Origin: a virus
Taxonomy: Duplodnaviria; Caudoviricetes
Direction: 5' to 3' (one strand)
Length of the DNA: 54,638 nt
IMG/VR virus record: IMGVR_UViG_3300029817_000033
Span: 1-54,638 of that record
This document shows positions 1 through 54,638 of the stretch, piece after piece. Every line of letters starts with the position of its first letter. Positions within the stretch are counted from its first letter, which is position 1. The notes under the pieces are model-generated. The model was not told where the DNA came from and searched no databases. It worked only from the letters and a program-made list of their open reading frames with translations. A program made the position numbers and the translations under genes.

Positions 1-98
1 GGTCTGGCTGGTCGTCGGCCGTGACGTGCCAGGGGATGCCCTCCTCGAAGTCGTCCTCGGCGTCGTCGGTGAGCAGCCCGCCCACGAGGATGCCGTGG
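1..98. repeat. Terminal overlap, copy 1 (circular assembly)
   Basis: 1-98 is identical to 54540-54637; the next base differs (a vs g). Confidence 0.97.
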
Positions 99-643
99 AA
101 GGCGAGCATCTCCGAGTGGATGCGATCGGCCGCTCCGGGCGAGGCGACGTCGATCTCGGCGTAGGCGAACTCCTCGACATCGTCTCCAGCGAGCTTCGCC
201 GCCTGTGTCTGAGCGAACAGCCAGGCGAGCATCGTCGAGTTGGTGACGCCCTCGTCCGGCTCCGGCCCTGGCTCACCCTGGGCGATGCCATAGGCGAAGT
301 AGAGCGTCTGCGTCTCGCCGTCGGTCGGCTTGACGAAGCCAGGCTGGAACTTCCCACCCCCGAGCGCGGCCTTCGCCATGCGGTAGTGCTCGATCGCCGA
401 GAAGCCGCAGCAGCTCAGCCGGTCGTTGCAGAGCATCCCCCAGACGGTGATCCCGCCCGAGACGTCGCCGGTCGGCGGGGGAGCTCCCGGCGCCGTCGCT
501 CGGAAGCGGTCGATCAGCAGCTCGGGCACGTGAACAGCTTGGCGCTTGCCTCGCAGACCGGCCTTGCGCCTTCGAGGAGGGGACGGGGCTGCAGCAACCG
601 GGAGACCTCCCAGTTGCGGGCGATATTCGGGAGTATCGGTCAT
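1..643 (-). CDS. Endolysin 5' part: papain-like cysteine peptidase domain; continues across the junction into 53398-54624
   Basis: Manual translation from ATG 643 (MTDTPEYRPQ...WGMLCNDRLSCCGFSAIEH...AFHGILVGGLLTDD) is open and in frame with the 408-aa ORF at the other end. Not in the ORF track. Confidence 0.85.
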   Translation of the reverse strand, partial: MTDTPEYRPQLGGLPVAAAPSPPRRRKAGLRGKRQAVHVPELLIDRFRATAPGAPPPTGDVSGGITVWGMLCNDRLSCCGFSAIEHYRMAKAALGGGKFQPGFVKPTDGETQTLYFAYGIAQGEPGPEPDEGVTNSTMLAWLFAQTQAAKLAGDDVEEFAYAEIDVASPGAADRIHSEMLAFHGILVGGLLTDDAEDDFEEGIPWHVTADDQPD

Positions 644-688
644 ATCGGCAGGCTATCTCCTGGGCGCGCGGAGCGCGTGGAGCCCACG

Positions 689-1936
689 CTAACTGACGAC
701 GCTCCAGAAGGTCGGGTTCGTCGCTGGGGGCTTGTCCGTGTTGGGATTGAGGCAGATGTAGCGGACGCCCCCGGCCATGACCTCGTTCCACTCGTAGTAG
801 CCGTCCGCGGCTGACCAGTCGTTGACGATCCGAGCGACCACGGTGTCGGTTGCCGTGTCGATGACGGAGACAGTGTTGGCGTAGAGGCTCGCCACATAGA
901 GACGTGAGCCGTCAGGCGTGAGCCCGGTCCCGATCGGCCCGTGGCCCACGGTGATCCGAGTGAAGGTCACGTCCCCGCTGCCCTCCAGTTGGCCCAGCGG
1001 GAGCACGGCTATGGAGTCCCCCGAACCATCGGAGTTGCAACCGCAACAGGCCGCGTAGAGCTTGCCTCTCGTGATCGCGTGCTCGCCCCAGACATCGGGG
1101 ATGACCACCGTCTTAACCCAGGCGCTCGTGGGCATGTACGGCCCGCTGCCGCTGAGCACGTTCAGTTCACACTGGCTGATGAACTGGAAGTCGCCGTCCT
1201 CGGAGACGCCGCTGGCCCCCCTGACGCTCAGCTCCCAGGGAAAGGGAACATTCTCAACTCCGGTCGCAGCATCCACAAACACGACACCTCCACCTCCACC
1301 TCCGTTGGCCGCGGTCCCCGAGGAGAGAATGAAGGTGCAGGCCACTTCATCGAAGCCGTCCCCCGTGGGATCCTGGGTGCAGGAAGTGATCTCCCAAGTG
1401 GTGGTGTCGATGAGCTTGATCGGGTAGTAGAGGCCCCTGCCGCCCGGGAAGAAGACCGTGACCATCGCCTTCGTTCCGTCCGGCGTAATGGCGATGCCCC
1501 AGAGCTGAGTCTCGCTGATCCCGTTGATCGTGTGGACCACCTCGTCCGTGGCTGTGTCGATGATCGAGATCCTCATGTCCACGGCACAGACGACCCACAC
1601 CTGCGTCCCGTCCGGGGTGATGGCAAGGGCAGAGGGCTGGTGCAGGTCCGGGTCGCTGACTGTCTTGACGATCTTGTTCGTGCTGGTCTTGATGACGGAG
1701 ACGGTGTTGGTGCTGGCGTTCGTGACGTAAGCCTTCCTGCCGTCCGGCGTGACCTTCACGCCCCAGGGCTGCACTCCCAGAGGCAGAGCTGGAGGGACCG
1801 GCCCCGGAGGCAGAGCTGGAGGGACCGGCGAGCCGATGGAGATGCAACCGACGTCGATGCCACTGCTGGAGCCCGAAGGGGGCGGCGTCACCCCCGAGCG
1901 GAACGGCATCTTGAACTCGCCGAGAGGACGAGGCAC
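689..1936 (-). CDS. YncE/YVTN beta-propeller protein with C-terminal carbohydrate-binding-like module; probable receptor-binding tail protein
   Basis: Repeats such as TPDGRKAYVTNASTNTVSVI and TPDGSRLYVASLYANTVSVID; C-terminal W..Y...V...G.RY.C...W motif; last gene of the tail cluster. Confidence 0.8.
   Translation of the reverse strand: MPRPLGEFKMPFRSGVTPPPSGSSSGIDVGCISIGSPVPPALPPGPVPPALPLGVQPWGVKVTPDGRKAYVTNASTNTVSVIKTSTNKIVKTVSDPDLHQPSALAITPDGTQVWVVCAVDMRISIIDTATDEVVHTINGISETQLWGIAITPDGTKAMVTVFFPGGRGLYYPIKLIDTTTWEITSCTQDPTGDGFDEVACTFILSSGTAANGGGGGGVVFVDAATGVENVPFPWELSVRGASGVSEDGDFQFISQCELNVLSGSGPYMPTSAWVKTVVIPDVWGEHAITRGKLYAACCGCNSDGSGDSIAVLPLGQLEGSGDVTFTRITVGHGPIGTGLTPDGSRLYVASLYANTVSVIDTATDTVVARIVNDWSAADGYYEWNEVMAGGVRYICLNPNTDKPPATNPTFWSVVS
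1780..1829. repeat. 23-bp direct repeat (27-bp period) encoding PVPPALP twice
   Basis: gaggcagagctggagggaccggc at 1780-1802 and 1807-1829. Confidence 0.85.
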
Positions 1937-2512
1937 TCAGATCGCCCGGATGTTCGCCGTCAGCCCCGCGACGGCGAGCGAGCCTGAGTAGGACTCCAGC
2001 TTGGCTTGGAGCGAGTCGCCCCCACCGATCGGCCAGCCTCCGGCCTGCTGCCCTTGCACTTCCTGGCTCCCACCATGCGAGAGCGTGAGCGCGGTGAACA
2101 GCGCTCCGGCGCAGTAGAAGCCGATCTCGATGTCGTCGTCCGGGTCGACGATGACAGCCGCCTGGACGAGGTAGACCTTGCCGGTGTAGTTCGTGCTCAT
2201 CGGGTACTTGCCGGAGAGCTGGCCCACCTGCTCGGAGATCGGGTCGTACCACTTGAAGATGATGTCGACCTTGTGGGCGGGGACGAGCATCCCCCGGTCG
2301 TAGTCGTAGTGGTAGGCGAAGCCGTCGTCGAGTCCAGGGCTGGCGCTGTAGCCCCCAGCCGAGAGCGGCTCGGGTCCGCTGGCAACATCGTCGAGGTCGG
2401 TGATGCGCCCGAGCGGGATCGGGTTGCCGCGCTCCAGCTCGAAGGTGCGGCGCCGGTTCTCCCTGATCGCCCTCGTGCCCTTCGGCGTCCGCACGTTGGC
2501 ATTGCGGTCCAT
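1937..2512 (-). CDS. Minor tail protein (putative)
   Basis: Start MDRNANV overlaps the upstream stop; position in tail cluster. Confidence 0.6.
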   Translation of the reverse strand: MDRNANVRTPKGTRAIRENRRRTFELERGNPIPLGRITDLDDVASGPEPLSAGGYSASPGLDDGFAYHYDYDRGMLVPAHKVDIIFKWYDPISEQVGQLSGKYPMSTNYTGKVYLVQAAVIVDPDDDIEIGFYCAGALFTALTLSHGGSQEVQGQQAGGWPIGGGDSLQAKLESYSGSLAVAGLTANIRAI

Positions 2513-4254
2513 CAGCCGAGCACCTCGATCGGAGGGTTGATCGTCACGTCCATCACGTCTCCCTGGTCGGGGTAGAGGTCGATCTGGATGACCCGCCAGA
2601 TGCCGGTGAGGTTGATCCAACCGTAGACGACGTCGACCGGAACGGTGTCGCCCACTTCGAGGCCGGTCACCAGCTCCTCGCCCCAGCAGCGCAGCACAGG
2701 CACGCCGGCGTTCCCGCCGATCGAGGCCAGGCGGCGCGTCGCCATGTCGGGGAGGGAGCTGTCGGCCGTCCCGGTGGGGGCGCTCTCGACGATCTCCAGA
2801 TCGAGCGGGATGTTGTCGCCGCTCGGCGTCTTCCCTGCCATGCAGAGGTCCGTGTCGCTGGCGCCGCCCTCGTAGCGAGCGGGGCCGCCAGCGAGGTTCG
2901 AGCCGCCAGCGGTGGTGGCGACGCCCATCTCCGTCACCACCGAGGCCGCCTGCTCACCATCGTAGTAGGGCGTCGAGTCGGCGATCTCGCAGTTGCGGTG
3001 AAGCACGATCGCGAGGTTGGGCTTGAAGGCACCCCTCCCGCCCGGGTGCTCCGTGGTGCCGGAGGTCAGCGAGTAGGTGTGGAAGGTGCGCTCCGTCGGG
3101 CTCGTCAGCTCGACGGCGAAGTCGGCTCCGTCTTGCATGCCGGGGTACTCCTGGAGCGCCTGGAGGATGTTCCCGTGGTCGGCGAACTGGTACGCCTGGA
3201 TGCGCGTCTTACCGGTGGGCGGGCAGCTCGCGGCGGGGATCTGCGTGTCCGAGTAGGGGACGATGTTGAGGAAGCCCTTCGTCCCGTCGCTGTCGTTGTG
3301 CGAGCCGCCCTGGGCGTAGGAACAGATGCGGGCCATCGTGGTCGCCTGGTCCTCGCCGCTCGCCGCGGTTGCCAGCGAGTCGGCGTAGACGAGCCGGACT
3401 CCGGCCCAGTCGATCGTGCCGTTCGGGCAGTAGAGGCGGCAGTCGAAGAACCACTCCTCATGCGCCGCCATGACGGCGCCGATCTGTGCCACCTGCCAGC
3501 TCCCGCGTGGCGAGGCGTTCGAGAGCGGGAAGTAGTAGGGCCCGGCCTTGATCCACGACTCGTCCACCGGCCAGCCCTCGTGGTCGACGACGGCGATGTA
3601 GAGCCCTCGCTGCTGGTGGCCGGGACCGGCTGGGCCGTCCCAGTCCTCGATGTAGTAGAGGGCGGTGAGCGTCGCCCCCATGCCCTGATCTCCGGCTGGC
3701 ACTCCGAGTGGGACGACTTGCCGGAGACAGGCGTCCTCGGGAGCGCTGGCGCCTCCGTCGGAGAGCGTCAGGTGGACATAGTTCGGGGGCCAGCCCGGCG
3801 CCGGGACGCTGCCCTCGCCCTTGATCGTGGGATCGCAGGCGTGCGCCCCCCACATCACCGGGTTCCCTCCATCGATCCCCTCGGAGAAGTCGCCGTTCGC
3901 CAGCCGGTTACGACCTCCGGCTCGGCCGAAGAACCGGCGCTTGAAGTACCACTCGGGCGAGTCCACGGTGAGGACGCTCATGTCGCCCTGGCCCTGTGGC
4001 TTCGTGATCGGCCCCCAGAAGACGAGCTTCGCCGTCCCCCCGCGAGGTGGGGTGCGCCAGACCTGGATCTCGTACTCGCCCGGCTGGCGGAAGTAGCCGG
4101 ATGCCTGGGCTCGGCGAGTGGCGAGCTGGAAGGTGACCTCCCCGATGTCGTTGAGCACCGTCGTGACCTGCTGGAGGTCGACGGCGCGGCCGAGCGAGGC
4201 GTAGGGCCTGCCCGTCACATCGACGACCCGAAGCTCGTAGCTGCCAGCGGCCAC
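2512..4254 (-). CDS. Minor tail / baseplate hub protein with inserted beta-sandwich domain
   Basis: Second gene after tape measure; EIQVWR..LVFWGP and LEVGDTVPV..WRVIQI patterns; internal NRLANGDFSEG. Confidence 0.75.
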   Translation of the reverse strand: MAAGSYELRVVDVTGRPYASLGRAVDLQQVTTVLNDIGEVTFQLATRRAQASGYFRQPGEYEIQVWRTPPRGGTAKLVFWGPITKPQGQGDMSVLTVDSPEWYFKRRFFGRAGGRNRLANGDFSEGIDGGNPVMWGAHACDPTIKGEGSVPAPGWPPNYVHLTLSDGGASAPEDACLRQVVPLGVPAGDQGMGATLTALYYIEDWDGPAGPGHQQRGLYIAVVDHEGWPVDESWIKAGPYYFPLSNASPRGSWQVAQIGAVMAAHEEWFFDCRLYCPNGTIDWAGVRLVYADSLATAASGEDQATTMARICSYAQGGSHNDSDGTKGFLNIVPYSDTQIPAASCPPTGKTRIQAYQFADHGNILQALQEYPGMQDGADFAVELTSPTERTFHTYSLTSGTTEHPGGRGAFKPNLAIVLHRNCEIADSTPYYDGEQAASVVTEMGVATTAGGSNLAGGPARYEGGASDTDLCMAGKTPSGDNIPLDLEIVESAPTGTADSSLPDMATRRLASIGGNAGVPVLRCWGEELVTGLEVGDTVPVDVVYGWINLTGIWRVIQIDLYPDQGDVMDVTINPPIEVLG

Positions 4255-4256
4255 GG

Positions 4257-5120
4257 CTAGATCCAGGCGTTGTGGTAGATGACCGTTCCCGTCCCCGAGC
4301 CGTAGTAGGCGACCGTCGTGATGACGCCGGGCGGGAACGCCACCCAGGTCGGGGTGAGGAGGTACTGATAGGCGTTGGCCCCGGTCTCGTCAACGCAAGT
4401 CTGTTCGAGCGCGTCGATCGTCAGCTCGCTCGGGATCGCCCCGTAGGTGTCGGTGAGAGCGAAAGCCGTGACGTCCCCCACCATGACCAGGTCGCTGTCC
4501 GCTCCGTGGGTGATGTGGTAGACCGGCCAGCTCGGGTAGGTGCCCTCCGGCTCGACGGCGAGCCCCTCTCCTCCCTCGCCTCCGAAGCGCGGGATCGTGA
4601 GCGGTCCGACTTGCGACGCCGAGAGCTTCCAAGGGTCGGGCGCCACGAGCTGTGCCTGGAAGGTCAGCGGCCAGAGCAGACTCCCCCGCACCGAGCCGGA
4701 GAAGTCGGCGGGCCACCCCTTCTGGGCGGTGTGGGCGGTCGCCTTGTAGACGCCGACCGTGCGCTCGATGTCCTCCCAGACGGAGAGCGTGCCCGGCCCA
4801 TTCGCCTCGGTGATGTTGAGCGCCGACGCCAGCGCGTACACCGCGGCGAAGCGCGCCGCCTCGGTGGGGCTGATGCAGAGCCCGCCCTGGAGCGTGAGCG
4901 TACGGGACTGGTGCTCGACTTCGGAGTAGAAGACCCCGTCCCGCCCGACGTCGTCGAAGGAGTTCGTCCGCACGTCGGCCGAGTCCCAGCCGCCGATGTC
5001 TTGCACCATCCAGCAGTTCCCTTGGGCGTCAGGGACGAGCAGGCCGCCTTCGACCTGGTTGAAGACGATCGTCCGGCCGCCCCCGGCGATCTGGCACTTG
5101 AGCCCAACCCGAGCGGTCAT
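4257..5120 (-). CDS. Distal tail (Dit)-like minor tail protein
   Basis: Directly follows tape measure; GWDS, RTLTLQG and LVAPDPW patterns. Confidence 0.75.
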   Translation of the reverse strand: MTARVGLKCQIAGGGRTIVFNQVEGGLLVPDAQGNCWMVQDIGGWDSADVRTNSFDDVGRDGVFYSEVEHQSRTLTLQGGLCISPTEAARFAAVYALASALNITEANGPGTLSVWEDIERTVGVYKATAHTAQKGWPADFSGSVRGSLLWPLTFQAQLVAPDPWKLSASQVGPLTIPRFGGEGGEGLAVEPEGTYPSWPVYHITHGADSDLVMVGDVTAFALTDTYGAIPSELTIDALEQTCVDETGANAYQYLLTPTWVAFPPGVITTVAYYGSGTGTVIYHNAWI

Positions 5121-7288
5121 GACGCGATCCCCAGGGCCTTGTCGACAGCCTTCACCACGGCAGCCGAGTTCGGCCCGCTCACGATGACCGTCGGCGCCTT
5201 ACCCAGGGCGCCGGCGCTCCGCTGCGGGTTCAAGAGGGTCCGCAGATGCTCGTTGAACTGCTGCTGGATCGTCGTCTGCTTCTCGATCGCCGTCACGATG
5301 CTGCCCTCCCGGCTCGCCTGCCCGGCCCAGACCGGGCTCGTCACGCCGAGATCCTTCCCGATCTGCTTGAGCTGCGTGAGGCTCAGCCTCGACAACCCGA
5401 GCTGCTGAGCCACCGACAGGCGCTTGTCGTCGGCTTGGATCGCAGCGATGAGCTTCTGGTTCGCCGAGACCTGTTGGGAACTGAGGTTCGGCCCCTCCAG
5501 CACCATCCCTCGGCCTCCCCGAACCCAGTGGCTCGCGTCGGCAGCCTTGAGGAGGGCGATCGCCCTCTCGTTCGACTTGATCGCCTGGAGCGCCGACTCG
5601 TCGTGGACGTTGAGGCCCTTGCCGACGGCGGCGTTGAGCTTGACCTCTCCGGCGATCTTGACGAGCGAGCCGTGCATGATCCAGTTCCCCAGGTCCGTCG
5701 AGATGGACTTCCCTCCCCAGAGCTTCGGGAGCTGGTTGATGAGCGTGCCAACGACGCCTCCGAGAGCCAGCGCCATCGCCCCCGCAGCGACCGCGCTCAT
5801 CGCCCCCACGCCGACCGGCAGGAACCCGCCCTCCAGAGCCGGGAGCCCCGTCTCGGCAGCGGGGAGGGCAGCAGGGGCAGCCTCCTCGACTGCCTTGCCC
5901 GTGAAGGGGTTCACCGGCCCCTCGGCGGCGCTCCGGCCGAAGCCGCCAGCCATCGAGAGCTTCTCGGCAGCGGCCATGAGGGCTTCGGCTGCCTCGTTGA
6001 GCGTCACGCCCGCCGTCTGGAGCTGCACCCCGGCCGTCGTCTGCGTGGTCGTCGTCGTCATCCCAAGGATCGACTTCGCCCAGCCGCCCATCTTGCCGAG
6101 CACAGGGAGCGCCTTCGAGAAGAGGTAGAGCGCGCCGCCCGTCGCCATGAGCGGGAGCGCCCACTGCTGGCCGAACTCAGCCGCCCAGTCCTCGAACTTG
6201 GCTCGCACTCGGTTCAGGATGCCTTGCCAGGTGTTCGCGATCGCGTCGGCGGCGCCCTTCGTCTTCCAGTCGATCATCTGCTGGACGGTGCGGCCCCCGG
6301 TCGTCTTCATCAGGAGGGCGTTCGCGTTCGCCTCGGCCTTGATCGAGTCGGTGTGCTTCTGCGTGGCGAGGATGAGGGCGTTCTTGGCGTTGGCAAGCTG
6401 CTGGTTCTGGGCGATCGTCAGCCCGTTGCTCCCGACGTACTTGGCGTTCGCTGCCGTCGCTCGCTCGGTCGCCTCGGTCTGGACCTCCGTCATATGGAGC
6501 TGAGCGAGCGCGTACTCGTTCTGCGCTGTCTGCTGCTCCTTCGGAGTCACCGCCTCGTTGAGCTTCTGCTGAGCCGCAGCGAGCCGGAGCTGGGCCGCCT
6601 GGAGGTCTTCGGCGTTCTTGGCCGCGATGGCATCGGGAGTGCTCGTCGCTCCGGCCACGGCGGTCTTGAGCCTCACTTCGAGCTGCTCCAGCTTCGTGTG
6701 GGCCTTGATGACCTCGGCTGCCGACTTCGTGACTTCCTTCTGCGCGGACGCCTGGGCGCTCTGGGCCTTGGTCATCTCCTTCGTGTCGATGCCGAGAGCT
6801 GCCAGCGCTCGGAACTGCCCGGCTGCCACGGTGCGGACATACATCGTCGCGGCCGAGTTGAGGTCCATCTGTCGAGCAGCCGCGAGGTCTGCCACGTGCC
6901 CGATGTCGGCCAGCCCCTCCTTCGTCGAGCCGAAGCCACGGACCAGGATCGCGAGGGCGTTGTTGATCTTCGCATTCGAGTAGCCGAAGTGCGCTCCGGC
7001 CCTGTCGGCCGCTCCGATCTGCCCCGCGTAGGTGTCGTACTTCGCCCCCGTCGTCGTGATCGCGTTCTTGAGGAGGGCGAGCGCCGACTGGCTCTGCTCC
7101 GAGAAGTGGAACATGGCGACGCCAGCGGCCAGCAGCCCGAGCCCGAGGTCGCCGACTCCCTTGGCGAAGGACTTCTTGAACGAGCCTCCAGCGATGCCTC
7201 CGACGGTCCCCATCTCGGTCGCTGCGACCCCCGAGAAGTCCCCGAGGAAGGGCTGGAGCTGGACGAACGCCTGGCCGATGATCGTCAT
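5117..7288 (-). CDS. Tape measure protein
   Basis: 723 aa, A/G/Q/K-rich helical; IIGQAFVQLQP N-terminus; follows the chaperone pair. Confidence 0.85.
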   Translation of the reverse strand: MTIIGQAFVQLQPFLGDFSGVAATEMGTVGGIAGGSFKKSFAKGVGDLGLGLLAAGVAMFHFSEQSQSALALLKNAITTTGAKYDTYAGQIGAADRAGAHFGYSNAKINNALAILVRGFGSTKEGLADIGHVADLAAARQMDLNSAATMYVRTVAAGQFRALAALGIDTKEMTKAQSAQASAQKEVTKSAAEVIKAHTKLEQLEVRLKTAVAGATSTPDAIAAKNAEDLQAAQLRLAAAQQKLNEAVTPKEQQTAQNEYALAQLHMTEVQTEATERATAANAKYVGSNGLTIAQNQQLANAKNALILATQKHTDSIKAEANANALLMKTTGGRTVQQMIDWKTKGAADAIANTWQGILNRVRAKFEDWAAEFGQQWALPLMATGGALYLFSKALPVLGKMGGWAKSILGMTTTTTQTTAGVQLQTAGVTLNEAAEALMAAAEKLSMAGGFGRSAAEGPVNPFTGKAVEEAAPAALPAAETGLPALEGGFLPVGVGAMSAVAAGAMALALGGVVGTLINQLPKLWGGKSISTDLGNWIMHGSLVKIAGEVKLNAAVGKGLNVHDESALQAIKSNERAIALLKAADASHWVRGGRGMVLEGPNLSSQQVSANQKLIAAIQADDKRLSVAQQLGLSRLSLTQLKQIGKDLGVTSPVWAGQASREGSIVTAIEKQTTIQQQFNEHLRTLLNPQRSAGALGKAPTVIVSGPNSAAVVKAVDKALGIAS

Positions 7289-7289
7289 G

Positions 7290-7600
7290 TCAAGTCACCG
7301 GAGCAGCCGAGGGAACGAGGGCCATGATCTCTTGCAGGTCGCGCAGCGCCGACGCGCTCGTGCCCCAGTCGGAGTCGAGCGGGTCCACGTCCGGCCCTGG
7401 GATCGTCGCCCGGTCCATCAGCTTCTCTGCCTCCTCCATCCCGATCGCATCGACCATCGCTGCCCAGGCCGCGTTCAGATAGTGCCAGCCAGCGAGGGCT
7501 CCCGGCTCGGCGTGCCCGGCAAGGACAAGTCGCCCGTCGAAGTAACCCTCACCGGAGAGGGCCCACTCCCAGAGGGCGCGGGCCCGTCGGTAGGGCGTTC
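7290..7600 (-). CDS. Tail assembly chaperone, frameshifted (T-like) segment
   Basis: Open -1 frame overlapping the chaperone 3' end and ending just before tape measure; 5' boundary approximate. Confidence 0.55.
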
Positions 7601-7993
7601 CGTGTACGCCGGACCCCAGAGCCACATGAAGATGTCGCCGAGCACCTCGCTCTCGATCTCGACATCGCTGTCGATGAGGTTCACGAAGCGCTGGTAGTCG
7701 TCGGGCACCATCTCGACCTTGACCTCGTCGTCCTCGATCCGCTGGACGGGCACGAGGATGCCGAGCTCCCGGCACTTCGAGCAGTCGCGCAGAACCGTCT
7801 TGCGGATGAGCCGAGCGATCGCCGTCGCCTGCATCACCCCCGTCGAGTCGGCCGTCGCCAGGAAGCCCTCGTTGAGCGCCGAGGCCGACATCACCGGGGC
7901 ACAGTGGAACTCCTGCTCGGCCAGCTTGAAGGAGACCTCTCGGGGCTCGGCCTTGCCCTTCCCGCTCCCGAAGTCCTTGAACATCTTGCTCAT
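7475..7993 (-). CDS. Tail assembly chaperone (G-like)
   Basis: Start MSKMFKDFG overlaps upstream stop; ...YTERPT followed by S/P/G-rich tail; position before tape measure. Confidence 0.7.
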   Translation of the reverse strand: MSKMFKDFGSGKGKAEPREVSFKLAEQEFHCAPVMSASALNEGFLATADSTGVMQATAIARLIRKTVLRDCSKCRELGILVPVQRIEDDEVKVEMVPDDYQRFVNLIDSDVEIESEVLGDIFMWLWGPAYTERPTDGPAPSGSGPSPVRVTSTGDLSLPGTPSREPSLAGTI

Positions 7994-8451
7994 AGCGTGT
8001 TCGCCCTCACGATCTCGACCTGGGCCTCTTTCAGCCACGGGTTCGGCTTGGTTCCTGGGTGGTGGACTATGGCGGCGAAGACCTGGACGCCTCCGTCGCC
8101 GATGAACCGGAGCGCCTTCGCGTTGACCGGCAGGATGACATGAGGGTCGGTGCCCTCGTGGACGTACCAGCCGACCGGGTCGTAGGTGCCGACCCGGACG
8201 ATCCAGCCGAACGGCCCGCCGAGCGCCTCCTCGTGGACGATCGACTCCATGAGCGTGCCCGGCTCGCGCTCGTCGCTCGTGTAGTCGCCGGGGTGCCCGA
8301 TCGGGCAGGTCTCCTTCGCCCGAGCCCAGATCTTGCAGTTGAGGTAGACGGCCCCCTTGAAGGTCGACTCGGCCATCGCTGCGGTGAACTCACCGGGCGG
8401 GAGCGGGACGAACATGATCCCGCCCTTGACGGTGGTGGGGACGGTCGCCAT
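7990..8451 (-). CDS. Neck / tail-completion protein (HK97 gp10-like)
   Basis: VHEGTDPHVILPVNAKALRF...VHHPGTKPNPWL motif; start re-called at MATVPTT. Confidence 0.75.
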   Translation of the reverse strand: MATVPTTVKGGIMFVPLPPGEFTAAMAESTFKGAVYLNCKIWARAKETCPIGHPGDYTSDEREPGTLMESIVHEEALGGPFGWIVRVGTYDPVGWYVHEGTDPHVILPVNAKALRFIGDGGVQVFAAIVHHPGTKPNPWLKEAQVEIVRANTL

Positions 8452-8452
8452 C

Positions 8453-8674
8453 TCAGCGTCCGCAGCAGCGGCGGGGAGGCAGGTGGGCAGGCGCCGGTTC
8501 GCCCTTCGGCCCCTCGATGAGCACGAAGCCTCGCCGGAGACACTCTTCGAGGTCGCGCTGGCCGAGAGGCACGTCGCCCCACTGGCCCTGGGTGAGCCCA
8601 AGCACGTTGAGCATGGCATAGACCCGGATCGTCTCCGGCTCTTGGTTAGTCGACGGCTTTGACGAGCCGGACAA
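8453..8674 (-). CDS. Small hypothetical virion-module protein
   Basis: Fills the gap in the operon. Confidence 0.5.
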   Translation of the reverse strand: MSGSSKPSTNQEPETIRVYAMLNVLGLTQGQWGDVPLGQRDLEECLRRGFVLIEGPKGEPAPAHLPPRRCCGR

Positions 8675-8897
8675 GGAGCCCTGCCTCGATGAGGGCCGTG
8701 ACTTGCTCGGTCTCCTCCAGCTCGTCGACGTCGCCCGCGCGGTGGCCGAGCAGCCCGACCTCGTAGCGGACGGCGATGAGCTTCGGTGCCGTCGCTGCTG
8801 GAGCTGGCGGCGTGGGTGTGGGCGTCGCGACCGGGGCCGGGGGCTGCCCGGCGCTCGGAGACGGGCCTGGAGCTGGCTGTGGTGCGGTATCGGTCAC
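8646..8897 (-). CDS. Small Pro/Ala-rich protein, probably leaderless
   Basis: GTG lies 6 nt after a TACGCT -10-like box. Confidence 0.6.
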   Translation of the reverse strand: MTDTAPQPAPGPSPSAGQPPAPVATPTPTPPAPAATAPKLIAVRYEVGLLGHRAGDVDELEETEQVTALIEAGLLVRLVKAVD

Positions 8898-8902
8898 GGG
8901 CT

Positions 8903-8921
8903 GAGCGTACCTCGCGGCGCG
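8903..8921 (-). promoter_or_regulatory. Putative late promoter CGCGCCGCGAGG-TACGCT
   Basis: 19 bp identical to 27676-27694; both intergenic, with the -10-like box 6 nt before a GTG. Confidence 0.7.
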
Positions 8922-8936
8922 CGGCCGTGGCGGGAC

Positions 8937-9320
8937 TCAGCAGATGTACCAGACGGTGACGTAGCCGAGCCGAGGGGCGCCGCTCGTGTTGTTGATGGTG
9001 ACAGTGACGTAGTGGGTGTTCACCACGTCCTGCCCGGTCGCCACCACGCCGGTCTGCCACACGACGTCGCCGCCGAGCACCTTCTGGGCGTCCGGCACCT
9101 GGGCAAAGGAGTAGGAGCTGGAGCCCTTCGGCGTCAGGTAGGTCGGCGAGCGCAGCCCGCAGACCGGCCCGGGCGTGAGGTCGGGCACCGTAGTCGTCGT
9201 GGTCGTGAGCGCCGCCCCTTGTCTCGGGGGCGAGGAGCTGTTCGTGAACGCCAGAGCGAGAGCCAGCCCGACGATCACCAGGCCGAGCACCCCTCCCACC
9301 ACTTTCTCTCTCATCCGCAT
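8937..9320 (-). CDS. Membrane-anchored/secreted protein (accessory)
   Basis: N-terminal hydrophobic helix, poly-Thr linker, GGAGG RBS. Confidence 0.7.
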   Translation of the reverse strand: MRMREKVVGGVLGLVIVGLALALAFTNSSSPPRQGAALTTTTTTVPDLTPGPVCGLRSPTYLTPKGSSSYSFAQVPDAQKVLGGDVVWQTGVVATGQDVVNTHYVTVTINNTSGAPRLGYVTVWYIC

Positions 9321-9583
9321 CTCTGTTCCTCCATTCGGCGCAGGATCGAGCGCACCTTCTCGGCCCGGACACAGCCCCGGCATCTAACCGATCCATCGGA
9401 CGAGAAGCCAAGCGTGTCGAGGCTACGCAGATGGCCGTTCCGGCAGCGCTCGTCCTCGTAGTCCGGGACTCCGTCAACCTCGCGCTGGAGGCGCCGGATG
9501 CACCACTCCGTCAGCTCCTCGGAGCTGAGCGTCTTGAGGTAGGCGACGAGGCTGCGGCGGTCCGGGACTTGCCAGAGTTGCAT
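9311..9583 (-). CDS. Small protein with HNH-associated Zn-binding motif
   Basis: CRNGH...G.VRCRGC; no HNH core visible. Confidence 0.6.
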   Translation of the reverse strand: MQLWQVPDRRSLVAYLKTLSSEELTEWCIRRLQREVDGVPDYEDERCRNGHLRSLDTLGFSSDGSVRCRGCVRAEKVRSILRRMEEQRCG

Positions 9584-9633
9584 CTCGCCTCATTCCCCGC
9601 TCCTCGCCAGCGCTCTAGTTGCCTGGGGGCAGG

Positions 9634-10200
9634 TTACCCGACGAGGTTGACCCAGACCATCGTCTCCATGACCAGAAGCCCGCCTTGCGGGCCGTGAGGG
9701 ACGAGTGGGCCGACGAGCGCCTCGCGCATCCCCAACGATGTGCCGGGGTCGCCGAGCAGAGCTTGCATCGAAGCGAGGGCGCCGAGCGCCTGGAAGACCG
9801 TCCAGCCAGGGGCGAACGCCTTCTCGCTCGCTCCGGTCATGACGGGAGCAGCAGGGAAGCGAGCGCCAGCGATCGGGCTCGTCTCGATCACCGGCCATTG
9901 CTGGCAGACCTGGACGGAGAACTGTGCCCACTGCATCGCCCACCAGCCGTCGCCGGGGCTCGGCTCGTCGAACTTCTCCCGGCCAGGGCCACCGAGAGCC
10001 ACCTTCACGAAGCAGACGGCCAGCCCGCCGTTCGTCGTTCCCCAGGCGATCTCGCCAGCGCCGAGGAAGCGGGGCTCGCACGGACCTCCGGGCTGGAAGT
10101 CGGGGAAGGGCACCGAGTCGAGCGCTGCTCCGGCAGCGGCGAGGATCAGCGAGGCGACCTCGTCGAGGGTGTCGGGGGTGAGGACGAGATCGGGGATCAC
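9634..10200 (-). CDS. Tail terminator-like protein
   Basis: Follows adaptor; GEIAW and GPQGGL patterns. Confidence 0.6.
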   Translation of the reverse strand: MIPDLVLTPDTLDEVASLILAAAGAALDSVPFPDFQPGGPCEPRFLGAGEIAWGTTNGGLAVCFVKVALGGPGREKFDEPSPGDGWWAMQWAQFSVQVCQQWPVIETSPIAGARFPAAPVMTGASEKAFAPGWTVFQALGALASMQALLGDPGTSLGMREALVGPLVPHGPQGGLLVMETMVWVNLVG

Positions 10201-11066
10201 GGCAGGACGCGCTCGATCTCGCCGACCTCCGTCTCCATCGTGGGCTCGCGTTCGAGGGCGATCGTGTCGGGCGTGATGACGCGAGAGCGGCGCCGGAGCC
10301 CGTAGGGGTTGACCGACATGATGAACAGATCGACGACCGGGATGCCGGTGAGACCCCGCTCGATGAAGTTGAGCGGGTCTTGCACGACGGCCGAGACGCC
10401 CTGAGAGGCGACGGAGGTCACCCGAGCGGGGAGCCGGATCGTCGGGTCCGTCGGGTTGGCGACGGCCTTGGCGATCTGGACGGCCATCTCCACCGCTGCG
10501 AGGTATCCGCTGGCCGGGACCGGCTTGCCGAACTCATAGGTGACGCTCCATGTGTTCTGCTCGGTGTCGGGCAGATCGAGCCGCTGGAGGAACGGCCAGA
10601 CGGCAGCGTCGGTGAGCGGGGCAGCGCTACTCGCCTGGCGCACGAGCCGCCGACCGTTGAAGAGCACGTAGTCCTTGCCGGACGTGAGGACGGCGCCGTC
10701 GACCTTGACCTGGATGATCCGGCGCACAGGGCCGGGGAAGGTGAGTTCAGCCTGGCTCGGGCAGTCGTACCAGAGGCCATCCGGCCACTGGGGGTTGAAG
10801 GGGAACGTCGACCAGGCTGTGCCCCAGCCGCCGAAGCTCGCCATGTACCACGGCATGTAGCCGAAGTCCCGGTAGACCATCGTCGGCCGGACGGTCTGCG
10901 CTCCACCCTTCATGAACTGCCGCCCGGAGAGCTTGAAGAGGATCTCGCTGGACGCCGTCGCCACCTGGGCGAGGTTGATCGCGGCCGGGAAGGTCTTCTC
11001 CAGCAGCGGCCGGATCTCCTGCTCGGTGACCCACGACTCGTAGACCGTCGGGCTCCACGCCTGCAT
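10197..11066 (-). CDS. Head-to-tail adaptor
   Basis: ASSEILFKLSGRQF, RLPARVTSVASQGVS and GLTGIPVVDLFIMSVNP motifs of actinophage adaptors. Confidence 0.8.
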   Translation of the reverse strand: MQAWSPTVYESWVTEQEIRPLLEKTFPAAINLAQVATASSEILFKLSGRQFMKGGAQTVRPTMVYRDFGYMPWYMASFGGWGTAWSTFPFNPQWPDGLWYDCPSQAELTFPGPVRRIIQVKVDGAVLTSGKDYVLFNGRRLVRQASSAAPLTDAAVWPFLQRLDLPDTEQNTWSVTYEFGKPVPASGYLAAVEMAVQIAKAVANPTDPTIRLPARVTSVASQGVSAVVQDPLNFIERGLTGIPVVDLFIMSVNPYGLRRRSRVITPDTIALEREPTMETEVGEIERVLP

Positions 11067-11074
11067 GGTTCCTC

Positions 11075-11470
11075 CTAGCTCGGCGTCGGCGCTGCTGGCC
11101 GAGCCCTCGCGACGAAGGCGTAGGCGGGCGAGCTGGTCGCCTGGACTCTCCCTGTCGTCGGGGAGCGCCCGATGAGGCAGCCCTCCCAGCGACCGGGCTG
11201 GTTCGTCGAGTCGACCTCGACGGAGAAGACGCCGGGGCCGATGTGCGTGAAGGGCGTCTCGTCCGGCCAGTCGAGGACATCAACGACGATCTCGTTGACG
11301 GGGCCGCATCTGCCGTTGTCGTCCACCTGCCACCGGAGCGTCACGATGTCGGGGTCCGTCGGCGTCGGGTTGCCCTCCGGGTCGTAGACGACGAACGGCT
11401 CCGGGATGTTGTCGAAGCCGACCGGCGTGCCTTCGACGAACTCCTGGGGGGTGGTGACGACGTTGGTCAC
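11075..11470 (-). CDS. Ig-like/beta-sandwich virion protein (putative)
   Basis: Coupled to LamG gene; beta-strand pattern (G.F.V.VD..QPGRW). Confidence 0.55.
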   Translation of the reverse strand: MTNVVTTPQEFVEGTPVGFDNIPEPFVVYDPEGNPTPTDPDIVTLRWQVDDNGRCGPVNEIVVDVLDWPDETPFTHIGPGVFSVEVDSTNQPGRWEGCLIGRSPTTGRVQATSSPAYAFVARARPAAPTPS

Positions 11471-14400
11471 GGGACCACCATACCCCCGACGCTTGCCACG
11501 GTGGCGGTCTCCAGCCCGACGTCAGCTACGAGCGCCGGAGCCAGGCCGACACCCGAGACGACGTGGGTCTCCAGCCCCGAGGAGCCGGGGCGCTCGATGA
11601 CGTAGAGGGCCAGGCTCCCGAGTCCCTTCGATGCGCTCGTGCCTGCTCCAACGAGCCATTCGATGATGAGGCGCTCGCCGAAGCCGAGAGAGCCAGACTC
11701 CCCGGCGCCGACGAACTCATCGGCGACAGAGACGGTCGCTTCGGCTGCCGAGCCCGAGAGCCCAGAACCGACGAGTGGGACGACGGCCAGGAAGGAGCCG
11801 GAGCCGTCCGAGCCGGTGGCTGCTGAGCCGACGAAGGCGCCCGCCACGGTGAGCTGGGCGCTGCCCAGCGAAGACGAGACGGCCATACCGGCGAGCGGGG
11901 TCGCCACTGAGAGGGTGAACACACCAACCGAAGACGACTCGCCGACGGCGAGGAGAGGGATGGCGACACCGATCGTCCCGCTGGCGGCGCTCGACGAGAG
12001 CCCAGCCCCGGCGAGGGGGATCGCGAGACTGGCGATCGCCGACCCGACCGTCGACGTCTCGCCTCGCCCGACCAGATGGAGGCCGAGCGAGAGCGTCGCG
12101 GCGCCGGAGCTGTCCGTCGACGAGGCGCTCGTGAGCGGCACCGTGGCAACGAGGGAGCCAGCTCCGATCGAACTGGAGGCGGCCGTGCTCGTGAGCGGGA
12201 GCCCGAGGCTGGTCGTCGCCCATCCGAAGGAGGACGACTGTCCCGAGCCGATGAAGGGGGTGGTCGGGACGACCTGCCCGGCGCCGATCGAGGAGGACTG
12301 ACCAGAGCCGACGGGCGCGAGCGTGATGAAGCCGGAGCCGACGCTCGCCGTCTCGGCGCTGCCCGTGAGCGGTATGGCGACGCTGAGATGAGCGCTGCCG
12401 CTGCTGGCGCTTGCCCCGGCCCCGACGAGTGAGAGCGTCTCCGTGAAGCGCCCACCGCCGATCGAAGCGGTCGCGGCGGTGCTCTCGAAGACGGCAGCGT
12501 CTACGAACTGGCCGACGCCGATCGAGGAGGACGAGCCCGCGCCGACGGCGTGCATTCTGAGGGTTAGCGCTCCGAGCCCCGTAGAGCCGGTCGTCCCCTC
12601 GCCTGAGAGGTGATCAGTCAGGAGGAGGCGGCCAGTTCCAGCGGACCCCGTCTCGCCCCCGCCTGAGAGCACCACAGGCCCTACAACCCGACCGACGGAG
12701 CCTGTGAGTCCGTGCCCGACAAGATGGGCGGGGAGCGGGTTGGCCCCGAGGACGCCCCTGCCAGCGCTAGAGGTGCGGCCGGAGCCGATGAGGTTCGCTG
12801 AGGGGACGAAGCCTCCTGCCGTCGTTAGGGTGGCGATCGTAGTCGGGCTCAACGCCGTCTCCCAAAGGGTGAAGTGACCAGCAGAGCCGGTGAAGCCACC
12901 AGCGCTGAGCACCTGGAGCGTGAGAGCGCCGCCCCCCGTCCACGTCACGTTCGAGAGAACCTTGTTGCCATCGAGCCACACGTCGGCGTGCCAGTTCCCG
13001 GACGAGTCGATCGAGACGACCAGGAATGCCAGGTGGTCGTTACCATCGTTCGCCGCGACCGTCGAGAAGACGCTGGCCACCCACGTCGCCCCCCACCCCA
13101 TCTGAACGCCGATGTGCCCCGAAGCGTCGAAGGCGAGCTGGGCCCCTGGGCAGGCAACGGGGTAGTTCCAGCCTCCCGTGTAAGCGACGCCGAGCGCCCC
13201 GGTGAGAGGGTGCCCTCCGAGCCCCGCCGTCCCGTTGAACGCGGCCATCAGCGAGAAGGCGCTGGAGAGCCCGCCGACCGGGTTGTCGGCCAGCCAGCCG
13301 TAAGGCGGCGTGTCGTTGTCCCGGAAGTTCCCGAAGAACGCCCCTGTCGGCAAGGTGAACGTCGCGCTCGGCTCGCCCGGCTGCGTCGGGACGACGGAGG
13401 AGCCCGCCCCGTAGCTGGCGTGGTAGTAGTCACTTGCCCCGGTCCCCAGCGTCCACTCCGCATTGAGGGTGTCGTAGTAGCCCGCGACGTCCGGCCCGAG
13501 CGACTGGTCCCAGGTCTCCCCGCTGTCTCCACCGGTCCCGACGGCGCCCTTCCACCAGACGGCCGGGTCCGAAGCGATGACCGCCTGATCGAACGGCCCC
13601 TTGATGCCGAGCTGGTAGAGGGCTGAGACCTGTTGGCCGGTGAGGGCCTTCGAGAAGTAGGCGATCTGAGAGATCGAGCCGCCGTAGTAGCTGTCGGCTC
13701 CGAAGGGCTTGGCGACCTGGAGGTTGTTCCCCGAGGGGATGAACGTCCCGGTATCACTGAGGGAGGTCCACGCCTCTCCGTTATCGTCCAGTAGTAGCCC
13801 GACCCGGTTGCCGTGGCGAACGAGGGCGACCATGTGCCAGTTCGAGTCGTTCGGGACGGTGATAGGTAGGCCCTGTTCTCCGTCTGAGAACTCGATCCCA
13901 GCCTGGAGCGTATAGGTCCCGGCGAGGTCACCGACGACGAAGTCGACGCCTGAGTGGTTGTTATAGACGTCGTTCGTCCCAAGCAGGAACGGGGCCCATG
14001 ACGACGCGACGCCCTTGTACCAGAAGACGAAGGAGAAGTCGCCGGTCGGCGCTATCGGGTAGCTCGACGTGATCCCGCCCGTCGAGCCGTCGAACAGCAC
14101 GCCCTTGTCGCTCGACGGCATCGAGCCGGGCGGGCTCTGCCCCTTCGTGACGGTGCCCACGTAAGTCCCCGGATGGCCGTGCCCCGAGTAGTCGGTCACC
14201 GTCGAACCGCTCGACTCGTTGAGCTTCCACCAGAGGTCGGGATCGAGCGCCAGCATCAGCCCGTCGAAGGTGCCAGAGGGCTCGGGCGGTGGCGCTATGA
14301 CGGTGGCGAGCCCGACCGATCTGGAGCAGCCGTGCCCGACGAGATGGCGAGGCCCCCCCGGCGCGCTGAGAGTGCCCGCCCCCCTCGATCCCGTCGAGCC

Positions 14401-15087
14401 AGCGCCGACGAGGTTCGTCCGAGGGACGGCCAGCCACTTGGCGTACAGGTAAGCCTCGATGCTTGCCATCTGATCGGTGGAGAGCGCTGAGTCGTAGACG
14501 ATGACCTCGGCAAAGATGCCCGGCCAGGGCGCTGCTCCGCTGCTGTTCGTTCCCAGCAGGAACTCGGGACTGGTGCCGCTGCTGACGCCCCCGGTCGCGA
14601 CCTGAGTGCCGTCTATCCGCATCAGGGAGCTACCGCCGTTGCTCTGCACCGTCCAGATGTGGTCGTTCGCGTCGGTCGAACCGCCACTGACGCCGCTATA
14701 GCCCGACTCGTACAGGCACCACGCGCTCGACAACGTGAGGAACTGGTGCTCCTTCCCAGCGATGTTACCAAGTGACCAAAGAACGTAGACGGACGACCCC
14801 GGGGAGGTGGTGGCCCTTCCTACGGCGAAGACGGTGATAGGCAGCGTCTCAGATAGGGGGTTGCAGGCGAGCGCCTGGCTGCCGCTGAACAGCACGACCG
14901 GCAGCCCGCTCAGCGGGAGCAGAGCGCCCGTCGAGTAGTAGGTCGGCGCGCTGAACGAGCCGTGGACGAGGTCGTTCCCGTTCCCTGACTCGTCGGGCCA
15001 GGTATTGACCGATGCGCCGTGGGAGAGCCCCGTTATCTGTGAGGCGTCATACCACGCCTTGTAGCCACTGACAGGAGGGCCGGTCAC
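11467..15087 (-). CDS. Large fibre protein with three LamG/ConA-like domains and a Gly/Ser/Ala repeat stalk
   Basis: AWYDAS, WWKLNESSG..DYSGHG, DSNWHMVALV and NDGNDHL motifs; C-terminal imperfect L.G.G.S.S.G repeats. Confidence 0.85.
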   Translation of the reverse strand: MTGPPVSGYKAWYDASQITGLSHGASVNTWPDESGNGNDLVHGSFSAPTYYSTGALLPLSGLPVVLFSGSQALACNPLSETLPITVFAVGRATTSPGSSVYVLWSLGNIAGKEHQFLTLSSAWCLYESGYSGVSGGSTDANDHIWTVQSNGGSSLMRIDGTQVATGGVSSGTSPEFLLGTNSSGAAPWPGIFAEVIVYDSALSTDQMASIEAYLYAKWLAVPRTNLVGAGSTGSRGAGTLSAPGGPRHLVGHGCSRSVGLATVIAPPPEPSGTFDGLMLALDPDLWWKLNESSGSTVTDYSGHGHPGTYVGTVTKGQSPPGSMPSSDKGVLFDGSTGGITSSYPIAPTGDFSFVFWYKGVASSWAPFLLGTNDVYNNHSGVDFVVGDLAGTYTLQAGIEFSDGEQGLPITVPNDSNWHMVALVRHGNRVGLLLDDNGEAWTSLSDTGTFIPSGNNLQVAKPFGADSYYGGSISQIAYFSKALTGQQVSALYQLGIKGPFDQAVIASDPAVWWKGAVGTGGDSGETWDQSLGPDVAGYYDTLNAEWTLGTGASDYYHASYGAGSSVVPTQPGEPSATFTLPTGAFFGNFRDNDTPPYGWLADNPVGGLSSAFSLMAAFNGTAGLGGHPLTGALGVAYTGGWNYPVACPGAQLAFDASGHIGVQMGWGATWVASVFSTVAANDGNDHLAFLVVSIDSSGNWHADVWLDGNKVLSNVTWTGGGALTLQVLSAGGFTGSAGHFTLWETALSPTTIATLTTAGGFVPSANLIGSGRTSSAGRGVLGANPLPAHLVGHGLTGSVGRVVGPVVLSGGGETGSAGTGRLLLTDHLSGEGTTGSTGLGALTLRMHAVGAGSSSSIGVGQFVDAAVFESTAATASIGGGRFTETLSLVGAGASASSGSAHLSVAIPLTGSAETASVGSGFITLAPVGSGQSSSIGAGQVVPTTPFIGSGQSSSFGWATTSLGLPLTSTAASSSIGAGSLVATVPLTSASSTDSSGAATLSLGLHLVGRGETSTVGSAIASLAIPLAGAGLSSSAASGTIGVAIPLLAVGESSSVGVFTLSVATPLAGMAVSSSLGSAQLTVAGAFVGSAATGSDGSGSFLAVVPLVGSGLSGSAAEATVSVADEFVGAGESGSLGFGERLIIEWLVGAGTSASKGLGSLALYVIERPGSSGLETHVVSGVGLAPALVADVGLETATVASVGGMVVP

Positions 15088-15097
15088 GGCCTCTGCC

Positions 15098-15721
15098 TTA
15101 CGGAGTCATCGAGAGTGTGAGCGCTCCAATGGCAAAGCTCGGAGAGGAGCCGGAGGCGCAGTCGATGGCCGTCGCCATCGCTCCCCAGGCCCAGATGTTC
15201 CCGGCCGTGGCGGCGTCCGAGTCGATCCAGCCGATAACCAGCCCCCAGTCGGACGACGGGGAGTTGAAGTTGATGGCCGTGCCATTGCTGAGCACAGCGG
15301 GCTGAGCGTCCGAGGCGTTCGGGAAGTTCGTCGCGTTCCCGGCGACCTCGGCGCGGGCGTAGTTCGCCGTGCCGATCTCCAGCTCAGCTCCGGTGAACGT
15401 CCCTGCCTGGAAGAGGAGCGAGACCTCCGTCCAGGTGACGCCACCGTCCACGACGGTCCCGCCAGGGGTCGTCGGCCATGAGGGCTCCTCGCTGCTCGAC
15501 TCCCCGCCGACCGTGCAGATGAAGATCTTGCCGGTCTGGCCGGTGATCGAGTTGAAGGTGGTCGGGATGACGTACTCGCCCTCGGTGTAGCTGGCCGACC
15601 CTGTCCACTCCGTCCCTGTGAGGAGACCGAAGAAGTGATCGGTCGGCCCCGAGAGCGGAGCCGTGGCCCCCTGCCCGAAGGCGTTGAGGACGAGGTCCTC
15701 GGTGTAGGTCGTGAGGCCCAT
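15098..15721 (-). CDS. Virion fibre-associated protein with inserted CBM-like module
   Basis: YAR...SN..AINF....WG pattern; insert W....Y..G..V...EPSWPT..G.V.DG.VTW. Confidence 0.65.
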   Translation of the reverse strand: MGLTTYTEDLVLNAFGQGATAPLSGPTDHFFGLLTGTEWTGSASYTEGEYVIPTTFNSITGQTGKIFICTVGGESSSEEPSWPTTPGGTVVDGGVTWTEVSLLFQAGTFTGAELEIGTANYARAEVAGNATNFPNASDAQPAVLSNGTAINFNSPSSDWGLVIGWIDSDAATAGNIWAWGAMATAIDCASGSSPSFAIGALTLSMTP

Positions 15722-15739
15722 GGGATCTCCTTCTGGTGG

Positions 15740-16318
15740 TCAGTCGACTGGGAACGAACAGCAGAGCCCGGCGATCAAGGCGGGCCACGGCGTGAGCTTC
15801 GTCAGCGTGCCGATCGAGACGGCCTTGTCACTCACCCCTGCTCCGGCTACGGCCGAGAGGGTGACGATCGACGAACTGGTGAACCCGTCGATGAGGGCCA
15901 CGAGCGGGGTGTCACCACCGGCCCCGGCATCGGCGACCGAGACGACCTTGCCGACGTCGCTTGCTCGGAACGGCTTCGAGGTCGCGCAGGTGAGCGTCGC
16001 GTCGCCCTCCGTCATCGCTCCGTCGGCGCCAGCGGCGCGGCCGTTGTTGACCGCAGCGAAGGCGTAGGCCGTCGCCGCTCGGGTGACAGTGAGCCCGGCA
16101 TCGCCCTGTCCGGACGTGACCTCGACGTTCTCACAGTGGACGCCGTCGTCGAGTTGGACGAAGTAGTCGGCCGAGCCGGGGCCGGAGCTGTCGCCGGGCC
16201 AGCCGTCATCCGCCACAAGGCGGGTGATCGTCGTGGCTTCGTCGTCGATGTCGGCGACGAGGATGTCGGGGTTGGGCTTGTAGAACTGGGCGACGTTGGT
16301 GGCAGTCGGGGTGGACAT
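15740..16318 (-). CDS. Virion structural protein (putative)
   Basis: GGAGG RBS; beta-rich (FRASDVGKVVSV). Confidence 0.6.
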   Translation of the reverse strand: MSTPTATNVAQFYKPNPDILVADIDDEATTITRLVADDGWPGDSSGPGSADYFVQLDDGVHCENVEVTSGQGDAGLTVTRAATAYAFAAVNNGRAAGADGAMTEGDATLTCATSKPFRASDVGKVVSVADAGAGGDTPLVALIDGFTSSSIVTLSAVAGAGVSDKAVSIGTLTKLTPWPALIAGLCCSFPVD

Positions 16319-16330
16319 CGGACCTCCAGG

Positions 16331-17131
16331 CTAGATCGGGGTGATGACGGACGTGCCGAGCACGGCTTGCGCCACGTCCAGACGCAGATACCAGCCAGCC
16401 GGGACATGGACGACGTGGGTGAGGACCGTCCCGGCCAGCGGCGTCGCTGCTGTGGCAGGGATCGAGACCTCGGTCGCGCCAGCAGAGCCGGGCGAACTCG
16501 ACGAGACGATGGACTTGAGCGTCGCCGGGCTCGTTGTCGCCGTGTAGGTGACGGGCGTGCGGACCTCGATGTCGTAGCCGAGCATGTTGTGGAACGGCGT
16601 GCCGGTCGAGAGCGAGGTCGTCGAGGGGGCCGCGCTCGGCGCCGTGGCGATGCCTCCTTCGACCACGAGGTCGCCCTCCTCGACGCTCGGCTCGGCAGCG
16701 TCCGGCGAGACGTGGAAGGTGAACGGCCCGCTCGTCGAACCACCGACCGGCGTCACCGTGTACTGGTAGTCGCCGGGGTCCAGGAACTGCTCGGCCAGGT
16801 TGCCGTTGCCATCGAGAGTGAGCAGCGTCGGGGCATTGGCCGACCTCAACCGGGTCGTCCACACGTTGTCCGCAGCATCCGCACCGCCGACGAGGGCGAT
16901 CTGGAGCGCAGCTCCAGCAGCGGGGACGATGTCGCCGCCCAGCGAGCCGTAGACGAAGGTGCCGGGCGACCAGCTCCCGGCGAAGGTGTAGGCGTGAGCG
17001 GCGGGGAAGATCATCTTGGCTCGGAGCCGCCGAGCGAGCCGGGCGAGCCGTCTCGTCTTCGGGTCGTGGATGACGACGCCGTAGAGCCCGAGCAGCATCA
17101 GGGCGAAGAGCAGGCGGAAGAAGCGGGTCAT
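16331..17131 (-). CDS. Virion-module protein with N-terminal hydrophobic segment
   Basis: Start MTRFFRLLF after AAAGGAG; remainder beta-rich. Confidence 0.6.
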   Translation of the reverse strand: MTRFFRLLFALMLLGLYGVVIHDPKTRRLARLARRLRAKMIFPAAHAYTFAGSWSPGTFVYGSLGGDIVPAAGAALQIALVGGADAADNVWTTRLRSANAPTLLTLDGNGNLAEQFLDPGDYQYTVTPVGGSTSGPFTFHVSPDAAEPSVEEGDLVVEGGIATAPSAAPSTTSLSTGTPFHNMLGYDIEVRTPVTYTATTSPATLKSIVSSSSPGSAGATEVSIPATAATPLAGTVLTHVVHVPAGWYLRLDVAQAVLGTSVITPI

Positions 17132-17145
17132 GGGGGCTCCTTTGG

Positions 17146-17823
17146 TTAGCCGACCGAGGACGAGTATCCGGGGTGGAGGACGGGGAGATGCGTCGAGTAG
17201 ATCCAGGCCAGCGAGCGCGTCGAGTCCAGAGCCGTCCCTCCCGACGTCTCGTTGCTCGTCCAGTCGTTCCACGGGCCGTTCCCGTAGTTCTGGTTCTCCA
17301 TCGCGTAGCCCTGGTAGATGAACGTCTGCGGGGCATTGGCGAAGGTGTTGTCGTCGGGACGCCACTTCGTGAACGGCGCGAGGTAGCGCTGGTAGGGGTA
17401 GTCGGAGAGCTGGGTGTTGTTGAAGATGTTGCGCGTCCAGACCTCCAGCGAGACCGGGTTGGGGTCGGTGACCTCGGCCAGGTTCGGGTAGGCGAAGCCG
17501 AGCGTCGACGCCCCGTCCAGCAGCAGCTCGCCGTTCAGCAGCAGCTCCATGAGGCACGGGTCGGGGTAGGTGATCTCCAGCGTGAGCTCCCACCACTTGA
17601 CCTTGTCGTCGTCCCTGTAGTTGATGTCGATGGAGCCGGAGGCGTCCTTGGTCGTGAACTGGTTCGCCGCCTCGATGACTGGCTTGATGTCGAGCTTCAC
17701 GAACGCCGAGTTGGCGTAGGCGCCCGTCGAGTTGGCGACCGGCGTACCGTCGCTCTGCTCTCGGCAGACCCTGATCGCGAGACCCTGGATCGACTTGCGG
17801 CCGATGAGTGCTGGGGTGGTCAT
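17146..17823 (-). CDS. Major tail protein
   Basis: 225 aa; LTLEITYPDP, SLEVWT and NYGNGPWNDW patterns of actinophage tail tube proteins. Confidence 0.75.
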   Translation of the reverse strand: MTTPALIGRKSIQGLAIRVCREQSDGTPVANSTGAYANSAFVKLDIKPVIEAANQFTTKDASGSIDINYRDDDKVKWWELTLEITYPDPCLMELLLNGELLLDGASTLGFAYPNLAEVTDPNPVSLEVWTRNIFNNTQLSDYPYQRYLAPFTKWRPDDNTFANAPQTFIYQGYAMENQNYGNGPWNDWTSNETSGGTALDSTRSLAWIYSTHLPVLHPGYSSSVG

Positions 17824-17832
17824 GCTGGTCTC

Positions 17833-18837
17833 CTAGTCCACTGTGGTGTCCACGAGCACGGCAGCTCGCAGCGCGCCATTCGAGTAGATCCCCCACGGAC
17901 GGTATGCCCGCCACGTGATGACGTTGTCCTGGACGATCGCTGGCGACATCTCCTCGTAGCCCTCGGGGAGAACCTCCACGGTCCCTCGGAGCAGGTAGAC
18001 CATGTCGGTGGCGAAGGCCCATTGCTGCTTGGCGTAGCGCAGCGGCACGGGTGGGTCGGTCTGGTCGATCGGGGCCGAGCCATCGAAGCCGTAGCCGGGG
18101 ATGATGAGGTTCCCGTTCGGCGTCCAGATGCGCCGAGCGCCCCCCGGCGTCGACGGCGAGCCGTCATACCGGAAGGGCACGCCGCCTCGGCTGGCCCAGT
18201 AGTTCATGAGGTAGGGGGTGCAGCAGATGACGCCCTGCCCAGCGTCCTTCTCGCCGATGGCGCCCTCCAGAGCGGCGAGCGACTCGCGCACGCCAACAGC
18301 GGCGGGGCCGACGGGGTAGTAGGGATCGACCGCGGTGAGATGCGGCTGCGTCGAGTCGATCGAGCCCGTCCACCACTGGTTCTCGACTCGCCAGCACTCG
18401 TGAGCCGCGAGGCCGCGCTGGACGCGCTGCTGAGCGTCGCTCGCCTTGTAGCCGAGCGTCGATCGCGTGTCGTCCATCGCGACCATGAAGGCCGCTCTGA
18501 CGCCGTGCTCGGGGCAGCTCCGAAGCGCGTCCGAGAAGCCGGACCCACAGGTCGGGTAGCCGTCGGCCGGGCCGACGATCTCCGGCAGGAAGTCGAAGGA
18601 GTTGACCCAGCGGTCGAACAGCGGCTCGCCGAAGACGTCGCTCGGGGGCTTCCCCGTCTGGTCATCGGCGAGGTCTGCCGGGTAGCTCGCCACGTCGATG
18701 ACGGGGCAGCTCGTGGTGAGGGACAACGGTGAGAGTGTGAGCGCTGGCGCGTTGATGACGGCGGCCGGGCCGACGGTCGGGATGTCGTAGTAGTCCTCCC
18801 AGCCGACGAACCTCTCCAGCGTCCTAGTCGGAGCCAT
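17833..18837 (-). CDS. Second capsid protein (pentamer-like)
   Basis: Follows main capsid gene; AHECWRVENQWW, TPNGNLIIPGYG and WAFAT patterns. Confidence 0.6.
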   Translation of the reverse strand: MAPTRTLERFVGWEDYYDIPTVGPAAVINAPALTLSPLSLTTSCPVIDVASYPADLADDQTGKPPSDVFGEPLFDRWVNSFDFLPEIVGPADGYPTCGSGFSDALRSCPEHGVRAAFMVAMDDTRSTLGYKASDAQQRVQRGLAAHECWRVENQWWTGSIDSTQPHLTAVDPYYPVGPAAVGVRESLAALEGAIGEKDAGQGVICCTPYLMNYWASRGGVPFRYDGSPSTPGGARRIWTPNGNLIIPGYGFDGSAPIDQTDPPVPLRYAKQQWAFATDMVYLLRGTVEVLPEGYEEMSPAIVQDNVITWRAYRPWGIYSNGALRAAVLVDTTVD

Positions 18838-18894
18838 CGCTCACACCCTCTCTCTCGAAGCCCTCTTGCCTTGCCCTTCGATCCCTCTCGGGGT

Positions 18895-20754
18895 CTACAG
18901 GCCGGACCCGGCGTCCGGGCAGACCTGCCCAGACGTGATGGCGATGGCCGCTGCGTAGGTCGAGTCCGGGCAGCAGGTGTGCGTGATCGCCAGCGACTCG
19001 ACGCCCACGTAGGCGACGTTCTCGAACGACTCGCCGAACTGACGGAACTTGTTCTGGGCGGTCGTGATCGAGTCTCGGATGAGGCCGAGGTCTAGGACGC
19101 CAGCGTCCAGGTGGAGGAACGAGCCCTCCGCTGCGACGATCGAGAGGATCGTCGAGGGGAAGTCCGGCATGGCGTCGCCGGAGACGGCGAGGTCGAAGGT
19201 CTGGCCCGCGCCGGTCGGCGTGTCGATGTACCAGGTCACCGCCACGTGGAGGTTGTCGAAGTAGCCCTCGATCTCGGCGTCAGCGACGTCGAAGTTGTCG
19301 AGGCCGCCGACGGCCAGCGTGCCGATGAGGTCCACGCGCATCGCGTTCAGCGCCCAGGCCGGGAGCCAGACGTGGATCGTCAGCGCCGGGTCCGTGCGGT
19401 TCACGTTGCGGTAGTAGGCCACCGAGTGCTCGATCTGCGAGAGGAGCTGGCGAGCCGTGCCGAAGGTCTTGGCGAAGGTCATCTGCTTCGAGGCAGCGAC
19501 CATGTTCGTCAGGAGGACGGTCTCGGCCTCGCTCGCCCACTTCGCCATCGTGAGGCGCACGAAGGCGTCGACCTGCTCGGGGAACGTCCGAGCGGTCAGG
19601 TTCGAGAACTGGAGGCAGCGCCAGATGATCTCGACGTCGTACTCGATGGGGCTCGCGCAGCCCACGTCGTAGCAGAGCTTGAGACCGCCGTCGGCGTCCT
19701 CTGAGACCGTCTCGACGCCCACGGCCGAGCCGAGGTTGTTCGGGTTCGGGCTCGGGGGCGAGGCGGTGAGGTCGCCAAGGTGGGGCGGCGGGATCAGCTT
19801 GATGCCACCACGGGTCGCCGCGAACGTCGGCAGCGAGCTTGCCACTGGCCGGAGGTCCTCAGCGATCACCATGAGGTTGTAGTACGGCGCCACGGGGGCA
19901 CAGAGGCCACCGGAGGCGAGGATCGCCTCGGGCGAGACGACGGCCTGGAGCTTCGCCATGTTGCCGTCGGTGTCGTCCTTGCGGAACGTCCGCTCCTCGG
20001 GATAGTCGGCGTGGATCGAGGCGATGACGACCTCCTCGGAACCACGCATGCCACCCGAGCTGTTGCGGATGCGGTTCCAGCGCTTCGACATCGCCTCGGC
20101 GACAGCGTGGAGGTCGGGCAGGACGGAGCCAGCGCCGACGCCCTCGATGTCGGCTCCGGCCGTGATCGTCACGGGACGGGCGCCTCCGAGGCCGCCGAGC
20201 TGCGGGTCGGCCATCGGCTGTAGGTGGCCGGGCCGGAAGGCCGCGAGGCCGCGAGCCGTGGCGACCGGCTCGGTCGGGCGCTCTCGGATGGCGGTGATGA
20301 GGCCGGGCAGCGCGGTGGCGAACGCCTCGGTCGCACCGCGAGCGGCGGCTGCGGCGATGCCCTCAGCGTCGACCGGCGTCGCTGGCGCTGCCGGGGGCGC
20401 TACGGCGGCTGGCTCGACGGGCGGGGTCTCGGCAGCCGGAACGCCCACCTGGGCGTCGAGCGCGGCGAGGCGAGTCGCGATGTCGTCGGCTGGCGCTGCC
20501 GGAGCCGGGGGAGCGGCTGGCGGCTGGGCCGCGTGCTCAGCGATGACGGCCCGGACAGTCGTGAGCTGCTCGGCCATCGTCGAAAGCGAGGCGATGTCCT
20601 CGGGCGTGGACGCCGTGGGGCGCAGGGCCGAGAACTGGGCGAGGATCGTGCTCTCCAGCTCGGCCAGCTCGTCAGCGCTCAGGGCGGTGAGGTCGGGCAG
20701 GTCGGGCAGGGGGGCGAACTGGTAGCGGATCTTGCGGCTGGTGGGATCGAACAT
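18895..20754 (-). CDS. Major capsid (hexamer-like) protein with N-terminal scaffold region
   Basis: 619 aa; coiled/Pro-Ala N-terminus; LASGGLCAP, RGGI and LDLGLIRDS..N..FGESFE motifs. Confidence 0.85.
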   Translation of the reverse strand: MFDPTSRKIRYQFAPLPDLPDLTALSADELAELESTILAQFSALRPTASTPEDIASLSTMAEQLTTVRAVIAEHAAQPPAAPPAPAAPADDIATRLAALDAQVGVPAAETPPVEPAAVAPPAAPATPVDAEGIAAAAARGATEAFATALPGLITAIRERPTEPVATARGLAAFRPGHLQPMADPQLGGLGGARPVTITAGADIEGVGAGSVLPDLHAVAEAMSKRWNRIRNSSGGMRGSEEVVIASIHADYPEERTFRKDDTDGNMAKLQAVVSPEAILASGGLCAPVAPYYNLMVIAEDLRPVASSLPTFAATRGGIKLIPPPHLGDLTASPPSPNPNNLGSAVGVETVSEDADGGLKLCYDVGCASPIEYDVEIIWRCLQFSNLTARTFPEQVDAFVRLTMAKWASEAETVLLTNMVAASKQMTFAKTFGTARQLLSQIEHSVAYYRNVNRTDPALTIHVWLPAWALNAMRVDLIGTLAVGGLDNFDVADAEIEGYFDNLHVAVTWYIDTPTGAGQTFDLAVSGDAMPDFPSTILSIVAAEGSFLHLDAGVLDLGLIRDSITTAQNKFRQFGESFENVAYVGVESLAITHTCCPDSTYAAAIAITSGQVCPDAGSGL

Positions 20755-20975
20755 CGGAAGGGCCTCCGGCAGGTTGGGAACCGTGGACGCCGATGGCCTG
20801 TCGCCGCTCGGCTCTGCCGGTCTGGGCCGACAGCAGCACCGATGACTCGGATGCGCGTAACCCTACGGAGTTCGATCGCGGATAGCAAGCATGGGGGCAG
20901 CACGCCCGCCCGGCCGGAGCCGCTGAGCAAGACGGCACGGAGCGGGGCGGGCGGCGCTCTGCCGTAGAGGCCGGG

Positions 20976-21161
20976 CTACGGCGATCTGTGAGCCAGGTAG
21001 CTCGTGTCGTCCTCGTCCTGGTCGTCGACATGGCGACGCCCGCGCTCGTCGACGGTGGCGTGACGGAGATGCCGGGGCACGAAGCTCGCCAGCTCTGGCT
21101 TGAACACGGTGATGGGAGGGACGCTGCGCTCCAGGATCGTGACGGACTGGCCGCGAGTCAT
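20976..21161 (-). CDS. Hypothetical protein
   Basis: ORF in operon context only. Confidence 0.35.
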   Translation of the reverse strand: MTRGQSVTILERSVPPITVFKPELASFVPRHLRHATVDERGRRHVDDQDEDDTSYLAHRSP

Positions 21162-21164
21162 GGG

Positions 21165-21521
21165 CTACCCCCTGGGGATGATGAGCTTGCCGTTGCCCTG
21201 CACGATGTCGAGGACGTCCTGATGGACCTCGACGAGCTTCTCTCGCTGGCGATGCCGCGCCGAGCGGGCCGAGTGCCGGAGCCGGTCGGCGAGGCGGTCG
21301 GCGGCGTTCGGGTCCAGGAAGTAGGTCGACGAGCCGACGGGCGTGTGGAAGATCAGCCCGAGCAGCACGAGGTCGGCGCCTGTCCAAAGCTCGATGTCGT
21401 AGGTCGTCGGGACCGGGCTCACCGGAGTCGCCCTGACCGTGCGAGCCTCGCTCTCCAGCTCCTCGTCGACGTCGGTCTCTGTCGGCTCCGTGGCTGCCGG
21501 AGCCGGGTCTTCGTCGGTCAT
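21165..21521 (-). CDS. Hypothetical protein
   Basis: ATGA overlap with the protease stop; acidic N-terminus. Confidence 0.6.
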   Translation of the reverse strand: MTDEDPAPAATEPTETDVDEELESEARTVRATPVSPVPTTYDIELWTGADLVLLGLIFHTPVGSSTYFLDPNAADRLADRLRHSARSARHRQREKLVEVHQDVLDIVQGNGKLIIPRG

Positions 21522-23467
21522 GCTGGGTTCACTTTCTTGTCGATCTGATCGAGCAGCAGCGGCCGGATCAGCTCGTAGTTCGCCTCGATGGCCGTGAGCC
21601 GCTCATTGAGCCGGTGCCAGGCGTCCGTGCCAGGGTCGTCGTAGACCCGGCCAGCAGCGACGAGGGAGGCGACCTCGCCGTCCCGCATGAAGACGCGCGG
21701 CCGGGAGAACTCGACGAGCCCGGCGAGAGTGCCCGCGCTCGCAGCGAGCGAGAGCACGGGGAACCCAGGGGCGACGACCTGGGCGACGGCGATCAGCTCC
21801 GGCTCTGGGTAGGCGCCGATCGGACGCCAGTCGCCGGAGGGGGCGAGCGCCATGAACTCACGGAGCTGTTCCTCCGTGACCCCCGGCCGGAGCGCTCCGG
21901 CTGCCCAGATGCCGATGTCGTCCTCGCCGACGGAGACGTCGCAGACCTGGACGGCGCCGGGCCCTGCGTCGTAGTGAGCCTGGGCCATCCGCCAGTCGGC
22001 GCGCTTGTCGGCGTGCCCGGCGCCCATCGTGATCGTGCCGGTGGCCCGCCTGGAGCCGTCAGAGCAGCGGACCTTGCCCGTCATGAAGTAGGCGTAGCCG
22101 GAGCGGCTGTGCGGCGGGTTCTTCCGCTGGTTGAGGTAGCCGGTGTGCTGGCGCCCCCACTCGGCGATGTGGCCGAAGACCCGGCCGTCCTCCTCGACCC
22201 GCAGCGGCGTCGGCCTCGTGAGCTTCGGGTCGTCGAACCACTCGGGCGGCGGTTCGACCGGCGCGTGGATCGCCGAGGCGAGGAGCATCGGCTGAGGCGG
22301 CGGCTCGACTTCGGGGAGCCCCTGCGGCTCGACGATCTCCAGCTCGACGTCGATCGGGGCGATGACGCACTGAGGGAAGGCGGGGATGTTCACGACGGTC
22401 GCAGCGCAGAGGCGGTAGCTCGTGAGCAGCTCGTAGCAGTCCTGGTCGCCGAAGAGCATCTCCAGGATGTCGTTCGTCGGCGGCTGGCTGGGATCGAGGT
22501 AGACCAGCTCTGACTCGATCGGCTCGATGTCGGCCGAGACGAAGCGTGTCCCGCCCTGGAGCTTGACTTGACGGGCGCACTCCTGCCCGACGGCCGAGCC
22601 GAGGTCGAAGCTGCCCTCGGCGTAGACGAGCTGCCAGGTCTCGCCACCCTCCTTGTAGGAGATCTCCTCGATCGCCCCGACGACCTCGGAGCTGCGGTGG
22701 CCGGGCTCGTTCCTGTACTGCCAGGAGAGGCCGACCGGGAGGTTGCGGAAGTCTCCGGCGCCGACCTGGGCGGCGCGGCCGTCCGTCGTGCGGAGCCCCT
22801 CGACGAAGAGGAAGGCGTGCCAGCGCTCGGGCAGCTCGGCAGCGGCGACCTCCTCCGGCGTGAGCAGCACGAGCCCGTCGGCGGTCAGAGCCTCGACGCC
22901 CTCGGCGCTCGACGACTTCGCTGGCTTCTTGAGCGAGCCGTCGGCGTTCCAGTTGTCGGGGATGTGCGACTCGGCGTTGAGCTTCTTCGCCTGCTTGATG
23001 ATGTGGCGCCGGATCGCGTCGTGGTCGGCCCCGCCCCGACCGACAGCGTGGATCGCCTTGTCCAGCTCGCCGACGTTGCGGATCGGGTACGACCCGTCCG
23101 GCATCGCCTGGCCCTTCTTGACGGCGTCGTCTCGCTCGGCTTTGGAGATGAACGCCCAGTAGGGGGGCTCGTCGCCGATGGCGAAGTCGACCTCGTTGAG
23201 CGAGTAGATCGCCACCTGATCCTCGGTGACCCGGTCAGTCGGCGTGGCCCCGAGTTCGATCAGCTCGGCGATCGTGTGCGAGCCCTTGGCCTTGAACGCC
23301 TTGCAGGTGCAGTTCGCCATCTGGCAGGCGCCGGAGTTCGCCCCGGCTGCGAGGTTGGCGTGAGCGCTCGCAGCGTGGCTACAGGTGCACATCGCTCCGT
23401 TGGGCACGTCGCCAGCAGCGAACGGCTCTGGCTCGTCGTCGAGGGGGGCGAACTGGTAGCGCCTCAT
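21518..23467 (-). CDS. Capsid maturation protease, multidomain
   Basis: TTDGR, GH...VVGAI, GRVFGHIAEW and SGDWR motifs; extra N-terminal Cys/His motif and GQAMPDGSYPI (DUF6582-like) module. Confidence 0.75.
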   Translation of the reverse strand: MRRYQFAPLDDEPEPFAAGDVPNGAMCTCSHAASAHANLAAGANSGACQMANCTCKAFKAKGSHTIAELIELGATPTDRVTEDQVAIYSLNEVDFAIGDEPPYWAFISKAERDDAVKKGQAMPDGSYPIRNVGELDKAIHAVGRGGADHDAIRRHIIKQAKKLNAESHIPDNWNADGSLKKPAKSSSAEGVEALTADGLVLLTPEEVAAAELPERWHAFLFVEGLRTTDGRAAQVGAGDFRNLPVGLSWQYRNEPGHRSSEVVGAIEEISYKEGGETWQLVYAEGSFDLGSAVGQECARQVKLQGGTRFVSADIEPIESELVYLDPSQPPTNDILEMLFGDQDCYELLTSYRLCAATVVNIPAFPQCVIAPIDVELEIVEPQGLPEVEPPPQPMLLASAIHAPVEPPPEWFDDPKLTRPTPLRVEEDGRVFGHIAEWGRQHTGYLNQRKNPPHSRSGYAYFMTGKVRCSDGSRRATGTITMGAGHADKRADWRMAQAHYDAGPGAVQVCDVSVGEDDIGIWAAGALRPGVTEEQLREFMALAPSGDWRPIGAYPEPELIAVAQVVAPGFPVLSLAASAGTLAGLVEFSRPRVFMRDGEVASLVAAGRVYDDPGTDAWHRLNERLTAIEANYELIRPLLLDQIDKKVNPA

Positions 23468-23510
23468 CGGGGGCTCCTCTCAGCCGTTAACGGCATGGCA
23501 GCACGCGCGC

Positions 23511-23526
23511 ACCATACCTCACGGCG
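23511..23526 (-). promoter_or_regulatory. Putative late promoter CGCCGTGAGG-TATGGT
   Basis: Variant of the 8903/27676 motif upstream of the protease gene. Confidence 0.55.
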
Positions 23527-23732
23527 AACGGCGAGAGGGGGAAGGAGTCTCAGCCGCTCGGCGAGTCACTCTCTTGCGAGAGCCCGCCCGCCGAGCGACT
23601 GCGATCACTCGGGGCCTGATCGGGGCCCTGAGCTGGGGCTGAGTGAGCGCTCATGAGGACCACTCTTGCGAGCGACTGTCCTCGGGCTCAGCCCGTGAGA
23701 GCAGCGTAGCGCGTTAACGCTATTCGGGGCAG

Positions 23733-24062
23733 TTACGCCGCCAGCAGCTCGCCGTTGCGGAGGTAGCCGTGCCAGCTCGGCGCGTTCTTCGGGTTCGGGT
23801 TGATGAGGATGGACGGCGAGAGCGTGAGGAAGGGAGGCTCGCCGGAGCGCTGCCAGTAGCGGCCGGGGAGCCCCTTGCTGGCTGGGCAGTCGATGCAGAA
23901 GATCCCGGCCGGGGTCATCACGATCAGGTGAGGCATCGGTCTCGGGCTCGTGTCGTTCGCTCGGCGCCCGTGCGTCCACTCGTGCATCGCCCCGACGTTC
24001 GGTCGCCCGCTGCCGTCGGCCAGCCAGAGGTCGTCGAAGGACTCGGCCAGGAAGCAGATCAC
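23733..24062 (-). CDS. DUF6527-like small protein
   Basis: W..SG....LTLSPSI...WHGYLRNG motif; GTGA overlap with the MuF stop. Confidence 0.6.
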   Translation of the reverse strand: MICFLAESFDDLWLADGSGRPNVGAMHEWTHGRRANDTSPRPMPHLIVMTPAGIFCIDCPASKGLPGRYWQRSGEPPFLTLSPSILINPNPKNAPSWHGYLRNGELLAA

Positions 24063-24829
24063 GGCATGACGGAGGGCGGGGCGGTCGCCCCACCGCCCCA
24101 TCCGGTGTCGTAGACGAGCACGCACCGGCAGTTCGCCGCCATCGCGTCCGAGAGGTTGGGGTCGCCGGGGTAGGCGGCCGACTCGCCCCCGACGTTGAAG
24201 TAGCCGTCGACCGGCACGGTCGTCTGGTCGATCGCCGCGTGCTCTGGGCGCACCTTGTCGTCCTCCATCGTCTGCCAGGTCTTCGAGCCCCCGACATACT
24301 GGCCCTGCGAGTAGCTGGAGTCGCCGAGCACGACGGCCTGGCTCACGGCGTTCGAGACGTGGTCCATCAGCCGGGAGACCATGAGCCCTCGTCCATCGGC
24401 TCCGGCGAAGACGCCGTCGAGCGAGGTCGCGAGGTCGCTCGCGCTCGCGCTCGTCGTGATCGCCGTCACCATCGCCTGCCCGATCTGCCCGCCGACCTCG
24501 GTCGCCGTCGTCGCGATCGAGTCGAGACCGGCCGCGATGATCTCCTGGATGCCCTGGGCCGTCATGACGGCTCCGAAGCCAGCGAGCGCGGCTGGCACCG
24601 CTGCCATCGCCTTCGAGGCGAGTTCCTTGAGCAGGCGCTCGGCCACCGGCATGATCGTCGACTGGACCCGGTCGTCCCAGGTCGTCGTGTCCCAGGGGTC
24701 GGGCCCCGGCGTGCCGGGCTGGATCGCCGGTAGGTGCTTCTTGTGCTCGGCGACGGCCTTCTCGAACGCCGCTTGCAACTCGGCCTCCAGCCGAGCGATC
24801 TCGGCGCGGTCGATGATCGCCTGGCTCAC
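24059..24829 (-). CDS. MuF-like minor head protein
   Basis: KTW..MEDDKVRPEH...YPGDP...NCRC; start VSQAII overlaps the portal stop. Confidence 0.85.
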   Translation of the reverse strand: MSQAIIDRAEIARLEAELQAAFEKAVAEHKKHLPAIQPGTPGPDPWDTTTWDDRVQSTIMPVAERLLKELASKAMAAVPAALAGFGAVMTAQGIQEIIAAGLDSIATTATEVGGQIGQAMVTAITTSASASDLATSLDGVFAGADGRGLMVSRLMDHVSNAVSQAVVLGDSSYSQGQYVGGSKTWQTMEDDKVRPEHAAIDQTTVPVDGYFNVGGESAAYPGDPNLSDAMAANCRCVLVYDTGWGGGATAPPSVMP

Positions 24830-27180
24830 GGCTGCCCGGTCGTCAGCTCCGGCGCGCTCGGCTGCTCGTTCGACCAGCGGCCCGGTCGCGTCCAGCCGAC
24901 GTCCTCGACGTGCTGAGCGAAGTAGGCCAGCTCCACCCGGAAGTCGGGATCGAACAGCCGTCGCCGGGCCATCTCCTGCACCGTGGCCGTGACGCGCTCG
25001 GCGAGCGTGCCCGGCGAGGCCGAGCCGTGCTCTCGCGCCCAGGCGGTGACGGCTCGGGTGAACGGGGCGAACTCTCCGGCGAACAGCTTCTCGATGCCGA
25101 TGTCGGCGACCGCCTGCGGGCCGAGCGTCCGGGCGATCTCGGCAGGCGCCACGCCATCGAGGACCATCGCGAACGTCGGGGTGCGCCGGGCCTCGCCACG
25201 GAGGCGGTTCGCCGCCCGCTCGGTCGCTCGATCGACGGTGATCTCGGCTGCTGCGAAGATGCGGAGCGCCAGCACGCCGATGCCGTAGGACTCCCCGCTG
25301 TAGACGACGTGGCGCGCGCTCGCCTGGACTGGCGCCGGAGCTGGAGGAGCGCCGGGGGCCGGAGCTGGCGCCGGAGGCTGGCCGGGCAGGACTGGAGCCG
25401 GGAGCGCTGGGCCGCCCTTTGTGCCGGGAGCTGGCTGGACGCCGAGCGCCTCCTTCTGCTGCTCCAGCAGTCTCGCCAAGCCGGGGTCGGGGAGCGTGAC
25501 GCCGTCCTGGGGGAAGCCCGGCTGGACCTGTGGCCGGAGCAGGTTGGGGTCCATGAAGGGGAGCACGTTCGTGTCCTGGGCTCGGATCGTCTCGCGGATG
25601 TTGAGCGCCTGGGCCATCCGTATCCGCATCGCCACCTCGTCGGGACCGGGGAGGTCGTCGACGGTGAAGCCGAGCGCTCGCAGATAGGACTCGTCGGAGA
25701 GCACCATCGCCGCGTGCGCCTCGCTGGCGTTCTTCGAGCGGTCGGGGTGGGCGACGAGCTTCGAGGCGTCGTACCAGATGTGCTGCTTGCGGATCTCGGG
25801 GGGGATCTCCGGCATCGTGCCGTCGGGGTTCGGGCCGATGCCAGCCGCCTTCATCAGCGCGGGCCAGAGGTAGCCGACGGTGAGGCACTCGCACCAGACG
25901 AGGAGCTTCGGCTCGATGTGCGTGCGGAAGAGGTCCTCGGTGATCTGCTCGGCGTTGGCGAAGGTCGTGTTCATGTGCCCGAGGACGATCTCCGGGGGCA
26001 GGTCGACGCCCTGGGCGAAGCGCTCGACTGCCTCGCGCCGCTTCGCCATCGCCACCGCTGCGTCCGGGCGGGCGAAGGAGACGTAGCGGATGTGCTGTAG
26101 GTACTCGGCCGGGCCGACGATCGTCATGGGCACCACGCCAGCAGCGGAGTCCTTGTCCGTGATCGGCTTCATGCACCACTCGATGAAGTCGCGAGTGAAG
26201 GGGTCCTGCTCCTCTGAGCCCTGGTCGCCCTCCTCGTCGTTCGTGAAGCTCAGCTCGTCCGGCATCAGCACGAGCCCGTTGTTGACGAGGCGGGAGACGG
26301 TCTCGCCGCGCACCTCTCGGGTCAGCAGCACCAGCTCGTCCAGGATCGGCAAGAGCCGCTTGATCGAGGACTGAGCATGTCTGGAGAACCGCGGGTGTGG
26401 CGACCAACAGCGGACGATGTAGCTCGTCTCGTCGAGACGTCGTGGATAAAAGCCGGGGCCGTAGTAGCGCACCCAGGTCACCTTCGAGCTGGAGCCGCCA
26501 CCGCCCGAGATGGGCCGCAGCTCGTCAGTCGAGAGGAACTCCCACGTGCCGGGGTTCCAGTCCTTCTCGTCGTTGAGGTAGAGGAAGCCCTCGCCCGCCA
26601 GAGCGAGGTTCGCCCCTGCCGTCGAGTTGAGCCCGGTCAGCCCGCCGTGGCTCGGCTTGAGGTCTTTGATGAGGGAGGCGATGTTGCCGATGTCGCTCTG
26701 CTCCGGCGCCTCGTCGTCGAAGGTCGTCTGGACCGTGCCGTCCTCGTTCTCCAGCCCAGGCACGAGGTCGACGCGCGAGAAGCAGTTGGCGTAGAAGTCG
26801 ATCGAGTAGCCCAGCTCGCCGACGAGGTCGTAGAAGCCCCACGCCTCCTGTTGCCAGAGCCGGACGGCTGAGGGCGGCGGGATCGCGTCTCGATCGAGGC
26901 GGCCCTGCCCGAAGACGGCGGCTGCGGCCTGGACGCCCTTGCCCCCGTGCGAGCCCTTCGGGGTCGTCCGGACGGCTGCCGACTTCTCGGCTGCCTCGAT
27001 CCGATCGAGTTCCTTGAGCAGCTCGGCGTCGCTCGGGAGCTCATGCTGGAAGGTGCCGCGCTCCAGCAGCTCGGGGATCAGCTTCGAGCGCTCGATCGTC
27101 TTCGTCCGGCTCTCGGCAGCCTTGAGGGACATGTGCGAGCGGCGCCGATGCGCCGCTGGCTTCGCGAACGGCAGCTTCAT
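24826..27180 (-). CDS. Portal protein with C-terminal extension
   Basis: WQQEAWGFYDLVGELGY, WSPHPR and RFAQGVDLPPEIVLG motifs; follows terminase. Confidence 0.85.
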   Translation of the reverse strand: MKLPFAKPAAHRRRSHMSLKAAESRTKTIERSKLIPELLERGTFQHELPSDAELLKELDRIEAAEKSAAVRTTPKGSHGGKGVQAAAAVFGQGRLDRDAIPPPSAVRLWQQEAWGFYDLVGELGYSIDFYANCFSRVDLVPGLENEDGTVQTTFDDEAPEQSDIGNIASLIKDLKPSHGGLTGLNSTAGANLALAGEGFLYLNDEKDWNPGTWEFLSTDELRPISGGGGSSSKVTWVRYYGPGFYPRRLDETSYIVRCWSPHPRFSRHAQSSIKRLLPILDELVLLTREVRGETVSRLVNNGLVLMPDELSFTNDEEGDQGSEEQDPFTRDFIEWCMKPITDKDSAAGVVPMTIVGPAEYLQHIRYVSFARPDAAVAMAKRREAVERFAQGVDLPPEIVLGHMNTTFANAEQITEDLFRTHIEPKLLVWCECLTVGYLWPALMKAAGIGPNPDGTMPEIPPEIRKQHIWYDASKLVAHPDRSKNASEAHAAMVLSDESYLRALGFTVDDLPGPDEVAMRIRMAQALNIRETIRAQDTNVLPFMDPNLLRPQVQPGFPQDGVTLPDPGLARLLEQQKEALGVQPAPGTKGGPALPAPVLPGQPPAPAPAPGAPPAPAPVQASARHVVYSGESYGIGVLALRIFAAAEITVDRATERAANRLRGEARRTPTFAMVLDGVAPAEIARTLGPQAVADIGIEKLFAGEFAPFTRAVTAWAREHGSASPGTLAERVTATVQEMARRRLFDPDFRVELAYFAQHVEDVGWTRPGRWSNEQPSAPELTTGQP

Positions 27181-27467
27181 CGTCTACTCCAAGATCCGAA
27201 GAGTCCAGCCAGCCCGGCGATCGCGGGCCAGCCCAGCCAGAGGAGCCACCAGCCCCGAACGATGCCGGAGGCGGCGAGCCCGGCAGTCAGGGCGCCAGCA
27301 GCCCAGACGCTCACGCACCACTCGCACGAGAGCAGCTCGCCGAGAGGGCGAGGGGAGCGAACCACGAGCCACGAGCGCGGCCTGGCGGTGATCGAGTCGG
27401 CGACAACGAGGCGGGCGATCCGAAAGGCAGCGAGGGAAGCTGCCAGCAGGGCCAGCCACGGCGTCAT
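27177..27467 (-). CDS. DUF1360-like membrane protein
   Basis: AFRIARLVVADSI...GELLSCEWCVSVW. Confidence 0.8.
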   Translation of the reverse strand: MTPWLALLAASLAAFRIARLVVADSITARPRSWLVVRSPRPLGELLSCEWCVSVWAAGALTAGLAASGIVRGWWLLWLGWPAIAGLAGLFGSWSRR

Positions 27468-27670
27468 CCCTGGACGACGACGCCACGAGCGCGGGCTCGG
27501 GTCTTGCGAGCCGGGTTGCCCATCGACGTCGCAGCCCCGACGTTCTTCGTGCTGCCCCCAGGGGATGCCCTGACCGCCCGGGCGGCTCTGGCGTGCATGT
27601 GCTTCGGCTTGTGGGTCTTCGTCGGCTTCGGCAGCTTCGGGACGCCGGGGAGACCGCTCTTGGTGGCCAC
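27464..27670 (-). CDS. Small highly basic protein, probably leaderless
   Basis: GTG 6 nt after TACGCT; K/R/H-rich 68 aa; ATGA overlap with the next gene. Confidence 0.6.
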   Translation of the reverse strand: MATKSGLPGVPKLPKPTKTHKPKHMHARAARAVRASPGGSTKNVGAATSMGNPARKTRARARGVVVQG

Positions 27671-27675
27671 GCTGG

Positions 27676-27694
27676 GAGCGTACCTCGCGGCGCG
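27676..27694 (-). promoter_or_regulatory. Putative late promoter CGCGCCGCGAGG-TACGCT
   Basis: Identical to 8903-8921. Confidence 0.7.
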
Positions 27695-27708
27695 GGCAGA
27701 TGGAGTGA

Positions 27709-29208
27709 CTAGCTCGTCATCTGCGGGATCTGCGTCGTCGCCGAGCTGGCGCTCGTGCGAGCGTGCCGTCCGGGGCGGTTGCGGACGAGCAGGTGGGTGA
27801 GCCCCCAGACCATCGCGTCGAGGCGGTTCGGCGACCACTTCGAGGCGTCCGGCTGGCCGGGGGGTATCCACGTGCATAGCTGCGACTCCAGGTCACCGAG
27901 CGAGCCGCAGATGGAGCACTTGTGTTGCTCCCAGAGGGTGACGACCGGGCCAGCTCTGGCAGCTTTGCCCTCGCGGGCGTTGACGGGGATGATGCGGACG
28001 CTCGCGCCGCCTGGGTTCTCCTCGCTGGCCGGGACCGAGCGGATGATGTCGATGGTCTCCTGGATCGGCGGGAGGTTGCGCTCGGCGATGACGGCGAAGG
28101 CGTGCTCGGCCCAGTAGGCGTCGACGACGATCTTGGCCCACTCGGAGCGCCTCGACTTCTTCGACAGGTCGTCGATGACGTAGCCCCGGCCGTCCCGACC
28201 GACGCCGCAGACGACGATCCCGGCCTCGCCGCCCATCGAGGGGTCCAGGGCGATGACCTTGCGGAGCATCGGAGGGAGCTTGAGCCGCTGGTGGAAGACA
28301 CCGGGCTCGTCCTCGTCCTCCACCATCTCCGTCTCTGTGACTCGGCGGTCCTCGCACATCGCCAGCGTCCAAAGGGCGCCCTCGATCTGCTGGACGATCT
28401 CGGCGTGTAGCTCCTGGCGCCCGAGCGTCGTGCCCTCGTACATCGAGAGGATCTCGTCTCGGAAGGTCGGCGCGAGGTTGCCGAGGTTCCGGTAGGTGGA
28501 GAAGCGCACCCAGGTGACGCGGGGGTTGTCGAGCAGGTAGGTGATGAGGGCGACCGGCTTCGGCGTCCCCGTCACGATGCACTGGGGGTGCTGGCCGATG
28601 CGGAGCGAGAGCATCAGGTTCGACCAGGTCGTGTCCTTCGTCGGCGTCAGGAAGGCGTCCTTGAACTCGGCGGGCTCGTCGACCCAGGCGTAGGAGTGGT
28701 TCGGCCCTCGGATCGAGCCGGGCTTCTCGCTGGAGAAGCCGGAGAACATCGCCCCGTTCGAGAAGTTGAACTCCATCTGGGAGCGGTTCCAGGCCGTCGA
28801 GACGCTGCCGCCTCGGAGCGCCGAGGGCGGGAGGATCGAGAGGAGCCCCGACTGGCCTTCGACCATGATGTCCCGGAAGTCGGCGATGACCGGGGCAACT
28901 CCGGCGATGCGCGCGCTCGGCGTCGTCCGGGCCCACTCGCTCACCTGCTCGGCGCCGGGTCGGGTCTTGCCAGCGCCTCGTCCACCGAGGAGGAACAGGA
29001 CCGTCCACAGGAAGCTGGGCGGGAGCTGCTCGCGCCGAGGGACGTGCCTGCCGTCGTCGCTGATGCCACCGAGCGTCTGAGCGAGCCAGCGAGCCCGGTG
29101 CGCCTCCCACTCGTCGCGCGCCTGGGCGAGCGCGTCACGGGCGAGCTGGCTGTACGCCTCCAGCTCGACTTTCGAGTAGCCGTCGAGCTTTGGTTGCCAC
29201 TCGGGCAC
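27709..29208 (-). CDS. Terminase large subunit
   Basis: Walker A GGRGAGKT, Walker B AWVDE, VTGTP, nuclease IALDP and SPNRLDAMVW. Confidence 0.95.
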   Translation of the reverse strand: MPEWQPKLDGYSKVELEAYSQLARDALAQARDEWEAHRARWLAQTLGGISDDGRHVPRREQLPPSFLWTVLFLLGGRGAGKTRPGAEQVSEWARTTPSARIAGVAPVIADFRDIMVEGQSGLLSILPPSALRGGSVSTAWNRSQMEFNFSNGAMFSGFSSEKPGSIRGPNHSYAWVDEPAEFKDAFLTPTKDTTWSNLMLSLRIGQHPQCIVTGTPKPVALITYLLDNPRVTWVRFSTYRNLGNLAPTFRDEILSMYEGTTLGRQELHAEIVQQIEGALWTLAMCEDRRVTETEMVEDEDEPGVFHQRLKLPPMLRKVIALDPSMGGEAGIVVCGVGRDGRGYVIDDLSKKSRRSEWAKIVVDAYWAEHAFAVIAERNLPPIQETIDIIRSVPASEENPGGASVRIIPVNAREGKAARAGPVVTLWEQHKCSICGSLGDLESQLCTWIPPGQPDASKWSPNRLDAMVWGLTHLLVRNRPGRHARTSASSATTQIPQMTS

Positions 29209-29433
29209 TCATCGGCCCTTGAAGCGTGTGGTGACCTCGTGGCGCACGCCGAGCGGCGCTCTCGCCGAGGGCGACTCGTAGGCGGCGAGCACTCGCTGGA
29301 CCATGCGCCGGAGCATCTCGGCCCTCGTGCATTGCCTCGATGTCGCGATGGCGTCGACGAGCTGGATCTCGTGGTCGGTCAGCCGGAGCCCGACGTTGCG
29401 GAGCGGGGCACCTTCTACGGCATGACGGGGCAT
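29209..29433 (-). CDS. Ribbon-helix-helix-like small protein
   Basis: VGLRLT...VDAIA....TRAEMLR pattern. Confidence 0.5.
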   Translation of the reverse strand: MPRHAVEGAPLRNVGLRLTDHEIQLVDAIATSRQCTRAEMLRRMVQRVLAAYESPSARAPLGVRHEVTTRFKGR

Positions 29434-29452
29434 GGCGTTACGTTAACACTTG

Positions 29453-29962
29453 CTAACCGTTCGGGTGGTCTCCGTTGCTTCGGGCGCCTTCGAGTATCGC
29501 CCGCGCCTCGGCCTCGACGGCTCCAGCGTCGGCAGCGTCCAGCCGGGCCAGGTGCTCTCGTACCTCTCGGTCGAAGTCCTCCCGGCTCTGCATCCGGTCG
29601 TCCCGCACATCGAGACGTAGCGGCGCATAGAGCCCGACCAGCTTCGAGACCTGGTCGGTGATCTTGAGCGCCATCGCTACAGCTCGGATGCGCTGCTCGA
29701 AGGTGATCGTCGTCGAGAGGGCGTCCTTCCAGACCGCCTCGTGCAGCTTGTCCAGCCTGACTAGGACTTCGGCCGAGAGGCGCTCGAAGGCGCCGAGCCG
29801 CTCTCGCTTCCAGTCGTCGCGGACCACCTTCATGTCGGCGAGAACCGTCGTGCGGTTGACGTGGAGCACCTCGGCCATCTGGTTCACCGTCGCCCCGGCG
29901 ATCATCGCGTGGGCGACCTTCCGGCGCCGCTCGTCTCGCTCTGCTGGCTTGGTCGGGTTCAT
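29453..29962 (-). CDS. Terminase small subunit (HTH)
   Basis: N-terminal HTH (GATVNQMAEVLHVNRTTV), KLVGLYAP; upstream of the large subunit. Confidence 0.75.
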   Translation of the reverse strand: MNPTKPAERDERRRKVAHAMIAGATVNQMAEVLHVNRTTVLADMKVVRDDWKRERLGAFERLSAEVLVRLDKLHEAVWKDALSTTITFEQRIRAVAMALKITDQVSKLVGLYAPLRLDVRDDRMQSREDFDREVREHLARLDAADAGAVEAEARAILEGARSNGDHPNG

Positions 29963-30030
29963 CTAGTCGGGTCCCAAGAGCGCATCGCTGCCACCATAGT
30001 CCTCGGCGCAGCGCGCGTCAGGGACGCAGC

Positions 30031-30174
30031 TCAGAGCGCCAGCAGCGCCCAGAGCACGGCAGCGAAGACGATCCAGCCGATCACGAGGATGAGGATGGCT
30101 GCCAGCAGCCCGGCCATGATGCGTCGGCGTCGGAGACTCCGGGCGATGCAGAGCTTGGAGCGGACGGCTGTCAC
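30031..30174 (-). CDS. Small membrane protein
   Basis: GGAGG RBS; 47 aa with a long hydrophobic C-terminus (manual translation). Confidence 0.5.
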   Translation of the reverse strand: MTAVRSKLCIARSLRRRRIMAGLLAAILILVIGWIVFAAVLWALLAL

Positions 30175-30190
30175 GAGCCCTCCTCCCAGC

Positions 30191-30382
30191 TCACGGCGTA
30201 GCCGGGGATGCCGAGACCGAAGTCGGGGTCGCCGGAGGCTGGCCGGCGGCGTATTCCCTCTCCAACTGGACGCGCGGCGGGTCGGGCATGAGCTGGGCGA
30301 GGACGTCGATGAGGTCGGCCTTGTGGGCAGCCATCTCGTCGGGGAGGATCAGGATGCCCGGTGAGGGCGCTGTGTCGGTCAT
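30191..30382 (-). CDS. Hypothetical protein
   Basis: ATGA coupling and GGAGG RBS. Confidence 0.55.
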   Translation of the reverse strand: MTDTAPSPGILILPDEMAAHKADLIDVLAQLMPDPPRVQLEREYAAGQPPATPTSVSASPATP

Positions 30383-30759
30383 CTCGGCGTCCTCCGTTCG
30401 AGCTGGCGGCCGACCTCGACGAGCCCGGCGACCAGCGAGTCGTTGAGCATGAGCCAGGCGAGGTCGTCGCTGTCGGTCGCCAGCGCTCGCTCGATGCGCC
30501 TCACTCGGGTCTCTGGCTGCTCCAGCTCCTTGACGCGCTCCTCGGCCGCCTCGGCTCGCCGAAGCATCCGACGCGCCAAAGCGAGCCGGTTGGGGGCGAC
30601 GGTGTTCTCCCAGTAGTCCAGCCGCTCCAGCAGCTCGTCGAACCACTTCTGGAGCTGCGGGGCGTCCTTCGAGAGGTCGCAGGGGAGGCCGGGGCATTGG
30701 TAGCGAAGCATCCGGCGCCCCTGCTCCTTGATCGTGGAGATGGGGGTGGGCGCCCTCAT
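30379..30759 (-). CDS. Hypothetical coiled-coil protein
   Basis: ATGA coupling at both ends. Confidence 0.6.
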   Translation of the reverse strand: MRAPTPISTIKEQGRRMLRYQCPGLPCDLSKDAPQLQKWFDELLERLDYWENTVAPNRLALARRMLRRAEAAEERVKELEQPETRVRRIERALATDSDDLAWLMLNDSLVAGLVEVGRQLERRTPR

Positions 30760-30986
30760 CGGAACTCCCACCAGCGCCGGAGCGCCCAGCGCAAGCGCGC
30801 TAGGCGTGGCTTCGGGTAGTCGAAGACGACCCAGGGCGGGACGTCGTAGCCTCGACAGATCTGGAGCTGGGCGTCTCGGCGCTCGCGCTCGTCCTCGATG
30901 ACGTAGGCCGTCGCCCGGCAGAGGTCGCCGGCCGTCGCCCGGCAGAGGTCGCCGGTCGTGGCTCGGAGGCGCTCGTCGTCATCCAT
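30756..30986 (-). CDS. Hypothetical protein with internal 24-bp tandem duplication
   Basis: GDLCRATA twice; DNA repeat at 30906-30953. Confidence 0.55.
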   Translation of the reverse strand: MDDDERLRATTGDLCRATAGDLCRATAYVIEDERERRDAQLQICRGYDVPPWVVFDYPKPRLARLRWALRRWWEFR

Positions 30987-31239
30987 CTCTCTCCCTCGCT
31001 TCCAGTAGGAGGCGGCGGCGCTCAGCAGCCGCCTCGGGGGTCTGTCTGTTCACGCTCTCGTAGTAGGCCCGTCGAACCGCCTCGTCTCGGGCGTAGCCAT
31101 CCAGCTCGTCCAGCGCCTCGCGCACGGCGAAGCCGATGAACTCCTCAAGCGTGCAGCCGAGAACCTGGCACGCCAGGCCGAGCCGCCGACGGGTCTCGAC
31201 GTCGAGGAGGATCTGCCGATCGGGCTTCGCTCGCGCCAT
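30979..31239 (-). CDS. Small DNA-binding-like protein
   Basis: RHH-like pattern; TGATG coupling. Confidence 0.5.
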   Translation of the reverse strand: MARAKPDRQILLDVETRRRLGLACQVLGCTLEEFIGFAVREALDELDGYARDEAVRRAYYESVNRQTPEAAAERRRLLLEARERDG

Positions 31240-31328
31240 CAGAAGTAGGGCGAGCGCGCCCACGCCCGGATCGCGACCCAGGCGCCGATGAAGGCGACGA
31301 CGAGCCCGGCCAGCTCCAGCCACTTCAT
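31239..31328 (-). CDS. 29-aa hydrophobic micropeptide (MKWLELAGLVV...)
   Basis: Start/stop overlaps on both sides. Confidence 0.5.
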   Translation of the reverse strand: MKWLELAGLVVAFIGAWVAIRAWARSPYF

Positions 31329-31402
31329 GACCGGCCTCGCCAAGCCACGACCGACGTCGAGACGGCGATCCAGACCAACAGGGCGATCGTGAGCCACTTC
31401 AT
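31325..31402 (-). CDS. 25-aa hydrophobic micropeptide (MKWLTIALLV...)
   Basis: ATGA overlaps on both sides. Confidence 0.5.
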   Translation of the reverse strand: MKWLTIALLVWIAVSTSVVAWRGRS

Positions 31403-31653
31403 GCCGCACCGAGCTTCCGGCCGTGGATCTCGCAGAACTGCGAGTCCGAGTAGCCCGAGACGTACCGGATCGTCCGCTCCCAGACGGCTCGCTCGGGGCA
31501 GCGGCGCTCGGAGCCGACGACGCGGTAGCAGCAGCGGGCCGGGTGGCCGTTGAAGTGGACCCCCGTCTCGTAGCGCCTCCAGGTCGTCGACAGGACGCGG
31601 GGACCCTCGCGAGTGCCTCTGCCCAGGGGGAGGGGGCGATTCCTGTGCGTCAT
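31399..31653 (-). CDS. Cys-containing hypothetical protein
   Basis: Coupled ORF with C...C...CxxH. Confidence 0.55.
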   Translation of the reverse strand: MTHRNRPLPLGRGTREGPRVLSTTWRRYETGVHFNGHPARCCYRVVGSERRCPERAVWERTIRYVSGYSDSQFCEIHGRKLGAA

Positions 31654-32048
31654 GATAATGCCTCGGTGTGCTCAGCGACCGCCCCCGTCTCGCAGTCGGC
31701 CTCATGCTCCCCAACCAGCCCGCACTCGTCGCAGGACGTCGTATCCCGGATGAACGGACGCACGTAGGGCGCCAGAAGCTCCCGCGCCCAGTCCGGCAGA
31801 CTATCTCGACGCTGGGCGAGAACCCCGACCAGATCCCGGGCCCCGTCCGTTGTTCGGACCCACCCAGCCTGGAGCATCTCCCTTTCGTCGAACGTCTCGA
31901 CGGTGACTCCATCTGGAGCGTCGATCACGAGGACATTGAACGTCTCGGCGATCCCCTGGAGAGCCTCGGACGGCCAAGTCCCGGCTCCGAGGCCTCGGAG
32001 CACGAGGACAGAGCGCAGCGGCGTGATCCGCCCGTCTTCGATCTTCAT
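31650..32048 (-). CDS. Hypothetical protein with C-terminal CxxC...H...C
   Basis: Coupled ORF with GGAGG RBS. Confidence 0.6.
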   Translation of the reverse strand: MKIEDGRITPLRSVLVLRGLGAGTWPSEALQGIAETFNVLVIDAPDGVTVETFDEREMLQAGWVRTTDGARDLVGVLAQRRDSLPDWARELLAPYVRPFIRDTTSCDECGLVGEHEADCETGAVAEHTEALS

Positions 32049-32224
32049 GGCGTCGCCTCCAGGTGGGTGAGGCAGACGTGCATCCCGTCCTTCATGCCGA
32101 CGACGGGCTCGTTGCAGCGCGTCCAGCAGCCCAGCCCGCCGAAGTGATCGCCGGGGCGAGGGATGGACGCCTCGCAGTAAGAGTTCGGCTCCGGCACCGG
32201 GAGCTCTGGCAGCTCCCCGGTCAT
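32045..32224 (-). CDS. Small Cys-rich protein
   Basis: Coupled ORF. Confidence 0.5.
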   Translation of the reverse strand: MTGELPELPVPEPNSYCEASIPRPGDHFGGLGCWTRCNEPVVGMKDGMHVCLTHLEATP

Positions 32225-32547
32225 GAGTGCATCGCCTCCAGGTCGATCTCCGGGAGCTGCGCCTGCTCCCGTGACTCGTGGCGAAGGGCAGCCGCCAGCT
32301 TCTCTCCGACGCCCGGCTCCTCCTCGATCTCGCGCGGCTCCTCGTCGAGCGAGACGACCCGACTCGACATCACCGTGAGGGTCCGTATTGGCTTGTCGCC
32401 GCGCGTGACCTCGGTGACGACGGTCTTTCGGGGCCCGACATCGACCGTGACCTTCCGGCCAGCCTTCCGGGCTTCCACGATCGTCTCTCTCGTGAGCCCA
32501 CCGCCGACGTCGACGATGACTGTGACCTTGTCTCCCAGCATTCGCAT
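32221..32547 (-). CDS. Hypothetical protein
   Basis: GGAAGGAG RBS. Confidence 0.6.
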   Translation of the reverse strand: MRMLGDKVTVIVDVGGGLTRETIVEARKAGRKVTVDVGPRKTVVTEVTRGDKPIRTLTVMSSRVVSLDEEPREIEEEPGVGEKLAAALRHESREQAQLPEIDLEAMHS

Positions 32548-32663
32548 CTCCTTCCGTAGCTGCGTTGACGCTCGGGTACGGCTCTAGGCGCCGCCCCCGC
32601 TGCTGCTCATCTCGCAACACCCTTCGACTCGACAGGCGCAGCTACGAGCGGCGCACGATCGAG

Positions 32664-33053
32664 TCACGACGAGACCCTCCGAAGGTCGATCAGCCAGCCG
32701 TCCTCCTGGCGCTTGAGCGCCTGGAAGACTTCGAGCACGTTCCCGCGTCGGTCGACCAGGATGGTCCGGTCCCACTCCGAGCGCGGCCAGCTCTCGACGA
32801 CCTTCGCGACGTTCGCCACAACAGGGGCCTTCGCCCCGAAGTCGTAGAGCCGAGCGACCAGCCAGGCGGCGCGCGCCTGCGCTGGCGTCCAGCGCCGGAC
32901 CGAGCCGGAGCCGGTGGCGGCGACCTTCGGCTGGACAACGCCGCAGCGGTCCCAGTAGTCGAGCTGTCGGAACGAGACTCCCGCTCGGATGACAACGTCG
33001 TCCGTCGAGAGGGTCGGCTCGTGGTCTTCGTCGACTTCGGCGATCTCTTCCAC
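32664..33053 (-). CDS. MerR-family HTH regulator
   Basis: AGVSFRQLDYWDR.GVVQP...GSGSVRRW; GTG 7 nt after TAACGT. Confidence 0.85.
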   Translation of the reverse strand: MEEIAEVDEDHEPTLSTDDVVIRAGVSFRQLDYWDRCGVVQPKVAATGSGSVRRWTPAQARAAWLVARLYDFGAKAPVVANVAKVVESWPRSEWDRTILVDRRGNVLEVFQALKRQEDGWLIDLRRVSS

Positions 33054-33101
33054 GCCAGCCACGTTAGCAGCTAGCGCGCTAGGTGGCGAGGATCTCTAGA
33101 C

Positions 33102-33146
33102 GCGGCGACGCCCCGGTGACCCGAGGAGGTCGAGCCGGGGCGCCGC
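33102..33146 (-). terminator. GC-rich hairpin, possible terminator
   Basis: cgccccgg...ccggggcg inverted repeat downstream of the 33171 stop; no clear U-tract. Confidence 0.4.
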
Positions 33147-33170
33147 TGTCAGGGCTTCTCCGAGGGCAGT

Positions 33171-33467
33171 CTACCCGAGCATCAACTCCTGACAGGTGTA
33201 GAGCCCCGAGAGCAGCCGAGGGATGACGTAGTCGCCCAGAGTCCAGCCAGCAGCGTCCCGGCCGGAGATGACGACGAGGCCAGCTTGGTCGACTCCGATC
33301 ACGGAGTAGTTGCCGGGCAGGTAGGCCGCCACCTTCTCGACGCTCACGTCGTGCGCCGGGCCGACGACAGCTCGGCGAACGAGCCGGTCGCAGGAGGGGC
33401 AGCGGTTGTGGGAGATGACGTCATCGTGGATGCCACAGTGGACCTCCAGGGCGAGAGCGGAGGTCAC
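33171..33467 (-). CDS. Hypothetical phage protein
   Basis: GTGA coupling; G.D.AGWTL..YVIPRL.SG motif. Confidence 0.65.
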   Translation of the reverse strand: MTSALALEVHCGIHDDVISHNRCPSCDRLVRRAVVGPAHDVSVEKVAAYLPGNYSVIGVDQAGLVVISGRDAAGWTLGDYVIPRLLSGLYTCQELMLG

Positions 33468-34711
33468 GCCGCCACCGCGATGTCCAGGGCCTTCATGGCT
33501 GCCAGTTCGAGGTCGTAGGCGACGTCCGGGTTGCTCACCGTCTGGGCAAAGCTCGTGACGGCCTGCATGACGCCACCGGCCGTGACCTGCCCTCCGGCGA
33601 TGAAGTGAGCCAGCACGCCCTCGCGCTGCTCGTCGGTGAAGCTGAGCTGCTTCGAGACGATCTCGATGACCTGGGCCGGGTTCTCGATCCGCTTCGATGC
33701 CTTCGCCTCGATCTTCGAGAGCGCCTTCTCGACGTACTCGGGGTCCAGGAACGCCTTGACGGCATCGCGCGCCTGGGCGGTGACGAGAGCGAGCGCCTTC
33801 TGTTGCGTGTCGGTGCTCCAGTCGACGATCCCGTGCTCCAGCTTGCCCGCAAGGTGGATGCGCTCGAAGGCGTCGGCCTCGATCATCACTCCGTTCGCGC
33901 AAGCCAGGAGCAGGAAGCGCGGGCCGAGCGAGAACGCCGAGCCGCCCGTCTCTCCGTTGGTGAGGACGAGGCCAGCGCAGACGCCGTTCGAGTCGACGCC
34001 GTAGCGGTCCTGGAGCGCCTGCGGGAGCTGGCCGGGTGCGTAGAAGCCGGAGCTGTTGCCCTCGTGGTGGTAGACCCCCTCGCCTCCGAAGGGCGAGCGA
34101 TAGTTGGCGAGGAGCTGCGGCGAGTTGCGGAAGATCTCCGGGGCGGCGAGGTTCACCCGCATGCGCGTCTCGGTGAGGTCGCAGCCGAGGACTTCGACCT
34201 GGGTGCCGGTCTCGTAGATGCCAGCGAGCGCGGCCGTGAGCACGTCGAAGTTCTCGATGATCATGTACCGGTCCGAGAGCACCGCTCGGAGGACGCCGCG
34301 CTCTCCAGGGTCACCCTGGAAGCAGCGAGCCATGACGGTGCGCTTGTCGGGCTCAGCGAAGTAGGTCGGGGCGATGCTCCCGTCCTCCTGCTCTGCCGCT
34401 CCCGAGACTAGGCCGTGTATCCAGCCGTTGACGTTCTCGTCGTAGAGGTCGGGGCGCTCTGCTCGCATCCGGCGCAGATACTTGACGGGGATACCGAGCT
34501 TGTCTGCCAGGTGGCCGTCGGCGATCGCCGTCGGGGTGAACTCAGCTCCGGCGTCGTCGAAGACCGACGTCCCGGCGACGGAGAACGTGCCCCCGCGCGA
34601 CCGGAGACCGGTGATCGGTCCGACGATGTCGAGCTTCGCCGCCTGCTGCTCCTTGAGGATGCGAGCGAGGCCGGCCATGTTCGTGTTGCGTGCTTCGAGT
34701 TGGACTGTCAT
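33464..34711 (-). CDS. DUF932-family protein
   Basis: RAVLSDRY..IEN and LTNGETG...CANG...IH motifs; extended RBS. Confidence 0.8.
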   Translation of the reverse strand: MTVQLEARNTNMAGLARILKEQQAAKLDIVGPITGLRSRGGTFSVAGTSVFDDAGAEFTPTAIADGHLADKLGIPVKYLRRMRAERPDLYDENVNGWIHGLVSGAAEQEDGSIAPTYFAEPDKRTVMARCFQGDPGERGVLRAVLSDRYMIIENFDVLTAALAGIYETGTQVEVLGCDLTETRMRVNLAAPEIFRNSPQLLANYRSPFGGEGVYHHEGNSSGFYAPGQLPQALQDRYGVDSNGVCAGLVLTNGETGGSAFSLGPRFLLLACANGVMIEADAFERIHLAGKLEHGIVDWSTDTQQKALALVTAQARDAVKAFLDPEYVEKALSKIEAKASKRIENPAQVIEIVSKQLSFTDEQREGVLAHFIAGGQVTAGGVMQAVTSFAQTVSNPDVAYDLELAAMKALDIAVAA

Positions 34712-34790
34712 TGCCTCTCCTTCCAAGCGTCGGCGGGAGTGCCGACACGGATCGAGACGAACCGAAGCTCGTCTCTCACCGTGTCGAAGC

Positions 34791-35252
34791 TCACGACTTC
34801 CTGGCTTCGGCTTCTTGCGCGTGGATGCAGGTCGACGTGCAGCGCTCCGAGGGCTGGTGATAGATCGCTTCGAGTTCGGCGTGGATCTCTCGACGTCGAT
34901 CGACGACGCCCGAGACTCGACGGTCGGAGCGCTCGCCTCGCATCGGGTCAGCGAACGGGCCGTGGCGGTGCCACCACAGGCCTTCTCGGACTCGACGGTC
35001 GCCCTTGCGACGAGCGCGCGCCCAGGGGCGACGACGCTCGCGCCTCTGCGGATCGGCGTCCGGCCAGACGATCCACTGCTCGCCCGTGACGGTGTTCGTG
35101 ATCATCGAGGGCAGGCGGCCTTCCCCAGCGTAGAGAAGCGCTCGCTCTCGCGCCTCCTCGAAGGTCTCGACGAGCGTCTGGCGGAAGCACGAGTAGCTCG
35201 TGACCTTGAAGGGGTGAGTGGAGTCGGGGTTCGCCGAGTCGAGCACCCTCAC
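34791..35252 (-). CDS. Hypothetical protein
   Basis: GTGA coupling at both ends. Confidence 0.5.
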   Translation of the reverse strand: MRVLDSANPDSTHPFKVTSYSCFRQTLVETFEEARERALLYAGEGRLPSMITNTVTGEQWIVWPDADPQRRERRRPWARARRKGDRRVREGLWWHRHGPFADPMRGERSDRRVSGVVDRRREIHAELEAIYHQPSERCTSTCIHAQEAEARKS

Positions 35253-35542
35253 GACTTCGCCCAAGCCTTGCGGACGTTCTTGAACTGGTGGACGAGCACC
35301 CAGACGATGAGGGCCAGAGCGGCGATGATGCCGACCGGCCCGTAGGGCGACACGGCGGCTGCTACGCCCGTGACGACGAGGACGATAGAGATGGCTCGAA
35401 TGGTCGCCGCCACGGCGCCAGGCGCTCGTGTGGGCGGCTGTGGAGCAGCCGTAGGGCGAACGCCCTGGGCTGCGAGCAGTTCGTGCCCTCGGGCGACGAG
35501 CTGGGCTCTCCGCTGAGCAGAGGCTGGGTCGATGGCGGTCAT
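35249..35542 (-). CDS. Two-helix membrane protein
   Basis: Two hydrophobic segments; ATGA coupling. Confidence 0.65.
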   Translation of the reverse strand: MTAIDPASAQRRAQLVARGHELLAAQGVRPTAAPQPPTRAPGAVAATIRAISIVLVVTGVAAAVSPYGPVGIIAALALIVWVLVHQFKNVRKAWAKS

Positions 35543-35898
35543 GACTGGACCTTGCAGTCTCCCGGGTGCCACGCCTGCAAGCAGAAGAGGCACGGAGCCG
35601 GTTGGGGGTCGATGTAGCCTCGCTCGATCGGCGGGGTCTCGTAGACGGTGAGCCCGTTGACCTTCTTGCCCTTCGAGTTGATGACCGAGACGACCTCGAA
35701 GCGGCGCTGGATGCCGTCGCGCTCGCGGTCGACGATGCGCCGAGCGATCGTCCAGCCCTGCTTGAGGGGCAGGTAGGGGATGAACGCCGTCGTGGCTGCA
35801 TCGAGCGAAGGGAACAGCTTGTGCTCGATGTTGACCGGCGTGTGGATCGTGTAGCACCGGAGCCGCTGGCTCTCGGTGAGGGTGGCGGTTGGTTCCAT
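35539..35898 (-). CDS. Hypothetical protein with C-terminal CxxC..H..C
   Basis: Extended RBS CTTGGAAGGAGA. Confidence 0.65.
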   Translation of the reverse strand: MEPTATLTESQRLRCYTIHTPVNIEHKLFPSLDAATTAFIPYLPLKQGWTIARRIVDRERDGIQRRFEVVSVINSKGKKVNGLTVYETPPIERGYIDPQPAPCLFCLQAWHPGDCKVQS

Positions 35899-35935
35899 GT
35901 CTCTCCTTCCAAGTGGGTGCTAGTGGACTTTAGCT

Positions 35936-38413
35936 CTACGATGCGCGGGCGCCGCAGATCGGGCACTCCTCGCCGGGCTGGCTCTCGCGAGCCAGCGGGG
36001 CCTTGCAGGTCTGGCAGATCGGGTCGGAGTCGGTGACTCGCTCAGGGGCCAGCGTCTCGAACTCGGCTTCGATCTCGACGTCGTCCTCCGGCGCCGGAGC
36101 TGCGTCGCCGAGCACGAAGGCCAGAGCGCCGCAGATCGAGTCGTCCAGGTGGCGGCGCGCTCTCGTGGCCGCGACGTAGAGGAGCCGAAGCTCGCTCGGC
36201 GAGGGCTCCCCGCCATCCTTCGGCGTCGAGAAGTCGCTGCCGAGCCGAACGACGTCCCACTCCCGGCCCTTGGCCTTGTGGGCGGTCGATACAACGATGT
36301 CGGCGTCCTCCTCCTTGGCGGTGGAGTTGACCAGGTCGATGATCGTCTGCGCCCCGTACTCGTCGATGATCTTGACCATCAGCCGCAGCTCGTCGCCGTT
36401 CGGATCGAGGTCGGCGTAGTCGCGAACCTCGGTCCAGGTGGCGAAGCACGCCAGCTCCGGGTGCTCCGTGCGCCTCGGTGGCGTCGCCTGGAGATCGAGA
36501 GCAGCTCGGCAGAAGGAGGCGATGTCGCTCCCGCCGCCCATCAGGTGCACTCGGCGGCCTCGGCCGACCTCTCGGAGAGCGAAGTCGATGGCTCCGGCGT
36601 TCGTGCGGCTGAGGTACGCCTTCGGGTCGTCGTGCGGTCCGACGGCGCTCTCGTAGGGGGCTCTGCCGGTGAGCCGAAGCTCAGCTCCGGGGATGCGGGC
36701 CAGGATGACGTTCGCCACGTCGGCGATCGGCTGGCCGAAGCGGAAGCTGTTGGTCAGGAAGGTGCGGTTCCCGTCGACGCTGGCGAGGGCGTTGACTGCG
36801 CCGCGCCAGTCGTAGATCTGCTGGCAGTTGTGCGTCACGATCCCGTCGGCGACATAGGTGTGGTCATCCTCAACCCTCATGGAGTAGACGGTGCCAGCAA
36901 AGAACGGGGAACGGTAGCTCCCGGCGTTCTCGATACGGCTCCAATGGCGCTCGCCTTCGCCGCCCCTCTTCGCTGCTTCATCCGGAGTTAGAACGCTCAT
37001 GCCGTCCATGATGTTGCAGGCTCGGGTCACGAGCGCGCGCCGCAACATCAGGTTCCCGTTCGAAGGGTCCCACAGTGGGAACCTGATGTCCCTGCCATCC
37101 TCCGCCAGCGCCTTAGCGGCCCGGTTGCTGTTGTCGCCTACCATCTCCCAGAACGTCCGCACGTCCACGAGATGCGTGAGCGTCGGCTCGAATGTCCAGG
37201 TCGGGATCCCGAACTCGTGTGCTGTAAAGGCTTCCGCGAGTGCAGCCCCATCAGCTGAACTCCACATCGACAGAATCCACAGGGCGTCCGCCCCTTCTGC
37301 CTGCGCTCGAAGGACAGGACCGAATCCTCGGCCGTAGTGCGCCTGGCAGCGTCCGATGCGGTACTGACTGCCACGGCGCATCATGTAGACAAGGTGTTGA
37401 TTATCGAATGCGCCACGCAGGCGCACGATGACTCGATGATCGGGCGTATACCGAGTCACGCGACCAGCCGCCTTCACGACAACCAGGTCACCCCTGTACG
37501 GACGCTCGGAGACGCCTAGAACCTTCTTGCCTCGCAGATGCAGGTAAGAACGGGCTACGTCATATGCGACCACTACGTCACCAGCCTGAATCTGTTCGAT
37601 GGGTCGCTCCTCAATCACCGTGGCCTGTTGGCCCGATCCGGCGGTAATCACTACCTGTACCATCGTCCCGGCAGGTTGGCAGCTGTCGCCGACGAAGACG
37701 ACTTGGCACTGCTGCTGGGAGACGATCGAGAGCATCACCGGGTCGGCGTCCTGGGCCTCGTCGAAGAGGATGAAGTCGACCGGGATGACCGGGTGGTTCA
37801 GCTCCCAGAGCTTGAGGTAGCAGTCGTGCGTGAACGGCAGCGAGCCGTGAGGGTTCGCGAGGTCGTCCCATGCTGCGACCAGAGCTGGAGCGAGCGCTCG
37901 ACGAACCTCTCGGTTGTTCGACCAGCCCCGGCGACCTTCGAGCGGGGCGTCGATGCCGTCGATGTAGGGCACGTGGTCGATCGAGATGACCCGGTCGGCC
38001 GAGTGCGAGAAGTTGCGGGTCGCCTTGATGACGAGCCCGGCGAGGTAGCCCGGCGAGAGCCGCCGAGCCGCCCCGTCGACCTGGATCGTGAGCGGGTCGA
38101 TGCGGAGGCGCCGAGCGATCTCGTCGCCCCGCATGCGGACGGTCGGGAGGCGGTGCTTGTAGCGCACGCCGGTCGACCGGAAGGCCAGCGAGTGAGCCGT
38201 CGAGGCGTTCACGTTCGCTGGCATCTTGGCTTTGGCGTCCTCGACGATCGACTTGTTGAAAGCGACGTACTGGCCGCGCTTCGAGGTCGACTCGGCGATG
38301 GCGATGAGCGTCGAGGTCTTGCCGGTCCCGGCTCCGGCCTCGATCGCGAGAGAGGCGCCGGTCGCGAACAGGCGAACGGCGTCCCTCTGCTCTGCGGTGA
38401 GTTCGTGGCTCAC
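35936..38413 (-). CDS. UvrD/Rep-like SF1 helicase containing an intein
   Basis: AGAGTGKT, DEAQD, GDS|QQIY, SFRFG, STAHKAKGREW and LYVAATRAR motifs. Confidence 0.95.
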   Translation of the reverse strand: MSHELTAEQRDAVRLFATGASLAIEAGAGTGKTSTLIAIAESTSKRGQYVAFNKSIVEDAKAKMPANVNASTAHSLAFRSTGVRYKHRLPTVRMRGDEIARRLRIDPLTIQVDGAARRLSPGYLAGLVIKATRNFSHSADRVISIDHVPYIDGIDAPLEGRRGWSNNREVRRALAPALVAAWDDLANPHGSLPFTHDCYLKLWELNHPVIPVDFILFDEAQDADPVMLSIVSQQQCQVVFVGDSCQPAGTMVQVVITAGSGQQATVIEERPIEQIQAGDVVVAYDVARSYLHLRGKKVLGVSERPYRGDLVVVKAAGRVTRYTPDHRVIVRLRGAFDNQHLVYMMRRGSQYRIGRCQAHYGRGFGPVLRAQAEGADALWILSMWSSADGAALAEAFTAHEFGIPTWTFEPTLTHLVDVRTFWEMVGDNSNRAAKALAEDGRDIRFPLWDPSNGNLMLRRALVTRACNIMDGMSVLTPDEAAKRGGEGERHWSRIENAGSYRSPFFAGTVYSMRVEDDHTYVADGIVTHNCQQIYDWRGAVNALASVDGNRTFLTNSFRFGQPIADVANVILARIPGAELRLTGRAPYESAVGPHDDPKAYLSRTNAGAIDFALREVGRGRRVHLMGGGSDIASFCRAALDLQATPPRRTEHPELACFATWTEVRDYADLDPNGDELRLMVKIIDEYGAQTIIDLVNSTAKEEDADIVVSTAHKAKGREWDVVRLGSDFSTPKDGGEPSPSELRLLYVAATRARRHLDDSICGALAFVLGDAAPAPEDDVEIEAEFETLAPERVTDSDPICQTCKAPLARESQPGEECPICGARAS
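36827..37681 (-). mobile_element. Intein (285 aa) in helicase motif III
   Basis: Starts CQPAGT, block B TPDH, ends YVADGIVTHN followed by Cys; visibly lower GC than flanks. Confidence 0.93.
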
Positions 38414-38553
38414 GAGTGGGCCTCGATCTCGTCGTACTCAGCGTCGGCCTCAGCGACCTGGAGCGCCAGCTCGTACTCGCCACGGAGGACGAGGAGCTGG
38501 ACGGCGTTCGGTCGCCGGAGGATCGAGCTGAGTTCCTTCGCTGCGATGGCCAT
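38410..38553 (-). CDS. 47-aa hypothetical protein
   Basis: Extended RBS; GTGA overlap with the helicase start. Confidence 0.6.
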   Translation of the reverse strand: MAIAAKELSSILRRPNAVQLLVLRGEYELALQVAEADAEYDEIEAHS

Positions 38554-38579
38554 GTGGCTTCTCCTTCCAAGAGTTGATG

Positions 38580-38622
38580 CGCCAAGGTTAGCAGATGCCG
38601 TCGAGAAAGTCTAGACGGCGGG
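38580..38622 (-). promoter_or_regulatory. 43-bp repeat copy A: TAGACT-17bp-TAACCT promoter with overlapping palindrome
   Basis: Identical to 40917-40959. Confidence 0.8.
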
Positions 38623-38859
38623 GTCCTCCGAGCTGGCCGGAGCTGGCAGCCGCCCCGTCTCTCGCGCCCAGGTCTCGATGTCGCTCCAGTCCCACGCCGG
38701 GCGACCTCCAACGGTCCAGCGCTGCTTCGGGAACGTCGTCCCGATGTAGCGCCACTGGTCGGCGGTCTGACGCTTGACGCCCAGGCGCTCGGCGATCTCG
38801 ACGAGACCGACCGGCTCGGCGTGGTTGAGGCAGCAGCGGCCTTCGAAGCAGCGGGTCAT
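38611..38859 (-). CDS. AlpA/excisionase-like HTH protein
   Basis: VGLVEIAERLGVKRQTADQW...FP...W..SDIETW. Confidence 0.8.
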   Translation of the reverse strand: MTRCFEGRCCLNHAEPVGLVEIAERLGVKRQTADQWRYIGTTFPKQRWTVGGRPAWDWSDIETWARETGRLPAPASSEDPAV

Positions 38860-39914
38860 GACTGGTCCTCCTCAGGGTCGTCCAGGTGCATCAGGAACGA
38901 GGCGACGTCGTCCCAGCGGCGGGAAGCCTCGACGAGAACCTCTCGGTCGGACGCCTCGATGCTCACGGCCTCCTCCCAGAGGTCGGCGTCCCGGCACTCC
39001 TCGATCTCGTCGCGGATGAGGTCGACCATCGTCGCCGGTTCGAGGGCGTCCAGCTCCCAGCACTCCTCGCCGTACTCGGCGAGGTAGCCAGCGGAGCGGC
39101 TGTCGGTGAGCTTCGTCGGGTTGGGCGGCGGGTTGTACTCGTCGACCTGGTCCATGTTGAGGGCGATCCGCTTGATCTGGAGCGCCGGTCGGCCGTCGCA
39201 GTCGGCGTCCATCGACTCCCACAGCTCGCGGCGAGAGACCACGAACTCGCCCTCGTCGTTCTCGTGGCCGAGCCCTCTCGCCTCCATGTTCTCGCTGCGG
39301 GCGTTGAAGTAGTCCCGCTCGATGAACAGCTCCAGGCGGTCCCGGATGTCGCGAGTCATGTCGATGCCGCTCGGATCGTGGTCGCCCAGGTGGAGGATCA
39401 CGACAGACTGCCCTCCGGCGATGTAGCTGCCGAGCCGCTGAGCAGCTCCCCAGACCTCCGACTGGCTCGTGTAGCCACGGCAGGAGAAGTAGGGGACGTC
39501 CTCAGCGGGGCAGATGGCTTCGAGGACGCCGATCAGGGCGTCCTTCTCGATCCAGACTTCGACTCGGTTGGGTTGGCTGGCCCACTTGTCGGTACGGAAC
39601 GAGCGCGCGGCCGAGGCCACCCGAGCACTCAGGTCGTCCCAGTGCTGGAGGTCTCGCAGCTCGCGAGTGCGGTCGACGATGAAGTCCCAGTCGAGAGCCC
39701 CGGCCAGCCGAGCATCGTTGATGATCGAGCCGAGCCGGGAGTACTCGCTTTGGCGGTTCGGGATGAACCCCCGCGAGACGAACTGGTAGTAGAGCTGGCG
39801 AAGCGTCAGATCGAGCCCTTGCGCCTGGTAGGCGCGGCAGATCCGGTTCGCCTGCGTGATGACGTCGAGGGTCGCTGGAGAGAACTTCTTGGGGGTGTAG
39901 CAGATGCGCGTCAC
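38856..39914 (-). CDS. Toprim protein (Topo VI-A/Spo11/DUF2399-like)
   Basis: TLRQLYYQ, EVWIEKDAL, RGY.S, GDHDPSG and ELDAL motifs. Confidence 0.85.
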   Translation of the reverse strand: MTRICYTPKKFSPATLDVITQANRICRAYQAQGLDLTLRQLYYQFVSRGFIPNRQSEYSRLGSIINDARLAGALDWDFIVDRTRELRDLQHWDDLSARVASAARSFRTDKWASQPNRVEVWIEKDALIGVLEAICPAEDVPYFSCRGYTSQSEVWGAAQRLGSYIAGGQSVVILHLGDHDPSGIDMTRDIRDRLELFIERDYFNARSENMEARGLGHENDEGEFVVSRRELWESMDADCDGRPALQIKRIALNMDQVDEYNPPPNPTKLTDSRSAGYLAEYGEECWELDALEPATMVDLIRDEIEECRDADLWEEAVSIEASDREVLVEASRRWDDVASFLMHLDDPEEDQS

Positions 39915-40168
39915 CGGCCTCCCTCCTTGATCCAGGTGTCAACGACGAAGCCGCCGCACTTCCGCGCTGCGGCCTCGGCGCTGGCGAGGTTGTCGCTCCG
40001 GCGCTCGACCCAGCCGCCCGAGCGGCTCACCGCGAGGTAGCGGCGCATGGAGGTCGTCCGGAGGATGCGGGCCGGGTCAAGCAGCCCGCCCGGGTAGTTG
40101 GGCAGCCGGAAGGTCACGACTCGCGTCGTCACCGTCCGGCGCACTTCGAGGGCTTGGATCGTGGTCAC
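39911..40168 (-). CDS. Hypothetical protein
   Basis: GTGA coupling. Confidence 0.55.
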   Translation of the reverse strand: MTTIQALEVRRTVTTRVVTFRLPNYPGGLLDPARILRTTSMRRYLAVSRSGGWVERRSDNLASAEAAARKCGGFVVDTWIKEGGR

Positions 40169-40392
40169 TGGACGGCCCTCGCTCCCTCAGCCGTGAGGCG
40201 GTAGTAGACGCCCTGGCCGGTGCTGTAGCCGTTGCCGTAGACCCGTCGGACCAGGCCGAGCCGGACGAGCGCCCCCGCCGTCCGGGTGACTCCGTTGACC
40301 GGAGCGCCCAGCTCCCGAGCCAGGTGCTTCGGAGAGACCAGCCCTTTCGCCTCAGCGATGACGGCGAGGGCCCTCTTCATCTGGGCGGTCAT
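40165..40392 (-). CDS. Winged-helix (MarR-like) small protein
   Basis: SPKHLARELG....V......LVRLGLV.R...YRLTAEG. Confidence 0.7.
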   Translation of the reverse strand: MTAQMKRALAVIAEAKGLVSPKHLARELGAPVNGVTRTAGALVRLGLVRRVYGNGYSTGQGVYYRLTAEGARAVQ

Positions 40393-40694
40393 CACTTCCA
40401 CCCGAGAGCGCGAGCGGCGGCGCCGGGCAGGTAGCCGATCTGCTCGCCCTCGGCGATGTAGACGACAGGAGGCTCGTCGATGAGATCGGGCAGCTCGGGG
40501 CGCTTCTCATCGCAGCCCTCCTCGTCGTGCTCGTCCCAGTCGATCCCGCATTCCGAGCAAGAGGTCTGCTCGCCAGCGGAGTCGGCGACGGTCTCGATCG
40601 AGTACTCGAAGGGCCACGAGGGCTGGTGCGCGAGGCGAACCTCGGCGTCCTCGGGGAAGTCTTCGAGCAGTTCCAGAAGCTCGCCGACGGTCAT
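40392..40694 (-). CDS. Hypothetical protein with Cys-containing insert
   Basis: MTVGELLELLED...VRLAHQPSWPFEY; CSEC..H..C. Confidence 0.7.
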   Translation of the reverse strand: MTVGELLELLEDFPEDAEVRLAHQPSWPFEYSIETVADSAGEQTSCSECGIDWDEHDEEGCDEKRPELPDLIDEPPVVYIAEGEQIGYLPGAAARALGWK

Positions 40695-40758
40695 CGGAGG
40701 GCTCCCCAGTGGGGCCAGTTAACAGCGGACATTGTCGCTCTCCTTCCAAGAGTCAGAG

Positions 40759-40914
40759 TCACTGGGCGTCCTTCGCTGCCCAGTAGGCATCCCAGGTAGC
40801 TTGCCAGCTCTCGCCGATGGCATCGGCGACGTTCTCGACAGCGTCGTTCGTGCTCAGCCCGTACTCGACGGTCTGACGCTCGACTTCCTCGATGAGGCTC
40901 CTGCTGTCGATCAC
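40759..40914 (-). CDS. 51-aa probable leaderless protein
   Basis: GTG 7 nt after TAACCT; MIDSRSLIEEVERQ...WDAYWAAKDAQ (manual translation). Confidence 0.55.
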   Translation of the reverse strand: MIDSRSLIEEVERQTVEYGLSTNDAVENVADAIGESWQATWDAYWAAKDAQ

Positions 40915-40916
40915 GC

Positions 40917-40959
40917 CGCCAAGGTTAGCAGATGCCGTCGAGAAAGTCTAGACGGCGGG
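40917..40959 (-). promoter_or_regulatory. 43-bp repeat copy B (promoter/operator)
   Basis: Identical to 38580-38622. Confidence 0.8.
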
Positions 40960-41295
40960 AGCGGCGTCCTCCCTGGTCACGACCCTGGGCGTGCCTCTGC
41001 CGTCGACGACGGCGATGAGGTCGGTGGCGATCGCCAGAGCGTCGACGTCGCCACAGGTGAAGACGTCGATGTAGGCACGAGCGAACTCCGGCCAGGTGTG
41101 GATCGAGGCGTGCGACTCGGCGAGGATGGCGAGCACCGTCACGCCCTGGGGCTTGAACTGGTGCGAGAGCGCCCGGATGACGTGAGCGCCGTGCTCCTCG
41201 CAGACCTCCGGCAGCTGAGCCAGCAGCCAGCACTCGTCGTCGAGCAGTTCGACATCGGCCTCGGTGACGTCGACGACAACGTGGCGAAGGGTCAC
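40948..41295 (-). CDS. speD: S-adenosylmethionine decarboxylase proenzyme
   Basis: HQFKPQGVT...LAESHASIHTWPE...IDVFTCG; E-S autocleavage site of pyruvoyl enzymes. Confidence 0.92.
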   Translation of the reverse strand: MTLRHVVVDVTEADVELLDDECWLLAQLPEVCEEHGAHVIRALSHQFKPQGVTVLAILAESHASIHTWPEFARAYIDVFTCGDVDALAIATDLIAVVDGRGTPRVVTREDAAPAV

Positions 41296-42260
41296 GGCCG
41301 GAAGACGAGTAGGTACTCGTGGATGCGAGGGGCGACCCGCGAGCGGTTCTTCTGGACGGCGAAGAGGCGGTTGATCCCGGTGAGGATGCCGTCGGTGACC
41401 CAGATGTCGTGCAGCGAGTAGCCAGCCTCCCGCATCAGGTCGATCGTATCCGCGTGGTAGGGGACGAGCTTGCCGTCCCGGTGCCAGTCGCCGACGTTGA
41501 TGACGAGGAAGGCGCCGTCCTTGAACTTCGGGTGCCAGGCTCGGGCGACCTCGGTCATGCCCTCGATGAACTCCTCGTAGGTCTTGCCGGTGCCGAGCTG
41601 CTCCGGCTCCGGCCCGTAGAACTCGATGTCCCAGTAGGGGGGCGAGTAGAAGGAGAAGTCGCCGATCCCGTCGGGCACCCAGTCGGCATTGCGCGAGTCC
41701 TGGCAGCGGACCTCGACGTGCAGCTCGGACGGGACCGCCAGCTTCTCCAGCACGTTGTTCGTGTAGGCGACGTACTCTTCGCAGCAGTCAGAGCCCCAGT
41801 AGTGGAGCCCCCGCACGACGGCGACCTGCATCTGGATGCCCTGGGCCGAGAAGGGATCGAGGTAGACCTGGCCGGGCTCGGCGTAGTACTTGATGGCGAA
41901 GTCCACCAGCTCGGCGGGCATGAAGCTCACCGAGCGCCGGTCCTTCTGCGACATCAGACCGCCGAGTATCCCCGTGAGCCCGCGCTCGCGGCGCCGCTTG
42001 GCCTTGGCTGCGGCCTCGGGAGACTTGGCCGACTCCTCCCAGAGCCGACTCGCCTTGTTGGGCATCGATCCACCCGGCCGCTCGGCGAGCAGGTTGTACA
42101 TCGAGCGCGAGAGCTGGCCGCGCGAGAGCCGGAGGATCGAGACCGGGATGAAGCCGAAGCGCTGGAGCATCTCGCGACGCTCGATCTGGCCCTTGGCGAC
42201 CGCCTCGGTGAGCTCCTCGTCGGCCTTGGCCGACAGGTCTGGCTTCTCGGCGCCGGTCAT
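41292..42260 (-). CDS. Amino-methyltransferase-like protein with atypical motif I
   Basis: YLDPFSAQG (motif I) precedes FYSPPY (motif IV); C-terminal HEYLLVF. Confidence 0.85.
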   Translation of the reverse strand: MTGAEKPDLSAKADEELTEAVAKGQIERREMLQRFGFIPVSILRLSRGQLSRSMYNLLAERPGGSMPNKASRLWEESAKSPEAAAKAKRRRERGLTGILGGLMSQKDRRSVSFMPAELVDFAIKYYAEPGQVYLDPFSAQGIQMQVAVVRGLHYWGSDCCEEYVAYTNNVLEKLAVPSELHVEVRCQDSRNADWVPDGIGDFSFYSPPYWDIEFYGPEPEQLGTGKTYEEFIEGMTEVARAWHPKFKDGAFLVINVGDWHRDGKLVPYHADTIDLMREAGYSLHDIWVTDGILTGINRLFAVQKNRSRVAPRIHEYLLVFRP

Positions 42261-42892
42261 AGCCCAAGCCACTTTCTCAGCACGGAGTCCAGCATCTCGC
42301 CCTTCTCTCTCTTGCCCTCGTAGACGGCCTTGAAGCTCTCGAAGACGGCCACCGAGACCCGGCCCTGGTACTCGCCGAAGGTGAACGGCAGATCCTCGCT
42401 CGGCACCGGCTGGCTGCCGGGCAGCGGCGGCTCGTTCTCTCGCATCGCTAGTTCGTTGAGCAGGCGCTCCAGGTCGCCGGAGTCGAAGCCGGTGCCCTCC
42501 AACCCGCGCGTCTCCTCCAGATCGAGCAGCACCCGAGCCAGCGTGTCGTCCTTCCAGAGCCCCTCCCCGACACGGTTGAGCGCCAGCGCCATCGCGTCGG
42601 CGTGAGCGTCGTCCCTCGACTCGACGCCCACCTGGACGGGCACGAGCCAACGGCCATCGTCGTCCAGCTCGACGTTCTCGGGTGGGGCGGCTCCGCTGTC
42701 TCGGAGCGCCAGCAGCGTCTCGATCCGGCCATGTCCGGCCAGCAGGCGCCCCGTCCGGTCGTCTCGCACGATCGCCTGGACGTAGCCGAACTGCTCGAAG
42801 CTCACGGCCGTCAGCTCGTTGTCGTGGTCCTTGGCGTTCACGAGCGCCAGCTCGACGTCCTCTAGAGGCAGGTACTCGATCGCGAGCGCCAT
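42257..42892 (-). CDS. ParB/Srx-like domain protein
   Basis: NAKDH..S..FG...LLAGHGR...LALNR...W...TGF. Confidence 0.85.
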   Translation of the reverse strand: MALAIEYLPLEDVELALVNAKDHDNELTAVSFEQFGYVQAIVRDDRTGRLLAGHGRIETLLALRDSGAAPPENVELDDDGRWLVPVQVGVESRDDAHADAMALALNRVGEGLWKDDTLARVLLDLEETRGLEGTGFDSGDLERLLNELAMRENEPPLPGSQPVPSEDLPFTFGEYQGRVSVAVFESFKAVYEGKREKGEMLDSVLRKWLGL

Positions 42893-43104
42893 CAGCCCAC
42901 CCTCTCCTTCTTGAGGTCGAAGAAGACCGTCATCCCATCGACTCGCGAGGCTCGGCCCAGCTCGGCCTTCGATGAGTCTCCGGCAGCGATCCGCTCCCGC
43001 CAGAGCGAGCGCCGGAGGGCGAGGATGTCGCGCTCGATCGCTCTCGTCTCGTCGAGGGTGTCGGCCAGCCGAGCGAGCTTGGCGAGCGCCTCGGCCTTCT
43101 CCAT
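42892..43104 (-). CDS. Small HTH-like protein
   Basis: SKAELGRASRV; TGATG coupling. Confidence 0.55.
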   Translation of the reverse strand: MEKAEALAKLARLADTLDETRAIERDILALRRSLWRERIAAGDSSKAELGRASRVDGMTVFFDLKKERVG

Positions 43105-43581
43105 CTACTTCTCGCCTGCTCCTTCGTCATCGCGCACGCCCGGCCGGATCTCCCGGACCTTGTTCTTGGCGTCGTCGACGCGCTGGTCAAGCACGCCCTC
43201 CGGGTCGGGGAGCGTGAGCTGCCCTGTCTTCTTGAACTCGCGCTGATGGGCGACGCGCTCGGCCATCGCGTGCACGACCGGGCCGACGAGGTCCTCGTCG
43301 ATGAACGTCCCGGCGACCGCCTCGAAGTTCTGGACGAACTCGTAGCCGATGGCCTTGCCGTCGCCGTCCCGGACGATGACGTAGTTCTCGCCCTTCTTGA
43401 CCAGCTTGCCGACGACGAAGACCGCCTTGTCGGCAGGGACGTCTCGGGGCTCGATCTCGGCGACCTCGGTGAGCCGGTCGCTCAGCTTCGCCTCGACGAT
43501 CTTCCGGCCCATGATCGGCTTCCGCTTGTAGGTCTCGACGGGCGGGGCGGCCTCCGTCTCGTCGGGCTGGCTCCGTGCCAT
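43105..43581 (-). CDS. Hypothetical protein
   Basis: GAAGGGAG RBS; upstream conserved motif. Confidence 0.65.
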   Translation of the reverse strand: MARSQPDETEAAPPVETYKRKPIMGRKIVEAKLSDRLTEVAEIEPRDVPADKAVFVVGKLVKKGENYVIVRDGDGKAIGYEFVQNFEAVAGTFIDEDLVGPVVHAMAERVAHQREFKKTGQLTLPDPEGVLDQRVDDAKNKVREIRPGVRDDEGAGEK

Positions 43582-43612
43582 GTGGTGCTCCCTTCGCTAG
43601 TGGACTTTGACT

Positions 43613-44044
43613 CTATCGCTTCGTGGTCTTGCCTGTCGGGTTCTTCTGCGCCCAGTCGAGTAGCGCTGCGCTCCAGCCGTAGCGCTGGGGGGCGTCGAGC
43701 GGCCGGGCGATCCAGTTGGCGATCATCTGCCAGTCGTCCGTCGGCTGCAAGAGCCAGCAGCGGTTCGTGGGGCACGCTCCGGCGAAGAAGTCGAGCACGA
43801 TCACCTGAGCGGCTGAGATGGCGGTGTGGGGGCCTTTGACCTCGATCCAGAGCGTGCAGCCGTGCCCGACGGCCATGATGTCCGGCAGCCCCTTGAGCGT
43901 CGTCGACGTGAGCCAGCGGCCGTCGCTGGTCTTCATGCGGAAGACGTAGTTCACGAGGTAGCCGAACTTCTTGAGGCCGGGGATCAGCACCTCCTTCTGG
44001 AAGGTGGACTCCCCGACCTGCGAGCGCAGCTCGAACAGACTCAT
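43613..44044 (-). CDS. VRR-NUC-like PD-(D/E)xK nuclease
   Basis: E..FQ, GLPDI, WIEVK and S..Q motifs. Confidence 0.85.
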   Translation of the reverse strand: MSLFELRSQVGESTFQKEVLIPGLKKFGYLVNYVFRMKTSDGRWLTSTTLKGLPDIMAVGHGCTLWIEVKGPHTAISAAQVIVLDFFAGACPTNRCWLLQPTDDWQMIANWIARPLDAPQRYGWSAALLDWAQKNPTGKTTKR

Positions 44045-44280
44045 GGCGTCGGCTTCACCCCTCTCGTGTCGAAGCCCTCGCCGAGCACGAAGTGCTGGCA
44101 GGGGCAGAGGTCGCAACGTGCGAAGCATGAGTAGTGGCGCCACCGGGCGTGCGTACAGGTGCACCGAGGGCTCGGCCACGGCGGCGCCGTCATCTTGTGG
44201 GGGACGGGTGGCTGCCGAGCTGGCCGGTCCCGCCAGGGACTCCCGACGGGAGGGGCCGAGCTGCGGCCCGGCTTCGTCAT
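44041..44280 (-). CDS. Small Cys/His zinc-binding protein
   Basis: CTCTH....H...CDLCPCQHF; ATGA coupling. Confidence 0.55.
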   Translation of the reverse strand: MTKPGRSSAPPVGSPWRDRPARQPPVPHKMTAPPWPSPRCTCTHARWRHYSCFARCDLCPCQHFVLGEGFDTRGVKPTP

Positions 44281-45296
44281 GCCGGGTACTCGTCCCAGAG
44301 CTTGCCGTCGAGATGGCGCCCCGCCGCTCTCTTGCCACAGCGATGGAGCCGGACGAGGGACCTCCACTCTCCGGTCTCCAGTAGCCGGGCTCGCTGCTCG
44401 TCCTCGGCCCAGGGGTCGGCGGTCGTCGTACCGTCGTGAGCGAGGTAAGTCGCTCGGCCGTCGTTGACGATCGAGCCCCATTCGCCCCATTGCTTGAACA
44501 GGAACGGCACGGAGCGGCCGTCGCAGTCGCACTCGGGAGGCTCCCAGGGCCCGGCCCAGTCGTCCCGGCCGTCGAGCCAGAGCGAGAGCGAGCACCAGTC
44601 GGCGTGGGTGCCCTTCGCACAGAGCCAGCGCATCTCGCGAGCCCAGTCGGGGTGCATCGGCCGGGCCTTCGGTCCCGACTCGCCACCGACGATCACCCAG
44701 TCGATCCCTCGGAGATCGAGCGCCTGGTAGACCGAACCGAGCAGCGGCTCGATCGAGAGGAACCGCACGGCGGCCGGGGTCTCCAGCAGATGCCCGGCCC
44801 GGAACTGGTACGGCTTGCTCTCGATCGAGACGCCCAGCCAGACGTTCGCGAGCGGCCAGTCAAAGTCTCCGGCAGCAGCGCCCCGGACGTCGTCGACGAG
44901 TCGGATGAACTCCCGATCGTGCAGTAGCCGGGCCATCCGTTGCGGACGCTTCGTGAGCACCTGGAAGGTGTGTTGCCTGGCTCGCTCCATCGTGGCGAAG
45001 ACGGCCGCGATGAACTCGGCGGGGACGTCGGGGTGGAACAGGTCGCTCATCGAGTCGACGAAGATGCGCCGGGGCTTCGCCCAGTGAAGCGGGTCTTCGA
45101 GGCGCTCGCGCAACAGCCGGACCTCCCCGGTGAAGACCCCGTCGACGGCGAGCCCGGCGTAGGTCGGGAACTGCCGGAGCCGCCCCGACGCCTCTCGTGC
45201 CGCGTAGCAGTGCTCGCAGCCCGGCGAGACCTCTTCGCACCCGACGGTCGGGTTCCAGGTGGCGTCAGTCCACTCGATCTTGCTTTCGCTGCTCAC
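44277..45296 (-). CDS. DUF5131 / phage Gp37-Gp68 family protein (radical-SAM-like)
   Basis: IEWTDATWNP..GC..VSPGC.HCYA, SMSDLFH, LTKRP, WVIVGGESG and FKQWG motifs. Confidence 0.92.
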   Translation of the reverse strand: MSSESKIEWTDATWNPTVGCEEVSPGCEHCYAAREASGRLRQFPTYAGLAVDGVFTGEVRLLRERLEDPLHWAKPRRIFVDSMSDLFHPDVPAEFIAAVFATMERARQHTFQVLTKRPQRMARLLHDREFIRLVDDVRGAAAGDFDWPLANVWLGVSIESKPYQFRAGHLLETPAAVRFLSIEPLLGSVYQALDLRGIDWVIVGGESGPKARPMHPDWAREMRWLCAKGTHADWCSLSLWLDGRDDWAGPWEPPECDCDGRSVPFLFKQWGEWGSIVNDGRATYLAHDGTTTADPWAEDEQRARLLETGEWRSLVRLHRCGKRAAGRHLDGKLWDEYPA

Positions 45297-46635
45297 GTTG
45301 CGCCTCCCTTCGGCGACGGTGCTCCAGCGCTCGGGTCTCCACGAAGGCGAACGTCGTCGGCGTGTGCTTCGTGAAGTGCTGGATGGCATAGAGAGCGGTC
45401 AGCCCGACATCGGCCAACTCGGTCAGCAGGTCGTCCATGTCGCCGTACTCGCCCTTACGGGGGTTCTGCCCGGTGATGCCGATGAGGGCGTCGATCGCCT
45501 CGCCCGCCTCCTCGACGACCTTGGAGACTCGTGCCCAGTCCTGGGCGAGCGGCTGCTCCTTGTACCGCTCGGAGACGAAGCCGTCGAGGTCGGCGTCCAT
45601 CCACTCGACGCAAGCGACGAGGTTCTCGTAGAAGTTCCCCATCAGTCGGGGAGCTTCATGGTGGATCGCCGTGACGTGCTCCTCGGAGCACCCGGCGTCG
45701 CGGCAGAGCGCCGCGTAGTTGAGGATGGCGTCGGCTGCGAGCTTGTCTTGCGCTCGGAGCACGAAGCAGGGCTCGTCCTCCTCTAGAGGCTTGTGGCCCT
45801 CGCGAACCTCGACGGTGAACTTGGCGTCGTGCATGGCTCCTCCTTGTTGGGTTGGTTGGTCGGTCGGTTGATCGTGGTTCGTCGTCGGGGCGAACAGTTG
45901 CAGCTCCTCGCCCCGGTGAGCGATCTCCCGGCAGTAGCCAGCCGAGAGTTCGAGCCCGACGACGCCGCGACCGAGACGCCGGGCTTCATAGATCGTCGTG
46001 CCGGAGCCGACGAAGGGATCGAGGACAACGTCACCGGGCCAGGTCGCGAGCCAGAGGCAGCGCCGGACTAGCTCGGCGGGGAAGGGAGCCGGGTGGTTGG
46101 CGAGCCTCTTCGCCGTGGCGAAGCTCCAGATGGACTTGGTGATCTCCAGGAAGGCATCGGTTGGGCAGTCGTTCGGTCCCGTCCGGCCCCGAGCGAACGG
46201 CGGCCGGAAGAACCAGAGCACCACCTCGTGACGGCCTCGGACGTTCGGTGCGTTCGGTGAGAGCCAGCTCCCCCACGAGCACGGGGCGTCCTTGCCGAAC
46301 TGCTCCCAGACGATGAGCATGCGGTAGTCGAGCCCCGCCGCAGCGAGCGCCTCGCGCCAGACGAGGTCGGGCGCCCAGCGGGACGAGCCTCGTCCTCCGG
46401 GGTCGCTCTGGGCATCGGTAGGCACGTTGACGAAGCAGCGGCCACCAGGCACGAGCACGCGCTCGAACTCGATCGCCCAGTCCTCGACTCGGGCCTGGTA
46501 GACGTCGGGTGGGCAGTAGTCGTCCACGCCGTCGTAGTCCATCCCCAGGTTGTAGGGCGGGGATGTCACAATGCAGTCGACCGACTCCGATCGGATCGGG
46601 AGCCGAGCTGCGTCGGCCTGGACGACGTCGCTCAA
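45265..46635 (-). CDS. N4C/N6A DNA methyltransferase fused in frame to a small domain and a MazG-like pyrophosphatase
   Basis: TSPPYN, HPAPFP, LDPFVGSGTT; then DEPCFVLRAQD; then EEAGE...ELADV; no intervening stop. Confidence 0.85.
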   Translation of the reverse strand: MSDVVQADAARLPIRSESVDCIVTSPPYNLGMDYDGVDDYCPPDVYQARVEDWAIEFERVLVPGGRCFVNVPTDAQSDPGGRGSSRWAPDLVWREALAAAGLDYRMLIVWEQFGKDAPCSWGSWLSPNAPNVRGRHEVVLWFFRPPFARGRTGPNDCPTDAFLEITKSIWSFATAKRLANHPAPFPAELVRRCLWLATWPGDVVLDPFVGSGTTIYEARRLGRGVVGLELSAGYCREIAHRGEELQLFAPTTNHDQPTDQPTQQGGAMHDAKFTVEVREGHKPLEEDEPCFVLRAQDKLAADAILNYAALCRDAGCSEEHVTAIHHEAPRLMGNFYENLVACVEWMDADLDGFVSERYKEQPLAQDWARVSKVVEEAGEAIDALIGITGQNPRKGEYGDMDDLLTELADVGLTALYAIQHFTKHTPTTFAFVETRALEHRRRREAQREQRKQDRVD

Positions 46636-47090
46636 GGAGCCCACTCCCAGAGCCCTTGCTTGCCTCTCGCCGGGACCGGCTCGGGGAGCCTTGTGATCTC
46701 GCCGAGCAGCCAGGCGTAGCGCCCCGGCGTGAAGTCGCCGTAGCCGGGTTGGGGGTCGTCGATGGAGAAGCAGAAGCCCTCGGTCGGGACGACATCGAGC
46801 AGCTCGCACGTCGCGAGCACGGAGCCGAAGGGTGGCGTGATGTAGCCCTGCTGGTAGCCCTCGCCAGCAGCACACTCGTGCCACAGCTCGTAGCCGTCAC
46901 AGAGCCCGTAGACCTCGGCCAAAGCCTCCCAGGCAACGTCGGAGCCCGGGAAGGCCCAGGCAGCTCCCATCACGGAGGCGTGGATCGCGAGAGGACCCCG
47001 GTAGCTCGTCTTCCACGACCGCGTCTCGATCGTCTTCACGCCCTCGGCGACGAGCGACGCCCAGGGCTGCCAGAGCGTGAGCGCCTTCAT
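46632..47090 (-). CDS. ASCH-domain protein
   Basis: KALTLWQPWASLVAEGVKTIETRSW...LAIHA...GKQGLW. Confidence 0.92.
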   Translation of the reverse strand: MKALTLWQPWASLVAEGVKTIETRSWKTSYRGPLAIHASVMGAAWAFPGSDVAWEALAEVYGLCDGYELWHECAAGEGYQQGYITPPFGSVLATCELLDVVPTEGFCFSIDDPQPGYGDFTPGRYAWLLGEITRLPEPVPARGKQGLWEWAP

Positions 47091-47350
47091 GGACGCCGCC
47101 GGCCGCCGATCCGGGCCACGTTGATCCTCGCTCCGACCTCGTGCTCCAGCTCTCGGTCGTAGCGACTGCGCTTCCACCCTCGGTAGAGCAGCCGGGTGCA
47201 CTCGGCGGCGCCGAGCATGGCCAGGCAGGCGACCGCCCAGACGAAGCCGAACGAGCCCGGCCCGTGGGCATGTCGGCCGATCTCGTAGCCCCCGCAGATG
47301 GCGACCGCCCAGATGAGCCCGGTCCCGATGACGAGCTTGGTTCGCTTCAT
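47087..47350 (-). CDS. Two-helix membrane protein
   Basis: Two hydrophobic segments; ATGA coupling. Confidence 0.65.
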   Translation of the reverse strand: MKRTKLVIGTGLIWAVAICGGYEIGRHAHGPGSFGFVWAVACLAMLGAAECTRLLYRGWKRSRYDRELEHEVGARINVARIGGRRRP

Positions 47351-47532
47351 GGCTTCTCCTCTCGAATGATGAGCCTGGTCAGCTCGCGGCCAGGCAGCAG
47401 CAGGGACTCGTCGATCGTGAAGGGTGGGGGCGGGACACGCCGGAGCTGCTCGACTTCGAGCTGCTCGACGAGCGGGTAGCGCTCGCTCTCCAGCCGGGCG
47501 AGAAGCACCGCTCTTTCCTCATCGGGGCTCAT
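47347..47532 (-). CDS. Hypothetical protein
   Basis: GGAAGGAGG RBS. Confidence 0.55.
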   Translation of the reverse strand: MSPDEERAVLLARLESERYPLVEQLEVEQLRRVPPPPFTIDESLLLPGRELTRLIIREEKP

Positions 47533-47950
47533 CGCCCTCCTTCCAGGTGCTAGGGGACTTTAGCATCCAACTCTGGACAGGCACGGCTTCTGGGTCTTGC
47601 CAGCTCGACAGGATGACGCCGAGCTTCTTGGCGTCGGCGACGTTCGCGTGCGCCCAGCCGTGGCAGTTGCACTCCGACCAGGCGTTGCCGAGCAGGAGCA
47701 GGTTGCTCAAGTCATTCGAATGCGGGTCGTGGGGGTCTCGGCGCTTGCGATGGTGCCGCTCCCAGGTCTTCGGGTGGAGCCGCCCGCCACAGAGTTCACA
47801 GCAACCACCCGAGCGCCGGACCAGCTCCGGCGTGATGAGGTCCAGCTCCCGCTCGAAGTCTCGATGACGCTGGCTCTCCTTGAAGGCCCTCTGCTGCCTC
47901 GCGAACCCCCGGCGCCTGAGCGGCGAGCGCCGGAGCGGCGAGCCCTTCAT
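47519..47950 (-). CDS. HNH endonuclease
   Basis: CELC...HHR...SNL...CNCH...H. Confidence 0.85.
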   Translation of the reverse strand: MKGSPLRRSPLRRRGFARQQRAFKESQRHRDFERELDLITPELVRRSGGCCELCGGRLHPKTWERHHRKRRDPHDPHSNDLSNLLLLGNAWSECNCHGWAHANVADAKKLGVILSSWQDPEAVPVQSWMLKSPSTWKEGDEPR

Positions 47951-48171
47951 GTCGCGTGCGCCTCGTCATAGGGGCAGCCGCAGAAGCGGCGCGGGTTGGC
48001 CTTCTTGAAGGCGGCCTGCTCCCCGATGTAGTCGATGACATCTCCGTGGGGGTCCTGGTGCCCAGGGCCCGGCTTGCCCTGACGGGTCTCTCTGATGAGC
48101 TGCTGCCCTCGCTCGGCTCTCCAGATCCAGATGTCTTCGATCTCGACTTCGACGGGCTTCGTCTCGGTCAT
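47947..48171 (-). CDS. Hypothetical protein
   Basis: ATGA coupling at both ends. Confidence 0.55.
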   Translation of the reverse strand: MTETKPVEVEIEDIWIWRAERGQQLIRETRQGKPGPGHQDPHGDVIDYIGEQAAFKKANPRRFCGCPYDEAHAT

Positions 48172-48968
48172 CCTGTCTCCTCTCGTCTCGGGATCAACGC
48201 CCGCAGCTCGGCGGGCATCGGAGCCGCTGGCTCGTCGCTCGGCGGCTCGATCGGTCGGTCATAGGGGCGTCGCTCTCGCTGTGTCTGCATGGCGGTCGCC
48301 ACCGGGGCGATCACCTGTCGGTTCTTCACGAGCGACTGGGGGGTGACGCTGAGCCCGGGCCAGGTTCGGCGATGAGCGTCGCCGAGCGCGCGCACCGCCT
48401 CCGGTGTGAGCCCGATGTCATTGAACTCCTTCATGGCTGCGGCGATGCGCCCGGCCTCCGAGCGAGCGAAGGGTTCGACCATCCCACAGGCGGCTGCGAT
48501 GGCGTCGAACATGGCATTCCGGGGGCGCCCTGTCTTCGGCGGCTCTGCCGACGGGGAGTTCTCTCTACGTTCACTAGTGTTGGTTAATACGAGAGAACCG
48601 GTCGTTGCGACCTCAGGCTCCGGCTCGTTGCGACCTCTGAGGTCGCAAGGTGCTACCTCTGGCTCCGGCTCGTTGCGACCTCTGAGGTCGCAAGGTGCTA
48701 CCTCTGGCATCAGGAACCGGTAGCGCGCCGCCTGCCGCTTCGTGGCCTCGGCGATCAGCTCCAGATACCCGTCGTCGAGCATCCGACGAACGGCTCGCCG
48801 AACGGAGTCCTCGCTCGATCGGCACTTGGCGGCGAGGCGACTCTGCGTCATCCAGAACTCGTAGCCGTGCATGTCGTCAACCGAGTCGGCGATCGCCAGA
48901 TGGACAGCGAACGTGCGGTCGGTGTAGGGCGAGTGATCGAACACCCAGCCGGTCGTCTTGCCACTCAT
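48168..48968 (-). CDS. Replication initiator-like protein (N-terminal winged HTH)
   Basis: V.LAIAD...W..Q.RLA..C...SV.RA....G.L; central repeats; follows SSB. Confidence 0.8.
   Translation of the reverse strand: MSGKTTGWVFDHSPYTDRTFAVHLAIADSVDDMHGYEFWMTQSRLAAKCRSSEDSVRRAVRRMLDDGYLELIAEATKRQAARYRFLMPEVAPCDLRGRNEPEPEVAPCDLRGRNEPEPEVATTGSLVLTNTSERRENSPSAEPPKTGRPRNAMFDAIAAACGMVEPFARSEAGRIAAAMKEFNDIGLTPEAVRALGDAHRRTWPGLSVTPQSLVKNRQVIAPVATAMQTQRERRPYDRPIEPPSDEPAAPMPAELRALIPRREETG
48603..48708. repeat. Iteron-like 45-bp tandem repeat with internal palindrome; putative origin
   Basis: Units at 48616-48660 and 48661-48705, each containing ttgcgacctc-t-gaggtcgcaa; AT-richer tract at about 48560-48598. 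Confidence 0.75.
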
Positions 48969-49103
48969 GACGGACGACTCTCCGGCCGGGCTAGTCTGGC
49001 GACTGCCATGCGACCTCCTTCACAGGTCGATGAGCGGCCCTGGAGCCCCCCACAACTCCAGGGCCGTCTCGCGTCTCAGGGGTGTGACGCTAGCGCGCCT
49101 CGC

Positions 49104-49517
49104 CTAGAAGGGCTCTTCGTCGTCGTAGCCGTGAGGGGCCTCGCGGGGTGGCGGGCCGCCTGAGCGCTGGATCTTCGTCACGACGGCGGTCGCCCAGCGA
49201 AGATCCGGCCCGACCGAGTCGGCGACGACCTCGATCTTCGAGCGCTTGTCGCCGTCGGCCGTCTCCCAGGAGCGCTGCTCCAGGCGACCGACGACGATCA
49301 CCCGAGCGCCTCGCGAGAGCGACTCGCAGACGTTCTCACCCAGCTCTCGCCAGCAGACGACATCGAGGAACGAGGTCTCCTCTTTCCACTCGTTGCCCTC
49401 CCTGTAGCGCCGGTTGACGGCCAGGCCGAAGCTGGCCACGCCCTGCCCGGAGGCGGTGAACCGCAGCTCCGGGTCTCTGGTGATGTTCCCCACCAGGGTC
49501 ACAGAGTTCGATGGCAT
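49104..49517 (-). CDS. ssb: Single-stranded DNA-binding protein
   Basis: VTLVGNITRDPELRFT..G, GRLEQRSWE and C-terminal DDEEPF. Confidence 0.97.
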   Translation of the reverse strand: MPSNSVTLVGNITRDPELRFTASGQGVASFGLAVNRRYREGNEWKEETSFLDVVCWRELGENVCESLSRGARVIVVGRLEQRSWETADGDKRSKIEVVADSVGPDLRWATAVVTKIQRSGGPPPREAPHGYDDEEPF

Positions 49518-50836
49518 CACCAAGCCTCCTCGTCACTAGCGACCGGCTGCCCGGCCTCGTCCAGCGGCCGAGAGTCGGGCTCTCCCTCCAGTTCATTCGC
49601 TGCGTGCTCGGCGAGAGCCTCGTCTCGCCCCGCTGCGAGCGCTGCTGCCTCGGCATCGGAGAACTCGTGCTCGTCCTCTCCCTCGTCCACCGGGGGCGCC
49701 GGAGACCGGAAGCTTGCCGACGATGCGGCGGCGATCTTGTCGGTCAGCTCGGCGCCGCCTGCCGAGATGGGGGTGACTCCGGCGACCGCCAGCTTCTCGG
49801 CCTCCTCGGCTGCCATCGCTGCCGCGAGGCGGCGCTTGCGCTCGTCGGCCGTCCCGTCCTTGGAGAGCTTCCGCCTCCCCAGCTCTCCCGAGATGCCCGC
49901 GGTGCTGAGGATGGCGACCTCACGAGTCGCTCGATCGAGAACGGCTTGCGCCGCCTCCGGGCTGCCAGCGATCCGTTCGAGGTCGCGCGCCGACGGGGCG
50001 CGGGCCGTCTTCGGAGCCTCGGGCTCTGCTGCCGGGGGCGCGCTGGGCTCTGGAGCTGCGGCGGGCGGGGACTGCCCTGCGAGCTGTCCCGCAACCTCGT
50101 GGAGAGCCTCGCCTAGGCTCGCCACAGCCTCTCCAGGGGGCGGGGGCGGCTCAGATGGCGCGCTTGGGGCTTCTGGAGCCGCCACGGCTGGCTGAGCGGC
50201 CGGAGACGGGGGTTCTGCGGACTGCTCGACGCTCGCCTTCGCCCGGGCGAACAGCGCCTCGGCGATGTCGAGTGGCAGCGGCCAGCGTCGCTCGATCTCT
50301 TGCGACTTGAGCCACTTCCGAATGTCGGCGAGAGCCTCACCGTCGAGCTGCGCCCAGAGGGCCACGACTCGGTCGTGCGTCTGGACGAAGTCCTCGGCTC
50401 CGGCGTAGCCGAACTGCTGCCACTGTTCGATGTTGGAGCGCTCGGCCTCTCGGTTGCGGACGTCCTCGGCGCTGGCGATCGACTTCGACTCGCTCGCGAG
50501 AGCGGCCACGATCGCCCGCCCCCACGCGCTCGTCTCGGCGTTCTGTAGCTCGCTGTCCTTCGTGTAGGGCGTCGTGCCGGGGAACTTCTCCCAGGCGAGC
50601 CCGATCCCTGGGTGCTCATCTCGGGGCGAGCGGTAGGCAGCGGCGGCGTAGACGAGGTACGTCCTCGTGACCTCGACGCTGGAGCCGTCGTCCTTCTCGA
50701 CGATGACCTGGAGCCGCTCGAACCAGTAGGGCCGGGTCTTGTCGACCGGCTCCAGGTTGCCCTCCGGGTGCTTCTCCTTGAAGTCCTTGATCCTCTCGGG
50801 GACTTGCTTGTAGTTCGGGTCCAGTTCAAAGGCCAT
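49517..50836 (-). CDS. Rad52/Sak-like single-strand annealing protein with SAP-like C-terminal motif
   Basis: Y..V.ERI..F and NAETSAWGRA motifs; lies between Gam-like gene and SSB. Confidence 0.65.
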   Translation of the reverse strand: MAFELDPNYKQVPERIKDFKEKHPEGNLEPVDKTRPYWFERLQVIVEKDDGSSVEVTRTYLVYAAAAYRSPRDEHPGIGLAWEKFPGTTPYTKDSELQNAETSAWGRAIVAALASESKSIASAEDVRNREAERSNIEQWQQFGYAGAEDFVQTHDRVVALWAQLDGEALADIRKWLKSQEIERRWPLPLDIAEALFARAKASVEQSAEPPSPAAQPAVAAPEAPSAPSEPPPPPGEAVASLGEALHEVAGQLAGQSPPAAAPEPSAPPAAEPEAPKTARAPSARDLERIAGSPEAAQAVLDRATREVAILSTAGISGELGRRKLSKDGTADERKRRLAAAMAAEEAEKLAVAGVTPISAGGAELTDKIAAASSASFRSPAPPVDEGEDEHEFSDAEAAALAAGRDEALAEHAANELEGEPDSRPLDEAGQPVASDEEAW

Positions 50837-51038
50837 TCGTCTCCTCCTCTATCGGGTCGAACTCGGTGCAGCCACAGTCGTCGCAACCAAGCGGCGGCTC
50901 GGCGTGCTGGTACAGGATGCCTCCGCAGCGGCACTTCTTCGCCAGCTCCGGTGAGAGCTGAGAGAAGGCGTAGCGGGGGTGCTTCACGGCCACCAGGAGC
51001 GGCCTCTCGGTCACGCTCGGGTGGTCTGCTCGGGTCAT
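50826..51038 (-). CDS. Small Cys/His zinc-binding protein
   Basis: CRC.....H......CDDCGCTEF. Confidence 0.6.
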   Translation of the reverse strand: MTRADHPSVTERPLLVAVKHPRYAFSQLSPELAKKCRCGGILYQHAEPPLGCDDCGCTEFDPIEEETNGL

Positions 51039-51640
51039 GACTGGCGCTCGGTCGGGACTGCCTTGAAGCTGTCCTCCTTCGGCACGACCACGTAGACGCC
51101 GGGGATGACCTCACCCTCGTGGGCGAGGCTGAACTCCAACAGCTCGCCGAAGGGTCGGCTCTCGCCAGCTCTGAGCTTCTTGAGGTCGTCCTTCTTCGGC
51201 TCTGGCTCCGGGGGCTCCGGCCAGCGGAGCAGCTCCGGCGCGTTGGCGCGCGCCCAGGCCCGGAAGCTGTCCGGGTCTCGGACGTCGACGGACTCGCGGG
51301 GCTTCGTCAGCTTGAGCACTCCGCTCGGGAGCTGGAGCGTCTTGGGGCCGCCGCGCGCCACGCGGAAGCGCATGAAGACTTCGAGCCCTCGCTCGATCCA
51401 GGATGCCTCGCGCGCCGCCTTCGCCTTGCGGCGGTCGCACCAGTCGTCGATCTCGGCGATGCGCTCCTTGCGGAGCTTCTCGATCCGGGCCTCCTCGGCA
51501 GCGATGGTCGCCCGACGGTAGAGCAGCCGGTCGGCGAAGACATCGTCTTCGATCGCCAGCTCGCCGCTGTCGGGAACGTCGGCGAGGTCGTCGTCCATCC
51601 AGGCGTCCAGATACGCCGAGAGGGCGGGGGATGGTTCCAT
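51035..51640 (-). CDS. Mu Gam-like host-nuclease inhibitor
   Basis: Coiled coil followed by KTLQLPSGVLKLTK...IPGV; first gene of the recombination module. Confidence 0.7.
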   Translation of the reverse strand: MEPSPALSAYLDAWMDDDLADVPDSGELAIEDDVFADRLLYRRATIAAEEARIEKLRKERIAEIDDWCDRRKAKAAREASWIERGLEVFMRFRVARGGPKTLQLPSGVLKLTKPRESVDVRDPDSFRAWARANAPELLRWPEPPEPEPKKDDLKKLRAGESRPFGELLEFSLAHEGEVIPGVYVVVPKEDSFKAVPTERQS

Positions 51641-51678
51641 GCTTTCTCCTTCCAAGAGACGGGCTCTGAGCCCGGTTG

Positions 51679-51694
51679 CTATAGCGCACTATAG
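51679..51694 (-). promoter_or_regulatory. Putative early promoter -10 (TATAGT) inside a CTATAG-N4-CTATAG element
   Basis: Rare AT-rich motif upstream of the first early gene. Confidence 0.5.
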
Positions 51695-51714
51695 ACCACC
51701 CCTGCGCGCTGGCG

Positions 51715-51824
51715 CGAGAAAGGGCCGGGCTCCGGCCGGTACGCCTTGAGGAAGCCTTCGAGTGCCTCCCGTCTCCGACCTTCCGCCCGACCCCTGCTCG
51801 GCAAGTTCTTGGAAGGATATGCGC
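51715..51824 (-). ncRNA. Candidate small RNA with anti-RBS seed
   Basis: TAACAT box at 51830-51835; TCCTTCCAAGA near the 5' end; 3' hairpin GGCCGG-AGC-CCGGCC followed by CTTTCT. Confidence 0.4.
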
Positions 51825-51849
51825 TCTCGATGTTAGCGCGGGAGCCCGC

Positions 51850-52185
51850 TCAGTGAGCGGCGTGCGCTCCCTTCGGCGAGCCGATCGCCGTGAGCGCGCG
51901 GTTGACCGCGCGGCCCGCGCTCGTCGTCTTGAAGACGATCGGGTAGGCGATCGTCGCCCAGGTGAAGATGAGCCCGGCGAGCCCGGCGACATTCGGGGCG
52001 TTGAAGAGGCTCGGCTGGTCGATCGCCACGGCGGCGCAAGCCACGGCGGCCGACACGACCATGCAGACGCCCTGGGCGACCTGGCTCGGCCAGTTCTCGT
52101 GCTTGATGAGGCTCGTCACCGGAGTCGCCACGATGCCACCGATGACGACGATCAGCGTGATCGTCGCCGCTGAGAGGTCGTTCAC
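51850..52185 (-). CDS. Holin (putative)
   Basis: About 111 aa, three hydrophobic segments, basic tail; GTGA coupling; last gene of the lysis cassette. Confidence 0.7.
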   Translation of the reverse strand: MNDLSAATITLIVVIGGIVATPVTSLIKHENWPSQVAQGVCMVVSAAVACAAVAIDQPSLFNAPNVAGLAGLIFTWATIAYPIVFKTTSAGRAVNRALTAIGSPKGAHAAH

Positions 52186-52514
52186 GATCCCTCCTTTGGA
52201 GGTAGTTCCGGGATGTCCGGGTGGTGCAGGATGATGTGGCCGAGCATCCGGCGCAGCTCCTCCCGGTCCTCGCGAGCACTCGTCATGTGCTCGTGCAGGG
52301 GCTTGAGCTTGTCGTCCACGAAGCGGTGCGCCGCCCTGCCGATGGCTCGCCGGAGCGGCGGCCAGAGTGTCGCCCCGACCACGGCGCCGAAGGCGATGGC
52401 GATGATCTGCTCGCTGGCGTTGGTGAACCAGTTGCCGGGCGTGAACCCCCATGCCAGGAAGTGCCGAAGGTGGTCCAGGTCGTAGACCACGTTGGCGTGG
52501 ATGAAGGCGATCAC
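52182..52514 (-). CDS. Single-pass membrane protein of the lysis cassette
   Basis: Hydrophobic helix followed by coiled coil; GTGA coupling. Confidence 0.6.
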   Translation of the reverse strand: MIAFIHANVVYDLDHLRHFLAWGFTPGNWFTNASEQIIAIAFGAVVGATLWPPLRRAIGRAAHRFVDDKLKPLHEHMTSAREDREELRRMLGHIILHHPDIPELPPKEGS

Positions 52515-52951
52515 GAGGGCACCGATCCCACAACCAGCAACGTTAGACCTACGGCGCTCAGCAGCACGGCATACGCCTTGAGGAAGCCTCGGAGCCCCCG
52601 GCGCTTCTCCCAGCCGATCCACCCGGCGACGGCCAGGCACGCCCCTCCGCTCACGAGCAGCGCCGTTGTCCGAGCGAACAGAAAGAACGGCAGCACAGGG
52701 ACGAAGCTCCCCAGGAACGTGCTCACCCCCATCGCCACAGCGTTGCGGAGCTTCTCGTGCCAGAGCCCGTCCTGCGCCTCGTAGATGCCCCAGCTCATGC
52801 TCACCGTCGCTGCGATCGCCCCGCCGAGCCCTCCCGAGGCGACCATCTGGCGCGAGGCGTGGTGGACGAGCAGGCCGAAGAGGAACCCGACGACCGAGAC
52901 GACGCCGTCGAAGGCGCCGAAGATGGCGTCCTCGCGCTCGGCGGTGTCCAC
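52511..52951 (-). CDS. Compact VIT1/CCC1-like membrane protein
   Basis: DAIFGAFDGVVS, GLGGAIAATVSMSWGIY and S.FLGSFVPVLPF motifs. Confidence 0.75.
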   Translation of the reverse strand: MDTAEREDAIFGAFDGVVSVVGFLFGLLVHHASRQMVASGGLGGAIAATVSMSWGIYEAQDGLWHEKLRNAVAMGVSTFLGSFVPVLPFFLFARTTALLVSGGACLAVAGWIGWEKRRGLRGFLKAYAVLLSAVGLTLLVVGSVPS

Positions 52952-52953
52952 GG

Positions 52954-53394
52954 CTACTCTCCGGCGAGCCGCAGTTCCAGTTGGCGCTCCCGCTCTCGAA
53001 CGAGGGCGATCTCCCGGTCCATCCGTTCCGTCGTCGCCCGGGACCACCCGAGATGTTCGGCGAAGTCCTGCTGGAGCGTCGTGACGATCCCGTTAGTGCT
53101 CTTGGCGAATTCTTCGGTGCGCTTCGCCGTGTCCCCCACGGCGTCGCTCTCCCCGCCGTTGACTCTGGTCCTCAGCATCAACAGATCGAGCTTCTGGCTG
53201 TCGGTGAGTCCCTGCTCGGCCTTCTCCTCTTCGACCCGAGTGACGGCCTTGTCGATCCTGTAGGACTTGACGGCTCGGCGAGCGCGCCAGCGGTCAGCGG
53301 CGACGGCGATGCTCCCGATACCGAGAGTCGCCGAGACGGTCCAGATGACGGTGGCGATGTCGACGCCGGGCGCAGGGGTGACCGCGGCGAGCAC
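52954..53394 (-). CDS. Membrane-anchored coiled-coil protein of the lysis cassette
   Basis: N-terminal hydrophobic helix; NGGES motif; follows endolysin. Confidence 0.6.
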   Translation of the reverse strand: MLAAVTPAPGVDIATVIWTVSATLGIGSIAVAADRWRARRAVKSYRIDKAVTRVEEEKAEQGLTDSQKLDLLMLRTRVNGGESDAVGDTAKRTEEFAKSTNGIVTTLQQDFAEHLGWSRATTERMDREIALVRERERQLELRLAGE

Positions 53395-53397
53395 GGC

Positions 53398-54638
53398 TCA
53401 CGCTTCCAAAGCGGCCCAGGTGAGGGGACCAACGATCCCGTCGACCTCCAGGCCCTTCGAGTGCTGGAAGTCGACGACGGCCGACTCGGTGTCCTCCCCG
53501 TAGATGCCGTCGACGCCATCGGGGCCGAGCTGCTCGCCGAAGCCGTGCTTGACGAGATCCTCCTGGCAGAGCTTCACGGCCGGGCCTGTCAGGTTCGGCT
53601 CCGTGAGGAACAGCTCCGGCCTGGCTGGAGCTGGCTTGCCGGGAGTCGGCACTCTCGTCGCCTTGAGAGCGATGTCGATGGCTCCCCAGTAGGCGAGCCC
53701 GTTCGTGCTCTCGCGGTCGATGACCGACGAGAACTCCGAGTAGCAGACGCCGGACGCCTCGTCGAAGGCGCTGATCATCATGAGGGCGCCGCCCGGGACG
53801 ACAGGGCCGACACAGACGCCGACGTGGCCGGGTCGCTTCGTGCCGGGGCCGGGAGGCTCGCCCCCGTAGGTGAAGACGAGCATGCCAGCGAGCGGCTCGC
53901 CCTCGTAGATGGTGAACTCGGGGTCGAAGAACTGGTCATGCGAGCCGTGCGCCAGCGGGACGCCGCAGTCCTCGCCGATGTTCTCCGTCAGCCCAGAGCA
54001 GTCGACGCCCTCTCGGGTCGTGCCTCCCCAGACATAGGGGACGCCGAGCCACGAGCGCGCGTCGGCAACGATGCCCTCGCGGACCGCCTTGACGGTGAAC
54101 TTCGCCTCGTCAGGGCTAGCGACGCCCAGCAGCGTCTCGATCTCCTCTTCGACCTTCTCGGCCGCCTCCTCGACGAAGTGCTCGATCTCTTGGACGAGGC
54201 TCGGATCGGGGGTCGGCGCCGGAGGGGCGGGAGAGGGCGTCGGAGCTGGTGCTGGCGGCGTTGGAGCCGGAGGGGTCGGAGCTGGCGCTGGCGGGTTCTC
54301 GGCGACGCCACCGAGGGCCCTGCAGGCCGCCAGCATGGCGTCGAAGTCAGCTCCCGAGCGCTCGGCGTCCTCGCGGGTGGCGATGACCCACGCCTCTTGG
54401 ATCGCATCGCTGTCGAACTCGATGTCGGCCCACTGGAGTCCTCCCCAGGTCACCCCCAGGTCACCCACAGGGTAGCCGTCGATCTCCTTCGTACCGGTGG
54501 CGTCATAGGCGACGATGAGCCAGTCGTGGCCGTCGTTCGGGTCTGGCTGGTCGTCGGCCGTGACGTGCCAGGGGATGCCCTCCTCGAAGTCGTCCTCGGC
54601 GTCGTCGGTGAGCAGCCCGCCCACGAGGATGCCGTGGG
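53398..54638 (-). CDS. Endolysin 3' part: end of papain-like domain, Pro/Ala linker, NlpC/P60, peptidoglycan-binding domain
   Basis: GHDWLIVAYD, PYVWGG....VDCSGL, GHVG and DGIYGEDT..AV..FQ...GL.VDGIVGP.TW motifs. Confidence 0.9.
   Translation of the reverse strand, partial: HGILVGGLLTDDAEDDFEEGIPWHVTADDQPDPNDGHDWLIVAYDATGTKEIDGYPVGDLGVTWGGLQWADIEFDSDAIQEAWVIATREDAERSGADFDAMLAACRALGGVAENPPAPAPTPPAPTPPAPAPTPSPAPPAPTPDPSLVQEIEHFVEEAAEKVEEEIETLLGVASPDEAKFTVKAVREGIVADARSWLGVPYVWGGTTREGVDCSGLTENIGEDCGVPLAHGSHDQFFDPEFTIYEGEPLAGMLVFTYGGEPPGPGTKRPGHVGVCVGPVVPGGALMMISAFDEASGVCYSEFSSVIDRESTNGLAYWGAIDIALKATRVPTPGKPAPARPELFLTEPNLTGPAVKLCQEDLVKHGFGEQLGPDGVDGIYGEDTESAVVDFQHSKGLEVDGIVGPLTWAALEA
54540..54637. 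repeat. Terminal overlap, copy 2
   Basis: Identical to 1-98; joining the ends restores one continuous ORF. Confidence 0.97.

Follow-up and report, generated by a model that had tools for sequence, protein, structure and literature searches.

A phage gene module of ParB-like protein, methyltransferase-like enzyme and SpeD as a candidate DNA modification system dependent on decarboxylated S-adenosylmethionine

The window, the whole 54,638-nucleotide stretch of viral DNA that was analysed, contains on its minus strand (40948..42892) three translationally coupled genes coding for a ParB-like protein, a DNA methyltransferase-like (MTase-like) protein and SpeD, an apparent S-adenosylmethionine (SAM) decarboxylase. 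The module is conserved in two clades of phage enzymes, and in both a residue of motif I in the cofactor pocket of the MTase-like protein covaries with SpeD. That the pocket changes with SpeD across many phages points to an undescribed chemical marking of viral DNA. We propose tentatively, with our confidence just under the halfway mark, that the three genes form a single DNA-modification module, in which a DNA base transferase dependent on decarboxylated SAM (dcSAM) is fed by its own SpeD. A literature search for dcSAM-dependent or SpeD-linked DNA modification found no description of either.

The features of the locus are collected in Table 1. Both start/stop overlaps described in the earlier note are present in the sequence, the catalytic SPPY and the motif I DPFSAQGIQM are read in the MTase-like ORF as reported there, and the second MTase, with a canonical motif, was found as well. 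The earlier note had also pointed to an apparently complete genome with no recognisable spermidine synthase. A profile search with PF01564 gave no match anywhere in the record at E<=0.1, but this linear record has no terminal repeats, and CheckV put its completeness at 49%; genome completeness is not established, and therefore neither is the argument from the lack of speE. Metagenomes of peat, wetland and soil from many studies contained near-identical copies of the window phage. Four metatranscriptome runs contained contigs of 150-430 nt, at least 99% alike, covering parts of the region (among them ParB, the MTase 3' end and SpeD); because DNA carry-over is possible and none of the contigs spans a gene junction by 31 nt, they are not evidence of transcription. 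A collection with one genome per bacterial or archaeal species contained no close relative (best match, 28% identity) and therefore gave no prophage or host information.

Table 1. Features of the three-gene locus and of the second MTase gene in the window.
Feature	Coordinates	Strand	Description
ParB-like ORF	42257..42892	(-)	211 aa; putative ParB/Srx N-terminal domain; G53-H-G-R56 motif
ATGA start/stop overlap, ParB-like/MTase-like	42257..42260	(-)	translational coupling
MTase-like ORF	41292..42260	(-)	322 aa from ATG overlapping ParB-like stop
Motif I, D135-P-F-S-A-Q-G-I-Q-M144	41829..41858	(-)	read in sequence; loop between beta1 (132-135) and helix (142-149) in AF2 model
Q143 codon	41834-41832	(-)	motif I +6, counted from F137
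Motif IV, S206-P-P-Y209	41634..41645	(-)	catalytic amino-group-binding motif
GTGA start/stop overlap, MTase-like/SpeD	41292..41295	(-)	translational coupling
SpeD ORF	40948..41295	(-)	115 aa from GTG overlapping MTase-like stop
SpeD self-processing site, E60-S61	41113..41118	(-)	S61, predicted pyruvoyl precursor; followed by H66, P69, C81
Second MTase, canonical	45268-46884	(-)	DPFVGSGTT motif at 46020-45995

The MTase-like protein matched PF01555 N6_N4_Mtase (5.3e-12, 46.6 bits with a cutoff of 26.7, profile positions 3-105), while the part containing motif I matched separately and in permuted order. The match to TTHA0409 (2zie) was likewise in two pieces, with query residues 202-281 aligned on motif IV and residues 104-163 on the C-terminal motif I. 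As predicted from these matches and from the AF2 model (pLDDT 84.5), the protein is a class I Rossmann-fold enzyme in which motif I precedes motif IV, so that the beta-class order is circularly permuted. The solved folds nearest to the model were tRNA m2G methyltransferases in both structure searches: the best Foldseek match was aTrm11 (E 2.4e-10), and the best VIA-align matches were TrmN, Trm11 and Trm14 (Z 18-19; for TrmN, Z 19.0 and rmsd 2.0 over 173 residues). Among the fold-search matches listed there was no aminopropyltransferase, only generic class I methyltransferases, which does not argue for exclusion; the profile search gave no PF01564 match for this protein at E<=1.

The residues S206, P207, P208, Y209 and W210 were invariant in 31/31 aligned homologues. 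Motif I (FxGxG) of the window enzyme reads F-S-A-Q-G, the first Gly being replaced by Ala, and the consensus of its clade is the canonical F-M-G-Q-G. The earlier note had taken SAQG in place of xGxG for a clue to dcSAM use; given the FMGQG consensus, the Gly-to-Ala change was rejected as such a signature. The GQG loop is also common to close relatives of the enzyme that lack SpeD. The Ser/Thr residues found at +3 and +5/+6 in motifs of the GSGTT type are absent from the window enzyme, which has Q140, I142 and Q143 instead; the Asp characteristic of aminopropyltransferases at +3 of the Gly-rich loop (GGGDG) is absent too, its place being taken by Gln140.

SpeD matched PF02675 AdoMet_dc (7.8e-27, 94.2 bits with a cutoff of 25) and phrog_3125 (6e-26), and it looks like a class 1b pyruvoyl S-adenosylmethionine decarboxylase (AdoMetDC) proenzyme. 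The spacing of S61, H66 and C81 is identical to that of S63, H68 and C83 of Thermotoga maritima SpeD, where S63, preceded by Glu, is the processing Ser and H68 and C83 are catalytic (PMC10407285). Among 74 distinct MTase-linked SpeD cores, Glu-Ser and His were conserved in all 74, Pro in 73 and Cys in 72. PMC10407285 describes a Pro that all bona fide AdoMetDC enzymes share and that ADC-type homologues have lost; P69, in the sequence HTWPE, is presumably this residue. One member of the MTase-linked set, gp67 of phage P2559S, is an experimentally validated AdoMetDC that restored spermidine in E. coli delta-speD (PMC9992855). The linked SpeD proteins thus look like the genuine AdoMetDC type rather than the arginine or ornithine decarboxylases that the earlier note had considered: the window protein scored above the cutoff of the TIGR03330 equivalog (90.2 bits versus 75.65), the Glu-Ser, His, Pro and Cys residues are kept, and the P2559S member has been validated.

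The first protein of the module is ParB-like, as had been noted before. It matched phrog_620 ('ParB-like partition protein', 1.6e-21), phrog_723 (8.8e-14) and the N-terminal part (33-172/633) of phrog_498, a family of fused ParB-MTase proteins; no match was obtained in Pfam (E<=1) or NCBIfam (E<=0.1). A ParB-like homologue was located directly upstream of the MTase in 16/16 assessable close viral loci, and it is fused to the MTase in P2559S, ZRG1 and other phages. The ParB-like protein is probably a DNA-targeting or activating partner of the transferase, a role for which there is precedent in a ParB homologue that activates phage T-dioxygenases (PMC13229309).

The gene context of relatives was established by tblastn and by HMM searches of six-frame ORFs. 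Within the window's clade, 26 de-duplicated locus groups have SpeD beside the transferase, in nearly every case immediately downstream. PF02675 was present in 12 of the 18 viral records with a homologue, and in all 12 SpeD followed the MTase on the same strand. In the second clade, which consists of fused ParB-MTase genes and includes the two cultured phages with the module, Croceibacter phage P2559S (gp66-gp67) and Pseudomonas/Stutzerimonas phage ZRG1, SpeD stood beside the transferase in 46/46 assessable loci. From the HMM match of the MTase to that of SpeD, the median distance was 50 nt for the window's clade and 65 nt for the fused clade; the two genes likewise abut or overlap in relatives (for example, in loci L008, L011 and L015). 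The arrangement recurs in dozens of diverged phage contigs and is far beyond chance. We conclude that the functional link between the MTase-like gene and speD suggested in the earlier note holds, since in two separate MTase clades the genes stay adjacent and translationally coupled.

Adjacency might also reflect a shared expression module, in which an ordinary SAM-dependent m4C/m6A methyltransferase is accompanied by an independent SpeD that either supplies polyamines via host SpeE or depletes SAM to counter host defences. Such independence would be in keeping with the distribution of phage SpeD, since most matching phage records (133/143) are from cyanophages, and in the one cyanophage inspected, S-PM2, the nine genes neighbouring SpeD include none annotated as an MTase. 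Phage SpeD proteins expressed together with SpeE do feed spermidine synthesis (PMC9992855), and a complete 39-kb relative (G005) does without SpeD. This explanation leaves the conserved start/stop coupling unaccounted for, as well as the switch of a carboxylate-side residue of motif I with SpeD in two clades that is described below, and we consider it quite unlikely.

The earlier note had proposed to test whether changes in motif I covary with speD. They do so in both clades, but at Q143 rather than in SAQG. Position +6 of motif I is Gln or Phe in SpeD-linked enzymes, and Arg, Lys or the canonical Thr in relatives without SpeD. In the window's clade (viral and metagenome loci, de-duplicated at 97% identity; nine sequences were not assessable), Gln at +6 was found in 27 sequences with SpeD and 2 without, Arg in 0 with and 20 without, and Thr in 0 with and 2 without (Fisher p = 1.8e-12, uncorrected). 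Q143 was the only conserved column that separated SpeD-linked from SpeD-less enzymes (29/29 Gln versus 6 Arg and 2 Gln), and position +3 is Gln in both states. Two Gln-type loci had no SpeD within reach: in one (L014) the MTase is also truncated at the C terminus, and the other (L079) extends 1.47 kb downstream but not at all upstream.

For the fused clade, scan patterns that left out motif I were used. SpeD was located downstream in 46/46 assessable loci with the motif AGD[ST]x[FL], in 0/34 with AGGSVR or SGGSVR, in 0/3 with GGEQTK, and in 0/1 each with SGRATR and AGDFTT (Fisher p = 4e-25). The sequence FAGD, with Asp at +3, was present in all 47 loci of the SpeD-linked fused subclade and also in locus L195, where a nested loss of SpeD coincides with a change from Phe to Thr at +6. 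Over both clades there were 0 discordant Arg/Lys/Thr cases among 61 SpeD-less assessable sequences.

Arg at +6 is the prevalent state in the wider family, being found in 101 and Gln in 13 of the best 150 cluster representatives (50% identity). Sixty-nine distant genomic relatives carried Thr, Ser or Ala at this position (Thr in 62/68 readable motifs), and SpeD was nearby in none of them. The AU test did not reject a single origin of the Arg-type enzymes inside the clade (delta lnL 52, p = 0.089), and therefore no number of independent reversions is claimed. Well-supported branches yielded two independent pairs, or four with a 450-bp assessability threshold that was chosen after seeing the data, and sign tests on two to four such pairs cannot reach 0.05; the number of independent Arg/Gln-SpeD events is thus uncertain.

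The switching positions appear to be those that face the cofactor carboxylate, with the equivalence of +3 and +6 across families based on motif alignment and secondary structure. The beta-class enzyme M1.HpyAVI contacts the carboxyl of AdoMet through S198 (+3) and T200 (+5) of its FMGSGT (PMC5173035). Spermidine synthase has D103 at +3 of its GGGDGG, a residue to which the amine of dcSAM binds and which repels the carboxyl of SAM; with the substitutions D103I, Q79T and V106T, the last at +6, the enzyme becomes a methyltransferase that depends on SAM (PMC3725402). Taken together, these data suggest that dcSAM is probably the cofactor of the MTase-like enzyme. A DNA MTase scaffold would then be switched between SAM and dcSAM by a compact sequence signature: Gln or Phe in place of Arg at +6 and, in the fused clade, Asp at +3 as well.

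In the mechanism that we propose, SpeD would process itself to the pyruvoyl enzyme and turn host SAM into dcSAM. The MTase-fold enzyme, which has lost the positive residue that its SpeD-less relatives have beside the cofactor carboxylate, would bind dcSAM instead of SAM. With its intact SPPY it would then modify the exocyclic amine of a DNA base with a group taken from the sulfonium of dcSAM. Provided that dcSAM is the cofactor, transfer of an aminopropyl rather than a methyl group is somewhat favoured; the group would most likely be 3-aminopropyl, with 5'-methylthioadenosine as the by-product. The product, N4-(3-aminopropyl)cytosine or N6-(3-aminopropyl)adenine, would be bulky and cationic and should shield the phage DNA against nucleases. 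The ParB-like protein, a separate polypeptide here and fused to the enzyme in the sister clade, would load or activate the transferase on DNA; we suggest this role, like the identity of the target base, less firmly than the cofactor. A new cationic hypermodification of this kind, made after replication by a single MTase-fold enzyme with dcSAM supplied by SpeD, seems possible, if somewhat on the doubtful side. More speculatively, the Arg-type relatives of the clade might transfer the whole 3-amino-3-carboxypropyl group from SAM. Of the interpretation given in the earlier note, the MTase-speD link, the covariation and the AdoMetDC-type SpeD were upheld; the SAQG clue and the argument from completeness and missing speE were not.

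The enzyme might instead transfer a methyl group from dcSAM. Both SPPY and the whole fold are of the amino-methyltransferase type, which speaks against aminopropyl transfer, as does the lack of sequence similarity to PF01564, and all fold neighbours listed are methyltransferases. Since the switch in the window's clade involves a single residue and Gln is kept there at +3 in both states, the simplest reading is that only cofactor recognition changes and methyl transfer stays. SpeD would then starve SAM-dependent host defences and methylases, and the re-tuned enzyme (Arg to Gln or Phe) would take its methyl group from dcSAM and make ordinary m4C or m6A. This explanation accounts for the same covariation of motif I with SpeD, is the most parsimonious for a single-residue toggle in an otherwise unchanged active site, and fits the apparently repeated Gln-to-Arg reversions accompanying SpeD loss. 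However, a natural methyltransferase that depends on dcSAM is not known to us, and the enzymes that we know to use dcSAM are aminopropyltransferases. The Asp that the fused clade has gained at +3 resembles their GGGDG Asp. Depletion of SAM would also starve the second, canonical (DPFVGSGTT) MTase carried by the window phage and by one relative (G009); such an MTase was found in only 2/25 other SpeD-positive records (G009 and G031), and this is therefore a weak argument against SAM depletion. On balance, we regard methyl transfer from dcSAM as unlikely.

The order of the two reactions could also be reversed, the enzyme placing 3-amino-3-carboxypropyl from SAM on DNA and the SpeD homologue decarboxylating the DNA-bound group. 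Such a pathway would resemble the action of MccD and MccE in microcin C maturation, and MccD (5fcd) is among the fold neighbours (Z 16.3), but amid many generic methyltransferases. SpeD homologues are able to change substrate (PMC10407285). However, the loss of Arg and gain of Asp on the carboxylate side in SpeD-linked enzymes are the opposite of what a carboxylated SAM would require for its binding, the linked SpeD proteins keep what is presumably the AdoMetDC-type Pro, and P2559S SpeD acts on free SAM (PMC9992855). Reversed order is very improbable.

Should dcSAM-dependent modification by the module be confirmed, dcSAM would join SAM and carboxy-SAM (Cx-SAM) as a DNA-modification cofactor, and many environmental phages (26 locus groups and 46 loci) would carry either a new base modification or a cofactor-orthogonal methylation. 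The enzyme would be the first nucleic-acid aminopropyltransferase if the aminopropyl group is transferred, and a subset of the phage speD 'auxiliary metabolic genes' would be genes of DNA modification rather than of polyamine metabolism. A one- or two-residue cofactor rule in a DNA MTase scaffold would be of use for enzyme engineering and DNA labelling, and DNA of such phages is predicted to be resistant to restriction enzymes and to some sequencing chemistries. The module is present in cultured P2559S and ZRG1, and the idea is therefore directly testable; the literature matches listed for these phages contained nothing on the DNA of either.

Several known systems share parts of the proposed scheme. 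In Synechococcus phage S-B43, CmoA makes Cx-SAM for CmoX, an MTase-fold DNA cytosine C5-carboxymethyltransferase whose cofactor selectivity rests on one Arg (PMC12783734). As proposed for the window module, the phage has a SAM-tailoring enzyme and, beside it, a DNA transferase of the MTase fold to which the tailored SAM serves as cofactor. The cofactor there is carboxy-SAM rather than the dcSAM proposed here; CmoX is a relative of C5-cytosine MTases and not an (S/D/N)PPY amino-MTase; and Arg was gained in CmoX to bind the extra carboxyl, whereas it is lost in SpeD-linked enzymes. The CmoA/CmoX pathway has been proven experimentally (PMC12783734), while the window module is deduced from genomes alone.

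The Rossmann MTase fold is common to the MTase-like enzyme, spermidine synthase and putrescine N-methyltransferase, and for the last two the choice between dcSAM with aminopropyl transfer and SAM with methyl transfer is set at +3 (Asp/Ile) and +6 (Val/Thr) (PMC3725402), which by motif alignment are the positions that switch in the phage enzymes. Unlike spermidine synthase, the MTase-like enzyme has no detectable match to PF01564, has SPPY in place of the catalytic Asp after beta4 and, in the window's clade, has Gln instead of Asp at +3; the acceptor of spermidine synthase is a small diamine, not DNA.

The ParB-fused MTases of phrog_498 (for example, Listeria phage B054 gp77, Enterococcus phage phiFL3A gp36 and Mycobacterium prophage GD43A-5 gp79) are homologous to the window enzyme, with the same permuted motif order and a ParB partner, and in many cases share its location immediately before the terminase genes. 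Their motif is AGGSVR, so that +6 is Arg, and SpeD was next to none of them (0/34). The SpeD proteins encoded by phage auxiliary metabolic genes, such as that of cyanophage S-PM2, belong to the same class 1b AdoMetDC family (PMC9992855). They are treated in that paper as polyamine enzymes, and the words 'methyltransferase', 'methylase' and 'ParB' have 0 occurrences in its main text. Finally, in the ParB-dependent phage thymine dioxygenases, an activator of the ParB superfamily is encoded beside the DNA-modifying enzyme (PMC13229309). The dioxygenases are of the Fe/2OG class, unlike the MTase-like enzyme, and it is by analogy with them that the ParB-like protein of the window may act as partner of the transferase.

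The three genes of the module lie head to tail as open reading frames on the minus strand of an IMG/VR virus record of 54,638 bp (G+C content ~68%), and their coordinates and start codons agree with the ATGA/GTGA overlaps by which the earlier note had linked them. The motifs quoted there for the MTase-like protein are present as well (DPFSAQGIQM, residues 135-144; SPPY, residues 206-209), and the second MTase with a canonical DPFVGSGTT was located; it has a homologue in the SpeD-positive related viral record G009. The genome had been called apparently complete, which does not hold: the record is linear, without terminal repeats, and its completeness is estimated by CheckV at 49%. A profile search agrees that no spermidine synthase is detectable in this record, an absence that carries little weight because of the low completeness estimate. 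A DUF5131 (phage Gp37/Gp68-type) protein is encoded between the module and the second MTase. Two tightly packed ORFs lie upstream of the ParB-like gene, the 70-aa one sharing one base with its start (TGATG); neither gave a family match or a homologue among 18 related viral loci.

Coordinates of the module, its neighbours in the window, and features of related loci
Feature	Coordinates	Strand	Basis
ParB-like protein, 211 aa	42892-42257	-	ORF; PHROG ParB-like match
MTase-like protein, 322 aa	42260-41292	-	ORF; ATG start within ATGA; Pfam N6_N4_Mtase, 5.3e-12
SpeD, 115 aa	41295-40948	-	ORF; GTG start within GTGA; Pfam AdoMet_dc, 7.8e-27
Upstream ORF, 70 aa	42892-43104	-
Upstream ORF, 158 aa	43105-43581	-
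DUF5131 protein, 370 aa	44280-45389	-	PF07505, 1.9e-90
Second MTase, canonical beta-class N6/N4, 539 aa	45268-46884	-	PF01555 full-length, 4.9e-33
DPFVGSGTT of second MTase	46020-45995
L001, tandem MTase paralogues	5998-6918 and 6921-7814
L014, MTase	764-1633
L058, variant gene order	1300-3143
L195, fused relative without SpeD	1123-2400

SpeD scored 90.2 bits against the NCBIfam equivalog model for Bacillus-type AdoMetDC (cutoff 75.65), and its E60-S61, H66 and C81 are spaced like S63, H68 and C83 of the T. maritima enzyme. Excerpts of PMC10407285 describe one proline that all bona fide AdoMetDCs retain and that arginine-decarboxylase derivatives have lost; we infer that the proline of HTWPE, which is kept in the window's SpeD, is this residue. 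N-terminal to the processing site, two sequence types can be told apart among the MTase-linked SpeDs, 'H(D/x)FPGGG' and 'HxFxPQG', both with the ESH...HTWPE...C core; the SpeDs of L003, L008, L009, L011, L017, L054, L055 and L059 were compared here with those of the window, L007, L013, L050, L060, L080 and L083.

In the MTase-like protein the beta-class order is circularly permuted: residues 104-163 align with the motif I region, which is C-terminal in TTHA0409 (2zie), and residues 202-281 with the motif IV region, which is N-terminal there. In a confident AF2 model from 31 homologues (pLDDT 84.5), motif I is the loop joining strand 132-135 and helix 142-149; the closest solved folds are TrmN, Trm11 and Trm14 (Z 18-19), which are class I methyltransferases and share the linear order of this protein. 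Profile, fold and motif IV all agree on membership in the PF01555 superfamily; the protein lacks the carboxylate-contact feature canonical for PF01555 enzymes, and it does not belong to PF01564. Motif IV commonly reads FTSPPY in the window's clade (relatives with separate ParB and MTase genes). Since this form matches what we take to be the N4-cytosine MTase signature, cytosine N4 is tentatively proposed as the target position.

The earlier note had suggested that this enzyme may use SpeD-made decarboxylated SAM (dcSAM) to aminopropylate DNA bases, and that motif I might co-vary with speD. It does, but at position +6 from Phe137 (the column of Gln143) and not at the residue singled out there: the motif I consensus of the window's clade is DPFMGQGVQMQ, and FxGxG is therefore canonical in most members. 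Viral and metagenome loci of this clade were collected with scan patterns admitting both Gln and Arg, de-duplicated at 97% identity, and considered assessable where they showed either SpeD or no less than 700 bp of downstream sequence. Gln at +6 was accompanied by SpeD at 27 loci and lacked it at 2, while SpeD was absent from all 20 loci with Arg and both loci with Thr (nine sequences were unassessable; Fisher p = 1.8e-12, uncorrected). A column-by-column scan within the clade revealed Gln143 as the sole conserved column separating SpeD-linked from SpeD-less enzymes (Gln in 29/29 of the former; 6 Arg and 2 Gln among the latter). Of the two Gln-type loci without SpeD, L014 may reflect module decay or misassembly: its MTase ORF stops early, and the conserved C-terminal HEYxLVF strand is thus missing. 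The other, L079, lacks upstream sequence, and in one locus, L058, SpeD precedes a ParB-sized gap and the MTase rather than following them.

In the fused clade, where ParB and MTase form a single gene and the scan patterns left motif I out, the split was complete (Fisher p = 4e-25). SpeD lay directly downstream of 46/46 assessable genes with AGD[ST]x[FL] (locus L165 ends 3 bp past the gene), and of none with AGGSVR or SGGSVR (0/34), GGEQTK (0/3), SGRATR (0/1) or AGDFTT (0/1). Arg, Lys or Thr at +6 was never found together with SpeD. As a negative control, no SpeD was found within 3 kb of 69 distant relatives in bacterial genomes, whose +6 residue is Thr, Ser or Ala. If SpeD acted independently of the MTase, through polyamine supply or SAM depletion, this covariation would be left unexplained; SAM depletion also fits badly with the canonical second MTase of the same phage.

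In a quick IQ-TREE run with 60 sequences, the GQG clade, to which the window belongs (41 rows, support 98), had Gln-plus-SpeD members at its base and Arg-types at ~7 scattered places, with many forks unsupported. At minimum, the residue changed 9 times and SpeD status 7 times. Well-supported branches yielded 2 independent pairs (4 if a 450-bp threshold chosen post hoc is applied), and no discordant one; a single Arg-type group was not rejected by the AU test (p = 0.089). In the fused family, the sequences with Asp/Phe and SpeD group as a single clade (48 rows, support 96). Nested among them is L195, which has lost SpeD and carries AGDFTT, i.e., Thr-Thr is back at +5/+6 and Asp is retained at +3. 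Given the few well-supported pairs, the AU result, and the single Asp/Phe clade with L195 inside it, we count conservatively ~4 co-transitions, namely the origins of the two clades, one or more reversions, and L195. Among the 150 best cluster representatives of the wider family, Arg prevails over Gln at +6 (101 versus 13).

Excerpts of PMC5173035 place S198 (+3) and T200 (+5) of FMGSGT in the beta-class enzyme M1.HpyAVI in contact with the AdoMet carboxyl. In spermidine synthase, the amine of dcSAM is bound through a salt bridge by D103 of GGGDGG (+3), which is also held to repel the carboxyl of SAM. Exchanging three residues (D103I, Q79T and V106T) abolished aminopropyl transfer and turned the enzyme into a SAM-dependent putrescine N-methyltransferase, Thr at position 106 (+6) being modelled to hydrogen-bond the SAM carboxyl (PMC3725402, in part). 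Judged by the Gly-rich-loop motif and modelled secondary structure, the SpeD-linked phage enzymes appear to match this cofactor pattern. At +6, Arg has given way to Gln or Phe, with loss of a cationic or hydrogen-bonding side chain, and Asp has been gained at +3 in the fused SpeD-linked clade; SpeD-less enzymes retain Arg, Lys or Thr at +6. Most economically, SpeD would supply the transferase with dcSAM, and we consider it likely that dcSAM is its cofactor.

The sulfonium substituent transferred may be the aminopropyl group: to our knowledge, all dcSAM users are aminopropyltransferases, the +3 Asp in the fused clade converges on GGGDG, MTA as by-product is easily salvaged, and a large positively charged mark would clearly help against restriction. 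It may instead be methyl, for which it speaks that the toggle affects a single residue and leaves the rest of the active site as it is, and that the fold neighbours are all methyltransferases.

The ParB-like protein has no Pfam match but matches PHROG ParB-like families; in phrog_498, a fused ParB-MTase family, the N-terminal part corresponds to it and the C-terminal part to the MTase-like protein. Because of this fusion in the sister clade, and by analogy with phage T-dioxygenases, which are activated by ParB (PMC13229309, in part), its probable role is to target the transferase or to activate it.

In a 90%-clustered protein set, 162 homologues of the MTase-like protein were found at E<=1e-3, and a 50%-clustered set contains 181 homologous clusters at E<=1e-30. 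PF02675 was found in 12/18 viral contigs encoding a homologue, always on the same strand and downstream (12/12), and the ParB-like gene lies directly upstream of the MTase in 16/16 assessable close loci. In three viral contigs, two tandem MTase paralogues precede SpeD. Those of L001, both Gln-type and followed by one SpeD, share 53% and 47% identity with the protein encoded in the window; the arrangement recurs in L002, L003, L042 and L043, and such paralogues may have two target specificities. In the 696-aa representative P0121, two stretches match the profile, and this protein may be two enzymes fused into one. Fused ParB-MTase genes followed by SpeD are found in Croceibacter phage P2559S (gp66, gp67) and Pseudomonas phage ZRG1, and fused relatives without SpeD in Listeria B054, Enterococcus phiFL3A, Mycobacterium prophiGD43A-5, Clostridium phiCTP1, Microcystis Mae-JY30 and Bacillus phage G. 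The P2559S SpeD is among phage enzymes that restore spermidine in E. coli delta-speD (excerpts of PMC9992855, the main text of which does not contain 'methyltransferase', 'methylase' or 'ParB'). The module often lies immediately upstream of terminase genes, as in L033 (ZRG1), L038 (phiFL3A), L039 (prophiGD43A-5) and L014, where terminase-like genes come directly after the MTase; this position suggests late expression or packaging coupling.

Positions 38000-46000 of the window recur near-identically (>=0.88 of sampled words) in 16 DNA runs dated 2014-2025, from peat, wetland and soil metagenomes, one being labelled just 'metagenome'. The 20 runs with the stretch or part of it come from 15 studies; four are possibly the origin of this DNA. 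Small pieces were seen in four RNA libraries. No close relative was found in a collection of one genome per bacterial or archaeal species, and the clade therefore seems to be restricted to phage genomes that are free or unbinned.

Full-text searches of the literature, covering main texts, turned up no description of dcSAM-dependent or SpeD-linked DNA modification; at best, the system could realistically turn out to be a DNA modification of an entirely new category. Functionally, the nearest analogue is phage CmoA/CmoX, whose SAM-tailoring enzyme is encoded together with the MTase-fold DNA transferase that it serves (excerpts of PMC12783734); mechanistically, the spermidine synthase/PMT pair comes closest to the cofactor switch.

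Follow-up and report, generated by a model that had tools for sequence, protein, structure and literature searches.

Antisense or small RNAs that block ribosome sites are known from phages, including the c4 RNA of P1 and P7, which acts on the downstream icd-ant site, and the sar RNA of P22, and small RNAs of Gram-positive bacteria use C/U-rich seeds directed against the Shine–Dalgarno sequence. In phage T4, the Shine–Dalgarno sequences of e, soc, 49, and I-TevI are described as sequestered in long transcripts, and these genes are translated from short transcripts that begin inside the structure (PMC3014915). Moreover, T4 shuts off sets of early mRNAs via their initiation regions by means of RegB, a nuclease that cuts GGAG, and RegA, a repressor (PMC3014915). 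Another start-site feature, the start-associated sequence (SAS), occurs together with ESAS in cluster K mycobacteriophages and cluster EF Microbacterium phages (PMC3203893, PMC7302621, PMC11373665, PMC12699233). In the sections of the SAS papers available to us, it is described as an asymmetric, nearly invariant motif of 11 to 13 nt that occupies the position of the ribosome site, 3 to 9 nt before the start codon, and it is found only at nonstructural genes, most of which start with ATG, keeps a single orientation, and is often preceded by promoter-like ESAS repeats (PMC3203893, PMC7302621, PMC11373665). Its conservation far exceeds what a Shine–Dalgarno sequence requires. SAS motifs have been recorded from actinophages from 2011 onward with no mechanism attached, and their role is called unknown in papers of 2024 and 2025 (PMC11373665, PMC12699233). 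We met no proposal of a complementary RNA in the available portions of this literature, and the words "antisense" and "opposite" occur 0 times in the accessible text of the 2025 survey.

The DNA analyzed here, referred to as the window, comprises an entire contig (54,638 bp, with a G+C content of about 68%) and belongs to an uncultivated phage from peat, wetland, and soil data. Its first 98 bases recur at 54540–54637, and the genome is thus circular or terminally redundant. The minus strand carries all credible genes, so that the genome is read in one direction, and no tRNAs were found in the window. Along this strand, the endolysin (53398–54624, with NlpC/P60 and PG_binding_1 domains) is followed by small membrane proteins, a hydrophobic gene of 111 aa (51850–52185), a gap of 209 nt, and a Mu Gam-like DNA-end protection gene (51035–51640), which matches PF07352 (E = 4.7e-8) and phrog_2205 (E = 3.8e-16). 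Downstream of Gam lie a 439-aa gene, SSB, the replication genes, terminase, portal, major head protein, tape measure, and tail genes, with a DUF5131 protein, a phrog_6247 protein, a UvrD-like helicase, and phrog_1362 as members of the replication block. The 111-aa gene, read from its ORF and ribosome site, is the last gene of the lysis cassette, and its stop codon (51852–51850) forms the upstream border of the gap. It has no match in Pfam or PHROG, and we call it a putative holin from its position and hydrophobic sequence only. The Gam start codon is the ATG at 51640, and the N terminus of Gam is kept in its homologues. Because the gene order places the first early gene, Gam, after the lysis genes, the inverted motif copy described below lies at the late/lysis-to-early junction; its location between the holin and the first early gene, as given in the initial annotation, is borne out by this order.

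A shared start-site motif marks six early genes of this phage. The minus strand has five exact copies of the 10-mer CTTGGAAGGA (34718, 35904, 38562, 40741, and 51647), where 0.029 copies are expected from a second-order Markov model, and the plus strand has one (51808). When one mismatch is allowed, eight matches are found against a shuffle mean of 1.84, and none of 100 shuffles reaches eight. The five exact minus-strand copies and a one-mismatch copy at 47538 are each followed by G and then by an ATG 4 to 7 nt downstream; the eighth match, at 14750, is internal to the tape-measure gene and is not followed by a start codon. At Gam, TCTTGGAAGGAG (51646–51657) comprises the motif and the Shine–Dalgarno sequence, lies 5 nt before the ATG, and is the partner of the inverted copy. 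The one-mismatch variant CCTGGAAGGAG (47537–47547) follows a GCTAAAGT box by 9 nt and precedes the start codon (ATG) of a 61-aa gene by 4 nt, and the copy at 40740–40750 lies 7 nt before the ATG of a 13-codon ORF, the stop of which overlaps the ATG of a 100-aa gene. The copy at 38561–38571 precedes by 7 nt the ATG of a 47-aa gene overlapping the helicase start and follows a GCTAACCT box by 13 nt. Likewise, the copy at 35903–35913 is found 13 nt after a GCTAAAGT box and precedes the start codon (ATG) of a 119-aa gene by 4 nt, and the last copy (34717–34727) lies 5 nt before the ATG of the 415-aa phrog_1362 gene. All six copies, on the minus strand, fall within 34717–51657, that is, in the early region among the Gam, helicase, and phrog_1362 genes, and all six genes start with ATG, compared with 38 of the 67 rough gene calls. 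The Shine–Dalgarno part GGAAGGAG occurs eight times on the minus strand and is preceded by CTT in five cases and by CCT in one, so the conserved block is longer than the Shine–Dalgarno sequence; the CTT part is not known to pair with 16S rRNA. In addition, one motif copy is preceded by a 43-bp exact repeat, which contains an inverted repeat around a promoter-like TAGACT-17-TAACCT, and the same repeat precedes a probable leaderless gene elsewhere.

Comparing this motif with the SAS, it becomes clear that both are asymmetric, occupy the ribosome site, are conserved beyond the Shine–Dalgarno sequence, precede ATG starts of early genes in one orientation, and often lie just downstream of promoter-like boxes or repeats. 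However, the motif here reads CTTGGAAGGAG, which is neither the cluster K nor the cluster EF consensus, and the resemblance is thus one of kind and not of descent. Also unlike the SAS phages, this genome has only six copies. We therefore class it as a new start-associated sequence of the SAS type, which also has a single inverted copy at the junction of the lysis and early genes. As an uncultivated phage has a motif of this kind whose sequence differs, the device has arisen or spread beyond the cultured clusters.

The sole inverted copy of the motif, TCCTTCCAAGA, was read directly on the minus strand at 51807–51817, with the inverted 10-mer match at 51808–51817 inside the noncoding holin–Gam gap. 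On this strand, it is observed once where 0.012 copies are expected under the second-order Markov model. Its complementarity to the motif extends over 11 nt, including a leading T, at 38562, 40741, and 51647 and over 10 nt at the other two exact sites, which confirms the annotated seed complementary to the motif before five genes. The inverted copy lies only 150 nt upstream of the motif copy of Gam, on the transcribed strand. No other complement of at least 8 nt was found near any motif site, and Gam is therefore singled out. Taken together, these sequence elements and their complementarity are very unlikely to have arisen by chance.

The gap holds several further elements, and the GCTAACAT box, TCCTTCCAAGA, the GC hairpin, and CTTTCT of the initial annotation were all read directly at their minus-strand places. 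The GCTAACAT box (51830–51837), a TANNNT-type hexamer resembling a −10 box and preceded by GC, is at the same time part of a hairpin loop, that of a small GCGCU/AGCGC stem. The pattern GCTAACNT is found four times on the minus strand (51837, 40929, 38592, and 33068), always in gaps, and never on the plus strand; two of these four boxes sit 7 nt before the GTG starts of likely leaderless genes. The shorter TAACNT, with eight minus-strand and no plus-strand copies, is not enriched over base composition, for which the expectation was worked out by hand arithmetic. A long GC-rich hairpin (minus strand, 51716–51799), seen in folds and proposed as a terminator or structural domain, ends on its 3' side in CTTTCT. 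Read directly, the stem GGCCGG/CCGGCC (51737–51732 and 51728–51723) with the loop AGC is followed by CTTTCT at 51722–51717. The apical part of the long hairpin includes a 17-nt stretch (51740–51756) that is missing in natural variants. As 17 is not a multiple of three, the deletion breaks any reading frame and the gap is noncoding; coding by a 41-aa ORF within it (51679–51804) is ruled out by the same common deletion.

Closer to Gam, the minus-strand repeat CTATAG-N4-CTATAG (51679–51694) accounts for two of the three CTATAG copies in the genome and contains TATAGT (51693–51688), a hexamer match and candidate internal −10 box. Among intergenic TANNNT hexamers of the minus strand, TATAGT and one other match TATAAT at five of six positions. 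A small predicted hairpin, CGGGCU-CAG-AGCCCG (minus strand, 51660–51674), is located just upstream of the Gam ribosome site. A consensus scan of 51000–52600 returned no promoter-like and no terminator-like sites. Perfect GC stems of at least 7 pairs with a T-rich tail were matched seven times, six of them inside genes and one at a gap/gene edge far from the holin–Gam junction.

Folding of the junction predicts that the two motif copies pair with each other. The predicted helix has 11 bp, in which 51817 pairs with 51647 and so on through 51807 with 51657, the inverted copy being joined to UCUUGGAAGGA, and it forms the outermost helix of the junction fold. The 221-nt junction folds at −102 kcal/mol with a modest z-score of −2.70, and three of 200 shuffles fold as well. 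We then modeled four RNAs by partition-function folds. For the RNA from 51822 to position +30 of Gam, the seed is paired with the ribosome site at a probability of 0.99 and the unpaired probability of GGAAGGAG is 0.13. Similar values are predicted for the read-through RNA from 52000 (0.97 and 0.10) and for the variant RNA with the 17-nt deletion (0.99 and 0.13), in which the tip of the long hairpin is taken off and its lower and middle stems are kept. In the leader starting after TATAGT, which is without the seed, GGAAGGAG is unpaired at 0.44. When the Shine–Dalgarno accessibility of seven GGAAGGAG starts was compared in folds from −200 to +30, Gam was the lowest, at 0.13 versus 0.32 to 0.70.

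Our best reading, which is tentative and which we regard as plausible, is that the holin–Gam gap gives rise to an RNA element by which the ribosome site of Gam is sequestered in cis and which perhaps also acts in trans. The gap would encode a structured noncoding RNA segment with the anti-RBS TCCTTCCAAGA (51817–51807) in its 5' part. In transcripts that hold both this segment and the Gam start, either late-operon read-through from the holin or a long leader begun near the GCTAACAT box, the 11-nt seed would pair with UCUUGGAAGGA (51657–51647). This pairing would close a compact domain of several hairpins and bury the Gam Shine–Dalgarno sequence, so that Gam would be poorly translated from the long RNAs. 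A transcript begun inside the domain, for example, at TATAGT, would lack the anti-RBS and allow Gam to be translated. The effect would be that no Gam is made from late read-through in a genome transcribed one way. Since the helix coincides with the shared motif, the anti-RBS segment might in addition act in trans, pairing with the start sites of the five other genes that bear the motif, carried by the 3' end of the late mRNA or by a released short RNA. The existence of these transcripts, the lowered translation, and any trans action are what we infer from the sequences and the predicted pairing. Of the two proposals in the initial annotation, a trans-acting RNA has less support than cis occlusion of the ribosome site before Gam, with the helix predicted at 0.97 to 0.99 in all models that contain both copies. 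If the element is only a local anti-RBS for Gam, it would be a case of ordinary though tidy temporal translational control in a unidirectionally transcribed genome.

The closest mechanistic likeness is to T4 e, soc, 49, and I-TevI. As in those genes, an upstream segment is predicted to pair with the Shine–Dalgarno sequence in read-in transcripts, and a candidate internal promoter would give a translatable short mRNA, which separates temporal classes. However, the timing is reversed, as an early gene would be shielded here from late read-through. Moreover, the predicted helix here is a long-range one (150 nt) that closes several hairpins, and the sequestered site is a repeated motif common to five other genes. 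Several points count against the reading in cis. The helix ends within one base of both motif borders, which a local anti-RBS need not do, and this match suits recognition of the motif as a unit, whether by a protein or by an RNA acting in trans, no less well. Efficient termination at the long hairpin would split the partners onto separate RNAs, and the inverted copy would then be carried by a short RNA or by the 3' tail of the late mRNA. The candidate internal TATAGT promoter is only a hexamer match in a region where the consensus scan found no promoter, and the z-score of the whole junction is modest.

The stretch is present in 20 of the 24 sequencing runs listed, from 15 studies of peat, wetland, and soil, and three of these runs are RNA libraries. 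Contigs were aligned from four of the 24 runs, namely the three RNA libraries and one DNA run. In the RNA library X18, the contigs 51454–51663 and 51644–51826 span the Gam start, the gap, and the inverted copy with no break at the hairpin or CTTTCT. The second of these bridges the proposed 3' end of a discrete small RNA with 73 and 109 nt on either side, and its end at 51826 is upstream of the expected start of that RNA. In the RNA library X20, a contig (51807–51953) extends from the end of the holin to the last base of the inverted copy and, by a rule of 31 letters, does not bridge the proposed start. These RNA-library contigs, which are 2.5 to 3.9 deep, unstranded, and possibly derived from contaminating DNA, give a weak hint that some molecules contain both partners and that RNA may extend past the proposed 3' end; uncovered parts were not counted as evidence. 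The 17-nt stretch at 51740–51756 is absent from contigs of two of the four aligned runs (the DNA run X17 and X18) and from L112, a near-identical metagenome contig (99.5% identity) that is the sole relative among the metagenome matches listed. The inverted copy is intact in the window, in L112, and in the aligned contigs, all of which are near-identical.

More distant relatives were sought by several routes. Phage records gave no match by blastn or tblastn, and neither Gam alone nor a Gam alignment matched IMG/VR or GTDB genomes; the 439-aa neighbor of Gam as a query also gave no match. In metagenomes, the Gam homologues P0002, P0003, and P0004 were found at 69, 64, and 48% identity, and the longest contig with P0003 measures 31,212 bp. 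The exact pattern of motif plus ATG is present at 111 loci in IMG/VR, none of which has several same-strand copies in a high-GC contig, and a scan for the inverted motif pair returned 0 loci. Among relatives of the helicase, 51 distant loci at up to 54% identity, CTTGGAAGGA is present in none. No relative with an early region was found in IMG/VR, in genomes, or among the metagenome matches listed; the capsid search found one relative (L177, 75% identity), a structural fragment without the early region.

The best surviving alternative, which we consider somewhat unlikely, is that a regulator of the phage or its host binds the motif as DNA, immediately after early promoters. The inverted copy would then be another operator, following the GCTAACAT box, and the RNA complementarity a by-product. 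The inverted copy starts 12 nt after GCTAACAT, close to the 13, 13, and 9 nt that separate direct copies from GCTAACCT (38592), GCTAAAGT (35934), and GCTAAAGT (47564), so that the spacing holds whatever the orientation. In addition, the 43-bp repeat before one motif copy is much like the cluster K ESAS, for which DNA-binding proteins are favored by the authors of the available accounts (PMC3203893, PMC11373665), and two sites 150 bp apart around a candidate promoter could loop the DNA. However, the direct copies at 40741 and 34718, two of the six, have no TANNNT box within about 35 nt upstream. Every direct copy contains the Shine–Dalgarno sequence and keeps a strict distance of 4 to 7 nt to the ATG, which indicates a role in RNA. 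The site is also asymmetric, and no candidate binding protein was identified. A single inverted copy would allow the two readings of such motifs, through a complementary RNA or through a DNA-binding protein, to be told apart.

It is also possible, and in our estimate unlikely, that the inverted copy is a relic or coincidence without function, for instance, the ribosome site of a lost divergent gene or a by-product of recombination at a repeated motif. Temperate relatives have divergent regulatory genes at the lysis/early junction, and the plus strand here reads CTTGGAAGGAT, directly followed by ATG and then by five codons only. The spacing of 1 nt to this ATG differs from the 4 to 7 nt at real sites, and the plus-strand copy is thus not a recent ribosome site. 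The absence of an orphan inverted copy from ZoeJ and from the examined parts of Pixie and AnnaSerena also favors a relic, as the motif system evidently needs no inverted copy. The expected count of 0.012 argues against coincidence, and the intactness of the copy in all sequences seen argues weakly in the same direction, as all of them are near-identical.

The third alternative, the trans-acting RNA of about 105 nt proposed in the initial annotation, appears quite unlikely as a discrete molecule. Such an RNA would start from the GCTAACAT box and run from about 51822 to about 51716, silencing six early starts via a single-stranded seed at its 5' end. Its elements and complementarity are in place: the GCTAACAT box belongs to the four gap-located minus-strand GCTAACNT boxes, two of which precede likely leaderless GTG starts, the complement spans 10 to 11 nt of the invariant part of the motif at the five exact sites, and the helix borders are the motif borders. 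Moreover, the seed is predicted to be mostly unpaired (0.74) in the free 107-nt RNA, in both natural variants. However, there is no sign of a discrete transcript. The X18 contig from 51826 to 51644, shallow, unstranded, and possibly DNA, begins upstream of the expected start, passes the hairpin and CTTTCT, and reaches the ribosome site of Gam, so a strictly discrete 105-nt RNA fits poorly with this metatranscriptome check. Neither a promoter nor a terminator was found by the consensus scans at the junction, and the GCTAACAT box may be engaged in its hairpin loop. Rfam returned no family at the gathering threshold in the window, and within 51500–52000 a search up to E = 1 gave two chance-level matches (E of at least 0.28).

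Pairing predictions against 75 start regions were likewise divided. By seed-only duplex energies, three motif sites rank first; however, the motif-site energies, from −19.2 to −27.0 kcal/mol, overlap those of non-motif starts, which reach −21.8, and the site at 35898 ranks 12th. Full-length duplex energies were rejected as a target test because the RNAs are GC-rich and non-motif starts scored best. A further point against the discrete RNA comes from the analogous cluster K, in which the exact anti-motif is kept in only four of 10 aligned phages despite the same reported motif consensus. Compared with c4 and sar, the element here is similarly a pyrimidine-rich segment that precedes a ribosome site on the same strand, is complementary to it, and could act after release from a longer RNA. 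Unlike them, it would have multiple dispersed targets and not one operon, and it has no Rfam homology. The RegB and RegA regulons of T4 also comprise a set of early mRNAs with a shared translation-initiation feature. However, they are protein-based, no such gene was identified here, and they would give no account of the inverted copy.

A parallel to the inverted copy is found in cluster K. Pope et al. reported four K1 phages, each with a single SAS in the opposite orientation away from a gene start, in the part of the paper available (PMC3203893). In Anaya, one of 17 SAS matches is inverted, and it lies in the 385-bp gp96–gp97 gap; by folding, its complement is placed in the 10-nt loop of a GC-closed hairpin. 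Adephagia has an identical orphan inverted SAS in the gp92–gp93 gap, and late transcription of this phage appears to begin between genes 92 and 93, according to the available text (PMC11373665). Thus, like these K1 phages, the present genome has exactly one orphan copy of opposite orientation in a long noncoding gap. However, the gene 150 nt downstream of the orphan here bears the motif, so that pairing in cis is possible, whereas the downstream gene in K1 has no SAS, and the gap here follows late/lysis genes, whereas that of K1 is the start of late transcription. The recurrence of an orphan inverted copy at an early/late boundary in two unrelated lineages is suggestive.

A broader version, that SAS phages carry one inverted copy at the late/early boundary and that an "anti-SAS" in the late transcript pairs with the ribosome sites of SAS genes and shuts off early translation, strikes us as very doubtful. 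If true, it would give a function to the SAS motifs, which have been unexplained since 2011. Two lineages would fit such a switch, with the complement in the 3' tail of the lysis operon here and in the K1 hairpin loop of the Adephagia late-start gap. The orphan inverted SAS as a general part of SAS systems was rejected, as it is present in Anaya and Adephagia and not in ZoeJ or in the examined parts of Pixie and AnnaSerena. No inverted copy with up to two mismatches was found in Pixie (12000–61147) or AnnaSerena (10000–56707), and the sole inverted copy of ZoeJ is the ordinary SAS of a leftward gene. Because the orphan copy is neither general nor conserved in SAS systems, a universal anti-SAS RNA is less likely.

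The orphan-SAS gap itself is conserved in 182 cluster K records, from which we aligned 10 chosen across the identity range. A near-exact complement is present in four of the 10 aligned gaps (Anaya, Adephagia, Shaobing, and Biglebops). The available text of the 2025 survey reports one SAS consensus for K1–K3 and K5–K7 (PMC12699233), and conservation of the motif is thus not always accompanied by conservation of the complement. The C/U-rich loop has diverged in Ekdilam, Krueger, Tierra, and Bryler, and Scarlett and ShedlockHolmes differ further. All 10 aligned gaps share an invariant TAGACT about 100 nt upstream.

Two exact copies of a 43-bp repeat lie on the minus strand of the early region, within window positions 38563-38638 and 40900-40975. 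Each contains TAGACT, which is flanked by a GCCGTC/GACGGC inverted repeat and followed after 17 nt by GCTAACCT. The copies differ in what comes next: one is followed 13 nt further on by the start-associated motif, the extended ribosome-binding motif found before the ATG of six early genes of this phage, and 7 nt after the other lies the GTG start codon of a 51-aa gene, which is probably leaderless. The repeat is similar to the promoter repeats of cluster K mycobacteriophages known as extended start-associated sequences (ESAS). A further −10-like element, the box (G)CTAAAGTCC(A/C)CTAGC, occurs on the minus strand directly ahead of early gene starts at 47564, 35934, and about 43612; in two of the three cases the start-associated motif comes next, and in the third a different ribosome site does. 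The ORF served by the motif copy at 40741 has only 13 codons (40688-40729, minus strand), and its stop codon shares the sequence ATGA with the start codon of the following gene (40392-40694, minus strand), an arrangement that looks like a coupled upstream ORF.

In the cluster K phages, the noncoding gap ahead of the last genes (39684-40070 in phage Anaya) is conserved in 182 records. It contains an invariant TAGACT as well as a terminator and a GC-closed hairpin. In an alignment of 10 phages (Anaya, L165, and L169-L176), the C/U-rich loop of this hairpin is a near-exact complement of the start-associated sequence (SAS) in four. Late transcription of phage Adephagia reportedly begins in this gap (PMC11373665).

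The structural region of the window carries a second recurrent −10-like box, GAGGTAYGST or a near variant, in gaps at 27682, 8909, 23516, and 29998 on the minus strand, and these boxes may mark late promoters. The palindrome CTAGCGCGCTAG (33071-33082) is located immediately upstream of a GCTAACGT box at 33068. Its core, TAGCGCGCTA, is counted 8 times over both strands of L113, a distant relative identified through the helicase; because the core is its own reverse complement, this count represents about four sites rather than 8.

The UvrD-like helicase of the window phage (825 aa; 35936-38413, minus strand) probably contains an intein of roughly 280 aa. Residues from about 6 to 760 match only about 1.4 kb of DNA in the IMG/VR relatives, and a subthreshold Intein_splicing match (E = 0.0022) at residues 506-529 has at its end a motif typical of intein C termini.

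The ends of the contig overlap exactly over 98 nt (1-98 and 54540-54637), showing a genome of about 54,540 bp that is either a closed circle or terminally redundant. Its metagenome twin, L112, is 99.5% identical and carries about 920 unmatched nt in place of window positions 644-1826, which form part of a 415-aa gene downstream of the tail genes, as well as about 490 additional nt near 48007. These differences are cassette swaps between phages that are otherwise identical.

The segment 50300-53300 was present in 20 of the 24 listed runs, spanning 15 peat, wetland, and soil studies. Contigs from RNA libraries, which are shallow and unstranded with DNA carry-over possible, covered the end of the Mu Gam-like gene together with the gene after it (50856-51086; two runs from a single study) as well as lysis genes (51999-52517). 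The phage may be active in peat, wetland, and soil habitats. The lysis cassette also encodes a 178-aa membrane protein (52511-53047, minus strand) matching the VIT1 (vacuolar iron transporter) family with an E value of 1.6e-12, an unusual content for a phage lysis region.
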